Below are positions 1 through 64,000 of a stretch of DNA of 64,000 nucleotides, one piece after another; positions within the stretch are counted from its first letter, which is position 1; every line of letters begins with the position of its first letter. The position numbers and the translations under genes were made by a program. The notes under the pieces are model-generated. The model saw nothing but the letters and a program-made list of their open reading frames with translations, was not told the origin of the DNA and searched no databases. The stretch is taken from contig QFPN01000007.1 of the NCBI GenBank assembly GCA_003241695.1, forward strand, positions 72,954 to 136,953, in the 5' to 3' direction. Origin of the DNA: Ancylobacter novellus (lineage in GTDB: Bacteria > Pseudomonadota > Alphaproteobacteria > Rhizobiales > Methylopilaceae).

Positions 1-1025
1 CAGTCGGGCAGGCCATAGGCCCCGACCGCGCGCAGCACGAGGCCCCGCGCCGTCAGGAAGGCGTCGGCCTCGGCCGCGGTGCGGCCCGCCCCATGCGGAA
101 AGCGGATCAGCAAGAAGTTCGCGACCGAGGGCGCGACCTCGAGCCCGAGCGCCCGCACGCCTTCCGTCAGTTTCACGAGCCATTCGGCGTTGTGGGCGAC
201 CGCGGCGTCGAGATGCGCGCGGTCGGCGACGGCGGCGGCGCCGGCCGCGATTGAGGGTCCCGAGACGTTGAACGGCCCGCGCACCCGGTTCAGCGCGTCG
301 ACCACGCCCGCCGGCCCGTAGAGCCAGCCGATCCGCAGGCTCGCGAGCCCGTAGATCTTGGAGAAGGTGCGGGTCATCACGACGTTTTCAGCGCCCGAGA
401 CCAGCTCGATCCCGGCCGCGTAGTCGTTGGCGCGGACATATTCGGCGTAGGCCGCGTCGAGCACGAGCAGCGTCGTCTTCGGCAGGCCGGCGTGCAGCCG
501 CTTGACCTCGTCGAACGGCAGATAGGTGCCGGTCGGGTTGTTGGGGTTCGCGAGAAAGACGATGCGGGTGCGCTTCGTCACGCGCGCGAGCAGCGCGTCG
601 ACGTCGGCCGTGAGATCCCGCTCCGGCGCGACCACGGGCGTTCCGCCGGCGGCGAGGATCGCGATCCGGTAGACGAGGAAGCCGTGTTCGGTGAACAGGC
701 CCTCGTCGCCCGGCCCGACATAGGCGGCGGCGAGCAGCGACAGCAGTTCGTCGGAGCCCGCTCCGCAGACGATCCGCGCGGGATCGAGCCCGTGGGCGCG
801 CGCGATCGCCTCGCGCAGCGCGCCCGAGGTTCCGTCGGGATACATTTCGAGATGGACGGCCGCGTCGCGAAACGCCTCGATCGCCTTGGGGCTCGGTCCG
901 AGCGGGGTCTCGTTCGAGGACAGCTTGTGGAGGCGGACGCCCGCCGGCGCCTTGGACTTGCCGGGCACATAGGCGTCGATCGCGAGCGCGCCGGGGCGGG
1001 GGGAGGGGACGGTGGAGGCGGTCAT
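1..1025 (-). CDS. hisC: histidinol-phosphate aminotransferase (3' end outside window)
   Basis: Own translation from ATG at 1025: [70 protein letters not shown] (PLP lysine motif). Confidence 0.95.
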
Positions 1026-1088
1026 CGGATTCGGCTTGAAGGATAAGGGCTGGAAGAAGTCCGGCTTGCGGTCGAAGGGGCGGCGCCG

Positions 1089-1853
1089 TCAGGGCGCGAT
1101 CGGCGCGGCGTAGCCGCCGAGCGGCCGGGCGCCCTCGGCCGGCGGATGCTCGCCCGCGATCGCGACGAGGCGGAGGCGCCGGCCGTTGCGGATGACGGTC
1201 GCGAGCGTCTCGGCGCCCGCGGGCAGTTCGGCCTCGCCCTCGTCCGTCACCGACCAGACGGTCGTCTCCGCGACGCCCGCGTCGCCGAGCGGGCGGGCGA
1301 TCACCAGCGCCGGCGCCGGCGCGGGATGGCCGCCCGCGGCGAAGAAGGGCAGGCGCGCCATCACCTGCGGCTGGTCGTCGCCGAGCGCGTCCCACCAGAC
1401 CGAGCCGGGCTCTTGATTGATGCGCACCAGCCCGATATCGCCGGTCGAGCCCGCCACCGCCGCGAGCACGCGCTGCGGGGTGCCGTGGCCGACGAGCGGC
1501 ACGTCGAAGCCGACGTGGAAGCGCGCGAGGTCGTGCATCGCGAGCGCGTCCGAGCCCTGCTCGACATGGACCGAGAACGGCGACTGCACATGGGTGAAGG
1601 TTGCGATGATGGTGCGCCAGAGATGCTCGGCGGTCGCGAGCGGCAGCCGTCCCTGGTGGCGCGCGGCGAGGCGGCGCATCATGTCGGCCTCGCGCGCCGG
1701 GCGGAACGCCGAGCCGCCCCCCGAGGCGCTCTTGATCGCGACCAGCCGGTCGATCACCGCGCCGCGCTCCATCAGCAGCAGGTGCATGGCCTCGTCGATC
1801 CGGTCGATCTCACGACGGATCTCGGCGAGGCTGTCTTGCGATGCGTCGGTCAT
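1089..1853 (-). CDS. chorismate mutase family protein (AroQ-type N-terminal domain)
   Basis: LAEIRREIDRIDEAMHLLLMERG..FRPAREADMMRRL; directly upstream of hisC. Confidence 0.9.
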   Translation of the reverse strand: MTDASQDSLAEIRREIDRIDEAMHLLLMERGAVIDRLVAIKSASGGGSAFRPAREADMMRRLAARHQGRLPLATAEHLWRTIIATFTHVQSPFSVHVEQGSDALAMHDLARFHVGFDVPLVGHGTPQRVLAAVAGSTGDIGLVRINQEPGSVWWDALGDDQPQVMARLPFFAAGGHPAPAPALVIARPLGDAGVAETTVWSVTDEGEAELPAGAETLATVIRNGRRLRLVAIAGEHPPAEGARPLGGYAAPIAP

Positions 1854-1989
1854 GGGGAACGGTCCAGGCGGCGGGCCGGGCCGCCCGAGGGCCGGTCCGG
1901 ACTTGAAGGCGCGCCTTCATAGACGAAGCGGGGCCGGCAGGCCAATGCGGCGGCGCAGGCGCCCGGACGGGGCCGCGCCGCGCCGTCGA

Positions 1990-2604
1990 TCAGTATCTCC
2001 CGTGCTTCTCGTCGGCCGCCGGGGCATCGTGGTCGGCGACCTCCTCGGTCTCGTCGGTCTTGTGCCTCTTGTGCAACGCATGGGTCTTGGCCTCGACGTA
2101 ATGGGCGTGGTCGCTGATCCAGTCCGACATCGCGAGCAGGATGCCGGAGGACACGAACACGACGTGGACGACGGTCATCCACCACAGGTCGCGGTCGTTG
2201 GCCGAGCCGATGTCCATGAAGGCCTTGAGCAGCTGGATCGCCGAGATCGCCACGATCGAGGCGATGAGCTTCAGCTTGAGGCCGGAGAAGTCGATCTTGC
2301 CCATCCATTCGGGCCGCTCGCTCTGGTCCTTGAGGTCCATGCGCGAGACGAAGTTCTCGTAGCCCGAGAAGATCACGAGCAGCACGAGGTTCGCGGTGAG
2401 CGACAGGTCGATCAGCGACAGCACGCCGAGGATGACCTCGCTCTCCTTGGCGGAGAACACGCCCTCGACGAAGTGCAGCAGCTCCTGCCCGAACTTGAGC
2501 AGCAGCACCACGAGGCCGATGACCAGCCCGACATAGAACGGCGCCATCAGCCAGCGGCTGGCGAAGAGCCCCCGCTCGAGCGTGCGTTCGATCCTGGTCG
2601 TCAT
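1990..2604 (-). CDS. TIGR00645/UPF0114 (YqhA-like) inner-membrane protein
   Basis: FASRWLMAPFYVGL..LSLIDLSLTANLVLLVIFSGYENFVSR..LKLKLIASIVAISAIQLL. Confidence 0.9.
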   Translation of the reverse strand: MTTRIERTLERGLFASRWLMAPFYVGLVIGLVVLLLKFGQELLHFVEGVFSAKESEVILGVLSLIDLSLTANLVLLVIFSGYENFVSRMDLKDQSERPEWMGKIDFSGLKLKLIASIVAISAIQLLKAFMDIGSANDRDLWWMTVVHVVFVSSGILLAMSDWISDHAHYVEAKTHALHKRHKTDETEEVADHDAPAADEKHGRY

Positions 2605-2728
2605 GGCCGTCCCTGAAAGATCATGTCCCTGCGAGCGCATTCGCATGCGCGGCCGTCACGGGCAAGCAGCCTTTGCTGCAGCGCGAAAAGATGATCGCGC
2701 GCCGGCGTCCGGGACGGCGCGCCGGCGA

Positions 2729-3028
2729 TCACGGCTCGACGCCGACGAGGCGGCGGCGCCGGCGGCCGAGCGCCATGAACAGGACGCCGACGACGATGAG
2801 CACGGCGGCGGTCGGCTGGGCCAGGACCCAGTCGAGCGGCCCCTGCGCGGCGCCCGCCGCCTCGCGGAGCTTCGCGAGCGTGTCGGGCGAGACGGCGCCC
2901 CAGGACGCGGCGAGCGGCGTGAAGTCGATCGATCCGGAGGCGATCGCCCGCGTGCCGTCGATGACGAGGGCGACGAAGCCGCCCGCGAGGATGAGGAAGC
3001 CGAGGAGGCGGAACAGGAACCGGATCAT
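2729..3028 (-). CDS. small membrane protein of unknown function
   Basis: 99 aa with two hydrophobic segments, GGAGG-free but host-like codon usage. Confidence 0.7.
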
Positions 3029-3200
3029 GGAGGCGTCACATGGCGTCGGAAGGTCGTTTGGCGAGAGGCGGCGCGTCGGCCGCGAAGCGCGCGGCCCCTG
3101 CGCGCCGGAAGGATGCGACGCCCGGCCGCCGAGAGCAATCCGCGCCGCACGATCTGCGGCCTTGTCGTGGCCTGCGCACTTTGCTAACTCCGGCCGCTCC

Positions 3201-3290
3201 GGAGGGGTGGCCGAGTGGTTGAAGGCGCACGCCTGGAAAGTGTGTATACGGGCAACCGTATCGCGGGTTCGAATCCCGCTCCCTCCGCCA
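3201..3290 (+). tRNA. tRNA-Ser(GGA)
   Basis: GGAGGGG acceptor stem, anticodon arm CACGC-CT-GGA-AA-GTGTG, long variable arm, GGTTCGAATCC T-loop, encoded CCA. Confidence 0.97.
3277..3290 (+). repeat. attL core CGCTCCCTCCGCCA
   Basis: 3' end of the tRNA, identical to 55964-55977. Confidence 0.92.
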
Positions 3291-3403
3291 ATTATTCCTA
3301 TACCATCATCTTTAACGGCCGCTTTTGCTTAGATCATGTAGCGATCTTGGCTCAAGGGGTCTTCCAGATCGGTCCACGATCTTACCCGGACATCCGGCGC
3401 TTT

Positions 3404-3423
3404 ACCGGGTAAAAAGCCGGGTA
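3404..3423 (+). repeat. putative integrase arm-type site ACCGGGTAAAAAGCCGGGTA
   Basis: Identical 20-mer at 55893-55912; further CCGGGTA copies at 3438-3444 and inverted at 3383-3389. Confidence 0.75.
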
Positions 3424-3457
3424 GAAGGGGCGTCGGACCGGGTATAGGAGCCGAGCG

Positions 3458-4705
3458 GTGATGCCTCTCACCGATGTCCAGATCCGCAAGGCGAAGCCGG
3501 CGGAAAAGCCCTACAAGCTCAACGACGGAAACGGCCTGCACCTCTATGTGTCGGCTGCAGGTGGTAAGACCTGGCGCTACCGCTACGAATTTGAGGGCAA
3601 GGAACTGCTCCTCACCATCGGGCGATACCCCGCCATTTCGCTTGCCGACGCTCGCGAGGAACGTGCCGCAGCGCGAGCTGCGCTCAAGGCCGGCCGGAAC
3701 CCGACGGCGGAGAAGCAACGCATAAGGTCCAAGGCGACCGTCAACTCCGAGCCGGAGCCGTCCGGCCCGACTTTCGAGGCCGTCGCCCGCGAGTGGTACG
3801 ACCTCAACAAGGGACAGTGGACCGACACGCATTCGGGAGACGTCCTGCGGAGCCTGGAGAAAGACATCTTTCCCGGCCTCGGCGACAAGCCTATCGCGTC
3901 CCTCGACGCGCCGACGACGCTCGGCGAACTGAGGAAGATCGAAGCGCGCGGCGCGGTGGAGACGGCGAGGCGGATCCGCCAGCGGATGTCGGCCGTGTTC
4001 GCCTACGCCATTGCCTCGGGGATCGCGACGCACGATCCGGCGGCGCAGGTGACGAAGGCCATGGCCCCGATCGTCCGAAAGGGGCGACAGCCGGCAATCA
4101 CCGATCTGGAAGGCGTGCAGGAAGTTCTCAGGAGAGGGGAGGGGGCGCCGGCGCATCCGGTGACGAAGCTCGCTCTCCGTCTGCTTGCGCTCACGGCTAT
4201 TCGCCCGGGGGAATTGCGAGGGGCGCGATGGGACGAACTACAGGATCTCGACGGCAGGAGCCCTCGGTGGGTCATCCCGGCGGAACGAATGAAGATGAAG
4301 AAGGAGCACGAGGTTCCGCTCTCACGCCAGGCAGTCGATGCGATCAAGGCGCTAAAGCCGCTGTCGGGCCGGGGCGTGCTTCTCTTTCCGATGTCCCGGC
4401 ACGCGCATAAGCCGCTGTCCGAGAACGCGATCGGCTATCTGCTGAACCGGGCCGGGTATCACGGCCGCCACGTCCCGCACGGCTGGCGCGCGGCGTTCTC
4501 GACCATCATGAACGAGCGGTTCCCGGCGGACAGGCCGATCATCGACCTGATGCTCGCCCACTCGCCGAAGGACAAGGTCGAGGGTGCCTATAACCGCGCT
4601 GAGCACATGGATCGTCGGCGCGAACTCGCGCAGCTATGGGCCGACCTCCTGATGGTGAAGCAGGCCTCGACGGACGAGATCCTGTCAGCCCTGCGGCATG
4701 GATGA
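3458..4705 (+). CDS. P4-like tyrosine integrase with N-terminal arm-binding domain
   Basis: MPLTDVQIRKAKP..KPYKLNDGNGLHL; catalytic R (AIRPGEL), HGWR, LAH, AYNR. Confidence 0.96.
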   Translation: MMPLTDVQIRKAKPAEKPYKLNDGNGLHLYVSAAGGKTWRYRYEFEGKELLLTIGRYPAISLADAREERAAARAALKAGRNPTAEKQRIRSKATVNSEPEPSGPTFEAVAREWYDLNKGQWTDTHSGDVLRSLEKDIFPGLGDKPIASLDAPTTLGELRKIEARGAVETARRIRQRMSAVFAYAIASGIATHDPAAQVTKAMAPIVRKGRQPAITDLEGVQEVLRRGEGAPAHPVTKLALRLLALTAIRPGELRGARWDELQDLDGRSPRWVIPAERMKMKKEHEVPLSRQAVDAIKALKPLSGRGVLLFPMSRHAHKPLSENAIGYLLNRAGYHGRHVPHGWRAAFSTIMNERFPADRPIIDLMLAHSPKDKVEGAYNRAEHMDRRRELAQLWADLLMVKQASTDEILSALRHG

Positions 4706-5560
4706 GCGGATCTCGTGGAGCCAGACGGACAGATTCTTTGTCATCTCGGTCGGTGATTGGCAGGCCTCGAACGCGGACATACGATCGATTTTTCTTAACG
4801 AAAAATCCCTTTTGGCCCCTTCACTGCGCAATCCATCGTTCCGCAAGGATGTGCATGTCCCGGCAATCAATCGATCCCAGTAATCGTGCCTATCCAAACC
4901 AAGCTCTTGGTAGCTGAGCACGCGCTCCGGAAATCTGCGGGCATAAAGGGGATACCAGTCCAACCTGCGCTCAAGGTGCGTCATCTCTTGCTGGACACCA
5001 GAAAGACGCGCAAATATTTGCGGATCGCGATATCCCTCGAGGACAAACCCAACTAATCGATGTAGCGCGCCATCATCGTACGCGTACCAATCTTCCCCGG
5101 CACGGGCCCCGAGCTCAGCCAACATCACGAGAGGGAGAGCGGAAAAATCATGATACATCCAAGCCCTCCGGCCCCGGCGAGCCTCCTTCGTCAGGTGCCC
5201 ATCTCGCTGAATGTCAAGTCGGCTTTTTCGATAAGCTTCGCGCGCATGATCGATCAGCGCGTCGTCCTTAAGCGCTCGGCCTACGGCACCAACACTGAAA
5301 GCTGACCAATAAAAATGATTGTTCCTTCGGTCCGGACGAACGTCAGGTGCCATTGAAACCCCTGCTGCAAGATCGTGCAGCCATGGCCTGATTGCTTCCT
5401 TTTCCTTTTCAGGAATGTCAGCCTCGGCTCTTAAGTAGGCCATGGCGGCAGCGGCTGTTGCCCACCGCCGAATAAAGCGCCCCTGTACGGTCGTTGGCGG
5501 CTGGATCATTGAGCGTTGTCGCGCCCAATCTGAGAGCCAAGCGCCAACGCACGCGCCTGC
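4685..5560 (-). pseudogene. alginate lyase (AlgL/PL5-like), probably 5'-truncated
   Basis: WLSDWA..QGRFIRRW..AMAYL, NNHFYW and YHDFSALPLVMLAE motifs; no signal peptide and the ORF N-terminus overlaps the AraC gene. Confidence 0.65.
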
Positions 5561-5682
5561 GCCGGGCCGCCACGCCATCCCGCGCCTTTCGCCCGGTCGG
5601 AATGCCAGGTCGACCCGCAACCGCTGTCCTGCGCGGGCGCGGCGGATATGGACGGCGTTCGCGCCCCGTAGCGTGAAGGAAT

Positions 5683-6654
5683 TCAGATCGATCGACGCCA
5701 GAGGCTCGGCGGTGCGCCGGTCCAGCGGCAAAATGCGCGGGAGAAATGTGCGACGTCCTGATAACCAAGTCGAATAGCGGTCTCCGTGACAGAGCGTCCG
5801 GAGCTAAGCATGTCCTTCGAGGCGTCCAGATCCGACTCTGTCGAGAGCGCTGAGAACGTCCGCCCCGACCGGGAAAGCTTTCGCTGTAGAGTGCGCCGCG
5901 TCATGCCAAGGCGGGCCGCGACGGCGGCGACGCCAAAACGGCCAGCGTCCCGCTCGAGCCCGATCATCAGGCGGACGACTTCGGGAAGATCATCTTCGGC
6001 GGGCACATCAATGGACCGATCCTCAACGGGAGGAACGTCGGGAGCGGGGCATTCCAACCAGGAGACGGGAAACACGAGCGCGGCCTTCGGCCCGACGTGG
6101 ATTTCGCTTCGGAAGGCTTGTTCGATCTGGGCCTTTCCTGCGAGCGATCCCGGAATTTCGATATGGCCAGGGCACCAGCGAGGCCCGGCAAACTTGCGCA
6201 CCAAGGTGAGCATGTAGCCGAGCGCAAGCAGCTCGTTCTTCTGCCGCCCAAGCGTCAGCGGCGCCGTTATTTCATAAGACCAGACCGCCATGCCGTCGCG
6301 AAATCGCAGTTCCGTCAGCGTAGCGGCTTGCAGGAGGCGACCATATTCGAGATAGGCGAGCGACAGCGCAGCTCCGAGGTCCGGAAAGGAGAGGATACGC
6401 CGGCCGTAGGGCCCGAGCCCGTCGAGCCCGGCCCGGAGCGAAAGCCGCGCCGGTAGGGCGTCGTCCCCAATCAACCGCGCAGCGCGTTCGACAAGCCGGA
6501 ACTGATCTTTCAGCAGGATGATCGCATCCGGCCGCTCGAGCAAAGCGATCGGCAGATCCGCGTCGCGGAACAGACGCCGCGCCGAGCCTCCTGCCTCCTC
6601 CACCGCTTCCACGACGGGGCCCATCGTGCTCGCGCGGGTCAGCGCCAGCGTCAC
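5683..6654 (-). CDS. AraC-family transcriptional regulator
   Basis: VAARLGMTRRTLQRKL..SVTETAIRLGYQDVAHFSRAFCRWTGAPPS. Confidence 0.92.
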   Translation of the reverse strand: MTLALTRASTMGPVVEAVEEAGGSARRLFRDADLPIALLERPDAIILLKDQFRLVERAARLIGDDALPARLSLRAGLDGLGPYGRRILSFPDLGAALSLAYLEYGRLLQAATLTELRFRDGMAVWSYEITAPLTLGRQKNELLALGYMLTLVRKFAGPRWCPGHIEIPGSLAGKAQIEQAFRSEIHVGPKAALVFPVSWLECPAPDVPPVEDRSIDVPAEDDLPEVVRLMIGLERDAGRFGVAAVAARLGMTRRTLQRKLSRSGRTFSALSTESDLDASKDMLSSGRSVTETAIRLGYQDVAHFSRAFCRWTGAPPSLWRRSI

Positions 6655-6762
6655 CGCACCCTCCCGGCCGGCGACGATTGGCGCGAAATGGCAAGCGAGC
6701 GACCCGGCGCGCTCCTAGCCTTCCCCACGTCGCGCGCTTCGGGACGCTCAGGGGAGGACGAA

Positions 6763-7197
6763 ATGTCCGAATATCGCTTTGACGATCGCAACATCACGTG
6801 GCGGACCATCGAGGGGTTCGACAACATCGCCTATCATATTCTCAGCGTCGATGAAGAGACTCGGATTGTCGATCTGCTCTTCAAGTTCTCCGCCAACGGA
6901 AAGATCGCTCTTCATCGTCATATGGCAGACTACAAGACGCTCGTGCTTCAGGGCGAGCTGCGGATTTATCAGCCGAACGGGGATCTCAAGGAAATTCGGC
7001 CCGTCGGGAGCTACGTGTCGGCTAAGGCAGGCGGAGAGCCGCACACAGAGGGCGGAGGCGATCGCGACGCGATCGTGTACTTCACCAACCGGAACGTAGA
7101 CGGGCCGGTCTATGAGATCCTGGGCCCCGCGAACGAGATTGTCGCGACGTTCGGAATCCCGGAGTTCAAGGCGCTTTTCGACACGCAGGCCGATTAG
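6763..7197 (+). CDS. cupin-domain protein
   Basis: GGAGG RBS; LHRH..LVLQGEL..EPHTEG cupin metal motifs; divergent from AraC. Confidence 0.8.
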   Translation: MSEYRFDDRNITWRTIEGFDNIAYHILSVDEETRIVDLLFKFSANGKIALHRHMADYKTLVLQGELRIYQPNGDLKEIRPVGSYVSAKAGGEPHTEGGGDRDAIVYFTNRNVDGPVYEILGPANEIVATFGIPEFKALFDTQAD

Positions 7198-7315
7198 GAG
7201 CGGCCGCCCTGCACGGCCGCAGCGCTTACCGACCCCGACGGAAGGCGCATGGCCGCCGCGTCGCGCCGGCGCATCTGTCCCGAGCTGTCACAGGCAAGGA
7301 AAGCGAGGCAAGCAC

Positions 7316-7597
7316 ATGGGCGACATCTCTCACGCCAAAGGCCCGGCTGTTCACCAGACCGTTCATCTGACGCTCGAGAACGAAAGCGCGAGCGCGGCCT
7401 CCGAGCTTCACGGGCGCATCACGCATGTCGGGCTTCTGGAGGTGACGGCGTCGTTCCTGACGACGACCGGCCCATTCACGGCGACGCTCGCTCATGACTG
7501 GTTCGTGCCGGCGGACGCCTCGAACGAATGGAACGTTCGCGCCCGCATGGCGGCTGTCGATCCCGCTCCGGCCGAGCCGCGGGCAGCTTCAAGATGA
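7316..7597 (+). CDS. hypothetical protein
   Basis: 93 aa ORF with GAGG upstream; no recognised motif. Confidence 0.45.
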   Translation: MGDISHAKGPAVHQTVHLTLENESASAASELHGRITHVGLLEVTASFLTTTGPFTATLAHDWFVPADASNEWNVRARMAAVDPAPAEPRAASR

Positions 7598-7665
7598 AAA
7601 GCCGCCGGCTGGCGCTCGTCTTAACCGAGGCGGCCGGAGAAGCTCCGGCCGCCCAGGGAGCCAAA

Positions 7666-8118
7666 TTACGCCGCCTTGCGGGACTTCTTGGCCGGCGCTG
7701 CAGCAGGAGCCGCCTTCGCCGCCGAGCGCTGCTGTCCCAGACCCATCTTCTTGGCGAGCTCGGAACGTGCGGCCGCATAGTTCGGCGCGACCATCGGATA
7801 GTCGGAGGGCAGGCCCCACTTCGCGCGATAATCCTCAGGCGTCATGTCGTACTTGGTGCTGAGATGACGCTTCAGCGATTTGAACTGCTTTCCGTCTTCA
7901 AGGCAGACGATGTAGTCGGGCGTCACCGACTTCTTGATCGGCACGGCGGGCTTCAGCTCCGCGACGGGCTCCACAGCCTTCGCACTTCCGACAGTGCTCA
8001 GCGCTGAGTGAACCGACTGTATGAGGCCCGGAAGATCGGCCGGCGCGACGGAATTGTTTCCGACATACGCGCTGACGACGTCAGCAGTGAGCATGACAAC
8101 GTCCGATTGATCGTCCAT
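7666..8118 (-). CDS. mucR: MucR/Ros family transcriptional regulator
   Basis: [75 protein letters not shown]. Confidence 0.96.
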
Positions 8119-8269
8119 GGTAATGCCTTTCAGATGTACTTTTCCTGATCGCTCACATGCGCCTGTTTGCGCATCAAATCAATACTGGATGGCGACATAA
8201 CTCGAGACGATATGCTCGTTTGACAGTGATTTGATTTATTTTGCGAGGGTCACAGGGAGCGGAAAGACC

Positions 8270-8515
8270 ATGCGCGGAAGTCTTCTAATCGCGGCGACAT
8301 CCATCCTCGCCCTCTCGATTGCGACAGCCGACGCGCGGAATACGCCCTGTTCCGGAAAGAAGGGCGGCGTCAAAGGATGCCTGGGCGAGAAGTTCCTTTG
8401 CAACGACGGCACCACGAGCGCCTCGAAGCGGACGTGTTCTCGGGGCGAGGCGGCCGGGACGATCGACGACGATCGTGAGCCGCCGCGGTCAAGACGGCCG
8501 GCGGGCTCCGAATGA
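8270..8515 (+). CDS. small secreted Cys-rich protein (YdcA-like)
   Basis: Signal peptide followed by [34 protein letters not shown]. Confidence 0.75.
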
Positions 8516-9003
8516 GAAGCGGGGTCGTCGCGGCCGTGCTCCTGATCGCCAGCGTGCCGGCCCTCGCGGGAGAGTTAGCCGGCCGGGCGACTGTGGTCGA
8601 TGGCGATACGATTTACGTCGAAGGCGTCGCGAAGAACGTCCGGCTGTTCGGCATGGACGCGCCGGAGCGCGGCCAGATCTGCGCCGACGGCGCTGGAAAG
8701 CGGTTCCTCTGCGGCGTGCGCGCCGCGACGGAGCTCGCGGCAATCATCGGCCGGAACGGGCGCGTAGCGTGCCGTGAGGTCGATCGGGACCGATGGGGCC
8801 GCCCCGTCGCGATATGCCGCCTTGGAAGCGTCGACCTGTCCGCCGAGATGATCCGGCGCGGTTGGGCCGTCGACTTCGTGCGCTATTCCCGCGGGCGCTA
8901 TGAGGCCGAGCAGGACGCGGCCCAGGTCGCCGGCGCGGGGCTTTGGGCGGGCGACTTCGAAGTGCCTTGGGAATGGCGAAAAATCCGCCGGATCAGCCAA
9001 TAA
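8512..9003 (+). CDS. secreted thermonuclease (SNase) family protein
   Basis: Signal peptide; [35 protein letters not shown] overlap with the upstream gene. Confidence 0.93.
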
Positions 9004-9125
9004 GGCATCAACATAGCCTTCGGGGCAGTGAGCAGATGCCGCCAAGCACATACGCGGTAATGCTGATGCGGACCTTTGAACTACAATCTAGCTTCGCATC
9101 TCGTCAGCCTTTTCGGAGCTCTGCT

Positions 9126-9566
9126 ATGTCCTCGCTTTTCCGGTCGTTCGCTGTCTTTTCATTGGTCCTTGCCGCCGCGAGTTCCCCGCCTTCCGTTCGA
9201 GCCCAGAGCTTAGCTGATCTAAACGAGGCATACGTCGACACGGTTTTGGCGATAGGAACATTCACCTCGGCGTCACAAGATGTCGCCGTCTACACTGTCC
9301 CGGCAAAAAGACGGCTTCGTCTGACCGACGTGATCATGACGAATACGAGCGGCGGAGTTTGTGACTATCGTATCTTTGTTGGAAACGGTGAAACAAATGA
9401 GTTTACAGTCCAGCCTCGATCTACGCTTAAACTAGAATTTAATACGGGACTGCTTTTTGTTGGACCTACAAATGTCACGATACGCAACACTCCAAGATTT
9501 GGCGGGGTAACGCCTTGTGGCCTTGTAACAATTACCGGCCTCTTAACTCGCGAACGTAGAAACTAA
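9126..9566 (+). CDS. hypothetical secreted protein
   Basis: Signal-peptide-like N-terminus (..VRA|QS), beta-rich, lower GC than flanks. Confidence 0.6.
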   Translation: MSSLFRSFAVFSLVLAAASSPPSVRAQSLADLNEAYVDTVLAIGTFTSASQDVAVYTVPAKRRLRLTDVIMTNTSGGVCDYRIFVGNGETNEFTVQPRSTLKLEFNTGLLFVGPTNVTIRNTPRFGGVTPCGLVTITGLLTRERRN

Positions 9567-9601
9567 CGCTTTTAGGCGCGTGAAGGTGGACAGCGAAACT
9601 G

Positions 9602-10351
9602 TCAAAAATTAAGCGTGAGCGTGGTCGCCCCGCTGTCCGCCTTGGCCCCTCGCGCCACAATCACGAGGGAGTCGTCCGGCAACGGCCGCTGCAGCGCCTT
9701 CGCCTCTTCCCACGGCGCCCGCAGCCAGATGTCGATCTCTTCCCGTGTCGTCAGGATGACCGGCATGGCCTTCGGATGGATCGGCGCGACGACTGCGTTC
9801 GGCTCCGTCGTGAGGAAGCCGTAGAGGTCCAGGTCGGCCTCCCAGCCCTTCGACGCCTTGCGGACGCAGGACCACGTCGTCCAGAGGCCGGCGAAGACGC
9901 ACAGCGGCCGATCCTCGGACAGAGCGAACCACGTCGGCGAGAACTTGCCGTCCGGCCCGCGCTCGTACTCGCTGAACGACGTCATCGGCACGACGCAGCG
10001 GTGCTCGAGGCCGAGCCACCGGGTCCAGTGCTTCGACGAGACATTGCGGATGTTTGTGGTCCCGCCGTCCGGCTCCATCTTCAGCAGATCGTCGAAGTCG
10101 ACGTCCTTGCCTTTGGCGCGGAGCTTGTCGGCCCGGTTCTTGGCGGCGTCGAAAAGAGCCTTCTGGGACGAAGGCATGCCCCACCGCGCCAGCACGAGTT
10201 CGCGGCCCTCCGCGCCGTTGCGGACGATCGGGGCCTCATAGTCCGGAAAGATGCCTGGCATCGGCGGCAGGTTGCCGGCGCGGTCGACCATCGCCCGCGT
10301 CAGCTCGCGGATCGCCGCCTGCCCCTTGCTGAGCGAATACAGATTGCACAC
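9602..10351 (-). CDS. SOS response-associated peptidase (SRAP/YedK, HMCES-like)
   Basis: GTG start gives MCNLYS (catalytic Cys2); [36 protein letters not shown]. Confidence 0.93.
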
Positions 10352-10356
10352 GCGCC

Positions 10357-10695
10357 CTACTCCGCCGCGTCCTTCGGCTTGTCGTTCGCTCCGCCCTTGA
10401 TCACGCGAAGGCGGGCGAGACCTGGAGGGAGATCGGGCGGCAGTTTCGGACCGGCAAGGTCGGGCAGATAAGCCTTGCAGTTTGGGACATATTTGCGCTC
10501 GCGCCGCCGCGGCGTCTCCGATCGATACGGACAGTCGCGGGAGACGTCGAGCACGACCTCCTCGAGCGACGCCTCCGACCCGAGCCGGGCCGCCAGCCGC
10601 GCCAGCCGATAGGCGCCGCGCCGCGGACATTGCACGCACGCAATGCGGACGATCACCCACGGATAGCCAGAGAGCCGATCCGAGACGTCGTTCAC
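10357..10695 (-). CDS. small putative Zn-binding protein
   Basis: [22 protein letters not shown]; translationally coupled into the SRAP operon. Confidence 0.7.
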
Positions 10696-10925
10696 GCGGG
10701 CCGGGCTGGCTGGAGGCCGCGCCGGTAGCCTAGGGAGACCGCGCGATCCGCCTCTGCTCTCGCCCGCTCCACTTCCGCAAGCTGGACCAGCAGCGCGCCG
10801 ATCGCCTCTCGCGGGTCGCCATGCGCCTGTTCGATCAGCGCCTCAATCTCAGCGGCCTGCGCCGCGAGGCGTTCGTCCGCAAACATCTCGTCGATCGACT
10901 CGGCCGGCCCCGCCTGTCGTGCCAT
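10692..10925 (-). CDS. hypothetical protein, first gene of SRAP operon
   Basis: [31 protein letters not shown]; 4-nt overlap with the next gene. Confidence 0.65.
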
Positions 10926-10959
10926 GGTCCCATCTCCCTCGTGACGGGACATGGATTCC

Positions 10960-11139
10960 ATGAGAACGAATAGAGAACAAGAACCGAATCCCGGACACGA
11001 ACTTCGAGAGATGGCCAGCGCGATCCGAGCGCTTCAGGTTCGAGCGAAACGCGCCGGCGAGAGTACGCTTTCGTACCTTCTCGACATGGCTGCGATGGAG
11101 GCGGAAGCGCGGGCGCGGCGCGTCCTAAGCGAGTCTTGA
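10960..11139 (+). CDS. small hypothetical protein
   Basis: ..AKRAGESTLSYLLDMAAMEAE..; followed by a hairpin; true start may be further downstream. Confidence 0.5.
   Translation: MRTNREQEPNPGHELREMASAIRALQVRAKRAGESTLSYLLDMAAMEAEARARRVLSES
10964..10978. promoter_or_regulatory. alphaproteobacterial LexA box GAAC-N7-GAAC
   Basis: GAACgaatagaGAAC about 40 nt upstream of the leftward SRAP operon. Confidence 0.75.
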
Positions 11140-11148
11140 CTGAGGACA

Positions 11149-11173
11149 AGCCCCGCCGAGCGGCGGGGCTCTT
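11149..11173. terminator. hairpin terminator between convergent genes
   Basis: AGCCCCGCC-gagc-GGCGGGGCT. Confidence 0.6.
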
Positions 11174-11202
11174 CAGTTCTAAGCCTGCAGATGCGAGCGG
11201 TG

Positions 11203-11604
11203 TCACGCGGCTGCAAGGATAGGCGGTCGGGCGGCGGCGGCAGGAGGGGGATCATCGTCAGGCCCGCTGGATTCTTTCTTGACGCGGGGAGGCATAATCC
11301 CGCGCTTCCGGCGGCGCCTGAAGAACTGGATGGGCCGCGCAGGCGAGACCTCATCTGTGTCGAGCGCCCGCAAAGCATCCATGATTGCATCAATCTTCAC
11401 GATAGCCCCGCTCTCGAGCTGTCTCAGCGTCGGAGCGTGCTCGACGGCGTGAGCATCAGAGGCCCAGGAGGCGAGCAGAGCGCGTTTCGCCTCGACGTCC
11501 AGTGTCCGGTCCGCCAACACCTCTTCAGGATGACAGAAGACAGCTTCAATGCCCGCCACGCCTCGGGCGAAATCCGACTTTCGCGTGGTTTCGATCTTGG
11601 TCAT
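11203..11604 (-). CDS. conserved-looking hypothetical protein
   Basis: GGAG RBS; HPEEVLAD..KRALLASWASDAHAVE..DDDPPPAAA. Confidence 0.7.
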   Translation of the reverse strand: MTKIETTRKSDFARGVAGIEAVFCHPEEVLADRTLDVEAKRALLASWASDAHAVEHAPTLRQLESGAIVKIDAIMDALRALDTDEVSPARPIQFFRRRRKRGIMPPRVKKESSGPDDDPPPAAAARPPILAAA

Positions 11605-11900
11605 CTCCGATCTCCGCAGTTTGCGGGTTTCTGAAATCGCGGGCCGCGCTGGCTCGCGCAGAAAAATGTGTGATCGTCGAAATGTGACGTCAAGAACTAC
11701 CCGCAGATCGCGCTTTGCCCGTGATGGGGCGCCGCAGTGCTCAGGAGCCTTCGCGTTTCCAGCGGCGACGCCTCCGAAAACGAAGAAAACGCCCCGCCCG
11801 GCGCGAAGCCGACCGGGGCGCCGTAGGTCGCACAAGCCAATTTGCTACGACGGGATAACATCTTAGTCTCGTCACTCTTCGAATCAGCGAGGCATCGACC

Positions 11901-12317
11901 ATGGGTACGATTACGTCCGTCGCCAAAGCCTTCTTTGAAGCGTGCGAGACGGGTGGCGGATGGGAAGCGTGCGAGCGCTTCTGCACGCCTGACGCCAGCT
12001 TCTCCGCACAGGCCGACGCTCTTTCAGGCGTTACCACGCTGCGAGACTATACCGAATGGATGAAGGGGCTGCTGACCTTCATCCCTGACGGACGCTATGA
12101 GGTAAAGTCGTTCGCGACGGACGACGAGCGTCAGAACGTAAGAGCCTTCGGCGTCTTCAGCGGAACGCACACCGGTGAAGGCGGCCCGTGCGCGCCCACC
12201 GGCAAAAGCACCGTAACCGACTACGTTTATTCAATGGAGTTTGACGGCGAGAAGATCAGCCACATGACAAAGATCTGGAACGACGCTCGCGCCGTCAGAG
12301 AGCTTGGCTGGGCCTGA
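11901..12317 (+). CDS. SnoaL/NTF2-like (ester cyclase) protein
   Basis: AKAFFEAC..GVFSGTHTG..PTGKS..DYVYSMEFDGEKI. Confidence 0.85.
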   Translation: MGTITSVAKAFFEACETGGGWEACERFCTPDASFSAQADALSGVTTLRDYTEWMKGLLTFIPDGRYEVKSFATDDERQNVRAFGVFSGTHTGEGGPCAPTGKSTVTDYVYSMEFDGEKISHMTKIWNDARAVRELGWA

Positions 12318-13053
12318 CGCCCCGATCTTTCCACCTACCGCCCTGGAGCACCGCGACGGGGGACGACTGGAAGAGCATCGCTCTTAGGATAAGGGGCGCG
12401 GGGCGGCCCGGCGGGGGCACGATCCACATCTGGTTTTCCCCGCCAAAAGGGTCTTCGGCCCTGCGGCCCCGCACCTCCTGGCGAAGCAGCGCCACCTGTG
12501 TCTTCAGATCGCCGATCGCCCCCATGATCATGTCGCGGGCGGCCTGATTTGCGGTGCGATCCGCCTCGCGGTCGCGGAGGCGTTCGTCGCGCCCGTCGCT
12601 CAGCTTCTTGCCCAACTCGGCGACGGTTCCCTCGAGGCGACGGAAGTCAGAGTACCCGACGCGCCAGCTCTTGAACTCTTCCTCGGACCGCGCCCGCCAC
12701 GTGTCGATGTCTGCGATCCGAGCGCTGCGGTCCTTGTCGATCCGGTCGACGCCGGTCAGGGCCGACTTCGCGAGCCCTTCGATGCGGTCCATGCGGTCCG
12801 CCTGATCGCGCTGCGCATTGACGGTCACGCCGATCAGCGCCGTAAGCACAATGCCGACCACGACGTTCACCAGGCCGCCATAACGCTCGTACCACGACTT
12901 TACCGGCGGAGGCGCGGCGTCCTCCTTGCGCCGGTCCCGACGCATCGACTCCAACGTGTCGGACATTTGTTCGAGCTTCTGGCGCAAGACTTCACGATCC
13001 AGCTTTGTGCCGGAGAGCAGGTCATCCGGCTCCCCTTCCGCGTATGCTCCCAC
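12295..13053 (-). CDS. phage membrane-anchored coiled-coil protein in lysis region
   Basis: One TM segment (LVNVVVGIVLTALIGVTV) followed by coiled coil; directly downstream of the holin-like gene. Confidence 0.65.
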   Translation of the reverse strand: MGAYAEGEPDDLLSGTKLDREVLRQKLEQMSDTLESMRRDRRKEDAAPPPVKSWYERYGGLVNVVVGIVLTALIGVTVNAQRDQADRMDRIEGLAKSALTGVDRIDKDRSARIADIDTWRARSEEEFKSWRVGYSDFRRLEGTVAELGKKLSDGRDERLRDREADRTANQAARDMIMGAIGDLKTQVALLRQEVRGRRAEDPFGGENQMWIVPPPGRPAPLILRAMLFQSSPVAVLQGGRWKDRGVRPSQAL

Positions 13054-13057
13054 CAGA

Positions 13058-13420
13058 TCAGGCCAGCGGCCGGGTCGTGGTCTCGCGGCCGTACCAGGCC
13101 CAGGCGAGGCCGCCGATCGTCAGCACGGTCGTCGCGACTGTCGACACGTCGTCGGCGTTCCACGTCTGGCCGAAGGCCCCGGCGAGGATCACGATCGTCT
13201 TGGCTAGGCCGGTCATCTGGAGGATCTGCGCCGCGCCGGCGGCGACGATGCCCTGGATCGTTTCGGACGCCAGCCGAGAGACCGGCTTCAGCGCAGGCGC
13301 GATGGCCGGATCGGTCACGACGCGGCGGGCGACGTCGGACGGAGGAGCGTCCGCCGGCAGGGCGCGGACGGCGCTCTCCACGGCGTCGGCGAGCTTCGGC
13401 TTGGTGATGGGCTTGGTCAT
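13058..13420 (-). CDS. putative holin
   Basis: 120 aa, 2-3 hydrophobic helices, C-terminal WAWYGR; downstream of the endolysin. Confidence 0.6.
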   Translation of the reverse strand: MTKPITKPKLADAVESAVRALPADAPPSDVARRVVTDPAIAPALKPVSRLASETIQGIVAAGAAQILQMTGLAKTIVILAGAFGQTWNADDVSTVATTVLTIGGLAWAWYGRETTTRPLA

Positions 13421-13744
13421 GGTCGTCAGTCCTTCGTGACGAGCCGGCAGGCTTTGCGCGGCTTCTCGGGCTTGGGAGTCGGATCGACGACAGCGCTGAT
13501 CGCGGGGCGGCGGCGCGCCAATACCGTTCCGTCTCGGCTGTGGATGCGGCGAGAAGGATGGCTTCGAGCGCAGAAGCCGGCGGACGGAACGGCGAACCGC
13601 CTTTGTTCGACCGGGGTCTAAAAGATTGCGCGCGTCAGATCGTTGAAGCTCAGAATCTCTCGCATTAGCTAGATTTTACCGAGAGCGGGAGCCTCAAAGC
13701 GCCTGTTGCTGTCACGCCGCGTTGTTTTCGCGTTCCGCCCCAAG

Positions 13745-14032
13745 ATGGTTTCGGCGATGCACGAAGAAGCCCTCGCCGAAATTTCGAATAAAAAAGTCGC
13801 TCCTCTATTGGAGATCTTCGTTGTTGAGATCTGTTTCTTCGAGAGCGGGGAAGATTTTGAGCCTATTTCACGGCTCCCCAACGTCTCGGTTTCGGTGCAG
13901 GGGGCGACAATCAAGGCGCAGTTGGCGCTCTTGGACCCCAGTTATCGGACGCGCGCGAATGGCTTTCGCATCCTGGCGGATGAGGGAGCCGAGATTCTTC
14001 GATCGCACGGCGACGAGTTCCAGAACGATTAG
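13745..14032 (+). CDS. small hypothetical protein (moron-like, antisense to the late operon)
   Basis: Lower-GC ORF between holin and endolysin; start uncertain. Confidence 0.4.
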   Translation: MVSAMHEEALAEISNKKVAPLLEIFVVEICFFESGEDFEPISRLPNVSVSVQGATIKAQLALLDPSYRTRANGFRILADEGAEILRSHGDEFQND

Positions 14033-14220
14033 CGGCCTTGAAGACCCCGCCTCTTTCATGGGCAGCGGGCGTTCGTTCGCCCATTTTCGAGGCTGCAATC
14101 GCCTTAAGTGCGTGCACCTTGCAGAAGAATGATGCAGGGTAGGCGTGTGCCGCTTTGATCCTTTGGGATCCTGGCGGTGCGGGCCGGCGAGTGGTCCCCC
14201 AGATCTTCCGCCGGCCCGCT

Positions 14221-14400
14221 TCACGCTCCGACCCTCGCTTCCAGCGCCGCGATCATCCGCTTGAGGATCAGGAGCCGCCCAGACAGGTCGTCGGGCTCCG
14301 GCTCTGAAGGCTCGGGCGTCGCGACCCTGAGCGCCGCCTCGAAGCTTTCCGCGTAGCCCTTGATCAGGTCCGCCTTGTCGGTCCCGTTGACGACCTGACG
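14221..14400 (-). pseudogene. C-terminal relic of a second, GH19-like endolysin
   Basis: Own translation: RQVVNGTDKADLIKGYAESFEAALRVATPEPSEPEPDDLSGRLLILKRMIAALEARVGA*. Confidence 0.65.
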
Positions 14401-14794
14401 AGTGTTGCGGCGCGGCCACTCTCGCCAACACTCGGCTGATCGCCGTTACTATCCAGGACTTGCTGGATATTCAGAACCGTCCAGCATCGGCGGATCAGGA
14501 CTGCGGCGACGTCATTGCGCGATTTGCACCCTCGCTGCGCGGTGACCGTCGTGCTATGTACTCAGCTTGGGTGTCACTCAATTTGGTCGTCGGGAGGCGG
14601 TTAAAGTCGCGCCCCATCAAACAGGCCGTAATGTGCTTGGGCGACATCGCGCTGAAAGAGATGACGTCCGAAGGGCGCTTCGTTTAAGGACAACGGCGCG
14701 GCTTCCAAGTTCACGTCGGTAACACGGACGGCAAGCTCGCGACGCCGTCCACCTCCTTGATGAAGGTCGGGCAGTCGAGCAGATGGACTGTAGC

Positions 14795-15670
14795 TCAAGC
14801 TGCGGCGGCCCAGGTCTTCGGCCCGACGACGCCGTCCGTGAAGAGCCCCCGCGCCTTCTGCCAGGCCTTGGTCGCCGTCTCGGTCGCAGCCCCGAACACG
14901 CCGTCCGCCCCGCCGTCGAAGCGATAGCCGGCGGCAAGCAGGAGCTCCTGCCAGATCACGACAAGCGGCCCTCGCGAGCCGCGGCCGATCCGCATGCGCG
15001 GCAGGACGATGGAACCGGGGCCGGCGGCCGGGAGATACGGCGTGTCGGAAATCGCCCGCCACTTGTTGTGCGCGGCCGCGAGGCGCGTGTGATAGCCGTG
15101 GGTCGCGTAGGATGATCCGTTGTAGCCGCGGGCGACGCCACGACAGTCGTCGCCTGTCGTCGGTCTCTTTAGCGCCGCGAGCGCCCGGAGATCGTCGTCG
15201 AGCTTCGCCGCCGTCACGAAGCTCACCATGGCCGCGAGATGGGCGGCCTCGCCGTCCATGAACGCGCGCACCATGGCCTGCGGCGTGTCGAAACCGGCGG
15301 CGACGCAGTTCTCGCCGAGGATCTGACCGAGCCCCCAGGAAGCCGCCTTGAGCGCCACCGTCTCGTCGACCGCCATGGCGAGCGCGATGCGCGGATAGCT
15401 GTCGGCAGGGTAAGGCTTCTCGCCCCACTTCGGATAGGCGAGACCGAGGCGCACGAGCTCGGCCCGGACTGCGCCCGACGAGTTGCGATAGGCGACGTGC
15501 GGCTCGTAGAGCGCTTTCGGGCGCCCGGTCTTGTCGAAGCCCGAGCCGGCCGCCTCCACGTCGAGCAGCATGTGCAGCTCGTCTTCGCCGACGCCGATGG
15601 GCGCGCCGATCCTCGGGAGGTCGATGTCGTCAAGGCGCGCGGCCGCGCCCTGGAAACCGTTCCAGGTCAT
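14795..15670 (-). CDS. endolysin: N-acetylmuramidase (DUF3380) plus C-terminal peptidoglycan-binding domain
   Basis: DVEAAGSGF..PKALYEPH..SWGLGQILGEN..ARGYNG; DGVFGAATETATKAWQ..DGVVGPKTW. Confidence 0.92.
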   Translation of the reverse strand: MTWNGFQGAAARLDDIDLPRIGAPIGVGEDELHMLLDVEAAGSGFDKTGRPKALYEPHVAYRNSSGAVRAELVRLGLAYPKWGEKPYPADSYPRIALAMAVDETVALKAASWGLGQILGENCVAAGFDTPQAMVRAFMDGEAAHLAAMVSFVTAAKLDDDLRALAALKRPTTGDDCRGVARGYNGSSYATHGYHTRLAAAHNKWRAISDTPYLPAAGPGSIVLPRMRIGRGSRGPLVVIWQELLLAAGYRFDGGADGVFGAATETATKAWQKARGLFTDGVVGPKTWAAAA

Positions 15671-15694
15671 GCAGGTCTCCGATGTGAAGATATG

Positions 15695-15718
15695 AAAAAG
15701 CCGCCCTCGGGGGGCGGC
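15695..15718 (-). terminator. intrinsic terminator upstream of the endolysin
   Basis: Minus strand GCCGCCC-ccga-GGGCGGC-TTTTT. Confidence 0.65.
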
Positions 15719-15879
15719 CATGCTGCTTCAGATCAAGCCCGCGGCGGCTTCGACGGCGGGACGTTCAATGGCTTGGCGGCGTGATGACGCCGGACAGTCG
15801 GATTGTAACGACCAAAATTGACGCTAAGACTTTTGTATCGAATTGGAACTCGCGACGTATTCCTAGCGTTCAGCGGCCC

Positions 15880-16086
15880 ATGAACCGTATTACGCTTTCT
15901 CGGCCAGAGTATTTAATTTTACAGCTTCTGGCGGAAATGGAACTTCCTATAGAATTTGACGGCGATGCCGCGTCTGCGTTGATCCAGTACGGCTTTATCG
16001 AACGTGGCGCTCTCGGAGTAAGAATTACAGACGCTGGCAGGATGCGCGCTATGTGTCCGCTTCACATAGATGACGAAGACATCTAG
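15880..16086 (+). CDS. small hypothetical protein, winged-helix-like
   Basis: ILQLLAE..ALIQYGFIE..VRITDAGR; AT-richer island. Confidence 0.5.
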   Translation: MNRITLSRPEYLILQLLAEMELPIEFDGDAASALIQYGFIERGALGVRITDAGRMRAMCPLHIDDEDI

Positions 16087-16313
16087 GCGGCGCCAAAATT
16101 TACCATTCCCTTTTTAATCAAGAGAAGAGTTCGATACTCCTCCCACTGCCGCAGTTCCCGTCTTGAACTTTCCAAGAGAGCATCAAGCGCGGAAGTGTCC
16201 AGTTTTGCCTCTCTCAATCGGAATAAGACATCGCATTGCGCATGCAATTGGGCCGTCGTCTCGTGAATGCGTTCGTCCGCAAAACTGATCTGCTTTTCGA
16301 CCTCATTGACCAA
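16083..16313 (-). CDS. small helical hypothetical protein
   Basis: GGAGG RBS before TTG; amphipathic helices. Confidence 0.5.
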   Translation of the reverse strand: MVNEVEKQISFADERIHETTAQLHAQCDVLFRLREAKLDTSALDALLESSRRELRQWEEYRTLLLIKKGMVNFGAA

Positions 16314-16561
16314 AGCGCGCCTCCTGAAAAACCCCTCTGCTTCCAGTCATGTATGCTGATTGCGAGAATAACCGCGTTTCCTGCGCATTTGGTTGCATGC
16401 AAGCTTTTAAACTTTCGTCCTAATCAGCATCATCCATTCTCTGACCTGCATGACTGCAGAAAGGAAAAAGGCCGCTGTGTGAGCGGGCGACAGTCAACGC
16501 TTTACTGGCCGCGTGCGCCTGATAGGAATCCTGTCTGCGCAACTTATGCGGGACGTCCGCC

Positions 16562-16783
16562 ATGCCTTATCGCGTCAGCAGCGGCCCGGCCGAGGGCCGC
16601 ACCATCATCGTCGCCCATAGCGCTCAGGAAGCGTTGAGCCTCTATCGAATGCTGCAGGAGCAGGGAGCCGAGAACCTGGATATCGGTCACCTCGAACGTG
16701 GCCCCCTCACCATTAACGAGGTTTCGGCGATCGCCGCGACGGAAGCCGATCCTAGTCCTGAAACTCCTGCGCCGACCTCTTAG
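16562..16783 (+). CDS. small hypothetical protein
   Basis: MPYRV..SAQEALSLYRMLQEQGAENLDI; 73 aa. Confidence 0.5.
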   Translation: MPYRVSSGPAEGRTIIVAHSAQEALSLYRMLQEQGAENLDIGHLERGPLTINEVSAIAATEADPSPETPAPTS

Positions 16784-16972
16784 AGCGCCGTCACGCTCCA
16801 GCTTTCGCCGTTCCAGACGGCGGCAGCGGTCTCGGGGTCGTGGGTCGGCGCGGTAGGCCACCCGGTAGACGTGATCGTCGATGATCGCTCGCGGGTCGCG
16901 CGATCGTTCTCCAATGTCGGATATAAAAAAGCCCCCTGCGGGAGCGCGCGGGGAAGCGGCGACCTTAGAAGG

Positions 16973-19291
16973 TCAAGGCAGGTAGCAGGTTTCGATCGTG
17001 TAGCCGGCGAGCGTCAGGTTGTCGGTGTCGACCGCCAGCAACGCGTTGAAGTCGACCGGCCAATCGTTGGCCGTGTTTATCGAAGCGGTCTGCGGCGTGC
17101 CCGAGCCCGAGCCGTAGTTGACCGAGCCGGACGCCCCGACCTGGGAGCTCACAGAGCCGGCGTTCTGGACGGTGACGACCGACCGCGCATTGCTGCCGGA
17201 GGTGAGGGCCTGGCCGGACCAGATGTTGCCGTTGACGCGCGTGCGGCCAGTCTTGACGTTGGCGTTCACCGTCGAAGACGTCCAAAGCGCCGTGATCCGC
17301 GCCCAGCCGTTCGGGCCGAGAGATCCGCCCGGAATGGTCACGGTCTTCAGCGTCGTGGCTGCCGTCGAGCCCGTGAACGGGATCGCCACGCCGCTGGCCT
17401 CGATGCACCTCACGACGCCGGCCGCGGCGCCGACCGCATTGTACTGGTCCGCCCGACCGTCATATCTGACGGTCTTGGTCCCGTTCGCGACGAGGACGTC
17501 GAGCCGCACGCGCGCATTCGCGGGAGGCGTCCTGTAGAAGCCGCCGGACACACCGGCGCCGTGCATGTGGACGTTGAGGTAGATGTCGCCGTCGATCGGG
17601 GTGACGTCGCCGGTTTCGTCGTCGCTGCCGCCTTCGCCGATCGTTTCCGTGCCGCAGACCGCGAGATACTGGCACCCGGAAATCGTGCCGCCGAGCACTC
17701 GGAAGTCGCCGACCTTGCCTTGCGGCGTCGGGGTCTGAGGCTCGTCCGGGTCGGCGTCGTCCGGGACCGTCTTCGGCTTGAGGTTGAAGCGGATGGCGGC
17801 CGGCGCGACGCCGTCGAGCGTCGCATTGAGCCGGCCGATGATCACGCTTCGCACGTCCGGCGTCGGGCCCGGCCAGTCGGCGTTCGTGGTGACGTCGATC
17901 GCACGGCGCACGAGGCCGTGACCAGTGAGGCTCTCGACGATGAACCCATCGTTGTCGGTCGTTTGAAGAAGCTGCCAACACGCGTAGGGCGTGTCCTGCG
18001 CGATCGCCGTCGCGAGGCCGAACGTCGTCTCGCGCGTGTGGCTGGCGCGGATCAGCGCGGAGCCGCCGTGGCCCGCGCCCGTCCCAAGCCCGACGTCATA
18101 TCCGGTGACCTTGGTGACGGTCGTTTTGCGCCACTGCGCCTTGCCGCCGACGCCGTCCTCCGCGAGCGAGTTCATCGCGCCGTCGTTGAACTTGAACACG
18201 CACCCGCGCGAGCGCCGGCTGGTGACGTCGGCGAAGGTGTTGCCGACCGAGTCGCCATACCCCGGCGCATGTGCGCCACGGATGCAGTGCTCCTGATTGT
18301 CCGCGAAGTCGAACACGCCGAAGGAGCCGTTCTTTGAACCGCCCACCAGAATGCAGTTGTTGCCCGGAGACTTGGTCGCCCCGGCGGCCACGCCGAAGGT
18401 CTTGCCCCTCGGCATCGAATAGTCGGCGACGCCCATGAGCCGGAACGCGCGGAAGAATGTGTCGACCCGGAAATCCTTGATCCGCCAGCCGCGGCGCGGC
18501 GCGATCGGAGAGACGCCGTCGCGGATGGATTGCGCGGCGACCAGGAACGGTCGTCGGATGTTCTTCGATCTGAGATCGTTGATGTCCCACTCGTCCCCGT
18601 CGAAGCAGATCGAACCGTCGCGAAGGGTCCCGTCCCAGGCCCGGATGGCGAGAATGCCGCCGATCTGAACCCGGTTTTTGACGATGGCGGTTTCCTGGTT
18701 CTTCGAGCTCGCCTGCGCCGGCATCTCGAAGATCAGGTCTTCGAACGTGCTGTCGTCTCCGATCCAGACGTCGAACGGCGACGGATCGCCCGCCGGGACC
18801 ACCGGCTGAAGGCGCCCCCGCCCGACGGCCATCGAACCGTTCGGGATGATCAGCGCGCCGTGGCGATAAATCCTGTTCTTCGAGAAGCGGACCGGAAAAC
18901 CGCGCAGTACGCTCTCTTCAAACGCCTGCCGGAGCGCGACGGAGTTCGCGGCCAAAGCCTCCGGCGTCGTCACGCCGAAGCCGTCGACCGCGCCCTTGTC
19001 CTCGGGAAAAATGTCCTGAGAGCCGATGTTGATGCGGGCGTTAAGACGCAGCGCGCCGGTCGTCAGGTTCGACAGATCGGCCTTCGCCCGAGCCGCGATC
19101 ACCTGCGCGAGCTGGGTGACGTCGTCGGACGGGGTAAGCCCGTCGGCCAGGATCGCGTTGACGATCTCGCGCTGCGGCTGCTCCACCGCCGCGGCGGGCA
19201 CGCGCGACCCCGTCGTTCCGCCGGATGCGAGGTTACGCGGCGCATAGGGAGCGTTCGCGTCGGTCGCGCCGACCGGAGGCTGATATCTCAC
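16973..19291 (-). CDS. tail fibre/tailspike protein
   Basis: Mu-S-like N-terminus (GSRVPAAAVEQPQREIVNAI..GLTP..TQLAQ) followed by a beta-helix-like body; last gene of the baseplate module. Confidence 0.85.
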   Translation of the reverse strand: MRYQPPVGATDANAPYAPRNLASGGTTGSRVPAAAVEQPQREIVNAILADGLTPSDDVTQLAQVIAARAKADLSNLTTGALRLNARINIGSQDIFPEDKGAVDGFGVTTPEALAANSVALRQAFEESVLRGFPVRFSKNRIYRHGALIIPNGSMAVGRGRLQPVVPAGDPSPFDVWIGDDSTFEDLIFEMPAQASSKNQETAIVKNRVQIGGILAIRAWDGTLRDGSICFDGDEWDINDLRSKNIRRPFLVAAQSIRDGVSPIAPRRGWRIKDFRVDTFFRAFRLMGVADYSMPRGKTFGVAAGATKSPGNNCILVGGSKNGSFGVFDFADNQEHCIRGAHAPGYGDSVGNTFADVTSRRSRGCVFKFNDGAMNSLAEDGVGGKAQWRKTTVTKVTGYDVGLGTGAGHGGSALIRASHTRETTFGLATAIAQDTPYACWQLLQTTDNDGFIVESLTGHGLVRRAIDVTTNADWPGPTPDVRSVIIGRLNATLDGVAPAAIRFNLKPKTVPDDADPDEPQTPTPQGKVGDFRVLGGTISGCQYLAVCGTETIGEGGSDDETGDVTPIDGDIYLNVHMHGAGVSGGFYRTPPANARVRLDVLVANGTKTVRYDGRADQYNAVGAAAGVVRCIEASGVAIPFTGSTAATTLKTVTIPGGSLGPNGWARITALWTSSTVNANVKTGRTRVNGNIWSGQALTSGSNARSVVTVQNAGSVSSQVGASGSVNYGSGSGTPQTASINTANDWPVDFNALLAVDTDNLTLAGYTIETCYLP

Positions 19292-19977
19292 GGGGTCACC
19301 ATGATGGCGTGGAGTGGAACGAAGGGGGCCAGCGCCCGGCGCAGCTCCGCGTTGGTCGCGAAGGGGCCGCGGTCGACGACGCGGATGATCCAGTATTTCC
19401 AGACGTCTTCAGCCGCGACGGCGTCTAGGATGTCGACGTCGGCCGGATCGGGCGCCGGATCGTAGAAGCCCGCGCCGAGCTCGCTCGCGTCGACCTGGAA
19501 CTGGTCGGGCTCCTCGACGGTGATCGTCGCGCCGACGAGCTTCGCGAGGCCGATGAAATCCGCCGCCGACACGCAGGAGCCGCCGGCGTGGCGGATGCGC
19601 GCCGTCGCGATCCGCGCCTTCACCGTCGAAGCGAGCGGGCCGAAGGCGTCAGGCAGGCCGAGCTCCGCCTCCCAGTCCTCGAGGGACGTGACGATGGCGC
19701 TCGAAAAGATCTCGTTCGCGACCGTGGACTCCCGGACGTTGAGGTCGACGACCCAGGCGGCGATCGCGGTCCAGAACTGCGCCATGCGCGGCGAGACGCT
19801 GGCGGCGTTGCCGACCTCGTCGGTTCCCCAGGCCGGCCCGCGCGGCGTCAGCGCCACGACCTGCGGCAGGATCTCGGCGACGGTCGGGTCGGTCTGCTTG
19901 TCGACGACCTCCGGCGGGTCGATCGGAAGCCGCGCCGCAGGCCAGTCGGGCTGCAGAGTCCAGATCACGTTGGGCAT
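19288..19977 (-). CDS. baseplate protein (Mu gp48/DUF2313-like)
   Basis: LTPRGPAW..LEDWEAELGLPD; position after baseplate J. Confidence 0.85.
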   Translation of the reverse strand: MPNVIWTLQPDWPAARLPIDPPEVVDKQTDPTVAEILPQVVALTPRGPAWGTDEVGNAASVSPRMAQFWTAIAAWVVDLNVRESTVANEIFSSAIVTSLEDWEAELGLPDAFGPLASTVKARIATARIRHAGGSCVSAADFIGLAKLVGATITVEEPDQFQVDASELGAGFYDPAPDPADVDILDAVAAEDVWKYWIIRVVDRGPFATNAELRRALAPFVPLHAIMVTP

Positions 19978-19990
19978 GGCGGGGTTCGGC

Positions 19991-21082
19991 TCAGACGTAC
20001 GTGATCGCGCCGAGCGTCGGCATCACGCCGGCGGCGAAGGTTAGCGTCGCGGCCGGCGCGACGAGGGTGAAGCCGTTCTCTCCGACGACGCGGGCGATCG
20101 CGCCTTCGATCACGGTCCGCCGCAGCTTGAAGGGCTTCGACGGTCGACCGGGCTCCGCCTCGTCTTTGAAGGCCGCCGCAAGCTCGGCCGCGATCGCGTC
20201 GCGGGTGGCCGACGCGCTGTCGGCAAGATCCGCGATCGAAATCGCGACCGGCGAAGCGGCCGGCGGCGTCGCGAAGATCCGGGCCGTGAGAGGGCGGCGC
20301 AGCGGGCTCTCGATATAGGCCTGGACCACGGCCACCTGGTCGGCGGTCGGGATCGCGTCCGGCTGGTCGGTCACGGTGAACTGCAGCCAGATCGCGCGCA
20401 CGTCGTCGACGAAGGGCTCGACGAAGACGCGGTCGACGGCGGCCAGCGCGTCGCGGGTCCAGCGCTCCCAGTCGGCCGCCGATCCGCCTGCCGGAGGCTT
20501 GCGCCGGCGGTCGATCGCGCGACGGCGAAGCGCGCGGATCGATTCCCGATCGGAGCCGCCCGTGAGGCCGCCCGCGGCGACGACGCCCGACCAATCCAGT
20601 CCGTCCGGAAGCGTCTCGTCGCTTGCGACCGTCATGGCGAGACCCGCACCGCAGTCGCCGACCGCACCATCGTCCTCGGCCTCGATCGGAACGACGAGCG
20701 TCGTCGAGGTCGCGGTCACCGTCGCGGTCGCCCGATAGGCGACGCCGTCGGCGCGAAGGAACCGCAGACCCTCGGGCACGACCGTTCCGACCACGGCCGC
20801 GAACTCGACCGCGCCCGACGCCGGCGCCGCCGCGGCCCGGACGAGGCCGAGGTCGTAGGCGTGGCGCTCGAGCGCGTCGGGGTCGCAGGTCGAAACGAAG
20901 AGCTGATCGTAGAGGAAGGCGCGCCGCAGTTCGTGCTCGCGGCCGAGCATCGCCAGCACCTTGGCCGTGACCGTGAAGGTGTTGGGCCACACCGCCACCA
21001 CGGCGCCCTCGACCGAAGACGTGAAGTAACCGCGGGCCTCGGCGGACAACTCGTCGAGGGTGCGGACCCTATATCCCGCCAT
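19991..21082 (-). CDS. baseplate J / Mu gp47 protein
   Basis: LERHA..GLVR..GGLTGGSDRES..LRRR..PPAGGSAADWERW. Confidence 0.92.
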   Translation of the reverse strand: MAGYRVRTLDELSAEARGYFTSSVEGAVVAVWPNTFTVTAKVLAMLGREHELRRAFLYDQLFVSTCDPDALERHAYDLGLVRAAAAPASGAVEFAAVVGTVVPEGLRFLRADGVAYRATATVTATSTTLVVPIEAEDDGAVGDCGAGLAMTVASDETLPDGLDWSGVVAAGGLTGGSDRESIRALRRRAIDRRRKPPAGGSAADWERWTRDALAAVDRVFVEPFVDDVRAIWLQFTVTDQPDAIPTADQVAVVQAYIESPLRRPLTARIFATPPAASPVAISIADLADSASATRDAIAAELAAAFKDEAEPGRPSKPFKLRRTVIEGAIARVVGENGFTLVAPAATLTFAAGVMPTLGAITYV

Positions 21083-21611
21083 CTGCCCGCCTCCAGAGCG
21101 CGTCGAAGGACTGCGCGTAGATCTCTTTCTCGCCGGCGTAGACCCCGACCGTGAGCCGGATCTCGCCGTCATTCGGGTTTGCGGTCGCGGTCGCCTCGAT
21201 GCGCTCGGCGAGCCCCTGCGTCTTCAGCGGGCGCAGCGCGAACAGCGCGGCGAGTTCGATCTCGCGCGCGGTGTCGTCGTTCACGACGGCGCGGCGAAAG
21301 CGCCAGAAGGTCGAGCCGAGCGGCCCTTCGCCTTTGTCCTTGCGGATGTCGAAGCCGTCGCCCGGCCAGCCGCGCGGATCGCCCGTCGGCTGAGGTCCGC
21401 CGAGCGCCGCGGAGGGGCGCGCGTCGGAGAACAGCAGCATCATGACCGCCGAAGCGATCGGGTTCGCGGCGACGAAGCCGCCGGGCCCGCCGTCCTCCGG
21501 AACCTTGGACAGGTAGAAGTCGCCGGACTGGCCGTCCCACAGGACGTCTGGCGGCAGCACGGCGACGCCGATGTCGGCCAGGGGGCCGAGCGGCGTGAGC
21601 GTCAGATCCAT
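21069..21611 (-). CDS. Mu gp46-like baseplate protein
   Basis: AVMMLLFSDAR..PRGWPGD..LGSTFW..ALRPL. Confidence 0.88.
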   Translation of the reverse strand: MDLTLTPLGPLADIGVAVLPPDVLWDGQSGDFYLSKVPEDGGPGGFVAANPIASAVMMLLFSDARPSAALGGPQPTGDPRGWPGDGFDIRKDKGEGPLGSTFWRFRRAVVNDDTAREIELAALFALRPLKTQGLAERIEATATANPNDGEIRLTVGVYAGEKEIYAQSFDALWRRADGGI

Positions 21612-21621
21612 CAGATGAGCC

Positions 21622-22113
21622 TCAGCCTATCGGTTCGTCGGTCGGCGACGAGCCGCGCATCACGCCGCCATGCTTGTGGTCGGAGCCGATGTTCTTGCCG
21701 TCATGGGTGACCTGGCCGCCCGAGATCGCGACGCCCGAGCCTGAGATCGTGAGCGTCGTCCCCCCCGCGACGAGCGTGATCTTCGCCGAGTGGACGATGC
21801 GGACCTCGCCCTTCACGACCGAGACCATGTTGCCGTTGGCGTCGTAGAGGACGCTGGACCCGGCCTCGCGGTTCTTCGGCCGGTGCTGCGCGTGCTCCAT
21901 GCCGAGCGCGAGGTTGAGCAGACGCCCGCCGTCGTGCGGGCCGAGCTGCAGCACGACGCCATGGGCGTCGGCCGGCGACGACGAATGGAAGCCGAAAGGC
22001 TGCAGCCGGTGGACACGCGACAGCGTCTCGCCCCGCGGCCCGAGCAGCTTGACGAACTGCTGGTCGCCAGCGTCGTCGGTCTCGACGAGGCGGCCGCGGA
22101 CGATCCGGCTCAC
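21622..22113 (-). CDS. baseplate spike (Mu gp45-like)
   Basis: RLQPFGFHS..GSSVLYD..GSDHKHGGV (HxH tip motif). Confidence 0.88.
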   Translation of the reverse strand: MSRIVRGRLVETDDAGDQQFVKLLGPRGETLSRVHRLQPFGFHSSSPADAHGVVLQLGPHDGGRLLNLALGMEHAQHRPKNREAGSSVLYDANGNMVSVVKGEVRIVHSAKITLVAGGTTLTISGSGVAISGGQVTHDGKNIGSDHKHGGVMRGSSPTDEPIG

Positions 22114-23156
22114 GCGGCGCTCCCGAGCGTCTCGGGGAGAACGAGCGTCAGCTCGGCGAAGGTGCCGCAGCCCTCGCCCTCGCCGAGCTCCTGGACGAAC
22201 TCGACCGCCTGGATGGCGAGATCGGTCGCGAGCTCTTCGGACGGCAGATCGACATAGAGCAAGTTGCGCGGCGCCCAGAGTTCGCCGGCCTCGTCGCGCC
22301 AGGTCGAGACCGTGACCTGCACGGCGAGCCGGGCGCCGTTGCGGCGGTCAAGCTCCCACTGCGCCCGCTCGCGCAGATCCTCGCTCTCGTTGGAGCCCTC
22401 GTTCTCGATCAGCAGCGGCCGATGCCGGCCATAGGTCTCGCTCGACGCTGTCTCTTCCTGCCGGAGGTCGTCTTCCTCGACGCCCTCGGACTTCTGGCCG
22501 CGGACGACGCATTCCGAGAAGGCGACGTTCATCTGGTCGCGCAGGCGATAGCGGATCAGCGGAGCCGCGCCCTCGACCAGCCCGCCGGCGTGACGCGGTC
22601 CGGGACCGCGCGCGATCTGGACCGAGCCGTCCGGCTGGCCGGTCAGGAACAGACCCTGACGGCGCGCCTCGCGCTCGAGCGTCGCGAACAGCGGCTCGCC
22701 GGGCGACCGTTGCACCATCGGGATCGTCGGCAGCGACGAGAGCGCATCGAAGCCGACGCCCCACTCGTCGAACTCTTCCGCGACGCCCGCGAGATCTTTG
22801 TTCTCGACGAAGCCGGTCTCGTGCCGGACCGGCTCGCAGTCGATCGCGTCAGCGGCCTTCGAGCGGCCCGACACCGAGACGCGTCGGGAGCCCGGCGAGA
22901 CCTGGGCCGCATATTCGTCGACATAGCCCGCGCAGGCGAGGTCGCCGCCGCCGAAGGCGCCGAGCGCGCCGTTCTCGATGGTGTAGATCTCGACGAGCTT
23001 GCATTGGCGCAGCCGGCCGGCCTCGGACGACCACGCCGGATTGGTCGCGGCGAGCTCGAAGGCGATCGCCGCGGCCTCGACGGAGCGCGAGATCCGCACC
23101 GACTGAAACCCCTGAAGGGCGTAGCCGTCGACGACAAGCGATAGAAGTTCGGCCAT
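22110..23156 (-). CDS. baseplate hub (Mu gp44/P-like)
   Basis: FQSVRISRSVE..GYVDE..VSGRSKAADAIDC..RAQWE..GELWAP. Confidence 0.88.
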   Translation of the reverse strand: MAELLSLVVDGYALQGFQSVRISRSVEAAAIAFELAATNPAWSSEAGRLRQCKLVEIYTIENGALGAFGGGDLACAGYVDEYAAQVSPGSRRVSVSGRSKAADAIDCEPVRHETGFVENKDLAGVAEEFDEWGVGFDALSSLPTIPMVQRSPGEPLFATLEREARRQGLFLTGQPDGSVQIARGPGPRHAGGLVEGAAPLIRYRLRDQMNVAFSECVVRGQKSEGVEEDDLRQEETASSETYGRHRPLLIENEGSNESEDLRERAQWELDRRNGARLAVQVTVSTWRDEAGELWAPRNLLYVDLPSEELATDLAIQAVEFVQELGEGEGCGTFAELTLVLPETLGSAA

Positions 23157-23893
23157 CAGACCTCCGGCGCCAGCGCGTCGAACTCGGTCGGCATGAACAT
23201 CGGCGTCCCGCAGGTCGCGCGCTTCGCGAGCTCGGCCCCACGGTTCGGGTCGCCATAGAGCCGCCAGGCGACGACCGTCGACGGATAGGCGCGCGTCAGC
23301 GTCACGCGCACGGTGGGCTTCAGCGACGCAGCCCGGTCGGAGAGTCTCCGCGAGGCCTGCGCCGCGGCCGCGGCGAGCGTTTCCGTCACCCTGTCGCCGA
23401 GAGCCGCGGCGAGACGGTCGATCGAGCCCGTCAGCGCGTCGTCGATCCGTCTGCGCGCCGCAATGGCTTCGTCGCGGGCGTCGATCGACGCCCGGGCTTC
23501 CGCGACGAAGGCCGCGCCGAGCAGCGCCGCCTCGAACCCCGCGGCGAGGGCGGTCGCCAGGCGATAGCGCCCCGTCAGGACCGGCGACGAGGTGCGTGGG
23601 ATCGCGTCCGCGGCGGAGGCCGCTGCGCGATAGAACTCCCGCACGACGCCGCCCTGGTCGGCCGCCGCCGCGAAGCTCTGCGCCTGGGCGACCAACCGCC
23701 GACCGATCGTCGACGCGGCCTCCGCCCCGTCGATCCGGTCGGCGAGCACGTGGACGATCGTTCGGCAGGTGCGACGGCAGCGCGCGACGGCGTCGCCGGT
23801 CGCCGGCACTTCGAGCGTGAGGCCGTCGAGAATGCGCGCAAGCGCCGCCGCCGTCTCGGCCGCGGCGGCGGCGGACTGAGTGCGAGACATCAT
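23156..23893 (-). CDS. tail/DNA circularisation protein, C-terminal-like part
   Basis: PSTVVAWRLYGDPNRGAEL..PMFMP, typical of the Mu N-like C-terminus. Confidence 0.75.
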   Translation of the reverse strand: MMSRTQSAAAAAETAAALARILDGLTLEVPATGDAVARCRRTCRTIVHVLADRIDGAEAASTIGRRLVAQAQSFAAAADQGGVVREFYRAAASAADAIPRTSSPVLTGRYRLATALAAGFEAALLGAAFVAEARASIDARDEAIAARRRIDDALTGSIDRLAAALGDRVTETLAAAAAQASRRLSDRAASLKPTVRVTLTRAYPSTVVAWRLYGDPNRGAELAKRATCGTPMFMPTEFDALAPEV

Positions 23894-23904
23894 CGGCTCA
23901 GCTT

Positions 23905-24390
23905 TCAGAAGCCGGACAGCACGTCGCCGATCAGACCCGGCAGCGTCTTGAGAATGTCCTCGGCGATCCGGTCGCCGATCTCGATCAGCGGAAACCCGCC
24001 CGTGTCGAGCCCGGCTTCGACGAAGCGCATCGAGAGCGCCACATAGCCGAGCCGCCCCTTCTCCGACGCCGTCGAGACCGACACGCAGCGCGCCAGAAGC
24101 GCCCCGGTCATCGGGAGAACCAGCAGGCCTTCGCCATAGGACGAGCAGGCGTCGAGAAGCTCCTGCGCGCGCGCGTCAGCGAGATTGCCGACCACATAGG
24201 CCGTCACGCCGATGAGCTGCGGCTTGCGGCCGAGGTCCTCGGTGGCGTGGTTTTCGGCGTTGACGAAGGGATGCACCGCGACGAAGCGCCCGCCCTCGTC
24301 CACGCCCTCGCGCTCGACATGAAACCGCACGCCTTTGAAGGACGCCTTCGGTAGCGTCGCAGGCCAGTCGCGGACTGCAGCCGACCCCAT
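23905..24390 (-). CDS. DNA circularisation N-terminal domain protein (Mu N-like)
   Basis: LPKASFKGVRFHV..GGR..VHPF..EDLGR..GLLVLP..MRFVEAG. Confidence 0.88.
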   Translation of the reverse strand: MGSAAVRDWPATLPKASFKGVRFHVEREGVDEGGRFVAVHPFVNAENHATEDLGRKPQLIGVTAYVVGNLADARAQELLDACSSYGEGLLVLPMTGALLARCVSVSTASEKGRLGYVALSMRFVEAGLDTGGFPLIEIGDRIAEDILKTLPGLIGDVLSGF

Positions 24391-24980
24391 CATCGGCCGC
24401 GGGCCCCGAGGATCTTGTCGAGTTCGCGCGCGATCTGCACGGGCAGTTCGGCCGCGGCGACCTCGTCGAACGCTTTTCGGCTCTCGCCTTCGATCATCTT
24501 GAGCGGAATCCAGACGCCGGAGCCCTGCTTGACGATCGGCTTCGCGCCCCAGCGGCGGCTGTCGGTGTCGCGGACATAGACCTGCTTGTTCAGCCGCCGG
24601 ACCATGTACCGGTTCGGCGCGCGTCCCGAACGCCGGAAAGCGCCGGGAAAGAAGGCCGGCTCGCCGGCGACGTCCGCCGCCACGCCGCCGTTCTCCTCCC
24701 GCGCCTTGAAGTAGCGCAGGCCGATCTCACCTCCGCGGGACGCCAGTCCAGCGCGCAGGTTCGTGGGCGAGGCGCGGAGCGGCCGCACCGCCTTGGTGAG
24801 GATCTTCGGGAAGATCCCTGTCTCGGCCGCGACGGCCTTCACGACCTTTGGCCGCGCGCGGGTGACGACGCGGTTCATCACCAGCGCGGCGGCGTTCGGA
24901 AGCCGCTTGCCCGCGACCGCAAGCGACTGCGCCAGTTCACGGATCGGAGCGTCTTCGCCGCGGATTTCGAAAACGGCCAT
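24390..24980 (-). CDS. lambda gpZ-like minor tail protein
   Basis: Basic protein: AALVMNRVVTRAR..IGLRYFKARE..GV..FFPGAF..IARELDKIL. Confidence 0.65.
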   Translation of the reverse strand: MAVFEIRGEDAPIRELAQSLAVAGKRLPNAAALVMNRVVTRARPKVVKAVAAETGIFPKILTKAVRPLRASPTNLRAGLASRGGEIGLRYFKAREENGGVAADVAGEPAFFPGAFRRSGRAPNRYMVRRLNKQVYVRDTDSRRWGAKPIVKQGSGVWIPLKMIEGESRKAFDEVAAAELPVQIARELDKILGARGR

Positions 24981-27900
24981 CAGCCCACCCTCGTCGAACG
25001 GATCTGCGGCATCGACACGCCGAGATCGGCGCGCAGCGGCCCGTCGGTGGTGGCCCGCATGCCGCGCAGCCGCGCCTGCTCGCGGCCGGAGCCGGTCAGT
25101 TCGATCGTGTGCGTGGTGGAGACCTGCATGCGCTCGAAGCGCGCCGCCGCCTCGTACATGCGATCGGCCGCGCGATGGAGATCGGGCGAGCCGGCCGCGC
25201 CGCCGATGCCGCCGGGCGGCGCAGGCGGGATCGGCGGCAGCGAGGGCGCGGGAGGCTCCGGCGCCTTGGCCTGCGGCGGCGGAATGAGACCCTCGCGGAT
25301 CGCGTCCCGGATCGTCTTGCCCTCGGTTTCCTGCTTGTGGCCCGGATTGAGCTCACCATGGCCATAGACCTGCGCCTTCGGCCACCGCTTGCGGACATCG
25401 TCGAACAGCCGCTTCGACGCTTCGATCTGCGCCGGGGTGACGTCCTTGTCGTCCTTGGCGATGACCTCGACGCCGACCGTGTTGCGGTTGGAGAGATCCG
25501 GCCGCGTGGCGTCCGGGAATTGGTCGGACGGCCGCATATGCGCGCCGCGCTCGCCATCGGGCAGCGTCTGATAGCGACGCCCGTCTCGCCCGATGACCCA
25601 CTGCACGCCGAGCCCGCGGCGGTTGAGCGTGCCAAGCACGCCCGCGGCGTCGCCGCGCCCGCCAGTATGGTGGACGACGAAGCCCTCGACGTCGTCGAGC
25701 GGCCCGCGGCGGCGCCGGGTCGCCATGCCGGAAAGGTCGATCGTTCCGGCCGGCGGATTGGCGGCGCCGATGCCCTGCCAGTCGCCGATCCCGGCGCGAC
25801 GCGCGCCATGCCACGGGCCCCAGCCGTTCTTCGCAGCGTGGTCGAGGGCGAAGTCGGTCTGCTCCTTCCAGGTGCGGGGATCGCGAACGTCGATTCCCCT
25901 GTCCTGCGCGATGTTGCCGAGGCCGCCGCCGGTGAAGAGCTGCCAGTCGCCGAAGCTGCGGCCCTGATCGCCGGTGTAGTCGTTGAAGCCCTCGCTCTGC
26001 GCGACGCGCAGCGCCGTCTCCGGGTCGATCCCGCGCTTGCGCGCCGCCTCACGGATATAGGCGGCGCGCTCCTCGCGCGACGTGACATGGCCAGCGCCGG
26101 GACCGTCGTCGACCGGCAGCGCCGCGACCGGGCCGACGCTTTCGCGTCCAGCCTCAGCGCCGCCGGCGCGTCCGGCGTCGGCCCGGTCGCGGATCGCCCA
26201 GCCGCCGCCCTCGGCGGGGCCGATGCTGCGGGCAGGACGATCATAAGCGGAACCACCCAACGACGCTCGGACCAGACCGCCATTCGGACCGCCGAAATCC
26301 TGCCCGCCCTCCGGCGCGAAGCGCAGCGGCACCGGGATGCCGGAGTCGAAGACATCCTTCATCTGCTTGAACAGGGCCTTGCCCTCTTCGAGCACCTCCG
26401 GGGCCTTCGACTTGACGCCGTCGGCAATGCCTTTGCCCGTCGCCTCGCCGACCGCCTGTCCGCCCGGCCGGGCGACGGCTGACAGAAAGTCGAGGCCAAG
26501 ATCGATCGGACTGTTTTTCAGATGCTCGGCGATCTTAGCCTCGATATCCCGGATGCTCGCCTCGATTGCCGTCTTGCGGCTCCGCAGCGCCATCAGCACC
26601 GGCGCGCGATCCATGTCGTCTCCGATCTCGGCGACGCGGCGCTCGTTCGCGGCGAGTTCGGTCCGAAGCTTCTCGATGTCGGCCTTCAGATATGGAAGAT
26701 CATTGCCTTCGCGCTCCGCCTTCCGCCGATCCAGGCCACGCTTGAGATGTTCGCCGGCGACCGCGTTGCCGTGGAAAGACCCGACGGTGCCCGCGGCGGC
26801 GATCGCGGCCGGCGCTAGCAATGACGTCCATGGCGTCATCACACCGGCGGCGGCCGTCGCCGGCAGGATCTTGGACGCCTTGTCCGCAACGCCGGCCGGT
26901 CCGGTCACCCCGAGCTTGGCGGCGGCGGCGTCGAGGGCGGCCGCGGACGCGGCGAGCTGCGCGGCGGATCCTGTCAGGGCGGTCGCGGAGCCAGTCAGCG
27001 CCGTCGACCCGAGAAGGCCGGCGGTGACCTTTACAAAGCCCGCGACGCCGAGCGCGGCTGTGGCGGCCGCACCGCCCAGACTGACAATCTGCTGCGTTGC
27101 GGGATCAAGCTTTGAAAAGCTGTCGAGCGCGCTGCCCAGACCGTCGGATGTGAATTTGATGAGACCTTCGTTCGCGCGCCCGATCTCGAGGGTGAAGTTC
27201 TCCCAGGATCCGTGCAGGTTCTCAAGCGAGCCGGAGACGCCCGACATGATGTAGTCGGTCTTCTTTTTCGCGAAATCCGGGTCGGATCCGGCGGCGCCGA
27301 TCTCCGCGAAGGACGACTTGAAGTCGTCCCACTGCTTTTGCGTGATCGCGCCCTTGCCGCCGTGTTTGTCGGTGAGCCAGGCATTGAGCTGCTGCAGCGT
27401 CATGTCCTTCGACATGGCGTCCTGCAACAACTTGAAGCTGTCCACCGAGACGCCGGACACGCCGTAGAAATCGCCGACCGCCTTGGCGGCGGATTTGCTG
27501 TCGGAAGCGCGGACCGTGCCGTCCTTCTTCTTGCCAAGGATCGGCGCGGCGGCCTCGACGATCGCCGCCGTATAGGCGTCGCGGTCCTTGATCAGTTCCT
27601 TGTCGCGGTTGATTTCGTCGATCCGCTTGCGGACCGCCGGCGTGAACGCCTTGCCGAGCGAGCCCTTGAACTGGTTTTCGAGCGCCGTCGTGTCGAGCCG
27701 GTCCGGCATCGTCACGTAGTCGTTGAAGTTGATCCCGACCGCGTTGAGCGCCGTGCGCCCCTTCTTGGTCGGAGACACCAGCCGGGACGCGGTGGCGCGC
27801 ATGAACACGCCGGCTTCGTCGCCGCGGAGCCCGCCGCGTCGGGCAAGCGCGCCCATGGCGAGCGTCGCCTCCGTCGGCAGGCCGGCGGTCGTGGACGAGG

Positions 27901-29083
27901 CGGCCGCGTATTTCACATATTGCGCCGCGTCTTCGCCCGACATGCCGCCGAGCTTCGACATCATGACGATCTGGTTCACCGCCTTGTTCGCCTCCGCGAG
28001 CGCCTTCTCCTTCGTCGAGATGTCCTTGCCGGTCGACTGCAGGTAGGAGCGGATGGTTTCCGCGCCTTCTTTCAGGCTGGTCTCCATCAGCGTGGAATAG
28101 TTGCGGACGTTGTCGAGGATGCCTTCGGCGACCTCCGCCTTTACCTTCGAGGAGAAGTCCGGCAGGCCCTGCATCGCGGTCGTCTGCGCCTGCACTACGT
28201 CAGTGTTGGAGAACGGGGTCTCCTGTCCGATCTTCTTGGCTTGCTCCAGTAGTGGCTTCTGATCCTGTTCCGTGATCCCGGTATAGGCGATCTGCCGCTT
28301 CTGCGCGTCGTCGAACTCTTTGACGTTGCGCACCGATTCCCACATCACTTCCTTGCCGCGATGCGCCGCGACGACGCCGGCGGCCCCGACCGCCACTCCG
28401 AGCGCCTCTCGGCGGGTGGCGCGGCGTTGCAGACGCCGCTCTTCCGTCGCGGCCCGGCGTGCATCTGCAGCAGCCGCGCGCAGCTCCGCCGCTTGCTGTT
28501 CCCGGATCGCCCGCGTGGTTCGGTCGATCGACCGCTGGAGGGCCTGCTGATGCCGCTCCGCGTCCTGGATGGGCACGCCGTAGGCGCGAACGGCCGAACG
28601 AGCGGCCTCGAACTCGCGCGTCTGCGCCTTCATCACCGACTGCAGCGCGCGCGCTTCACGCTCGGCGGCCTTGTGCTCGGCGGTGAGGCGCGAGACCTCC
28701 TTGGCCGCGGCGGCGGCCTTCGTCGCGACCTCAGCGCTGGCGGCGGCCCCCTTCGTGCCGGCATAGGCGTCGGCGGCTTTCTTGGCGCCGTCCAGCGCCT
28801 TGCCGACCTCGGTGAGGCGCGCGCGGGCGAGCTTCAGCGTCGCCTCGGTCGAGGCGACTTCCGCGCGCGCCTTGCGGAACGCGCTGAATTCGGCCGCGGC
28901 CTTCGACGTGCGCTCGAGGGATTTGGTCAGCCGATCAACCTCGGCCGAGGTCTTGCCGACCTTCGCGACGTCGGAAAGCGCCTTCGTCACCGATCCCGTC
29001 GCCTTGGCGACCTCGCGCAGGACCCGGCTCGCCTGATCCTCGCCGGTGAGGAGAAGCTTGGTTTCGACGACGCGCGACGCCAT
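24980..29083 (-). CDS. tape measure protein with C-terminal lysozyme-like and amidase_2 domains
   Basis: Long Ala-rich helical protein (AKKIGQETPFS..GLRGDEAG); C-terminal SEG..GDWQL..GWGPW and VVHHTGG..GVEVI..YGHGEL. Confidence 0.92.
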   Translation of the reverse strand: MASRVVETKLLLTGEDQASRVLREVAKATGSVTKALSDVAKVGKTSAEVDRLTKSLERTSKAAAEFSAFRKARAEVASTEATLKLARARLTEVGKALDGAKKAADAYAGTKGAAASAEVATKAAAAAKEVSRLTAEHKAAEREARALQSVMKAQTREFEAARSAVRAYGVPIQDAERHQQALQRSIDRTTRAIREQQAAELRAAAADARRAATEERRLQRRATRREALGVAVGAAGVVAAHRGKEVMWESVRNVKEFDDAQKRQIAYTGITEQDQKPLLEQAKKIGQETPFSNTDVVQAQTTAMQGLPDFSSKVKAEVAEGILDNVRNYSTLMETSLKEGAETIRSYLQSTGKDISTKEKALAEANKAVNQIVMMSKLGGMSGEDAAQYVKYAAASSTTAGLPTEATLAMGALARRGGLRGDEAGVFMRATASRLVSPTKKGRTALNAVGINFNDYVTMPDRLDTTALENQFKGSLGKAFTPAVRKRIDEINRDKELIKDRDAYTAAIVEAAAPILGKKKDGTVRASDSKSAAKAVGDFYGVSGVSVDSFKLLQDAMSKDMTLQQLNAWLTDKHGGKGAITQKQWDDFKSSFAEIGAAGSDPDFAKKKTDYIMSGVSGSLENLHGSWENFTLEIGRANEGLIKFTSDGLGSALDSFSKLDPATQQIVSLGGAAATAALGVAGFVKVTAGLLGSTALTGSATALTGSAAQLAASAAALDAAAAKLGVTGPAGVADKASKILPATAAAGVMTPWTSLLAPAAIAAAGTVGSFHGNAVAGEHLKRGLDRRKAEREGNDLPYLKADIEKLRTELAANERRVAEIGDDMDRAPVLMALRSRKTAIEASIRDIEAKIAEHLKNSPIDLGLDFLSAVARPGGQAVGEATGKGIADGVKSKAPEVLEEGKALFKQMKDVFDSGIPVPLRFAPEGGQDFGGPNGGLVRASLGGSAYDRPARSIGPAEGGGWAIRDRADAGRAGGAEAGRESVGPVAALPVDDGPGAGHVTSREERAAYIREAARKRGIDPETALRVAQSEGFNDYTGDQGRSFGDWQLFTGGGLGNIAQDRGIDVRDPRTWKEQTDFALDHAAKNGWGPWHGARRAGIGDWQGIGAANPPAGTIDLSGMATRRRRGPLDDVEGFVVHHTGGRGDAAGVLGTLNRRGLGVQWVIGRDGRRYQTLPDGERGAHMRPSDQFPDATRPDLSNRNTVGVEVIAKDDKDVTPAQIEASKRLFDDVRKRWPKAQVYGHGELNPGHKQETEGKTIRDAIREGLIPPPQAKAPEPPAPSLPPIPPAPPGGIGGAAGSPDLHRAADRMYEAAARFERMQVSTTHTIELTGSGREQARLRGMRATTDGPLRADLGVSMPQIRSTRVG

Positions 29084-29258
29084 CACCGTCCCTCACGCTT
29101 GCGGCGCTCGGCGCGGGCGAGCGCCCGGCCGTACCAATAGAAGATCTGGGAGATCGTCAGGTCGCGGAGGTCGCCGGGCCGCCATCCGAGCTCGAAGACG
29201 AGGTCGTCGACGAGCTCGGCGACGCCTCGGTCGCCTTCTCGGCGGCGAGGAAAAAACC
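29083..29258 (-). other. -1 frameshift extension of the tail chaperone (gpE'-like), slippery GGTTTTTTC at 29258-29250
   Basis: -1 frame reads PRRREGDRGVAELVDDLVFELGWRPGDLRDLTISQIFYWYGRAL..* and its TGA overlaps the tape measure ATG. Confidence 0.85.
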
Positions 29259-29537
29259 GAGCACCGCGTCCTTCACCGCCCGGCTGTCCGCAAGGCAGAG
29301 CTGGCCGAGAATGAGCGGGTCGCCGTCGCGCCCGTTCATCATGACGAGGCGCTCGGCATAGGCTTTGACGCGATCCATGATCGGCGTCGCCACCACCATG
29401 TCGTCGCCGCGCGGCGCCCAGACGAACGGGTCGCCGAGCTCCGAATATTCGTTCCAGGTCGGCTCGCGCAGTTCGAGCTCGCGCACCGTCTCGTGGCCGA
29501 CGATGGGCTTCGTCAGCGTGATGGTCTTGTTCGCCAT
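29157..29537 (-). CDS. tail assembly chaperone (Mu gp41/P2 gpE-like)
   Basis: TITLTKPI..VRELELREPT..LCLADSRAVKDAVLGFF; between tube and tape measure. Confidence 0.88.
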   Translation of the reverse strand: MANKTITLTKPIVGHETVRELELREPTWNEYSELGDPFVWAPRGDDMVVATPIMDRVKAYAERLVMMNGRDGDPLILGQLCLADSRAVKDAVLGFFLAAEKATEASPSSSTTSSSSSDGGPATSAT

Positions 29538-29544
29538 CTCGGCC

Positions 29545-29904
29545 TCACACGCGGCGGTACTGGTCGGAAGCGACCTTCATGCCGCGCACCTCGCCGGTCG
29601 CGGAATTGATCTCGGGTCGTCCGGACCAGTTCGCGCGGGTGAGGAGATGCGTGTGACCGGCGTCGGTCTCCTTGAAGGTGACATCGATGGTCTCCAACAG
29701 CATGCCTTCGCGCCAGGCGAAGGCGCCGCGGTCGAACGACAGCTCGATCTCGGCGAGCTGCGGCGAGACGGTGACGTAGCCCGAGGCATCCTGATTGACG
29801 CCGGTCTCCGGCGTGGCCTGAGCCGGCCGGATGGTGGCCTCGGCGCGGCCGCTGTAGCGCCGCCCGCCGATGTCGATCGTGTAACGACCGCCTTTGGTCT
29901 GCAT
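29545..29904 (-). CDS. tail tube protein (Mu M-like)
   Basis: 119 aa directly after the sheath; GGAG RBS. Confidence 0.82.
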   Translation of the reverse strand: MQTKGGRYTIDIGGRRYSGRAEATIRPAQATPETGVNQDASGYVTVSPQLAEIELSFDRGAFAWREGMLLETIDVTFKETDAGHTHLLTRANWSGRPEINSATGEVRGMKVASDQYRRV

Positions 29905-29974
29905 GGATCTCTCCTGAGATGTTTGGGATCAGCGCGGCGGCGGGGCTCGCCGCCGGGCTCGACAGGCGGACGTG

Positions 29975-31501
29975 TCAGAGCAGCGCGGAAGCCGCGGTCA
30001 GGCTCTTGAACATCGTGATGTTGACGGCGAAGACGCGCAGCGCCGCGGCCTGGGCGACCGGCATGTAGAAGCCGGCACGGTCGTTGTCGTAGTCGAACTC
30101 GACCCGCAGATACTCGGCGAACTCGTCCTCTTGTCGAACGATCCCCGCCGCCGCGAGTTCGTCATAGGCGTGGATGACGGTCGCGCGCATCTGGTCGGGC
30201 GTCACGACGCCCTGCACCCCGTTCGGGTTGTCCTCGCGCATCACGTGACGCGGATAGAGACCGAGCACCGCGTTCTTCATGTAGCGCTTCACGTAGGACG
30301 CGACGCAGACGCTCTCGATGTCGAGGAAGGTCGTGTCGAGCAGGTCCGCGCCGTTTTCGCGATAGGTCGTGATGATGCGCTCGCAGCGCATCTGATCGTC
30401 CGCGCCGAAGGTGAAGGTCGAGATGCCGGACCGCAGCAAGGTCTCGCGCTCGACCGGCGTGAAGACCGCGAGGGCGTCGCGCGGCGGCGTGATGCCGTAA
30501 AGCGTGAGCCCCTGCATCGGCCGGGCGATCTCGACCGCGGTGTCGACGCTTCGTCCGAGGTTCTTCGTAAATGCGATCTGCGCGCAGAGGGACGCCGCAA
30601 TGCTCCAGCTCGGTTGAGGCACCTGATAGCTGCCGAGAATGGTAACGTGCGGTTCGTTGAACTGCAGGCCGTAGGCGGTGAGACTTGCGAGCGTGCCGTT
30701 ACGAGCCGTGATGTAGTGACCGTCGAGCTGAGTGAACGGATCCCAGCGGGTGCGCATGAAATCGCTGACGGCGTCGATCGCCGGCTTGCCCGAATACGGG
30801 CTCGCGATCCAGTCGAACCGCTCGGCCGCGACGACCGCGAGCGCATCGCCGATCCCGCCGCCGCCGGAGCCGCCGGTCACGTTGCTGACCGCGACGGAGA
30901 TGCCGCGCACCCGCGCCGGATCGCCATCCCAGGCGCGCTTGACGTTGATGTCGTTGCCTTCCACGCCGGCATGGCGCGCCTTCAGCTTGACGACCGTCGG
31001 CGAGCCGGCATCGATCCGCGCCATCACGGGCGGCCCGAAGCGCATGCCGAACTTGCGGTAGCCCTTCTGGACGCACTCCTTAAAGCGGCTCGCCACCACG
31101 GCCGCGGTGTCGCCCTGCCTTACCTGGATCCCGTATTTCTCGCCGCAGATGTAGAGGTAGAACCGTCCGTTGGCCTTCGCCGTCCCTGTGAAGGTCACCG
31201 AACCTTCGGCCTGGACAGAGTCCTCGGCAGCAGGCAGCGCGATCGCGTAGATCTCGCCCATCTTGTTGATCTGCCGGGCGTAGGCGACCATGTCGGCCAG
31301 CATCGTGCCGTAGCCGAACAGGTCCGACGGATCGGTCGAGCCGACGTTGATCAGGGTCAGCGGCTCGACCATGTCCAGATCGGCGCGGCCGATCAGCAGC
31401 ATGCGCGAGACGCTCGAATAGACCGGCGGGCCGGCGTTGACCTCGGCGAGAAACAGCGGAACGCGGAGGTCATCCGGAATCTGATTGAACGCGATGGCCA
31501 T
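29975..31501 (-). CDS. contractile tail sheath protein (Mu L-like)
   Basis: MAIAFNQIPDDLRVPLFLAE..LFGYGTMLADM..RETLLRSGISTF..ERIITTY. Confidence 0.95.
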   Translation of the reverse strand: MAIAFNQIPDDLRVPLFLAEVNAGPPVYSSVSRMLLIGRADLDMVEPLTLINVGSTDPSDLFGYGTMLADMVAYARQINKMGEIYAIALPAAEDSVQAEGSVTFTGTAKANGRFYLYICGEKYGIQVRQGDTAAVVASRFKECVQKGYRKFGMRFGPPVMARIDAGSPTVVKLKARHAGVEGNDINVKRAWDGDPARVRGISVAVSNVTGGSGGGGIGDALAVVAAERFDWIASPYSGKPAIDAVSDFMRTRWDPFTQLDGHYITARNGTLASLTAYGLQFNEPHVTILGSYQVPQPSWSIAASLCAQIAFTKNLGRSVDTAVEIARPMQGLTLYGITPPRDALAVFTPVERETLLRSGISTFTFGADDQMRCERIITTYRENGADLLDTTFLDIESVCVASYVKRYMKNAVLGLYPRHVMREDNPNGVQGVVTPDQMRATVIHAYDELAAAGIVRQEDEFAEYLRVEFDYDNDRAGFYMPVAQAAALRVFAVNITMFKSLTAASALL

Positions 31502-31542
31502 CGGCCTCTCCTCGGTTCTTGGATGCGGTCAGGCGCGAAGGC

Positions 31543-31824
31543 TCAGTCGGCCCCGCCAGGCCGGCTCGCTTTCTGCGGGGTGGTGCGGACGCCACGCGGC
31601 GGCGCATCGGGCGTCGGGGGAAGGTCCTCGGCGGGAGGCTCAGGAGGCGGCGGCGAGGCGGCGGGAACGGCGGTCACGTCGATCTCGCCGCCGCGCATTT
31701 TCAACCGCTCCCAATAGGTCGACCACGTCACGACGCGGCCTTCGGGCGGCAGGATGTCCTGCTCGGCGGGGTCGAAGATCTGGCCGCCGGGTACGGCGGA
31801 CTTCACATGACGTCGGTCGGCCAT
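31543..31824 (-). CDS. DUF2635 (Mu gp38-like) protein
   Basis: VKSAVPGGQIFDP..LPPEGRVV..STYWER..GEI just before the sheath. Confidence 0.75.
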   Translation of the reverse strand: MADRRHVKSAVPGGQIFDPAEQDILPPEGRVVTWSTYWERLKMRGGEIDVTAVPAASPPPPEPPAEDLPPTPDAPPRGVRTTPQKASRPGGAD

Positions 31825-32615
31825 TGGTCCTCCGGGTCGAAGAGGGGCCGCTCCGGCGGCCCAAGGGTCGGAAAGTCCGCGGCGCCTGGATCGGGCCGCG
31901 CGGTCCCGCCGTGCGGGATCGTGGTGAAGCCGGCGCTTTCGAGCCGCGGCAGCGCTGGCATGGCGAGCGCGGCGGCGAGCATCCGGCAGGTGACGCCGGC
32001 GCCGCTGCCGGCGGGCGCGGCCTCGCAGACGAGGCGAAGCGCCTCGGGGAGCGCAGCAAAGGAGCCTGTCGGCGGGTTCATCGCGTCGAGCTCGTCCGTC
32101 TTCAGTTCGACGAGGAAGGTCACGAGATGAATCGCGAGCCGCTCCGCGGTCTCGTCGGACGAAAACCGCGAGACCGAGCGCTTCGCGACGCTCTTGGTGA
32201 CGGCCCGCATCAGCAGCGCGCCCTCGGGCGTTGGCTGGGCGAGCGGATGCGGTCGGCCGAGCGTCAGGATCTGCTCGGCGCACCATGCGAGCAGGTTGAG
32301 GGTCGCTTCGAGCTCACCGTCGGTCGCGGGCGTCGCGATCGCAGGGCCGGCCTCGCTGTCGAGGTCGACCAGCGTGTTCATCGCGATCTCGAGCACGAGA
32401 TTGCAGCGGTCGTCGAAGGGCGCGCCGCCGTTCTGGCTGAAACCCTCGCCGTCGAGCTCCTCCGTCGTCACCACGATGATGGGGACGGGCTCGCGATGGT
32501 CGAAGTCGCCGATCCGGCTGTCATAGACCCGGCCGTCGCAGAGTTCCGCGATCGTCGGATGCGAGTTCAGCGCCGCGATCGCCTGCAGGCGAAGCGCAGT
32601 GAGGGCGAGGCTCAT
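31803..32615 (-). CDS. putative tail completion/terminator protein
   Basis: MSLALTALRLQAIAAL..GRVYDSR; neck-tail junction position. Confidence 0.7.
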   Translation of the reverse strand: MSLALTALRLQAIAALNSHPTIAELCDGRVYDSRIGDFDHREPVPIIVVTTEELDGEGFSQNGGAPFDDRCNLVLEIAMNTLVDLDSEAGPAIATPATDGELEATLNLLAWCAEQILTLGRPHPLAQPTPEGALLMRAVTKSVAKRSVSRFSSDETAERLAIHLVTFLVELKTDELDAMNPPTGSFAALPEALRLVCEAAPAGSGAGVTCRMLAAALAMPALPRLESAGFTTIPHGGTARPDPGAADFPTLGPPERPLFDPEDQWPTDVM

Positions 32616-32622
32616 GGACCGA

Positions 32623-33027
32623 TCAGCCCGCGCGCGCCTGGCGCTCGGCAAGTTCGATCGAGATGCGGCCGACGCTGTCCGCCGGCGTCTTCGACACCTC
32701 GAAGACCTCGCCGGTCTTGAGCCGCCGCACGAGGTCGCCGGACTTCGGCACGTAGCGAAGCTCCGACACGGCGACGTCGATCGTCGTCCGCGGCGCTGAA
32801 CTCGCGCGGGTCGCGGTCTGCGGCATGCGCCGACCCTCTGTGTGGAATTCCTCGTCAACCGCCACGAAGGAGCCGACGAACCCGAATGGCTCCCGGCTCG
32901 GGTCGGCGACGAGACGTGCATTCACGTCTCCGCCGACCCGAGCGCGCGGGATCGCCTCGAAATCTTCGCCGAACACCACGTCAATCGCGTCGCCCGCGGC
33001 CGCGAAGGCGTCGTCGAAGATGGACAC
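32623..33027 (-). CDS. head-tail joining protein (lambda FII-like)
   Basis: MSIFDDAFAAA..IDVVFGE..PKSGDLV..FEV..DSVG; position after the capsid gene. Confidence 0.7.
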   Translation of the reverse strand: MSIFDDAFAAAGDAIDVVFGEDFEAIPRARVGGDVNARLVADPSREPFGFVGSFVAVDEEFHTEGRRMPQTATRASSAPRTTIDVAVSELRYVPKSGDLVRRLKTGEVFEVSKTPADSVGRISIELAERQARAG

Positions 33028-33029
33028 CG

Positions 33030-33269
33030 TCAGGCCTTGCGCAGCGCTTCGACGATGTCGGCCTTGGTCTTCGCAGTGGAAATGTCGACACCGCGTTCCG
33101 CCGCGAGCTTCTCGAGGTCCGTCTTGTTCAAGGCGTCGAGATCGTCGACTTCCGCCGTCTCGGCGGCGTCCGCCGAGACATGGGTGCCGGCGGCGATCGC
33201 CGCCTGCGCCTCGTCCCAGCCCATCGGCACCGCCGCGGCGTCGGCCTTGCCCTTTTCCCGAAGCAGCAT
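33030..33269 (-). CDS. small phage protein with HeH/Rho-N-like motif
   Basis: LDALNKTDLEKLAAERGVDI..KTKADIVEAL. Confidence 0.75.
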   Translation of the reverse strand: MLLREKGKADAAAVPMGWDEAQAAIAAGTHVSADAAETAEVDDLDALNKTDLEKLAAERGVDISTAKTKADIVEALRKA

Positions 33270-33280
33270 GGTGTTCTCCC

Positions 33281-34342
33281 TCAGTTCGAGCTGAAGCCGC
33301 GGACGAGCAGCTGCGGCCGCTTGACCAGCGGCAGCGGGTTGCTCTCGGTATGGATCTCCATGCCCTTGCCGAATTTCATGCGTTCGAGCGGGGCGACGAA
33401 GACCTCGGCGTCCTCGACGCCCGGCGCCGTGTTGACCGCGTCCCAGAAATCGGGCGGCCCCCAGTAGTTCGTGAAGGTGTCGGACGTGCCGAGCGGGAAG
33501 AACCGGACGTCACCGGCCGGGATGAACCGCTCCGGAGCCGACTGCGTGCCATCCTCGCGGATGTAACCTGCAGAGCCGCGGTACTCTTCGAACTCGATGC
33601 CGCGGAAGACGAACCCCTTGCGGACGTTCTCCCGGATCGGGTTTGCCCCGGCGGGCGTCGCCGGGTAGTTCTGGAAGGCGTTCTGCATCCGCTTGTGGCC
33701 GAGGAACTTCGTCGCCCACTCGGGGGACATCAGCGCCTTCACGCCCGTCATGGTCTCGCCGTTGAGGTTGTCTTCAAGATACGAGACGACCTCGTCGCAC
33801 TTGGCGCCGATGTCGGTCGTGTCGGTCCCGAGCGTGAAGTCGATCTCCTTCTGCGTCACGTCGAACGCGATGAAGAGATTGAGCAGCGTCGAACCGTCAT
33901 AGTCCTTGATCTCGCCGCGGAGCGCCGTGACGCGCAGGTGCTCGAGCGTGACCGCGTGCTTCTTGCGCATCGTGATCAGCTTGCGGTTGGTGAAGCCAAG
34001 CACCGTCTCAAGCTGCGCGCCCGCCGGAGCCGCCGCGAGCATGTTCTGCACGTCGGTCGCGAGCACCGCGTCCTCGTGCGGAATGTGCGGGATCACGAAG
34101 CTCTTCGGCTTCTGCTTCCCGCGAGTGCCGAGGGACGCGGGCGCGCCGCGAGGCCGGGTCGGGAGCAGGTTCAGCACGCCGTTCTCGATCACCACGATGA
34201 CCGAGGTCGTTGGGATCGGCTCAGGGGTGAAGATCCCGAGCTCGCCGATGCGGCCGTAGCTGTTCGGCACGATCGAGACCGCGCCGGTGAGGGACGCCGC
34301 CGAGAAGGCGTCCTGATTGAAGATGTCGAGCACGGTCGCCAT
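33281..34342 (-). CDS. major capsid protein (lambda E family)
   Basis: LDIFNQDAFSAASLT..GRIGELGIF..TLEHLRVTALRG..FRGIEFEEY..ESNPLP. Confidence 0.95.
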   Translation of the reverse strand: MATVLDIFNQDAFSAASLTGAVSIVPNSYGRIGELGIFTPEPIPTTSVIVVIENGVLNLLPTRPRGAPASLGTRGKQKPKSFVIPHIPHEDAVLATDVQNMLAAAPAGAQLETVLGFTNRKLITMRKKHAVTLEHLRVTALRGEIKDYDGSTLLNLFIAFDVTQKEIDFTLGTDTTDIGAKCDEVVSYLEDNLNGETMTGVKALMSPEWATKFLGHKRMQNAFQNYPATPAGANPIRENVRKGFVFRGIEFEEYRGSAGYIREDGTQSAPERFIPAGDVRFFPLGTSDTFTNYWGPPDFWDAVNTAPGVEDAEVFVAPLERMKFGKGMEIHTESNPLPLVKRPQLLVRGFSSN

Positions 34343-34345
34343 GGG

Positions 34346-34726
34346 TCAGGCTCCTTCGCGGGTCTTGATGTGCACCGCGCGGAGCTGCGCGATCGCCGCC
34401 GCCCGCTTCGTCGCATCGTTGATGGACGGTCCCCAGGTGAGGCCGTTGTGAGAGACGATCGCGCGCTCGTCGACGACGACGATCGGCACGTCGCTGGACG
34501 TCGCGTCGGCCGCGAAGGCGAGGATCGCGACCGCGGTCTGCGATCCGTCGGAGCCCGTCGCAGCGCCGACGACGAACTTGCCATTCGCGCTCAACTTGGC
34601 GAGCACGGTCCCGGATTTCAGTTTGCCCTGTCCGCTGGCGAGGACGCCGGTCGACCGGGAGGCGTAGTTGGGCTCTTCGGACTTCAGCCAGTCCGAGGCG
34701 ACGATGGCGGTTTCGAGAAGCGGCAT
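34346..34726 (-). CDS. head decoration protein (lambda D family)
   Basis: SGTVLAK..DGSQTAVAIL; between protease and capsid genes. Confidence 0.9.
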   Translation of the reverse strand: MPLLETAIVASDWLKSEEPNYASRSTGVLASGQGKLKSGTVLAKLSANGKFVVGAATGSDGSQTAVAILAFAADATSSDVPIVVVDERAIVSHNGLTWGPSINDATKRAAAIAQLRAVHIKTREGA

Positions 34727-34729
34727 CGG

Positions 34730-35857
34730 TCAGGCCTCCTGCTTGACGCCGGCGCGCTTCAGCTGACGCTGCATGCTCGCGGTGGCGGACGACGCGCCGG
34801 CCTCGGGCGTGGCGAGCGGCGTGGTCGGATTGATGGGGGTCTTCTCTTCCTTGGCGACGAAGCGCTCGAAGAGGGCGGCGCGCACCTGGTCGAGAGACTT
34901 GCCCTCGGCGAGGTAGACGTCCGCGGCGTTCGCCTCGATCGTGGGATCCTTCTGGCGGGCGAGGTCGACCGCCATGCGAATGTCCTTCGCCTGGGAGGTG
35001 CGCGCTCGCGCCTGCTCGGCCGTGACGCCTTCGCGCAGCAGCTGGGTGGTCATCGCGGGCACGCCGGCCTTGGCGCAGATGTCCGAGATCTCGATCGCGA
35101 GCGTCGACGCCGCCTGGCGCGCCGCCGCGATGTCTTCGGGCGTCGTCGCGCCCGCCTTCGGTTCCGGCATCGGAGGCTCCTTTTCCGGGGTGGGCGCGGC
35201 CGAGGCCGCTGGGGGACGAGTGACGCTCATGCGCCAGTCGTTCTTTTCGGCGAGCGCCGTCAGGCGCTTCGGCGCATGCGCGTAAATCCGGTAGTCGAAG
35301 GCGGCGACGGCGGGCTCGGCGTCGTTGTCGTTCGCTGGCTTGGAACCTGCGCGGGTCGCGTAACCCTGCGTGACCGCGTCGTCGGGCGTCAGCCAGGTCT
35401 CGGCCTTCATGTCGGCGCGGCACTGTTGAGCGGTCCGGCCTGACTTCGCCGCGTAGACGTTCGAGAACGAGGTTGCGAGCGCGTTCAGCGCGCGCAGCGA
35501 CATCTCGTGTTCCGCCGCGGTCCCGTAAGTGAAGCCGCTCGGATCGTGGATCATCATCGTCGAGCCGAGCGCCATCTCGATCTCGTCGCCCGCCATTGCG
35601 AGCAGCGACGCCGCCGACGCGGCGATGCCCTCGACGACGATGGTCGTCTTGCCGGTGTGGCGCGCGATCGCCGCGTGGATCGCAGAGCCCTCGGTGGCGA
35701 TGCCGCCGCCCGAGTTGAGCCGGATCGTGACGTCGTTCTCGTCGCCCACCTGGGCGAGCGCCGCGATCACCTCGGATGCAGTGAAGCCCTCGTCGTACCA
35801 AAGGGCGCCGACGGTCCCCGAGAGAGTGATCTCGGAGCCGCTCACGCGAACGGTCAT
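34730..35857 (-). CDS. ClpP-like head maturation protease/scaffold
   Basis: IRLNSGGG..VEGIAASAAS..MMIHDP..ETWLT. Confidence 0.93.
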   Translation of the reverse strand: MTVRVSGSEITLSGTVGALWYDEGFTASEVIAALAQVGDENDVTIRLNSGGGIATEGSAIHAAIARHTGKTTIVVEGIAASAASLLAMAGDEIEMALGSTMMIHDPSGFTYGTAAEHEMSLRALNALATSFSNVYAAKSGRTAQQCRADMKAETWLTPDDAVTQGYATRAGSKPANDNDAEPAVAAFDYRIYAHAPKRLTALAEKNDWRMSVTRPPAASAAPTPEKEPPMPEPKAGATTPEDIAAARQAASTLAIEISDICAKAGVPAMTTQLLREGVTAEQARARTSQAKDIRMAVDLARQKDPTIEANAADVYLAEGKSLDQVRAALFERFVAKEEKTPINPTTPLATPEAGASSATASMQRQLKRAGVKQEA

Positions 35858-35868
35858 GGTGATGTCCT

Positions 35869-37467
35869 TCAATCGTCCGCGGGAGCGGGCTGCTTCGCCG
35901 GCGCCGGGGTGTCGTCCGTGACGCCCGGCGACTTCGTCTTCGAGCGTCGGCCGTCGCTGTCGTAGGAGACGCCGAGGTCGTCAGCGCGGGCGTTGTCAGC
36001 CGCGTTCTCGGCGTCGACCGCTTCGGCGTCCTGACCGTCGGCGGACACCTCCGCCGACCGGGTCGAGAATCCCGAGCGGACCTTCATCTGCTTGGCTTCG
36101 ATGTCCTGGACGGGATGGATGTACGCGAACGCCTGCGGGGTCCATTTGACCGCGTAGGCCTGACGTCGGGTCATCCCTTCGGGCAGTTTCAGGACGCCGG
36201 ACAGCAACGCGTAGTCGATGAAGCGGCGATAGACCGGCCGGCAGAACTGGAACACGAGCAACGCGTGCTGGAGCGCCTCGATGCTGCGCCGGAAATCGTT
36301 CAGGGCCGCCCGGAGCGTCCGATCATTGAGCTGACCGTAGTCGCCGCTCAGGATTTCATAGAGGGTGCCGGCGCCAGTCGCGATCGAGCGGAGCGAGACC
36401 CGGATGTACTGCTCGAAGCCTGTCGGGCTGTCGGGCGGATTGGACCACGTGATGTCTTCGTCGTCTTCCAGCACCTGAAGTGTGCCGGCTTCCCATTGGA
36501 GATCGCCGGTGCCTTCCTCGTCCGCGTCGGTCGAGCCGATCGGGTTCTGACCATCGCCAACCCGCTTGATGAAGCCGGCGATCAGCGTCGCGACCTTCTT
36601 ACGGGTCAACTCGGCGTCGAGATAACCTTGCAAATCGTAGAGAGCCTGAAGCACCGGCGCGAGCCATGGCTCGCCGCGCTGCTGGCCCGGCCGCAGTGCC
36701 CGGAAGAGGTGGCAGACGTCCTCGGCAGGAACGACCTTCGCCTCGTTCAGCGCGCCGCCGGACACAATGGCGTCGCCAGGATGATCCCGGGTCAGCCAGT
36801 ACCCGGTGCGCGCGCCCTTGCCGTCGAACTGGATGCCCTGCCAGATGCGGTTCGTTGGGTCGTTCTTCAGGTGGTCGCAATGATCGCCTTCGATGACCTG
36901 CAGCTGCAGCGGAACAGTCAGCCCGTCGCTGAGGCGCCGAGAGCGAAGACGGACGAAGGTCTCCCCTCCCTCCACCATGCCGCGGGCGGCGATCGCCTGA
37001 AGGCCGTAGAAGTCATGAGCTCCCGTGCTGTCGGCCTCGTCGACCCAGTCCCAGAACAGGCCGGCGACAGCGGCGCGGTACTCTTCCGAGCGCTTGTCGG
37101 CAGCCTTCTTCTGCGTCTTCGACATGCCGGTAGTGTCGATCCGGGCGATCGACTGCGGCTTGATCCCCGTGCCGACGAGGTTCGAGACCATGCGATCGAC
37201 GATCGATCGCGCATGTGGGTTTTTCCGCGCCTGGTCGCGAGATTTCCGGCGAAGTTCATCAAGCGCATAGGTCAGGGCGGCGTTCGGGCCAAACGAGCCC
37301 ACCCGCCACGCTCGCGAGCGACGACCGGAGCCGCCGGCGGCGTCGTAGGCCCCAGCTTCAGGCGCGACCCCGCCGGACAACTGGCCGGAGATGTCGAGGG
37401 CTCCGGCGGCCGACGCCGTCATCGGCCGGCTGATCGCCCGCACCCTGTAGCGCGGCTTTTCCGCCAT
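35869..37467 (-). CDS. lambda-family portal protein
   Basis: LRRKSRDQARKNP..VGTGI..RPGQQRGEPWLAP..LSGDY..IHPVQD. Confidence 0.95.
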   Translation of the reverse strand: MAEKPRYRVRAISRPMTASAAGALDISGQLSGGVAPEAGAYDAAGGSGRRSRAWRVGSFGPNAALTYALDELRRKSRDQARKNPHARSIVDRMVSNLVGTGIKPQSIARIDTTGMSKTQKKAADKRSEEYRAAVAGLFWDWVDEADSTGAHDFYGLQAIAARGMVEGGETFVRLRSRRLSDGLTVPLQLQVIEGDHCDHLKNDPTNRIWQGIQFDGKGARTGYWLTRDHPGDAIVSGGALNEAKVVPAEDVCHLFRALRPGQQRGEPWLAPVLQALYDLQGYLDAELTRKKVATLIAGFIKRVGDGQNPIGSTDADEEGTGDLQWEAGTLQVLEDDEDITWSNPPDSPTGFEQYIRVSLRSIATGAGTLYEILSGDYGQLNDRTLRAALNDFRRSIEALQHALLVFQFCRPVYRRFIDYALLSGVLKLPEGMTRRQAYAVKWTPQAFAYIHPVQDIEAKQMKVRSGFSTRSAEVSADGQDAEAVDAENAADNARADDLGVSYDSDGRRSKTKSPGVTDDTPAPAKQPAPADD

Positions 37468-37472
37468 GGACG

Positions 37473-37685
37473 TCAGAAGCCGCTGCGCGGAGACACGACC
37501 ACGCGGCGGACGCGACCGCGGCCAGGGTTCTGTTCGGCCTCGGCCTCGCGAATGAGATCGGCCTCGATCGCATTCATATCCTTGAGAGACCGGAGTTTGA
37601 GACGCCCGCGCCGGTCGATCTCTTCGGCGCCGGTCTGCTTGAGCCTCCGGAACTTGTCGAGGCGATCCTGTGCGGTCTCGGGCAT
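37473..37685 (-). CDS. gpW-like head completion protein
   Basis: 70 aa between terminase and portal; LRSLKDM. Confidence 0.75.
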   Translation of the reverse strand: MPETAQDRLDKFRRLKQTGAEEIDRRGRLKLRSLKDMNAIEADLIREAEAEQNPGRGRVRRVVVSPRSGF

Positions 37686-37689
37686 TGGA

Positions 37690-39747
37690 TCACCTCACGA
37701 CGCTTGAACGGACAACAGAGCGGGCGCGTCGGCGCGACGGGGCCTTGCCTGCGGCGACGACGCTCGGGACGTCCTGCCCGGCGCCATCCGCCCCGCCGAT
37801 GCCGAGCGAGGCTTCGAGTTCACGCCATTGAGACTCTCGCCAGCGATCCCAGCCGCGCATCTGAGCAAGACCGCGGGCGTAGTTCGCACAGTCGAGCACT
37901 TCGTTTCGGCGGCCGGAGATCAACGCCCACTCGCGCCGCGTCTTCCCCTTGGTCACCGACACGATCAGCTCTTCCGAGGTCAGCTGCTTCACGGTGTCTT
38001 CGGACACGTCACGCGGCAGATGCACGAAGCCGGCCGGGTAAGGCGCGCCGCCGGTCGGCCGCTGGAGCGAAAGGCAGCTCGTCAGTTCCTGCTTGCAGAA
38101 CGAAACGCCAATCCGGAGCACCTTGAGGCCACGCCGGATCTTCTTTCCGCGGATGTTGGCGTCCCGCGCCGCAGCGCCGAGATAAGCCGCCTGGTAGCTG
38201 TCGGCGCCGTCCACCGCGTGGACGTTCGCCCGGCCCGCCATCGACCGCACGAAGGCGTAGACCTCCGACGTGAAGCCGCCAGAATCGATCGCCCAGTCCC
38301 TGACGGCCATCTCCGGACCGGCCTCGCTCAGCCAGGTCTCGTCGAACATCTCCTCGAGTGCGTCCCAGACTTCCGGGCGGCCGGTGTCGCCAGGCAGCAC
38401 GCGATGTTCGATCAGCCAGCGCTGGCGATTGCGCCCAAAACCCCAGACGCCGACCTCCAAGCGGTCTTTCTGGACGTCGACGCCGCCGAACAGCACGAGA
38501 GCCTGCCGGCTGACAGATCCGACGAGATAGTCGTCGCGCCGGTTATAGACGTCCTGCCACTCCGGGGCGTCGGCGCCTTCCTTCCAGGTCAGCGCGAGCT
38601 GCGTGTTGCGGAAGGTCTTGAGCGCCTCGGGCCCGCGGCGCAGCGCGCGGGCGAACTTCTTTACCGTTTCGACCACGGTCTGCTTCGGCGCGTAGAGCTT
38701 CGAGGCGTGGTAACCCGCATGCTCGTTCGACACCGCTCGCGTGTTGCAGTGGCGGCAGAGCGCGTAGCGAACGCCGTGGACCTCTTGGTCCCAGATCTCC
38801 GGTTCCTGCCTATCGCCGCAGCACGTGAACGACCGCGTCTGACGCCATGACACGACCTTCAGCGCCTTCAGCCGGTCGGCTTCGGTCCACAACGTGCCGC
38901 AGGACATGCAGGCGATGCGGGCGGTCGACGGGACAATCCGGTCCTGGTCGTCCTTGTCGAACTTGACGTTTTCCCACTCGAGCGGCTGCTGCTCGCCGCA
39001 ATGCGGACAGGCCACGAAGGCCTTACGCTGATCGCTCTCCTCGTAGCTCGCCTCGATCGCGCTGCGGCCGGCGATCGTGGGTGAGCACGCGAGCACCGTC
39101 AGGCTGTTGGTGCGAAACTCTGCCTGGCGCTCTTCCGCGAGATCGATCGGCGGACCTTCGCCGCCGGCCGAAAGCGGGTATTTGTCGATTTCATCGCAGA
39201 CGAGCAGCCGGATGGGCCGCATCGCGAGGTTCGTCGGGCTGTTCGACCCGACCAGCGTAATGTGACCTCCCGGAAACTGCTTGTGCGTCAGCGTCGCGCC
39301 AGCGTCGGTCGCCTTCGCCTCTCCGAAGAGATCACGAAGAACCTTCGTGTCCCGGATCATCGGCGCGAGCCGGTCCTTCGAGAACGTCTCGGCTGCGTCG
39401 TCTTTCGGAAACACCGCAAGGATCGGGCACGGTTCGACGTGGATGAACCGGCCCGTGATGTTTTCGATGACGGTCGTCTTCAGGAGCTGCGTGCAGGCAA
39501 CCAGCGTGATCTTGCTGACGCCCGGCTCCGTCGCAGCGAGCATCGGCCCCCGCGCCACCTCGACACGCGAGACGATGAAGCGGCCGCCGTTCGAACTCTC
39601 CTTGCTCAGCTTGCGATAGCGCTCGGCCCATTCGACGACGTTGAGCGCTGGCGGCGGCGTCAGTCCCTTCCGCCATGACCGAGCGAGGCTCGTGACGTCA
39701 GAGCTGGCATTCCGGCTCGCCGAGTTCGGCGAGATGCTGTTGGACAT
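37690..39747 (-). CDS. terminase large subunit (lambda GpA family)
   Basis: Walker B LLVCDEIDKY, SPTI, CPHCG, GVDVQKDRLE, IDSGG, RRNEVLDC. Confidence 0.96.
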   Translation of the reverse strand: MSNSISPNSASRNASSDVTSLARSWRKGLTPPPALNVVEWAERYRKLSKESSNGGRFIVSRVEVARGPMLAATEPGVSKITLVACTQLLKTTVIENITGRFIHVEPCPILAVFPKDDAAETFSKDRLAPMIRDTKVLRDLFGEAKATDAGATLTHKQFPGGHITLVGSNSPTNLAMRPIRLLVCDEIDKYPLSAGGEGPPIDLAEERQAEFRTNSLTVLACSPTIAGRSAIEASYEESDQRKAFVACPHCGEQQPLEWENVKFDKDDQDRIVPSTARIACMSCGTLWTEADRLKALKVVSWRQTRSFTCCGDRQEPEIWDQEVHGVRYALCRHCNTRAVSNEHAGYHASKLYAPKQTVVETVKKFARALRRGPEALKTFRNTQLALTWKEGADAPEWQDVYNRRDDYLVGSVSRQALVLFGGVDVQKDRLEVGVWGFGRNRQRWLIEHRVLPGDTGRPEVWDALEEMFDETWLSEAGPEMAVRDWAIDSGGFTSEVYAFVRSMAGRANVHAVDGADSYQAAYLGAAARDANIRGKKIRRGLKVLRIGVSFCKQELTSCLSLQRPTGGAPYPAGFVHLPRDVSEDTVKQLTSEELIVSVTKGKTRREWALISGRRNEVLDCANYARGLAQMRGWDRWRESQWRELEASLGIGGADGAGQDVPSVVAAGKAPSRRRARSVVRSSVVR

Positions 39748-40324
39748 GCGCGGTCAGGACCGTGGTGAGCGCGCGGGCGTCGATGTTGAGTTCGTCGGCC
39801 ATGACGACCGCGACCCGCGCTGGCCACGAAAGCCAGGCGTCGCGAAGATCCCGCGCGGTGTCGAAGAACAAGGCCTCCGCGACCGCGCGATCGACGAGGC
39901 GCTCGGCCTCTTTCTCGACGATCTGCTTTCGCTGTAGGCCGAGCCAATTCTCTTTTCGGCGGACCGCCTCGGCGAGGTCGAGTTCGGAGCTGTCGGGATC
40001 GTATGGCGGAAGCGCGTCATCGCTCTCGCCAATGTCGAGGTTCTGGACGGCACGTCGCGGCTTGGCGGGCGCCTCCGCCTTTGGCTTCGGCGTTACCTGC
40101 TGACGCGTTACCTGGGCGTCGCGGACTGGTCGATGGGTAACGCCGCCGCGATAGGTCGGCGGCCGCTGGTCAAGGTTCCACTCCGACGCGTCGACATCGA
40201 CGTCGCCGGCATCGGTCAGCTTCAGCAACCCCCTCTGTTTCCAGACGGTGACGGTCTTTTTGGAGACGCCTCGGCGCTTGGCAAAAGCAGCCTGCGAAAG
40301 GAATTTCGGAGCGTCAGAGACCAT
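39698..40324 (-). CDS. terminase small subunit (Nu1-like)
   Basis: N-terminal wHTH LSQAAFAKRRGVSKKTVTVWK..G; coiled-coil C-terminus; overlaps the large subunit gene. Confidence 0.88.
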   Translation of the reverse strand: MVSDAPKFLSQAAFAKRRGVSKKTVTVWKQRGLLKLTDAGDVDVDASEWNLDQRPPTYRGGVTHRPVRDAQVTRQQVTPKPKAEAPAKPRRAVQNLDIGESDDALPPYDPDSSELDLAEAVRRKENWLGLQRKQIVEKEAERLVDRAVAEALFFDTARDLRDAWLSWPARVAVVMADELNIDARALTTVLTAHVQQHLAELGEPECQL

Positions 40325-40332
40325 GGCCGAGA

Positions 40333-40452
40333 CGTTACCTCCGAGCGTTACCATGCCCGCGTTACCGGGTTTTCGGAGCCTGGAGCTAGGAACGGTCCGC
40401 GCGTTTCTCACCCGTGTCGGGCCGAAGTCCTAGGGGCCCCCGGAGTAGGACT
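40333..40452. promoter_or_regulatory. candidate cos site: dyad AGTCCTA-N13-TAGGACT (40426-40452) plus three CGTTACC repeats
   Basis: Inverted repeat and repeats at 40333, 40346, 40360 immediately upstream of terS. Confidence 0.55.
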
Positions 40453-40571
40453 GAGGTCCTTATGCGTCGTTCTCGGTCGCCTTCTTCATGACCGGGCTTA
40501 GACGCCGATCCTACAGCGGAGCCCAACGGGTGCGCCGTCCGGCGGGCGTCGCTCCAGCCCCACGCCTTCTG

Positions 40572-40596
40572 GGAACGGAGGAGGTCGACGGGGGTT
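40572..40596 (+). promoter_or_regulatory. candidate EcfG (general stress sigma) promoter
   Basis: GGAAC-N16-GGTT upstream of the PRC-barrel gene; one mismatch to GGAAC-N16/17-CGTT. Confidence 0.55.
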
Positions 40597-40628
40597 GAAT
40601 GAGTCCAACCGCGTCAGGGAGCGAAGCG

Positions 40629-40925
40629 ATGGACCACAGCAATCACGTTCGACTAACCCCTCAGGAGCTCATTCCGTCGACACTCGAAGGCGCGACGATC
40701 TACGGGCCGGAGGATGAGAAGATCGGTACTGTCGCCCACGTCCACGGAACTGGCGCCGATGCACAGGTTGCGGTCGATGTGGGCGGGTTCCTTGGCATCG
40801 GAGCGAAGCGCATCGCGGTGCCGGCGACTGATCTGGACTTCATGCGCGACGAAAGTGGCGACGTTCACGCGGTCACGACATGGACCAAGGATCAACTGAA
40901 GGCGATGCCCGAGCATCAGGACTGA
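40629..40925 (+). CDS. PRC-barrel domain protein (moron)
   Basis: LEGATIYGPEDEKIGTV..VDVGGFLGIGAKRIAVP..WTKDQLKAMPE. Confidence 0.92.
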   Translation: MDHSNHVRLTPQELIPSTLEGATIYGPEDEKIGTVAHVHGTGADAQVAVDVGGFLGIGAKRIAVPATDLDFMRDESGDVHAVTTWTKDQLKAMPEHQD

Positions 40926-41159
40926 GGGTCCAAGCGTTGGGGGCGGGAGCAGACCTTCCGCCTCCTGCCCCTCCGGGCCCAGCACGCCGCCTCAGGCAGG
41001 AAGTCGAACACGTTCGCAGTAAAGCGCGAACTGTCGGATTTCAGACGATAGCTAGCCCTCGCGCCAAACGACCAGATCGCCAGAAGAAAACGGCGACGGT
41101 CGGGCTGGGGCTCATCCCGCGGGGAACCGCGGCGTAGATGGATGCTCGTCCTGTGCGGG

Positions 41160-41188
41160 ATTCTGAGGCTAGCGCAGCCTCGCGTCAA
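41160..41188 (-). promoter_or_regulatory. candidate sigma70 late promoter
   Basis: Minus strand TTGACG-N17-CAGAAT with a GAGGCT/AGCCTC dyad in the spacer, pointing toward cos/terS. Confidence 0.55.
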
Positions 41189-41595
41189 GGGTGCGAACCG
41201 GGGGGTAGTGTCTTCGTTCGAGATCTGGGCCTAAGGATTCGGGGGATCGAACGCGCCGGGATTGTTTTTGAGGCCCGTCGCTCCCCGACAACGGGCCAGT
41301 TTTCACGTCGCCTGAAGATCACGGGGCGAGCAATCGTCAGCGCCTTTCTCGGCGGGGGACGACGTGAAACGTCGCCTTAAACGCGCTACGCGGCGACTCC
41401 ATGCGCAATAAAATCGCGCGCATCCTATCTGTTGTGCGCACGCTCGGAGAACGTCGCCCGCCCGTCCCCCTCTTCGCTGATCATCGTCGCATCCGCCACG
41501 CCCGGCCGTCCTTACCGCTCTCCTTCGCCTCCGCGACTGCGGAATGGAAGTGCGTCGCGGCCAAGTTGCCGAAAGAGCCATGGGCAGGCTCCGAT

Positions 41596-42228
41596 CTACC
41601 GCATGGCTTCCATTTCGATCGGGACGATCCGGTCTAGCGGCACAGTCAGTCGCATCCCGAATACGACGTCACGGACCTCGACCTCTCTCGCGTTCGACTG
41701 CCGCTCCACCTTCGCGAGCCAGCCTTCGCCAATGCCCGAAGTGATCCGGATCTGGTCGCCGGGTTGGAGGTCCCAGAGCTTCCCGCGAGGCGGCTCCTTG
41801 TTGAAATCGTAGACGCCCGAGGTCTCGGCCTTCTGAAGCAGAGCGATCGCAGACGCTCTGATACGCGACGGCGCGCCGTGCTGCGAAACGAGATGGTAGA
41901 CGCCATCCACGCCACGAACCTCAGACACCCGCAGGTCGCCGCGGCTATCACGAGGCGAGGCGAAGAACACGTATCTGGGCATGCCGGGCCTTCGCCGCAC
42001 GACGTGCGTCCCTGAGGGGGCGTGGCGCGGCCGCGACCACTTCCATCCGAAAGGCACGAACACGGGCCATCCGAGCGCGGCGATTCCATGCATGGCTTTC
42101 ACCTCGCAGCGCGGGTTCGTTTGGGCCGCGAACCAGACGCTGGAGCCATCGATGGCCGGGGCAGGGGGCGCAGCCGGCGCGTCCGCCTGGGGATGCACGC
42201 GTGCGCGAAGATCGGTCAGACTGAGCAT
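41596..42228 (-). CDS. NusG-family late antiterminator
   Basis: WFAAQTNPRCE..VFVP..PRYVF NGN domain and PGDQIRITSGIGEG KOW motif; occupies the lambda Q position. Confidence 0.85.
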   Translation of the reverse strand: MLSLTDLRARVHPQADAPAAPPAPAIDGSSVWFAAQTNPRCEVKAMHGIAALGWPVFVPFGWKWSRPRHAPSGTHVVRRRPGMPRYVFFASPRDSRGDLRVSEVRGVDGVYHLVSQHGAPSRIRASAIALLQKAETSGVYDFNKEPPRGKLWDLQPGDQIRITSGIGEGWLAKVERQSNAREVEVRDVVFGMRLTVPLDRIVPIEMEAMR

Positions 42229-42446
42229 GGCTTCCTCGATCCGGTGCGGCGGTGACGTTCGGCCGCCTGACGGTCGTGCTCGGCGGCGGCTGCTTTCACC
42301 GCCTCGGCGCGATTGGGAAACGTGCCGATCACCACCCCGTCCGCGTCGAGGGCGTCGAAGCCGGTACGGTCCGCGGTTTCCACGACCCGTCCGATGATGG
42401 TCGAGCCGTCGTAGATGACGATGCGATCCGTCGGCGAGCGGCTCAT
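42216..42446 (-). CDS. small hypothetical phage protein
   Basis: IYDGSTIIGRV..FDALDADGVVIGTFPNRAEA; overlaps both neighbours. Confidence 0.7.
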   Translation of the reverse strand: MSRSPTDRIVIYDGSTIIGRVVETADRTGFDALDADGVVIGTFPNRAEAVKAAAAEHDRQAAERHRRTGSRKPCSV

Positions 42447-43990
42447 CGGCCATACCCTCCGACGTCGTAGTCCGTGGAGCGGTAGCAGCCCTTCGTCAGG
42501 TCGTAGTCGAGATTGAGCTGACACGGGTGGCCAAGCTCCGGGAACCGGGACTTGCGATAGAACAGCGCCGCCTCCGTGCACCGCTGGCTACCCTCGAACA
42601 TCTTCTTTCGATGGACGACGAAGCCCTGGTCGACGCGGTTGTCCCAGTTCTTCGAACCCGAGATGTCTTCGAGCTCCGGCACGCGGCCGCGCTGCTTGCC
42701 GTCCATCTTGGCGGGGTGGGCTAGGATCTGGACGTGCACGTTGAAGGTGACCGCGAACTTGTAGATCTCGGTCAGACAGCGGCCGATGAACTCCGTTTCG
42801 CTCTCCTTGCGCCCGTCGCGATGGGTTTCGAGACGATTCCAAGGGTCGAGCTGGATAAGCTTAGCCCCGCCCCGGATGACGGCCGCTTCGGCGCGATCGA
42901 GCCACCACCCGAGATCCGGTCGGTCGTCCTCGTGCTGTCCCCAGAGGTAGCGATCGTGGATCCAGCGGTCGGCGCGCCGCTCCTCCTCCTCGCTCATCTC
43001 CTTCTCGAGCTTGCCGCTGTGCAGCGAGCGCAGGATGCGGCGCATATGCGGCTTGGCGCGAGTTTCAAAGGTCGTGATGAAGGCGGGGACGTCGTAATCC
43101 CGCACGATGTTGAACACGATCTGCGCGAAGAGGTTGGTCTTGCCGTGGCCGGGCTGGCCGGTCACCACGCTGAGCGCCGGGCAGCCGAGGCGGACCTTGC
43201 TCTCCCACTCGGGAAAGCCGGGGTTCCAAAGCACCATCGGCGGCGGCTCGGGGAAGTCGCCCATCCGGTAAATGCCCGTCACCGGCCAGGCCTTGGCCTT
43301 CTCGGTGACGTAGCTCTTCAGCGCCGCCCGGCCGTGGGCGAGCAGGAACTCGTTCGCGTCCTTGATCCCCTGCGGCCAGTCCACGAACCAGAAGCGCGCG
43401 GCGCCGAGGATGTTCACGAGGTCCTGACGCAGGCTGCGCCCCACAGCGTCGCTGTCGCCGCAGAACACGAAACGCTTTGCCTTGCTGAGCCCCGCGGCAA
43501 GCGCCTCGGCCACGTAGCGGTAACCCCGTATCGGGTCGTCTTCGCCGTCGCCGCCTTTGCGTTCGCTCGCGCCAGTCGGGACGGAAAGCACGGCGTCGAT
43601 CGGGACGCCGGCCTCGATCAGAGCGGCCGCGTCGAACTCGCCCTCCACGATGAAGACCGTCTCCATGGAGCCGGCGAGCACGGCGTCGAGATTGTAGAAG
43701 CAGGTCCGGCCGCCCTTCTGCGAGGTGAAGACCTTCTCGCCGTCGTCCGGACGGAACTTCACGTAGATCGGCTCGGGGTTGTTCGGCTCGAAGTAGCGGA
43801 ACGCGATGCTGTCGCGCTTCTCCTTCAGGCTACCGAACCACACCCCCGTAGCGGAGCCGACGCGCAGCTGCTCCAAAGTCCTGTGGCTGATGCCGCGGTT
43901 CCCTGCGAGGCCCTCGACCGCCGCCGTCGTCCGCGCTGAGACCACCGGTCCAGGGGCAGTGCCAGCAGTGCCAGATTGCGCAGTCGCCAT
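42443..43990 (-). CDS. T7 gp4/Twinkle-like primase (TOPRIM)-SF4 helicase lacking an in-frame Zn finger
   Basis: RGIS, IVEGEFDA, DSDAVG, KDANE; GQPGHGKT, LDPWN, ILAHP, DISGS. Confidence 0.92.
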   Translation of the reverse strand: MATAQSGTAGTAPGPVVSARTTAAVEGLAGNRGISHRTLEQLRVGSATGVWFGSLKEKRDSIAFRYFEPNNPEPIYVKFRPDDGEKVFTSQKGGRTCFYNLDAVLAGSMETVFIVEGEFDAAALIEAGVPIDAVLSVPTGASERKGGDGEDDPIRGYRYVAEALAAGLSKAKRFVFCGDSDAVGRSLRQDLVNILGAARFWFVDWPQGIKDANEFLLAHGRAALKSYVTEKAKAWPVTGIYRMGDFPEPPPMVLWNPGFPEWESKVRLGCPALSVVTGQPGHGKTNLFAQIVFNIVRDYDVPAFITTFETRAKPHMRRILRSLHSGKLEKEMSEEEERRADRWIHDRYLWGQHEDDRPDLGWWLDRAEAAVIRGGAKLIQLDPWNRLETHRDGRKESETEFIGRCLTEIYKFAVTFNVHVQILAHPAKMDGKQRGRVPELEDISGSKNWDNRVDQGFVVHRKKMFEGSQRCTEAALFYRKSRFPELGHPCQLNLDYDLTKGCYRSTDYDVGGYGR

Positions 43991-44129
43991 CGATCTTCAC
44001 GCTCAAGCAGGGGTCGGTCTTTTTCGCTCGTCGAGGCGAGCACTCGGGGCAGGTCGTTCGGTGTTCGCCGGGGCGGACTTCCCGCAGGCGAATGCCTCGA
44101 TCGGCGAGGCGTTGGGCGAGGTCGCTCAC
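43830..44129 (-). CDS. primase Zn-binding domain in a separate frame
   Basis: RTTCPECS..DPCLSVKI..WHCWHCPWTG; overlaps the primase-helicase ORF by 161 nt. Confidence 0.8.
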   Translation of the reverse strand: MSDLAQRLADRGIRLREVRPGEHRTTCPECSPRRAKKTDPCLSVKIDGDCAIWHCWHCPWTGGLSADDGGGRGPRREPRHQPQDFGAAARRLRYGGVVR

Positions 44130-45118
44130 CAGCCGATGACCTCCCCGGTTTCGTCGTAGATCTGCCCGGCGATGATCCAGCGGTTCGGGCCGTCGGCGGC
44201 GACGTCGTACCCATCCTCCCGGTACTCCCGGACGAACTGCGGCTCCCGAGCCTGCGAGCCGGTCGTGCGACGAGGAGGCTCCGGCTCCCCGGCTTCCTGG
44301 CGCAGCAGCTTCTTCCTGTCCGCCACGATCGCGCCGAGGTAGGTCGAGGGGTTCCGCGCCCTCAGGGCTTTCTCGAGCGCCGACACGATCGGCCGGAAGC
44401 CCTCGTCCTCGAACACGCCCTTGAGCTGCATCGCCCGGCTCCAGCGTACGCCGGCGTCCTCGAGCCGATAGCGCAGCGCGAAGAACCGGTCCTCGTCCGA
44501 GGCCGCCGGATCGGCGAGCGTCTCCTCGGCCGCGGCGCGCTTCACCGCGTCGTCGATCCGCCCGGCGGCAGCCCGCGCCATTCCCGAAGATGAGCCGCCG
44601 GTCGGGAAGGATGCGGGGGGAGGGAGAGCCTCGATCTGGGGAGGAGGCGCGACGCCGCCGTCAGGCGGCGGAGCGGCATCTTCTCTTTCTTTCTCTTGTA
44701 ACTGTGGTTGTGGAACGCGCGCGCGATGCTTGAGCCCGGCTTGGGCTAAGTCATTGTTTTCGCTAGATGCGAGGGCGTTTTCGGCCCTTTTATTTCCACC
44801 TTTCGCGCCGTTTTCAGCGTGTTTTCGAGCAATTTTCGCGGAGTTTTCGAGCTCGTTTTCGGCGCGAACGTTGCTCAGGCCGGTCTCTCGCAGGACCAGT
44901 TTTCCGACTTCGAGAAGCCTCTGGCGGAGGGCGCCCCACTTCCTTACGGACACGCCGCACACCCCGGCGAGCCATCGCGCGTCATCCGGGATGGGGCCGC
45001 CGCGGTCGTAGATCAGGTCGAGGCAAAGGCTGTAGGCGCCCTTCTCCTCGAGGGAGAGGCCCATCGTGCCGTGGACGAAGTCGGCGCCGTAGCGCGGATA
45101 CCAGGGGCGCGTGCTCAT
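44126..45118 (-). CDS. DUF1376/YdaU-family putative replication initiator
   Basis: PWYPRYGADFVHGTMGLSLEEKGAYSLCLDLIY..LAGVCG..ENGAKGG. Confidence 0.88.
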   Translation of the reverse strand: MSTRPWYPRYGADFVHGTMGLSLEEKGAYSLCLDLIYDRGGPIPDDARWLAGVCGVSVRKWGALRQRLLEVGKLVLRETGLSNVRAENELENSAKIARKHAENGAKGGNKRAENALASSENNDLAQAGLKHRARVPQPQLQEKEREDAAPPPDGGVAPPPQIEALPPPASFPTGGSSSGMARAAAGRIDDAVKRAAAEETLADPAASDEDRFFALRYRLEDAGVRWSRAMQLKGVFEDEGFRPIVSALEKALRARNPSTYLGAIVADRKKLLRQEAGEPEPPRRTTGSQAREPQFVREYREDGYDVAADGPNRWIIAGQIYDETGEVIGW

Positions 45119-45459
45119 TGGAGCGCCTTCCGGTACTCACGACGCAGGAAATGAACGTTGAGCCGCAGCGCCTCCGCGAACGCCAGGAGAGCCCTCCGCG
45201 GGCCGTAGGCGCTGAGGAACACGTCGCACATCGCCCAGAGCATGGCTGAAGCCATCTCGCCGACGGCGAGAGGCCCGTCCTTGTCCAGGGCCTCCTGGAG
45301 CGCGAGACGGGCGACGCGTTCGCCGCGGTCGAGATAGTGGGTCTCGCGGCAGGACAGGATCGTCAGATACTGATCGCAGCGATCGACCGCGAGATCGAAA
45401 CGCAACGGCTCGTCATCATGCATTGGCGTGTTCCCGAACCAGTGGATCGAGGGGCTCAT
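45115..45459 (-). CDS. hypothetical phage protein
   Basis: Coupled ORF in the early lytic operon. Confidence 0.55.
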   Translation of the reverse strand: MSPSIHWFGNTPMHDDEPLRFDLAVDRCDQYLTILSCRETHYLDRGERVARLALQEALDKDGPLAVGEMASAMLWAMCDVFLSAYGPRRALLAFAEALRLNVHFLRREYRKALQ

Positions 45460-45754
45460 CGAGAGCGTCGGCTAGATCGCGAAGGATCTTCGAAGGGGTT
45501 TGCGCTGCGCCGCCCGCCGCCACATGGGCAGCCGACAGGATGAGGTTCTCGAGGAGCGGCAGGCAGGCCTCGGCTCCCGCCTCCTTTCGGACCTTGAGGC
45601 AGGCGTTCGCGACGAGGTGTGAGGCGTAGGCGGTCAGCCTGGCGTCGAGGGCCTCGCCGTCGCTTCGAAGGCGGGGAAACGGGCCTACAACCTCGCGCGC
45701 CCATGCCGCTGGCGACGGGCGCCGGGCGGGCGACTTTGTCGTCGTGGCGGTCAC
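45416..45754 (-). CDS. hypothetical phage protein
   Basis: GGAGG RBS then GTG; early operon. Confidence 0.55.
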   Translation of the reverse strand: MTATTTKSPARRPSPAAWAREVVGPFPRLRSDGEALDARLTAYASHLVANACLKVRKEAGAEACLPLLENLILSAAHVAAGGAAQTPSKILRDLADALDEPLDPLVREHANA

Positions 45755-45893
45755 GGATCCCGCCTCCGTTCGTCGGCCCAACGTTCGAGCCGCTCGGCGG
45801 AGATCGCGAGCATATCGGCGAAGCCGACCTGAAAGCGGGCGAGCGCCTTGAGGACGGCGGCCGTTCCGTAAGCAAGGAGCCTAAGGATCTGCA

Positions 45894-46250
45894 TCAGCGA
45901 TCCTCAGGGGTCTTGAGGCGGTCGCGAATTCGATCGAGGTCGGCCTTGAGCTGAAGGTGCTCGCGTTCGCGCTCCGCACGGTCGAGCCAGGCCGGACGCT
46001 TGGGCATTACCGCCGACAGAAACTCGGGCCCGTAGACGCCGACGAGCACGACGAGGTGGGCCGCGCCCGGCGCCGAGATGCGCGCGAGCCATTTCTCGAC
46101 CGTCTTCGTGCTGACGCCGGTGTCGGCATGAACGTGGGCGGCGGTCTTCTCAGGGTATGCGGCGCGAAGGAAGTCGCAGACCCGGTCGGCGACCTCGATC
46201 TGCGCTCCCCCGACTTTGGGGAATTTCACTCCGACTTTTCGCAACGTCAT
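45894..46250 (-). CDS. CII-position HTH protein
   Basis: FLRAAYPEKTAAHVHADTGVSTKTVEKWL..P..HLVVLVGVYGPEFL plus coiled-coil tail. Confidence 0.7.
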   Translation of the reverse strand: MTLRKVGVKFPKVGGAQIEVADRVCDFLRAAYPEKTAAHVHADTGVSTKTVEKWLARISAPGAAHLVVLVGVYGPEFLSAVMPKRPAWLDRAEREREHLQLKADLDRIRDRLKTPEDR

Positions 46251-46420
46251 CTCCGATCCTGTTGAGGACCGGAGCGGCGACGACGCGTGCGCCGGGCAGG
46301 AGCAGGGAGCGCCGGACGCGGCGAGAACGACGCCGGACATCAGAAACATCCCGCAGTAGGTCGAAGCCGCGCCGCATCTTGGCGGACGGAGGCGCGGTTC
46401 GACGGGAACAGGAGAGCGGC

Positions 46421-46669
46421 ATGCCGCGGAAGAAGGAGACGCCCGAGAACCGGGCGAAGGAGCTCGGCCAGATTCTGACCGCGCTCGAAATCTCGATCTG
46501 CATCATCGCGGTCGTCGGCTTCGCGAACAAACCGCGGCGCATCAGTCTGGTCGTCGGCCACCTTCGGGGGCTGGCGAACCAGGCCCTTTACCAGACCGAT
46601 GGTCCGGACCCGACGACGCTCGATCGCCTCGCCGATCAGATTGAGATCGGTCATGAGGCCACCAGCTGA
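46421..46669 (+). CDS. small hypothetical protein, paralogue 1
   Basis: AGGAG RBS; similar to 46669-46941. Confidence 0.65.
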   Translation: MPRKKETPENRAKELGQILTALEISICIIAVVGFANKPRRISLVVGHLRGLANQALYQTDGPDPTTLDRLADQIEIGHEATS

Positions 46670-46941
46670 TGCTGGATGTCGACCGGATCGACAGGGACAT
46701 TCGGGAGCTGGTGCAGGCGGTCGCAACGCTGGAGGTCGTGGTCGCCCGGATTGCAGGCTCGAAACTCGCTTTCCGCGGTCGGCTGGCGTGCGAACTGAGA
46801 CACTTGGCCGATGACGCTGTTTATCAGCGCGACGGATTGGATCCTGCGATGCTCGATAGGATTGCGCGACACCTCGGCGACCAGATCCCGGAGATCATCG
46901 ATTTGGCGAAAGAAGCTCATGGCCGCGACGCCTCAGACTGA
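46669..46941 (+). CDS. small hypothetical protein, paralogue 2
   Basis: TGATG-coupled to paralogue 1; shared LRxLAxxAxYQxDGxDPxxLDR. Confidence 0.65.
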   Translation: MLDVDRIDRDIRELVQAVATLEVVVARIAGSKLAFRGRLACELRHLADDAVYQRDGLDPAMLDRIARHLGDQIPEIIDLAKEAHGRDASD

Positions 46942-47135
46942 GCCTTGCAGGCGCGCATGAAGTCGACGACGCGCTTCACCACCTTGAGCGTCGGCGAGCG
47001 ACCCTTTCGGATAGAGGGCACAAAACCAGGGTCACGCATTGCGGCCCAGCCAAGAGCCGTCGGGCTCATCTTCGAGTCGTCGAGAAACTGCTCGATCAGT
47101 TGGCGGAAGTCGGCGTCGGTCAGCATGGCCGACAT
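46917..47135 (-). CDS. Cro-like HTH regulator
   Basis: IEQFL..MSPTALGWAAMRDPGFV..IRKGRSPTL; divergent from cI. Confidence 0.85.
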   Translation of the reverse strand: MSAMLTDADFRQLIEQFLDDSKMSPTALGWAAMRDPGFVPSIRKGRSPTLKVVKRVVDFMRACKAQSEASRP

Positions 47136-47138
47136 TAG

Positions 47139-47204
47139 ATAAGATTATGCCTATCGTTTCAAGTAGGAACGAAACGAGTGGTGATAAAATAGGGTTCTGC
47201 CTAC
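47139..47204. promoter_or_regulatory. putative OR operators (ATAGG-N6-CCTAT type)
   Basis: ATAAGattatgCCTAT (47139-47154) and ATAGGgttctgCCTAC (47189-47204) between cro and cI. Confidence 0.7.
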
Positions 47205-47213
47205 AGGTAGGGT

Positions 47214-47960
47214 ATGGACGATTTGCGCAAACGGCTGAAGGCGGCCATCGACGCCTCCGCCCACACGATGGCCACGCTCTCTCGAGAGGCCGGGAAAAAT
47301 CACGCCTACATCCAGCAATTCATAGAGCGCGGCGTGCCACGCAAGTTGCCTGAGGACGTTCGCGTTCTTCTCTCCGCGCGTTTGGGCATGCCCGAGACGG
47401 AGCTGGGCGGCCGCAAGCCCATAATCGCAAGCTACGACCCAGCCGAGTTCGACCGCGAGGTAGCGCCCTTCGAGCCGGGCGTCTCCTCTCTCGTGCCTTA
47501 CGAAGGCCGTACGGCCAACGCCATGCCGGACATCGACGTGTCAGCCGGCGCAGGCCCCGGAGGCCTGCCGCTTCCTCATCAACTCCCGCATCAGTCCGGC
47601 GTGGTCTACGCGGCCGACGCAATTCGCGGCGAGGTCATACTGCCGGACTATTTGCTGGGCGAGTACACACGCGCGAAAGCCGGCCGCGTACACGTCGTGC
47701 GGGTCCGCGGCGACAGCATGGAGACGACGCTCTCTTCAGGAGACCGCGTATTCGTCGACACGACGGACGTCGCGATCGGCCAGGGCGGAGTGTTCGTGAT
47801 CCTGGACCCCGACGGCGAGGTGCTGATCAAGCGACTGCGCAAGCTTCCGGAGGGGCGGATTGAGATCGTCTCGGACAATCCGAAGCAAGCAAGCGACAAC
47901 TACGCCGCTGAGGAGATCAGGATTGTAGGGCGGGCGGTCGCGAGGCTGTGCAGGATTTAG
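47214..47960 (+). CDS. CI-like repressor (HTH + S24 peptidase)
   Basis: LSREAGKNHAYIQQF..P; SAGAG cleavage site; VRGDSME (Ser) and LIKRL (Lys). Confidence 0.94.
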   Translation: MDDLRKRLKAAIDASAHTMATLSREAGKNHAYIQQFIERGVPRKLPEDVRVLLSARLGMPETELGGRKPIIASYDPAEFDREVAPFEPGVSSLVPYEGRTANAMPDIDVSAGAGPGGLPLPHQLPHQSGVVYAADAIRGEVILPDYLLGEYTRAKAGRVHVVRVRGDSMETTLSSGDRVFVDTTDVAIGQGGVFVILDPDGEVLIKRLRKLPEGRIEIVSDNPKQASDNYAAEEIRIVGRAVARLCRI

Positions 47961-48126
47961 GAGTTCCCTCCAGAAACGCGGCTAGCGCCTTCGCTACGTC
48001 CTTCGTGACGTGTTCGACCTTTCCGCTTGTGCGGCCTCGACGATCTCGCCAGTCTCGCGATCGGGGACCGCCCAACCGCGATCTGTGTCGTTCACGCAGA
48101 TGACGATGAAGGGGCGACGTTTCGGG

Positions 48127-48351
48127 TCATTTGACGCCGTGAACGTGACGCACGGCTTCTTCGACCATGGGCCACAAATCCGGCGGGCAATCATACACAC
48201 CGCGGGCCTGATCAATCCTGTTCGGAGCGGTGCCGCGAGTTAAGCCGAGGGTTCGCTTCACATGAGCGACGTGGCAGGTTTTGACGCTCTTCCCGTACTT
48301 TTCGAAGACGTATGAGCGCTCGCGCTTATAGCCGGCCTTATCGTCAATCAT
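48127..48351 (-). CDS. small basic hypothetical protein (IS1595-passenger type), start uncertain
   Basis: YVFEKYGKSVKTCHVAHVKRTLGL..APNR..CPP..VEEAV. Confidence 0.5.
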   Translation of the reverse strand: MIDDKAGYKRERSYVFEKYGKSVKTCHVAHVKRTLGLTRGTAPNRIDQARGVYDCPPDLWPMVEEAVRHVHGVK

Positions 48352-48352
48352 T

Positions 48353-48500
48353 TCAACTGCCCCACGGCCTCTTCGGCTTCTCAGCCGGCGCTGGCGGTGC
48401 CGTCGCCAGCTTCCTCACCGTCTCCGCAAACCGTTCCGGGTGGTCGTCCGTCTGTAGCTCGCGCGCGGCGTCGCGGAAATTGTCGATCTGGGTCCTTTTT
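48353..48500 (-). pseudogene. small degenerate ORF of IS1595-passenger type
   Basis: Own translation KRTQIDNFRDAARELQTDDHPERFAETVRKLA..; no in-frame ATG. Confidence 0.45.
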
Positions 48501-48558
48501 GTCGAGCTCCAACTTATGTCTACGCATACTGGTCTGCAGACAATTGGTCTTCAGACGC

Positions 48559-49179
48559 TCAGCCATTCGCGATCAACTCGGCAGCTACGTCTAGCTTATC
48601 TCGGTAATATCGGAACACGGTCACTGCGCCGCCAACGCGCGGATCTGGACTCATTAGAAGACGATAGACACTAACGCCTAATAATGGTCGGCCCATAATT
48701 CTCAATACCAAAGCGTCTAGAGCGGTCTGTGTCGTTGAAGACATGTGTGCACAACGATTTCTGATTGTCTTTAGGTCATTCAATTCCTGAAAAACGCTCG
48801 AAATATGAGGTTCGTATGGATAGCCGTTATTGAAATAAAGATTTGCTATCTTTCTAAAATTATCATGGTTGGCGTAGTCGAAGAACCTTTGTGGTGCGAT
48901 GACAATATTTTTAGCGTGATCAAAACTTTGCGGCTGTACAAATCTGATCGGCAGATTTCCATTAATTGCGGGTGCGCCAATTAAAAACTGAGAAAGCGTC
49001 TCTTCAAGAAAGCTCTCCCACGCTATGAAGAAATTTAAAAAGGCGCAATTTGTAATTTGTTCTTGATCTAAGGCGATTAATTGATTCCCATTTATCGTAG
49101 CTTGATGGGCGCTCACTATCAAGCTCTCGCACTGAGCAACGTCCGTTTTATACTTGTTGAGAGCTGCGGAAATCGACAT
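48559..49179 (-). CDS. HEPN-like protein (putative RNase)
   Basis: Helical; FIAWESFLEE segment and RNRCAH (RxxxxH); AT-rich. Confidence 0.75.
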   Translation of the reverse strand: MSISAALNKYKTDVAQCESLIVSAHQATINGNQLIALDQEQITNCAFLNFFIAWESFLEETLSQFLIGAPAINGNLPIRFVQPQSFDHAKNIVIAPQRFFDYANHDNFRKIANLYFNNGYPYEPHISSVFQELNDLKTIRNRCAHMSSTTQTALDALVLRIMGRPLLGVSVYRLLMSPDPRVGGAVTVFRYYRDKLDVAAELIANG

Positions 49180-49185
49180 ATTTCA

Positions 49186-50232
49186 TTATACCATCAGTCC
49201 GATCATGAAATTCAATCGTCGCTCTCTTACGGCCTCGTCAGTTGTCGCCCTACGGCTATCTTGAATAAATTGACGCTCTTCCCTCTGCAGGGTTCCTGTG
49301 TCTGCAGTCTCGAAAATCTCTCCGAGGCGGTCCAGTCCATTCCGAGCGGCCTGAATTTCAGATACTGACTGGAGCGGAAGACGCTCAGCGGTAGCGCCGT
49401 CTAAGCCAAACAAACAATGCGCGATGGCCGTGAAAAGAGAGTAGAATAAGTGGATTCTGACTAGCTCCGTCGCGCTAATCCCTTCCGGGAACAATTCAAA
49501 TATCTTTCTAATAACCTCATCAAAGCGATCCTCGAGCCCTATCACGTCATGGGGGAAGTGTTTTTCATATCTCCCATAATAGACCTTAATCTGCTTCTTT
49601 GACTTAATGCCCTCACACATGGCTATTAATAAGTCCGCAACCAAGTTTATTTCCTGCATTCTCAATATTTGACGTTCCGATAGAAGTTTTTGAGAAATCC
49701 AATAAGAGTTGTATTTATATCCGATCTTGTCAGCCAGAACTTTAAATTCACTAAAGTGATTTGCGTTCAATCGTTCTTGTTCATTTAGGGTGACTGCGTA
49801 TGAATTTAGACGTCCAAAAATATCTAGGATTTCTGAGTCAGGTAGATTGGTTAAAAGATCCGCGGCAATCTCATAAGCTAAGATCTGAGATTGAACGTCT
49901 TCAGGAAGCTGACTGAAGAACAAGCCGCCGTAATCTGAATTCTGTTTTTTGCTTATTTTAAAGCCGTCTTTAACATAGGAAAGTATGGTTCTAAGTCTTT
50001 GCTGCCCATCAACAACCTCTCGGGCTGCAGTTTTCGTAGAGACGTTGATTTTAGCTCGCATGAAAATCTTCGGTATAGGCTTCCCGCGAATTATTGTATC
50101 CATCAGAAAGCTTTTGGCTTTGTCACTCCATACCGGGCGGCGCTGAAATGCAGGATTTAACTCAAGAGATCGTTGCTTATCCCATTCAATGAAGTCATGT
50201 ATGCTGTACGTACGAGAGTCAAAACTTTTCAT
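49186..50232 (-). CDS. DUF262 (GmrS/ParB-Srx-fold) protein
   Basis: PAFQRRPVW, VVDGQQRL, IFGRLNS motifs; AT-rich. Confidence 0.92.
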   Translation of the reverse strand: MKSFDSRTYSIHDFIEWDKQRSLELNPAFQRRPVWSDKAKSFLMDTIIRGKPIPKIFMRAKINVSTKTAAREVVDGQQRLRTILSYVKDGFKISKKQNSDYGGLFFSQLPEDVQSQILAYEIAADLLTNLPDSEILDIFGRLNSYAVTLNEQERLNANHFSEFKVLADKIGYKYNSYWISQKLLSERQILRMQEINLVADLLIAMCEGIKSKKQIKVYYGRYEKHFPHDVIGLEDRFDEVIRKIFELFPEGISATELVRIHLFYSLFTAIAHCLFGLDGATAERLPLQSVSEIQAARNGLDRLGEIFETADTGTLQREERQFIQDSRRATTDEAVRERRLNFMIGLMV

Positions 50233-50332
50233 GATAGTCTGCCAAGCTCGTCGAGAAAAAGGTCTGCAGTCCTTCGTGAAGCGAGTGCCTGCAGACCACT
50301 CTTACACCGTTCTGTACAGTCGAGAAGCAACC

Positions 50333-50472
50333 TTATGGGTTAGGTTGCCGGTACGTCGGCCGCTTGCCTTGATCCCGACAGCCGCCTTCGCAGTGCGCTG
50401 CACTTCGTTAACGCCAAGCGCCGTGCGGGCGTTGTACCGAAATTCAAACTCCGCGAGGTAGCGGTGCAGGTG
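50333..50472 (-). pseudogene. IS1595-family transposase C-terminal remnant
   Basis: HLHRYLAEFEFRYNARTALGV..GIK, then KRPTYRQP* in a shifted frame. Confidence 0.8.
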
Positions 50473-50853
50473 GTCCGCAAAGGCGAGGCGATCCGGCGGC
50501 TTGAGAAGAAGGGACGGCCGCTTCCCGCCCACTACCTCGCAAAGCCGGACATGTGGCAGGAAAGCGAGTTCTTCTTCGACGCGTTTTGGCGTCTCAGCCA
50601 GTCTCGATCGGTCGGGATGGGCGGGGCGATTCCGTTCGAGGCCGTCGACCGCTTCGCCGAGCGGTCGGGCATTCAGTCCGGCAGCGAGTTCGATCGCTTC
50701 GAGCGCATAATCCGCTCGCTGAACGACGAGTACCTATCCCGCCGCCAGCCGAAGGGGCGTGGCGAGGCAACCAATACAGCCAGCATGAAGGACGCCGGGG
50801 GCGTGCTCGCAGTGCCGCATCGGCACGCCGAGAATTCGACGCCAAAGGATTGA
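50473..50853 (+). pseudogene. fragment resembling a foreign phage tail-assembly-chaperone extension
   Basis: FFDAFWRLSQSRSVGMGGAIPFEAVDRFAERSGI..FERIIRSLNDEYL; no clear start. Confidence 0.55.
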
Positions 50854-50870
50854 GGTAGTGTTGGGGGCTG

Positions 50871-51248
50871 TCAGGCCCCCGCCCTCCGCCCTGGCGCAGC
50901 GGCGACTGGCGGCGCTGCGCGAACGCAGTTCTTCCGGAATGAAGCTTTACGGATGGCCTCCTGTTCGCCCTTCAGGCGAGCGATTTCGGGAGCGATGTTG
51001 TCGCCCGAGAGGGAGGAAACCGGGAGCCCGATGAGGATCACGCCGACTGTATCGTTGGCGCGCGCCTTCTCCTGCTGGGTAGATGCATTGGCGAGCGCCG
51101 CAGTAAGGCGCGCACTCTCTTCTCCGAGCTGCGCGCAGGAATAGCTCTGATAGCTCACCTCGCTGACGTAGGCGGGGGCGATGCTTTCAGGAGATTTTGC
51201 GCAGGCTGACAGGGCCAGCGCGGACGCGGCGGCAACGAAAAGGCGCAT
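50871..51248 (-). CDS. lipoprotein
   Basis: GAGG RBS; lipobox LSA-C; AYVS..YQSYSCAQL..IARLKGE..C. Confidence 0.82.
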   Translation of the reverse strand: MRLFVAAASALALSACAKSPESIAPAYVSEVSYQSYSCAQLGEESARLTAALANASTQQEKARANDTVGVILIGLPVSSLSGDNIAPEIARLKGEQEAIRKASFRKNCVRAAPPVAAAPGRRAGA

Positions 51249-51779
51249 CTGGATTTCCTCAACCGGAGATCGCGCCTTCTGCCACCGGAGAGGCCCGCAG
51301 GGTTATCAGTAGAATTACGTAGTTGTCACAATGTCGCCGCATATGAAGCGCGCAAGCCACAGTTCGGACGCCGGCGAGGTCCTGGGCTGCTGCAGGGGCT
51401 GCGGAGGGGGAAGGATGATTCGCCGGGATGGAAGGATCCACGCCAATTCCTACCCGCTAGCGGTTTCGAAGCTATGATTACAAAAATATTTGTCGGTGTT
51501 GCGTGTCCGACAACGGAGCCCGATCGCAGTTGCGCGCTGAATCGCCAATGGAAGCCCGTAGGCGGCGATTTTTGCTTTTTTCGTTAGCGGGGCCGCGTCT
51601 CTCGAAAATGACGCTAGTGGCCCTCCTAACGAGTTTCGGCTTGTCAGATCGGCGGCCCACGCATTGGAACAGCGATTGACCGTTGCCCATCTAGAAAATT
51701 AAGTGGTGTCGCGAATGCCCCACAAAGGCCGTCAAGGTCTTGACAAATGCGAAATTGCATTCGCGAGAGAGGTGATTCT

Positions 51780-52112
51780 ATGGCTGTCGCAAAAGTGGTG
51801 GCTATCGAAGCGAACGTTCTGTGGCAGGCGGTCAAGAGCGCGTCCTCTGATCGTTGGATCGGTGTCTGTGAAGAACTGAACCTGTCGACAGAAGCGGATT
51901 CCCTCGACGAGCTTCATAGTCTTATCCCCGAAACTATGCACCTCCTCTTTGCCGATTTGGTTGAGGAGAATGAGTTCGCGGATTATCTTACCGAGCGTGG
52001 GTGGAAGGCAGGCGATTTGCCCGACATGACGCGAGGTGACCTCGAGTTCGATGTCCCTTGGAAGATGATTGCCGAGGGTCAATCGAATGGTGCCGAACGA
52101 CGCAGTCACTAA
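51780..52112 (+). CDS. HicB-like antitoxin lacking an obvious C-terminal DNA-binding domain
   Basis: GAGG RBS; WIGVCEELNLSTEADSLDEL..IPETM; acidic. Confidence 0.65.
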   Translation: MAVAKVVAIEANVLWQAVKSASSDRWIGVCEELNLSTEADSLDELHSLIPETMHLLFADLVEENEFADYLTERGWKAGDLPDMTRGDLEFDVPWKMIAEGQSNGAERRSH

Positions 52113-52308
52113 TGTTCTGAGGGCGCATAATTTTACCTTCAAACGCCAAAGCGATCGGATGATGCTTTGGCGCCAGAGGGGATCGCAAAGGCGGGTTCAG
52201 GTTCGTAGGAACGGTTCTCACGATCCAGATTACGTGAAAACACTTCTGCGGCAGGCCGGTCTGACTATCGAAGAGATCGACGCTTTTTTCCGGTCGATCA
52301 ATTGCTGA
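52087..52308 (+). CDS. HicA-like small basic protein
   Basis: VLRAHNFTFKRQ..MLW..RVQV..YVKTLLRQAGLTIEE; overlaps the hicB-like gene. Confidence 0.65.
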   Translation: MVPNDAVTNVLRAHNFTFKRQSDRMMLWRQRGSQRRVQVRRNGSHDPDYVKTLLRQAGLTIEEIDAFFRSINC

Positions 52309-52327
52309 GAGATGGATCTAGATTCCC

Positions 52328-52356
52328 AAAAGGGCGGTCTTCGGGCCGCCCTTTTT
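52328..52356. terminator. bidirectional intrinsic terminator
   Basis: AAAAGGGCGGTC-ttcg-GGCCGCCCTTTTT between convergent genes. Confidence 0.85.
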
Positions 52357-52409
52357 CGTTCAGCCCTTCGGCGTCTTCGGAGCCTTGCCGTGCTTCGCTT
52401 CGTATGAGG

Positions 52410-52754
52410 CTAGATCAGGTCGTCTTCGTCGCGCTTGGTGCGGGGGCGCTTGCGGATGCGAGGTTCGGTGTCCCCGGCTCGGAGAGGGTCGTGCTCTCTC
52501 TCGAGGCGTTCCGCGACCAAGGCTTTTTCAACTCTGCTCAGAATGGACTTAATCTCTGATAACTCACGGCTTGTGAGAGAAGCGCGGTCGTCGTTTAGCC
52601 AAGCTAGGCCGTTTCGATCGGAGAAGGACTTCTCCAAGCGTTCGATTATTTCCGCATTCATCGAGCGTTTTTTAGCGGCCACTTCGGCGAGCCGGCTTTG
52701 AAGGGCGCGTGGTAGGCGCAGCGTAATGCGGACAAAGTCGTCTTCTTCGTTCAT
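52410..52754 (-). CDS. Arc/Mnt-family ribbon-helix-helix repressor
   Basis: RITLRLPRALQSRLAEVAAKKRSMNAEIIERLEKSF. Confidence 0.9.
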   Translation of the reverse strand: MNEEDDFVRITLRLPRALQSRLAEVAAKKRSMNAEIIERLEKSFSDRNGLAWLNDDRASLTSRELSEIKSILSRVEKALVAERLEREHDPLRAGDTEPRIRKRPRTKRDEDDLI

Positions 52755-52761
52755 TGCCTAT

Positions 52762-52815
52762 TGACACGAGCGTCGTGTCACTCCAGCCTCATGACACGAC
52801 GCTCGTGTCATGAGG
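52762..52815. promoter_or_regulatory. two TGACACGA-N3-TCGTGTCA operators
   Basis: 52762-52780 and 52792-52810 are exact reverse complements; TTGACA at 52761. Confidence 0.8.
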
Positions 52816-52820
52816 GGTCA

Positions 52821-53051
52821 ATGGAAAGTTCCAGCTCAATCGGTAGGCGGACACTGAGGTTGCCGCAAGACGCGCTCGCCGCCGTCAGACGGTGGGCATC
52901 CGAAAATTTGACCTCGGAAAATGCAGAAATCGTCCGCTCCATACGAGAGCGGATGCAGACGACGGCGGAGGCCAGCTTTGCCGGCGCAACCCCCGCCGTC
53001 GTCCCGAACACCGCCGCCTGCCAGGGCGGCAATGAAATCACCCAAGGCTGA
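52821..53051 (+). CDS. Arc-like RHH protein
   Basis: GAGG RBS; TLRLPQDALAAVRRWASENLTSENAEIVRSIRERM. Confidence 0.8.
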   Translation: MESSSSIGRRTLRLPQDALAAVRRWASENLTSENAEIVRSIRERMQTTAEASFAGATPAVVPNTAACQGGNEITQG

Positions 53052-53064
53052 AAAGGAGCCACGG

Positions 53065-53841
53065 ATGACGGACAAGGATATGCTGACGAACGAAGCGGAG
53101 CGCCACCCCATCGTGCGGATCGAGACCGGCGAGGCCATGGCCGACAGCCGGGACGTCGCCGCCTACTTCGGGAAGAACCACTTCGACGTTCTCAAGGCGA
53201 TCCGAAACATGGCGTGCTCGGAGGAATTCCGGGAACGCAATTTTGCATCGATTAAAATCAAAGACTTAAGCGGAGAGAGCACGTCGCACGTCACCATGAC
53301 GAAGGACGGGTTCATGTTCCTTGTCCTCGGGTTCACCGGCGCAAAGGCCGCGAGCCTGAAAGAAGCGTACATCGGCCAGTTCAACGCCATGGAGCGCGAG
53401 CTGATGGCGCGGCGCGGCGTCGACCCCTTGGCTGTGCTGAACGACCCCTCCGCGATGCGGGGGCTCCTGCTCAACTACTCTGAAAAGGTGCTGGCGCTGG
53501 AGGAAAAGGTCGCGGACATGGCGCCTGCCGTCGAAGCCCTCGATCGCATCGCCGAGGCCCACGGCACCTTCTGCCGCTCGACGGCCGCCAAGATGCTTCA
53601 GATCCCGCCGCATACGCTCTGCCGCTGGCTGCGCACGAATGGCTGGACCTTCCGCCGACCCGGCGACAAGGACGATCTCGCCTACCAGTCAAAGATCGCC
53701 TCGGGCATGCTCGAACATAAGGTGACGACCGGCCAGCGGCCCGACGGCACGGAATGGTCGTCGACGCAGGTCCGCGTCACCGGCAAAGGATTGACCGCTT
53801 TGGCGAAGGCCTTCCCGCCGGCTGCCCAAGAAGTCGCCTGA
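53065..53841 (+). CDS. antirepressor (Rha N-terminal + KilAC C-terminal domains)
   Basis: AGGAG RBS; DSRDVAAYFGKNHFDVLKAIR..MTKDGFMFLVLGFTG..YIGQFNAME; AAKML..QVRVTGKG. Confidence 0.92.
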   Translation: MTDKDMLTNEAERHPIVRIETGEAMADSRDVAAYFGKNHFDVLKAIRNMACSEEFRERNFASIKIKDLSGESTSHVTMTKDGFMFLVLGFTGAKAASLKEAYIGQFNAMERELMARRGVDPLAVLNDPSAMRGLLLNYSEKVLALEEKVADMAPAVEALDRIAEAHGTFCRSTAAKMLQIPPHTLCRWLRTNGWTFRRPGDKDDLAYQSKIASGMLEHKVTTGQRPDGTEWSSTQVRVTGKGLTALAKAFPPAAQEVA

Positions 53842-53914
53842 CCTGACCAACTGAACCGACCGCGGGCGATAAGGCCCGCGCCAGCCCTGGAACGCCGATC
53901 GGGAGATCAGGCGA

Positions 53915-54259
53915 ATGAGCGCCCACGTCCCTAACACCTCCTCGCTCCGTGATCTCGACCTTGCGGAACTTCACGCAATGCACAGCCTCCTCTGCGCGGG
54001 CGTCGCGGCCGTCGTCGACCAACTGACCCAGCCGCGGTTCTCGGCGGCGGTGGAGGCTCATTTGCTGGAGGCTGTCCGTCCGATCAGCGAGTTGAACGAG
54101 GCGGTTATCGCAGAGACCAAGACGCGGAGGCCCAAAGGCCGACGCGAGGCTGAAATGAAGTTCGAGATGATCGTCGGTCGCCATCTTCGCGCGGGCGAGA
54201 TCGAGAGGGCGCTGGCCGACTGCGCCGCGCTCGGCCCGGAGTTGATCGGAGCACGCTGA
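53915..54259 (+). CDS. hypothetical phage protein
   Basis: 114 aa helical ORF after the antirepressor. Confidence 0.55.
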   Translation: MSAHVPNTSSLRDLDLAELHAMHSLLCAGVAAVVDQLTQPRFSAAVEAHLLEAVRPISELNEAVIAETKTRRPKGRREAEMKFEMIVGRHLRAGEIERALADCAALGPELIGAR

Positions 54260-54303
54260 CATCTCGAAGAGCCGAGGAAGCAAGGAATTTCCACGGCACC
54301 GAA

Positions 54304-54353
54304 ATAGGCAAACACTTATTGACAGAGATAGGCACAGTCCTATTATTGCCTAT
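54304..54353 (+). promoter_or_regulatory. putative OL operators with PL-like promoter
   Basis: ATAGGcaaacaCTTAT (54304-54319), ATAGGcacagtCCTAT (54328-54343); TTGACA (54319) N16 TATTAT (54341). Confidence 0.75.
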
Positions 54354-54494
54354 GCGTGACGAACCAGGGATCTGCAAATGCCTAGAAAAATTGATTTGCC
54401 GCGAGCCGCCGGCCCGCTCTGCTTCTTCGACGCCGCAATCAACGGCCTTCGTCGCGTATTCGCCCCTTCCTTCCTGCTGACGGAGGCTTGAGCC

Positions 54495-55196
54495 ATGATC
54501 ACCGCTACGATCGACCCGCCTTCCCGGAAGAGGGCAGCGCCGAAGCTCTCGGCCGCTCAGCAGATCGACAAGATCGCTTCTTCCTTCTCTTCGCCGCCGA
54601 CGATCGACGAAATCCCGGATCCCCTGCGCGACGCGCTAGTCGAGTATGCCGCGTTGGAGGCGGCTTGCGATCGCGGAGAGTGGACCGACGACGAAAAATA
54701 CGACGCGGAGGAGGTGCGCCTCTGTGAAGTGTTCACGAGGCTAGACCCCACGACCGCCAAGGGCGCCGCCGCGGCGCTTCGCTTCATCCGGAGGGGGATG
54801 GGCGAAGACGGCGTCGGCGAGCACGTCTGCGACCTGCCCTTGCTGGAAGCGGTGCTCCGGTTTTTGGAGCGCGAGGACCCGCGGCCGGAAGCCGTCAGCC
54901 GCCGCGTCGACGCCGACCCCGTCTTCGCGCTGATCGAACGACACGATGCATTGTGGCCTCGCGTCGAAGAGACCGAGACCGAAGACGATGACAATCCCGA
55001 GTGGTTGGCGGCCGCCTCCGCCGCTTGCGACGCGATGCGGGATATCGCGGAGTGCGAGCCAACGACGCTTGCCGGCTGCCGCGCCGCAGCGGTCTACATC
55101 GCCGAACACCCGGCCAACAAAGGGTATGCCGACTACGAGCTCATTCTGAACGCGTTCAGCACCCTTGCGCGATCCTTGAAGGCGCATGTCGCGTGA
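54495..55196 (+). CDS. hypothetical phage protein with internal duplication
   Basis: GGAGG RBS; two DP..PTTxxGxxAA units. Confidence 0.7.
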   Translation: MITATIDPPSRKRAAPKLSAAQQIDKIASSFSSPPTIDEIPDPLRDALVEYAALEAACDRGEWTDDEKYDAEEVRLCEVFTRLDPTTAKGAAAALRFIRRGMGEDGVGEHVCDLPLLEAVLRFLEREDPRPEAVSRRVDADPVFALIERHDALWPRVEETETEDDDNPEWLAAASAACDAMRDIAECEPTTLAGCRAAAVYIAEHPANKGYADYELILNAFSTLARSLKAHVA

Positions 55197-55456
55197 GCGC
55201 GACCGTGATCCCGTTTCCGCGGCGAGCGCGTCAGAGCGAGGTTCGTGACCTGCGAACCTATCGCCCTCCGCGTGGCGAGTTGATGAAGTGGGAGGACTTC
55301 GAACGAGGCGGAGCTTCAAGCACGTGGGTGGTCGACTGGTGGGCCGGTTCCGAAGACAGCGCCTGCATGATGGGACGCTTCGCGACCGAGGCTGAGGCTG
55401 ACGCCTACATCGATCGCTGGAACAGACAGCACCCTGTCGATCCGGGGGCGGCATGA
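55193..55456 (+). CDS. hypothetical phage protein
   Basis: GTGA overlap; MSATVIPFPRR. Confidence 0.6.
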   Translation: MSATVIPFPRRARQSEVRDLRTYRPPRGELMKWEDFERGGASSTWVVDWWAGSEDSACMMGRFATEAEADAYIDRWNRQHPVDPGAA

Positions 55457-55692
55457 ACGGCAAGCCGCTCCATAGCTATCCGGAGCCGACGCAGGTCGCC
55501 CTGTTGAAGAAACAGATCGCAGGTGTGGAAGCGGCCCGCGTCGCTGCCGTCCAGTTCGCCGCCGCCGAGACGAGACGCGCCGACGGTGCCGAGCACGAGG
55601 TCAGGTCGCTGACGCTCGAGATGGGCCGGATGCGCCAGCAGCTTGCGCGGGCGTCCGTTGAGCTTGCCAGCCTGAAGGGGAGGGGAGAATGA
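55453..55692 (+). CDS. hypothetical coiled-coil protein
   Basis: ATGA overlaps on both sides. Confidence 0.6.
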   Translation: MNGKPLHSYPEPTQVALLKKQIAGVEAARVAAVQFAAAETRRADGAEHEVRSLTLEMGRMRQQLARASVELASLKGRGE

Positions 55693-55892
55693 ACGCGATC
55701 GATCTCGAGAACGACCGCCTTCTGCGGATTTCGGAGGTTTCCCACCGGACCGGCTTGGCGGCGTCGACCATCTACAAGAAGATGGAGGACGCAGGGTTTC
55801 CGAAACCGATCAAGCTCGGGACGCGCACTGTCCGTTGGTGGCAGTCGCAGGTGGCGGAGTGGGTCAAAGAGGCGTCGCAAGCGGCGGACTAA
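55689..55892 (+). CDS. AlpA-family excisionase/recombination directionality factor
   Basis: LLRISEVSHRTGLAASTIYKKM..FPKPIKLG..VRW; adjacent to attR. Confidence 0.92.
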   Translation: MNAIDLENDRLLRISEVSHRTGLAASTIYKKMEDAGFPKPIKLGTRTVRWWQSQVAEWVKEASQAAD

Positions 55893-55912
55893 ACCGGGTA
55901 AAAAGCCGGGTA
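55893..55912 (+). repeat. putative integrase arm-type site (right copy)
   Basis: Identical to 3404-3423. Confidence 0.75.
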
Positions 55913-55963
55913 AAATCTGCTGTTGCGACAAATTTGCTATTAGTTTCAAAGGGTGTTGACGGA

Positions 55964-55977
55964 CGCTCCCTCCGCCA
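55964..55977 (+). repeat. attR core CGCTCCCTCCGCCA
   Basis: Identical to the tRNA 3' end 3277-3290. Confidence 0.92.
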
Positions 55978-56055
55978 GCCAATTCCGATCATCGTTTCTC
56001 GACGCCCATTGCGGCTACATCAGCTTCAGGGCTACGCCATCGCAGGACGAAAGGC

Positions 56056-56400
56056 CTAGCCGAGCCGGACGGTCGCGAAGCGTCCGACGCTGACGCCGTG
56101 CATCTCGCGGAGCTGGGCGTCCTGCCTCGGAAGGCCGCGCCCCTCGGCGGAGACGCGGGCCTCGGCCAGAGGACGTCCGGACAGCTCCGCCACGAGGCGG
56201 CGCAGTTCCGCGTTTTCCCGCCGAAGCGCCTTCAGCTGGCGCACGCCGGACGGGGTCAGGCCGTCGAACTTCCGCTTCCACCGGTAGAAGGTTCGGATCG
56301 AGACATGGGCGTCGGCGCAGACGGCCTCCATCGATGCGCCGCGCGCGACTTCGCCCAGCAGGACGACGATCTCCTCATCGGTCAACCGGGACGCAGCCAT
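56056..56400 (-). CDS. orphan IS3-family OrfA-like HTH protein
   Basis: RLTDEEIV..VC..VSIRTFYRWKRKFDGL..LKALRRENAELRRLVA; no orfB follows. Confidence 0.75.
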   Translation of the reverse strand: MAASRLTDEEIVVLLGEVARGASMEAVCADAHVSIRTFYRWKRKFDGLTPSGVRQLKALRRENAELRRLVAELSGRPLAEARVSAEGRGLPRQDAQLREMHGVSVGRFATVRLG

Positions 56401-56478
56401 CGCGCCAACCTCCCGCCATTCGAGCCCAATCTCGGGGCGTGCTCAAACTGAATGCAGAGTGAGCCTGTCCGCATCGGC

Positions 56479-56495
56479 TGGCAACCGTCTTGCCA
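56479..56495. promoter_or_regulatory. candidate sigma54 -24/-12 promoter (fits both strands)
   Basis: TGGCAAccgtcTTGCCA gives GG-N10-GC in both orientations; upstream of a nitrogen-uptake operon. Confidence 0.55.
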
Positions 56496-56731
56496 ACAGC
56501 GCCCGCCTGTTCGCCTCGGACCGGGAGGCTCGGCCGCTCTCGGCGTTACGAGTTGCGGTTCCGCCCGTGCGCGCCGCGTCGCCGTTCCGGGCGATGTCAA
56601 TTTTGACATTGGTCGCGCCGCACGCTTCGGGCGCCCAATCCGAGCGCGCGAGGCGCGCTTATTTGATCTTGTCGAAGATCCGCGACGGTCGTCAGCTTCG
56701 GGCAAGGCAATCTTTCTGAAAGCTTGGCGCC

Positions 56732-57979
56732 ATGACCACGATCGACCGCAGAAGCTTGCTCATGACCGGCGCGGGCCTTGCGGCCGGCGCCGCGCTGCCG
56801 CTCGCGGCCCCGCCGCTGATCCGGTCCGCCCGCGCGGCCGGTCCGGTGAAGCTCGGCTGTCTGTTCTCCTCGTCCGGTACGATGGCGAACCTCGAGGGTC
56901 GGATGAATTTCGTGGCCAAGATGGCTGCGGACGAGATCAACGCCGCGGGCGGCGTCAACGGCTCGACGATCGAGATCGTCACCTCCGACCCCGCCTCCGA
57001 CTGGCCGCTCTACGCGCAGATCGGCCGGCAGATGCTGGCCGAGACCAAGGTCGCGGCGCTGTTCGGCTGCTGGACGTCCGTGTCGCGCAAGTCGGTGCTG
57101 CCGGTCGTCGAGCAGAACGACGGACTGCTGTTCTATCCGCTCCACTTCGAGGGCGACGAGAACTCCAAGAACGTCGTCTACGTGAACTCGCCGCCTGCGA
57201 GCTCCGTGCTGCCGGCCGTCGACTACCTGATGAGCCCGGACGGCGTCGAGGCCAAGCGCTTCTTCATGATCGGCTCGGACTACGTCTGGCCGCGCACCAT
57301 CAACAAGCAGCTCAAGGGCTACTGGAAGTCCAAGGGCATCGAGGAGAGCGCGTGGAAGGAGGAGTATGTCCCCTTCGGCTTCTCGAACTTCCAGACGCTC
57401 GTGAACCAGATCCGCGCCTTCGCGGACGCGCCCGGCGGAAAATGCGTCGTGGTGCTGACGGTGGTGGGCTCGTCGATCCCAGATTTCATGCGCGAATTCG
57501 CCAACCAGGGCATCTCGTCGTCCGACGTGCCGGTGCTCGGCCTCGACATGGTGGAGGCGGACCTCGAGGGCCTCGACACCGCCAAGATGGTCGGCCACCT
57601 CAACTGCTGGGCCTATCTCCAGCAGGCCAAGGGCGACGCCAACGTCAAGTTTCTCAAGGCCTGGGCCGACTACGTGGCCAAGACCAAGGCCCCGTTCAAG
57701 CCGGACGTCGCCATCGACCCGATGGTCTCGACCTATGACGCCGTCCACCTCTGGGCGATGGCGGCCAAGAAGGCCGGCTCCTTCGACGTGCCGGAGGTGC
57801 GCAAGGCGTTCGACGGCCTGAGCTTCGACTGCCCCTCGGGCTACAAGATCGGCATGACGGCCGAGAACAACTACGTCTCGCGCGGCGTGTTCATCGGCTC
57901 GGTGAACGACAAGCAGGGCTTCGACGTGCTGTGGCAGTCGCCCGACACGCCGAAGCCTGTTCCGATGAGCCAGTACTGA
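56732..57979 (+). CDS. urtA: urea/short-chain amide ABC transporter substrate-binding protein
   Basis: Tat signal DRRSLL; SGTMA..DPASDWP..FGCWTSVSRKSVLPVVE..GSDYVWPR. Confidence 0.88.
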   Translation: MTTIDRRSLLMTGAGLAAGAALPLAAPPLIRSARAAGPVKLGCLFSSSGTMANLEGRMNFVAKMAADEINAAGGVNGSTIEIVTSDPASDWPLYAQIGRQMLAETKVAALFGCWTSVSRKSVLPVVEQNDGLLFYPLHFEGDENSKNVVYVNSPPASSVLPAVDYLMSPDGVEAKRFFMIGSDYVWPRTINKQLKGYWKSKGIEESAWKEEYVPFGFSNFQTLVNQIRAFADAPGGKCVVVLTVVGSSIPDFMREFANQGISSSDVPVLGLDMVEADLEGLDTAKMVGHLNCWAYLQQAKGDANVKFLKAWADYVAKTKAPFKPDVAIDPMVSTYDAVHLWAMAAKKAGSFDVPEVRKAFDGLSFDCPSGYKIGMTAENNYVSRGVFIGSVNDKQGFDVLWQSPDTPKPVPMSQY

Positions 57980-58029
57980 GGCGACGCCGCCTCGGCTTCC
58001 GCATGCGCCCGCCGATGCTCCCCGCAGAT

Positions 58030-58061
58030 CGTCATCCCCCGGCTTGTCCGGGGGATCCACG
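58030..58061. repeat. short intergenic palindromic repeat (REP-like)
   Basis: CGTCATCCCCCGG-cttgt-CCGGGGGATCCACG. Confidence 0.6.
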
Positions 58062-58110
58062 TCGCATCGTTGAGCGTCGCGTGACGGAAGGGCGGACGCT
58101 CCGCCGGGGC

Positions 58111-59718
58111 ATGGCGAGCCTTCTGAGGAAGGCCGCGGCGCTCGTCGTCGCCTCGATCCTGCTGGTTGTCCCCGCCCTCGCGCTCGATCGCCCCGTGATC
58201 GTGGGCCAGGCCTGCGGCGGTCCCGTCGCCATGACCGAGGCCGCCAACGCCCTGACGGCCGGCGTCGCGACCGCGTCGAAGGAAGACGCCGCGTGGGCGG
58301 CGACGCTCGCCGGCGCTGCGATCGACCGGACGCTGAAATGCGGCGCGGCTCCCGTCATCGCCGCGCCGTCAGGCGCGCTCGACGCGGCGACGCTGGCGCC
58401 TTCGGCTTCCGCTGACGGCTCGTCCCCGCTGCTCAGCCTGAAAAACCGTCCGCTGTTCGAAATCGCACGTGCGGCCGCGACGCTTTTCGCCGGAGCGACG
58501 CCCGGCGAGCGCGGCGCTGCGCTTTCGGCGCTGGAGCGACGGGCGGGATCGCTGCCGCCGGAGCTGTTCGAAAAAGCCGCCGAGGCCGAGGCGGACGCCG
58601 GGTTGAAGGAGCGCATTCTCGGCGTCGGGCAGGCGGCGCTGCTCGGTTCGCCGGACGTCGCCAAGCGCATCTCCGCGATCGAGCGCATTTCCGCCGGCGC
58701 CGACCGCCGCTCCCTCACCCAGATCGCCGGCCTCAGGTCCGATCCGGCCTACGCCGGGGACGCCGCCTTCAAGGCCGCGGTCGACGCCGGGGTCGCGTCG
58801 ATCGAGACGCGCCTGAAGATCTCGAACGCGCTCAACACGCTCTACAACGGCCTGTCCTTCGCCTCGATCCTGTTCATGGCCTCGGCCGGGCTCGCGATCA
58901 TCTTCGGGCTCATGGGCGTGATCAACCTTGCCCAGGGCGAGTTCATCATGATCGGCGCCTACGTCACCTATGCGGTGCAGGAGACGATCCGGGCCGCGGC
59001 GCCGGGGCTGCTCGACTGGTACCTGATCGCCGCCATCCCGATCGTGTTCCTCGTGACGGCGGGCGTCGGCGTGGCTCTCGAGGCGACGCTGGTCCGGCGG
59101 CTCTATTCCCGGCCGCTCATGACGCTGCTCGCCACCTGGGCCGTGAGCCTGCTGATCGTGAATCTCGTGCGCGTCGCGATCGGCACGCAGAACCTCCAGT
59201 TCGTGACGCCGTTCTGGATGTCGGGCGGCCATCTCGTGACGGGCGACTTCATCGTCACCTGGAACCGCCTGTTCGCGATCGTCTTCGCCGTCGCGACGCT
59301 CGCGCTCACATGGTTTGTGCTCAAGCGCACGCCGCTCGGCCTCAACATCCGCGCCGTCACCCAGAACCGGGCCATGGCCGGCTGCGTCGGCATCGCAACG
59401 AGGCGAGTCGACATGATGGCGTTCGGGCTGGGCTCCGGGCTCGCCGGCCTCGCGGGGCTGGCGCTCTGCCCGATCTACAACGTGAACCCGCAGATGGGCT
59501 CCAACTTCATCGTCGACAGCTTCATGGTCGTGGTGCTGGGCGGCGTCGGCACGCTCGCCGGCACGGTGATCGCCTCGCTCGGCGTCGGCCAGGTCAACGT
59601 GCTGATCGAGCCGCTCTACGGCGCGGTCGCGGCCAAGGTCATCGTCCTGCTGATGATCATCGCGTTCCTGCAGTGGCGGCCCGAAGGGCTGTTCGCGGTG
59701 AAGGGGCGACGGAAGTGA
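58111..59718 (+). CDS. urtB: urea ABC transporter permease UrtB-like
   Basis: Periplasmic N-domain, then GLAIIFGLMGVINLAQGEFIMIGAY..LLATW..IRAVTQNR..DSFMVVVLGGVG. Confidence 0.9.
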   Translation: MASLLRKAAALVVASILLVVPALALDRPVIVGQACGGPVAMTEAANALTAGVATASKEDAAWAATLAGAAIDRTLKCGAAPVIAAPSGALDAATLAPSASADGSSPLLSLKNRPLFEIARAAATLFAGATPGERGAALSALERRAGSLPPELFEKAAEAEADAGLKERILGVGQAALLGSPDVAKRISAIERISAGADRRSLTQIAGLRSDPAYAGDAAFKAAVDAGVASIETRLKISNALNTLYNGLSFASILFMASAGLAIIFGLMGVINLAQGEFIMIGAYVTYAVQETIRAAAPGLLDWYLIAAIPIVFLVTAGVGVALEATLVRRLYSRPLMTLLATWAVSLLIVNLVRVAIGTQNLQFVTPFWMSGGHLVTGDFIVTWNRLFAIVFAVATLALTWFVLKRTPLGLNIRAVTQNRAMAGCVGIATRRVDMMAFGLGSGLAGLAGLALCPIYNVNPQMGSNFIVDSFMVVVLGGVGTLAGTVIASLGVGQVNVLIEPLYGAVAAKVIVLLMIIAFLQWRPEGLFAVKGRRK

Positions 59719-59769
59719 GGGCGCGGCAAGCCTGCCAGCGCATCACGTTTGGGGGCGGGCGCCGCCGCC

Positions 59770-59900
59770 CACCTCTCCCCGGCGGGGAGAGGTCGACGAC
59801 GCGTCAGCGTCGGCAGGTGAGGGGGAGCAGCCCTCTCCGGATAGCGCAAGGCCCCCTCACCCGGCCCTTCGGGCCGACCTCTCCCCGCCGGGGAGAGGTG
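59770..59900. repeat. intergenic composite palindromic element
   Basis: CACCTCTCCCCGGCGGGGAGAGGTCG at the left and its inverse at the right, with inner GTGAGGGGG/CCCCCTCAC. Confidence 0.7.
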
Positions 59901-59932
59901 AGGACCAGCGCCACCTTGTCGGGGCAGCCGTC

Positions 59933-61033
59933 ATGAACCCGAAGACCCACATCCTCCACCGCGTCTTCGAGGACCGCATCTTCGTCGGCGTGGCGTTCGC
60001 CGTCGCGCTTGCGGCGCTCGCGGTCGCAGCTTTCCCCGGCCTCTCGGGCTACCGCGTCAACGTCGTCGGCCAGCTCGCCTGCTTCGCGCTGCTCGCGCTC
60101 TCGCTCGACCTCATCTGGGGCTACGCCGGAATCCTGAGCCTCGGCCACGGCCTGTTCTTCGCGATCGGCGGCTATGCGATCGGCATGCACCTGCTGGAGC
60201 ACTCGGTCGCGACCACGGGGATTACGCCCGACGTCGTCCAGTTCATGGGCTGGAAGGCGCTGCCCGACTGGTGGGGTCCGCTCGCAAGCTTTCCCGTCGC
60301 GCTGATCGCGGCGTTCGGCGTCTCCTTCGCGGTCGCTTTCGTGTTCGGCTGGGTGTCGTTCAGATCCCGCGTCGGCGGCGTCTATTTCGCGATCATCACG
60401 CAGGCGCTCGTCTATGTCGCAATGCTGCTGATGTTCCGCAACGACACCGGCTTCGGCGGCAACAACGGCATGACCGGGTTCCAGACGATCTTCGGCGTCC
60501 CCTTCCAGTCGTCGGGCGTCGCCAAGGGGCTGGCGGCGGCCTCGCTCGTCGCGCTGGTCGTCGCGCTCGTCGCCTGCCGGCTGCTGATGATCGGCCGGTT
60601 CGGGCGCCTGCTGGTCGCGACGCGCGACGACGAAACGCGGCTGCGCTCGCTCGGCTACGAGACGCTGCGGCTGAAGCTCGGCGTCTGGTGCCTCTCGGCC
60701 GTGCTCGCGGCCATCGCGGGGCTGCTCTACGTGCCGCAGGTCGGCATCATCAATCCGCGCGTGCTGTCTCCTGAACTCTCGCTCGAGATCGCGGTCTGGT
60801 GCGCGATCGGCGGACGCGGGCGGCTCGCGGGCGCGGTGATCGGCGCGGTGCTGGTCAACGCGATCAAGTTCTCTCTCTCCGCCACCATGCCGGAGCTCTG
60901 GCCCTTCGTGCTGGCGGGCCTCGTGATCCTCGTGGCGCTGATCTTCCCGAACGGGCTCCTCGACATCGGCAAGTGGAAGCCGACCTGGATTTCTCGCCCA
61001 GACGCCTTCCAGCCGAAGGACGCGACGCCATGA
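59933..61033 (+). CDS. urtC: urea ABC transporter permease UrtC-like
   Basis: LDLIWGYAGILSLGHG..FRSRVGGVYFAIITQA..GFGGNNG..YVPQVGIINP. Confidence 0.9.
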   Translation: MNPKTHILHRVFEDRIFVGVAFAVALAALAVAAFPGLSGYRVNVVGQLACFALLALSLDLIWGYAGILSLGHGLFFAIGGYAIGMHLLEHSVATTGITPDVVQFMGWKALPDWWGPLASFPVALIAAFGVSFAVAFVFGWVSFRSRVGGVYFAIITQALVYVAMLLMFRNDTGFGGNNGMTGFQTIFGVPFQSSGVAKGLAAASLVALVVALVACRLLMIGRFGRLLVATRDDETRLRSLGYETLRLKLGVWCLSAVLAAIAGLLYVPQVGIINPRVLSPELSLEIAVWCAIGGRGRLAGAVIGAVLVNAIKFSLSATMPELWPFVLAGLVILVALIFPNGLLDIGKWKPTWISRPDAFQPKDATP

Positions 61034-61740
61034 CGGTCGCCGTCCTCGTCGAGTCGCTCACCGTCGAGTTCGGGCGCTTCCGGGCGATCGACGACCTGTC
61101 GCTCGCGATCGACTATGGCGAGGTGCGCGCGGTCATCGGCCCGAACGGCGCCGGCAAGACCACGCTGCTCGACGTGATCTCGGGGGTGAGCCGCGCGAAG
61201 ACGGGAAGAATCCTGTTCGACGAGACGATGGAGCTGACGCGCGCCTCGGAAGCCCGGATCGCGCGGTCGGGCGTGCGGAGGAAGTTCCAGAAGCCGAGCG
61301 TGTTCGAGGCGCTGACCGTCCGCGACAATGTCGAGATCGGGCTCGGCGGCGCGACGGACGCGACCGCCCGCGAGCGCGTCGAGAGGACGCTCGAAACCGT
61401 CGGGCTCGCCGCCGAGGCTGGCCGCCTCGCGGGCGAGCTCGCGCACGGCCAGAAGCAATGGCTCGAGATCGCCATGGTGGTGGTGTCGGAGCCCAGGGTG
61501 CTGATGCTCGACGAGCCCGTCGCGGGGCTCACGGACGAGGAGACCGAGCGCACCTCCGCGCTGATCCGCGCTCTCAAAAGCCCTAAGCGCGCCATCATCG
61601 TGGTCGAGCACGACATGGACTTTGTCGAGACCATCTCGGACCGCGTCACCGTCCTGCACGAGGGCCGCACGCTGTTCGAGGGCTCGATGGCCCGCGCGCG
61701 GACCGACGCCCGCGTCGTCGACGTCTATCTCGGCAGGTAG
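61030..61740 (+). CDS. urtD: ABC ATPase UrtD-like
   Basis: GPNGAGKT, RKFQKP, LAHGQKQWLEI, LDEP. Confidence 0.9.
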   Translation: MTVAVLVESLTVEFGRFRAIDDLSLAIDYGEVRAVIGPNGAGKTTLLDVISGVSRAKTGRILFDETMELTRASEARIARSGVRRKFQKPSVFEALTVRDNVEIGLGGATDATARERVERTLETVGLAAEAGRLAGELAHGQKQWLEIAMVVVSEPRVLMLDEPVAGLTDEETERTSALIRALKSPKRAIIVVEHDMDFVETISDRVTVLHEGRTLFEGSMARARTDARVVDVYLGR

Positions 61741-61744
61741 ACCG

Positions 61745-62437
61745 ATGAAGCTCGCCGTCCGCGACCTCGACCAGCACTACGGATCGGCGCAGGCGCTCCG
61801 ACGCGTCAGCTTCGAGATCGCGCCGGGCGAATGCCTCGCCGTGCTCGGCCGCAATGGCGCGGGCAAGTCGACCCTGCTGAAGTGTCTCGCGGGCGTTCTG
61901 CCCGTCACCCGCGGCGCGATCGAGTTCGACGGCGTCGACATGGCGCGCGCGCCGAACCACCGCCGCTCGCGCGCCGGCCTCGCCTATGTGCCGCAGGGCC
62001 GCGAGATCTTCGCGGAGCTGACGGTGAAGGAAAACCTCGTGGCCGCCGCCCGTCCGCATGGCGCCGCGACGGAAGCGACTTTCGAGGAGGTCTACGGCCT
62101 CTTCCCCGTCCTGCGCGAGATGGCGGGCCGGCGCGGCGGCGCGCTGTCGGGCGGCCAGCAGCAGCAGCTCGCGCTCGCCCGCGCGCTCGTGACCAGGCCG
62201 CAACTGCTCGTGCTCGACGAGCCGACTGAGGGCGTGCAGCCCTCGATCGTCCAGCTGATCGAAACGGTGCTGACCGGCCTCAAGGGCCGCCTCTCGATCC
62301 TGCTGGTAGAGCAGTATCTCGATTTCGCGACCGCGGTCGCCGACCGCTTCGTCGTCCTCTCGCGCGGCCAGGTGGTCGACGAGGGCGCGCGCGCAGAGAT
62401 GAGCCGCGAGCGGCTCTCGAAATTCATGTCCGTCTGA
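61745..62437 (+). CDS. urtE: ABC ATPase UrtE-like
   Basis: GRNGAGKS, YVPQGREIF, LSGGQQQQL, LDEPTEGVQP. Confidence 0.9.
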   Translation: MKLAVRDLDQHYGSAQALRRVSFEIAPGECLAVLGRNGAGKSTLLKCLAGVLPVTRGAIEFDGVDMARAPNHRRSRAGLAYVPQGREIFAELTVKENLVAAARPHGAATEATFEEVYGLFPVLREMAGRRGGALSGGQQQQLALARALVTRPQLLVLDEPTEGVQPSIVQLIETVLTGLKGRLSILLVEQYLDFATAVADRFVVLSRGQVVDEGARAEMSRERLSKFMSV

Positions 62438-62456
62438 AGAAAAGCGAGGGTAGCCC

Positions 62457-63395
62457 ATGGCCCGCCATCACACGATCTCGTCCGCGCCCGAAAACATGGT
62501 CTGGGGCTATCTGGACAGCGCGCTGAAGCCCGTCTGCCGGATCGCCTCGGGCGACACGGTCACGCTGACCTCCTTCCCGGCCGGCGGAAAAGAGTGTCTC
62601 CCCCCGGACCGTTCGCGCGTGCCCGCCGACTACATGGCGGCGCTCGACACGCTGACGCAGGGCGGCGGCCCGCACTTCATCACCGGCCCGATCCATGTCG
62701 AGGGCGCGGAGCCGGGCGACACGCTGCAGGTCGACATCCTCGAGGCGAAGCCGACCATGGACTGGGGCTTCGTCGCGATCCTGCCGCTGCTCGGGACGCT
62801 GCCGGACGAGTTCACCGACTACGAGACCATCCACCCCTCGATCAGCCCCAAGGGCGACGTCTGCACCATGCCGTGGGGCGTCGACATCCCGCTCGATCCG
62901 TTCTTCGGCATCATGGGCGTCGCGCCGCCGCCGGCCTGGGGCCGGTGCGGCTCGCCGGTGCCGCGCGCCTTCGGCGGCAACATGGACAACAAGGAGCTGA
63001 AGCCGGGGGTGACGCTCTACCTGCCGGTCTTCAACGAAGGCGCGCTGTTCTTCGCCGGCGACGGCCACGGCGTTCAGGGCGACGGCGAGGTCTGCATCAC
63101 GGCGCTTGAGATGGGCATCGAGGGCACGTTCCGCCTCACCGTGCGCAAGGACATGGCGATCGACTTCCCCTTCGCCGAAAGCGAGACCCACCTCATGTCG
63201 ATCGGCCTCGACGAGGACCTCGACGACGCCGCCAAGCAGGCGGTGCGGGAGATGGTGCGGCATGTCTGCACGCGCACGAACCTGACCCGCAACGAAGCCT
63301 ACATGCTGTGTTCGCTCGCCGGCGACCTGCGCGTGACCCAGCTCGTCGACGGCAACAAGGGCGTCCACATGATGCTGGCGAAATCCGTGGTCTGA
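62457..63395 (+). CDS. acetamidase/formamidase family protein
   Basis: GPIHVEGAEPGD..FGGNMDNK..LYLPV..GDGHGVQGDGEV..TALE. Confidence 0.93.
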   Translation: MARHHTISSAPENMVWGYLDSALKPVCRIASGDTVTLTSFPAGGKECLPPDRSRVPADYMAALDTLTQGGGPHFITGPIHVEGAEPGDTLQVDILEAKPTMDWGFVAILPLLGTLPDEFTDYETIHPSISPKGDVCTMPWGVDIPLDPFFGIMGVAPPPAWGRCGSPVPRAFGGNMDNKELKPGVTLYLPVFNEGALFFAGDGHGVQGDGEVCITALEMGIEGTFRLTVRKDMAIDFPFAESETHLMSIGLDEDLDDAAKQAVREMVRHVCTRTNLTRNEAYMLCSLAGDLRVTQLVDGNKGVHMMLAKSVV

Positions 63396-63514
63396 CAGGC
63401 GGCCGGACGGCCGGGACGCAAGCCGGCGGTTTGCGCCCGGCGCGCCGTCTGCGCCATTCTGCGGCGCGACGGCGTCCGGTTCGGGGACCGGGCCGGCAGT
63501 GCGGGTGACGCGGC

Positions 63515-64000
63515 GTGGACAAGATCGACAGGACATGGCGCGTCGGGATCCTGTTCTCGCGCAGCGGCGTGAGCGGGATCACCGAAAGCGAGCACTTCTT
63601 CGGAACGGCGCTCGCGATCGACGAGATCAACACCGCGGGCGGCGTGCTCGGGAGCCCGATCGAGCCGATCTGCTACGACCCGGCGGGCCGCACCGACGGC
63701 TATCGCGCCTTCGCCCGCCGCCTGCTCGCCGAGGACGGCGTCGAGGTGATCTTCGGCTGTTCCCTTTCGGCGAGCCGCAAGGCGACCCTCTCCACCATCG
63801 AACGCCACAACGGGCTGCTCTGGTATCCGTCCATCTACGAGGGGTTCGAATATTCCGAGAACGTGCTCTACACGAGCGCGACGCTGAACCAGAACGTGTT
63901 CGCGCTGGCGGACTTCCTGCTGCGCGATTACGGACCCCGCGTCTTCATCGTCGGGTCGGACTACATCTATCCGCGCGAATCGAACCGCGTCATGCGCGAC
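63515..64000 (+). CDS. AmiC-like amide-binding regulator (3' end outside window)
   Basis: Own translation: WRVGILFSRSGVSGITE..AIDEINTAGG..IFGC..ASRK..LWYPSIYEGFEYS..GSDYIYPRESN; no signal peptide. Confidence 0.8.
   Translation, partial: MDKIDRTWRVGILFSRSGVSGITESEHFFGTALAIDEINTAGGVLGSPIEPICYDPAGRTDGYRAFARRLLAEDGVEVIFGCSLSASRKATLSTIERHNGLLWYPSIYEGFEYSENVLYTSATLNQNVFALADFLLRDYGPRVFIVGSDYIYPRESNRVMRD

Follow-up and report, generated by a model that had tools for sequence, protein, structure and literature searches.

We found that two adjacent genes in a prophage, A encoding a DUF262 protein and B encoding a HEPN-fold protein, constitute, on the grounds of sequence comparison, an unnamed sister family of the anti-phage system PD-T4-2, from which it is distant by sequence. 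The pair lies in the 64,000-nucleotide stretch of DNA analysed here (the window). Taken jointly across three readings of how A and B work together (sensor and effector, antitoxin and toxin, or guard of restriction-modification (R-M)), an anti-phage function is highly probable. The pair likely reached the prophage as the cargo of an IS1595-family transposon that has since decayed, as the sequences on its two sides suggest.

A compact AT-rich operon in a prophage

Gene A precedes gene B, and the two intact open reading frames (ORFs) are separated by 6 nt (49180-49185) (Table 1). The GC contents of A (0.433) and B (0.432) compare with 0.657 for the window and 0.685 for the contig; the coordinates, the gap and the GC content of 0.43 thus all agree with the description of a tight, AT-rich operon in the first-pass annotation of this DNA. 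The prophage setting given there is also corroborated, since PHROGs matches were obtained for structural, lysis, replication and control genes (terminase, portal, capsid, sheath, tape measure, baseplate, endolysin, primase-helicase, CI and antirepressor), and a tyrosine integrase domain is present. The operon and the gene for the CI-like repressor are convergent, and it is plausible that the pair protects the lysogen.

Table 1. Features of the operon and its surroundings (window positions).
Feature	Position	Strand	Remarks
Tyrosine integrase domain	about 4145-4600		
Prophage CI-like repressor	47214-47960	+	Pfam Peptidase_S24 5.8e-18; phrog_4 5e-25
74-aa ORF	48127-48351	-	between operon and CI gene; phrog_27283, E 1.6e-10
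Small-ORF remnant (QIDxFRDAAREL...)	48364-48499	-	135 nt, downstream of B
Gene B	48559-49179	-	206 aa; HEPN-fold; predicted RNase effector
Gene A	49186-50232	-	348 aa; ParB-like DUF262 (GmrSD_N); predicted sensor
IS1595-family transposase 3' remnant	50320-50472	-	last ~50 codons, degenerate; upstream of A
Tail-assembly-chaperone-like ORF	50464-50853	+	Pfam Phage_TAC_18 8e-12; phrog_3817 1.6e-17
Two small overlapping ORFs	51747-52308	+	second ORF a weak HicA toxin match, E 0.018; possibly a HicBA-like pair by sequence

The tail-assembly-chaperone-like ORF is a stray in the immunity region, remote from the tail genes, and abuts the end of the transposase remnant; DNA resembling it is present in several same-genus genomes.

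A scan of the operon for promoters and terminators gave signals at or below chance. In an RNA run compared at 99%+ identity, 47235-50270 is covered by two contigs, the longer of 2,783 nt, and the late genes (24000-43900) are covered in short patches, the longest listed being 618 nt. Because these contigs carry neither strand nor level and DNA carry-over is possible, the coverage is not counted as expression, and the contigs over the operon are a weak hint of transcription.

Domains, motifs and predicted folds of A and B

Residues 25-160 of A match Pfam GmrSD_N (PF03235, DUF262) with an E value of 1.9e-19, in line with the DUF262 sensor domain that had been assigned to it. The translation carries FQRR, VVDGQQRL and FGRLN, in which Q30-R31, D75-G-Q-Q-R79 and F139-R-L-N142 are unchanged in all 98 aligned homologues (a subset of 120 listed, from which N-terminally extended ones were left out). 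The QR, DGQQR and FxRLN motifs are therefore intact, as first read, and their invariance shows that they are more than chance. No further Pfam match was obtained for A at E ≤ 0.1, and residues 151-347 are all-helical in the predicted structure, so the earlier remark that A has no HNH-type C-terminus holds; the only conserved histidines of A are at positions 159, 261 and 272. The best structural matches of A were BrxU (Z 7.0, rmsd 17.5, 268 aligned) and SspE (Z 5.6, rmsd 4.3, 123 aligned), and its PADLOC matches, to NsnA (5.4e-30, the best) and PD-T4-2_A (4.8e-15), cover its N-terminal part only.

The RNRCAH motif is present in the translation of B as R140-x4-H145. Among 112 near-full-length distant homologues of B (22-46% identity), drawn from 150 listed, E55, R140 and H145 are the sole invariant columns, and R140 and H145 are likewise invariant in 113 close homologues. 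The structure model of B (pLDDT 94.6) is most similar to the HEPN toxin 7ae2 (Z 9.6, rmsd 4.3, 132 aligned) and to 8xdj (Z 9.4, rmsd 3.8, 127 aligned); these Z scores are modest for a helical protein, and the HEPN entries top the list and agree with the motif. Six of the first 11 structural matches carry HEPN or HepT-type toxin in their titles; the other five we take to be HEPN-fold proteins. HepT also tops the Foldseek list for B, with an E value of only 0.14, and Foldseek returned no match at E ≤ 0.001 for the models of A and B.

At the sequence level, B matches Pfam HEPN_RiboL-PSP (PF18735) with E 0.0028 and 18 bits, below the cut-off of 28.4. RiboL-PSP-HEPN is matched at E ≤ 0.01 by 25 of the 112 distant homologues (best 1.5e-6) and is found in 28% of the members of one Atlas neighbour cluster. 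PDB sequence searches with A and B gave no meaningful relative, and an NCBIfam scan of the pair gave nothing above cut-off. These data indicate that B, as modelled, is a HEPN-fold protein remote from RiboL-PSP-HEPN and a predicted RNase, and the earlier proposal of a HEPN partner is supported by the modelled fold together with the invariant R140 and H145.

Strict pairing and wide distribution of A and B

Related loci were retrieved by alignment queries; single-sequence queries retrieved none. A lies directly upstream of B in all 24 genome loci, two of them interrupted by insertions. Of the 147 metagenome matches to B, the best 80 were used, and 73 of these have the same arrangement, which is 73 of the 74 informative ones: six of the seven misses have less than 100 nt upstream, and the seventh (L110) is a partial B. 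On viral contigs found with A, B follows downstream in 17 of the 19 closest loci, the other two stopping at the contig edge, and no B match was found in 24 more distant viral DUF262 loci.

By record title, the loci belong to Acidobacteriota, Chlorobiaceae, Pirellulaceae and alpha-, beta-, gamma- and delta-proteobacteria, and one pair is on an actinobacterial conjugative plasmid; B was found in none of 18 other same-genus genomes. The pair occupies prophage variable slots or lies beside integrases or R-M genes, in addition to that one plasmid, and on viral contigs it is flanked by tail genes, adjoins integrases or follows a repressor. A patchy, mobile and tightly coupled distribution of this kind is typical of defence systems.

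A script-based classification of 123 loci scored both genes as intact in 74, among them L018, in which A proved broken on reading. Three independent loci have a broken A and retain the frame and motif of B, namely L018, L019 (identical in sequence to L142) and L122, in which B extends to the contig end. In L128 and L129 a broken A is accompanied by a shortened B, in L024 both genes are broken, and in L023 B is interrupted.

IS1595-family transposons carry the pair

Remnants of an IS1595 element on both sides of the operon, not noticed in the first-pass annotation, rule out that A and B are native prophage genes. The remnant upstream of A aligns in tblastn with the C-termini of full transposases (Pfam DDE_Tnp_IS1595; 49-67% identity, E 1e-7 to 3e-9), and at the DNA level it shares 69-86% identity with transposase ends in genomes of the same genus. 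The small-ORF remnant on the other side shares 78-87% DNA identity with eight stretches in seven same-genus regions and with contig C7 of the source genome. Both ends and most of the transposase are gone from the copy in the window; no terminal inverted repeat was detected around the operon, the best match within 44-56 kb having 7-8 mismatches of 22. In four same-genus genomes (L040-L043), both remnants lie inside complete IS1595 elements of 2.5-3.6 kb, with terminal repeats matching at 20-23 of 24 positions and 8-bp target duplications (one 7/8). The cargo of these four elements differs from A and B and includes, for example, DUF3800 genes.

A decayed IS1595 element on contig C7 (about 262500-263600; L053) encloses a DUF3800-like gene between the same two remnants, and this gene matches PADLOC PDC-M04A.

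Complete IS1595 elements that enclose a transposase together with A and B were found at five loci (L003, L006, L009, L014 and L017). They measure 2,962-3,161 bp, with repeats matching at 19-23 of 24 positions and perfect 8-9-bp duplications, and the transposases of L003 and L017 belong to Pfam DDE_Tnp_IS1595. The transposases of pair-carrying elements are 34-61% identical and occur in two orientations, suggesting that the association of IS1595 with the pair is old or has arisen repeatedly. An IS1595 transposase adjoins the pair in 13 of the 104 genome and metagenome loci, or in 12 of the 68 whose downstream sequence extends for 500 nt or more. Given 99 IS1595 transposase matches, among those listed, in 201 genomes of the source order, adjacency by chance is expected at about 1 in 10,000, a background that covers this one order. 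In the 43 viral loci no transposase was detected, indicating that the pair also travels without one.

Forty of the 99 listed transposase matches of the source order, picked for long contigs, were sampled for their cargo (L213-L252). An inverted-repeat and target-duplication pair was located inside the 6-kb region in 20 of the 40, and all 20 elements so delimited hold 0.9-3.6 kb of passenger DNA. Clear defence-type cargo was seen in eight of the sample, a count that has no background control, and four more gave weak matches. The eight comprise BstA (L213, L214 and L228), R-M genes (L218, L223 and L224), DUF262+HNH (L229) and PDC-S33 (L237).

IS1595-family elements with passenger genes were reportedly described by Siguier et al. 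in 2009. Such insertion sequences (tIS), among them tISCpe8 and MTnSag1, are covered in PMC5704250. Like the pair-carrying relatives found here, they have a DDE transposase, terminal inverted repeats of about 24 bp, an 8-bp target duplication and passengers; the passenger there is a resistance gene, whereas here it is a defence-type pair. Literature searches, largely of open-access papers, returned no paper on IS1595 elements carrying anti-phage genes.

A proposed mechanism and its alternatives

Several features support an anti-phage role: B has a HEPN fold and A a DUF262 domain, the two are strictly paired, and they sit in mobile elements. As to how this role is exerted, we lean, like the first-pass annotation, towards a PD-T4-2-like sensor-effector pair, in which the sensing of a mark by A would switch on the RNase B and lead to abortive infection. 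A would bind NTP via DGQQR, and its helical C-terminal half would scan DNA until it recognises a mark foreign to the host on the phage DNA, with a modified base as the likeliest candidate. An NTP-driven rearrangement of A would then switch B on, and a B dimer, bringing together a composite R140/H145 site, would cut RNA, most likely tRNA or rRNA, such that translation halts and infection aborts. We infer this scheme from mark sensing by GmrSD, BrxU and SspE, from the behaviour of Dazbog and, for the RNA-cutting step, in part from the general behaviour of HEPN RNases. Sensing of unmethylated DNA would fit those relatives that adjoin methyltransferases.

The A-first order and tight coupling of the operon, together with an NTP pocket that could read nucleotide pools, would also suit an A that is an inhibitor (antitoxin) of the RNase, with phage-induced nucleotide depletion or transcription shut-off freeing B, and the nearest solved folds of B are indeed HepT toxins from toxin-antitoxin pairs. 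We consider this unlikely. The retention of an intact B frame and motif beside a disrupted A in L018, L019 and L122 is better explained by an activator than by an antitoxin; these loci could be assembly errors or transcriptionally silent. Moreover, A is the better conserved partner among the top matches (63-72% identity, versus 47-57% for B), unlike a typical antitoxin, which is labile.

Still less probable, in our view, is that the pair backs up or guards R-M by firing on unmethylated DNA or when a phage blocks host R-M, with the help of a methyltransferase gene nearby or elsewhere. Methyltransferase-like genes occur in at least 6 of the 104 genome and metagenome loci (three queries) and directly upstream of the pair in the viral loci L149 and L150, and a related methylase-DUF262-HEPN-motif operon is found on contig C1 of the source genome. 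PD-lambda-5 is likewise listed as 'ParB/HEPN, methyltransferase' (PMC9519451). However, no methyltransferase is present in the window or in the cargo of the five complete transposons, and the pair moves alone between phyla, in which cognate methylation would be lacking.

That the pair is not primarily anti-phage and is instead an addiction or anti-plasmid module stabilising its host transposon or prophage is quite improbable: it is carried on transposons, prophages and a conjugative plasmid, and ParB/Srx-fold proteins include plasmid fertility-inhibition factors (4ovb, a structural match of A with a Z of only 3.6), but every tested DUF262 system named in PMC10952713 is anti-phage, and other IS1595 cargo in the source order often consists of known defence genes.

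If the sensor-effector reading of A and B is extended to the whole family, one may tentatively, and with some doubt, picture an immune family, spread across phyla, in which a DNA-modification sensor of the type IV restriction kind is connected directly to an RNase and whose presence as the sole cargo of 3-kb IS1595 transposons would reflect a general delivery of compact anti-phage genes, including into prophage immunity regions. How a DUF262 sensor switches on a separately encoded effector is an open question in the accounts consulted of PD-T4-2, Dazbog and Menshen, and the compact, highly conserved A and B offer a clean model for it. The PADLOC profiles overlook this family, even though B proteins alone fall into 932 clusters at 50% identity, and the complete IS1595 elements provide a concrete route for such modules between phyla and into prophages. 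The gain is incremental, as the DUF262-HEPN architecture is already known.

Comparison with known systems

DUF262 recognises DNA marks in GmrSD, BrxU and SspE (PMC10952713), and A shares with them the DUF262 NTP-binding domain with DGQQR. In these systems a C-terminal DUF1524 His-Me (HNH) nuclease follows, which A lacks, ruling out membership of GmrSD/BrxU. The predicted effector of the pair is a separate HEPN protein, for which cleavage of RNA rather than DNA is predicted.

Menshen resembles A in its NsnA-type DUF262 sensor without HNH (PMC12065111), but NsnA is followed by the ABC ATPase NsnB and by NsnC, neither of which accompanies A and B. In all 24 genome loci A is followed by B, with no conserved third gene for an ATPase, and the absence of an ATPase gene excludes membership of Menshen.

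Dazbog is also a two-gene system with a DUF262 sensor lacking HNH; it is triggered by a phage cytosine methylase and shows abortive-infection behaviour (10.1101/2022.08.27.505566). The profile matches of A, B and their homologues include no Dazbog-named model, and the library may not contain any; a relation of B to the second Dazbog gene is possible.

Two further sets of genes were encountered during these comparisons. The operon on contig C1 (L052:2714-5824; about 148713-151823, minus strand) has three genes: one for an N4/N6 methyltransferase, one for a DUF262 protein that shares 31% identity with A across 270 columns, and one for a 215-aa protein bearing an RHFFAH motif and only weakly similar to B. 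A more distant pair of DUF262 and RNACAH-motif genes is found in Escherichia phage vB_EcoM-689R6 (L253:2968-4679) and in L159; in the E. coli phage it adjoins an integrase, and its second gene has no PADLOC match.

Operons of ParB with RiboL-PSP-HEPN, and of ParB with MAE_28990 and a methylase, were tabulated in 2013 (Anantharaman et al.; PMC3710099). They are predictions only; B falls under the Pfam RiboL-PSP-HEPN cut-off, and the operon in the window has no methylase, unlike the ParB and MAE_28990 operons. With these predictions and the validation of PD-T4-2 in 2022, the DUF262-HEPN architecture is to be regarded as known.

PD-T4-2, from E. coli ECOR65 (Vassallo et al. 2022), is listed as 'DUF262, HEPN' and validated against T4; its deletion restores T4 plaquing, an H127A mutant strain of the HEPN gene is listed, and the top HHpred match of its second gene is RiboL-PSP-HEPN (PMC9519451). 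The claim in the first-pass annotation that the operon is an uncharacterised system is consequently too strong, in that the architecture had already been validated as PD-T4-2; there is no exact match, however, so a degree of novelty is left at the family level. In the PADLOC check proposed in that annotation the system was missed, with A matching NsnA and, partially, PD-T4-2_A, and B giving no match to PD-T4-2_B. Our literature searches, largely of open-access papers, found no paper on the family of A and B; a match may possibly be present among the four HEPN-bearing DefensePredictor systems (PMC13092281).

A and B resemble PD-T4-2 in having two genes, DUF262 then HEPN, in having RiboL-PSP-HEPN as the best profile of the second protein, and in the size of the first (348 aa, about equal to the 363 positions of the PD-T4-2_A profile). 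Against that profile, A scores 53.5 bits over residues 10-198 and five of its homologues score 55-61 bits, compared with 557 bits over residues 5-360 for a true homologue (L025). Against PD-T4-2_B, a true homologue scores 196 bits and B has no match at E ≤ 0.1; weak matches were obtained for 5 of 113 close and 2 of 112 distant B homologues, the best with E 0.004. B is about 40 aa longer than its counterpart, and A has DGQQR where the two PD-T4-2 homologues fetched have DGLQR. In profile comparisons, the A side aligns with PD-T4-2 in the DUF262 domain only, and the B side over 22 columns around the HEPN motif with 39% probability. A quick tree, with long branches, places the A and B family and the two PD-T4-2 homologues on separate branches. 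Exact membership of PD-T4-2 is ruled out by the profile scores of A and B, and since the similarity does not extend beyond the DUF262 domain and the HEPN motif, the trigger and target of A and B may differ from those of PD-T4-2.
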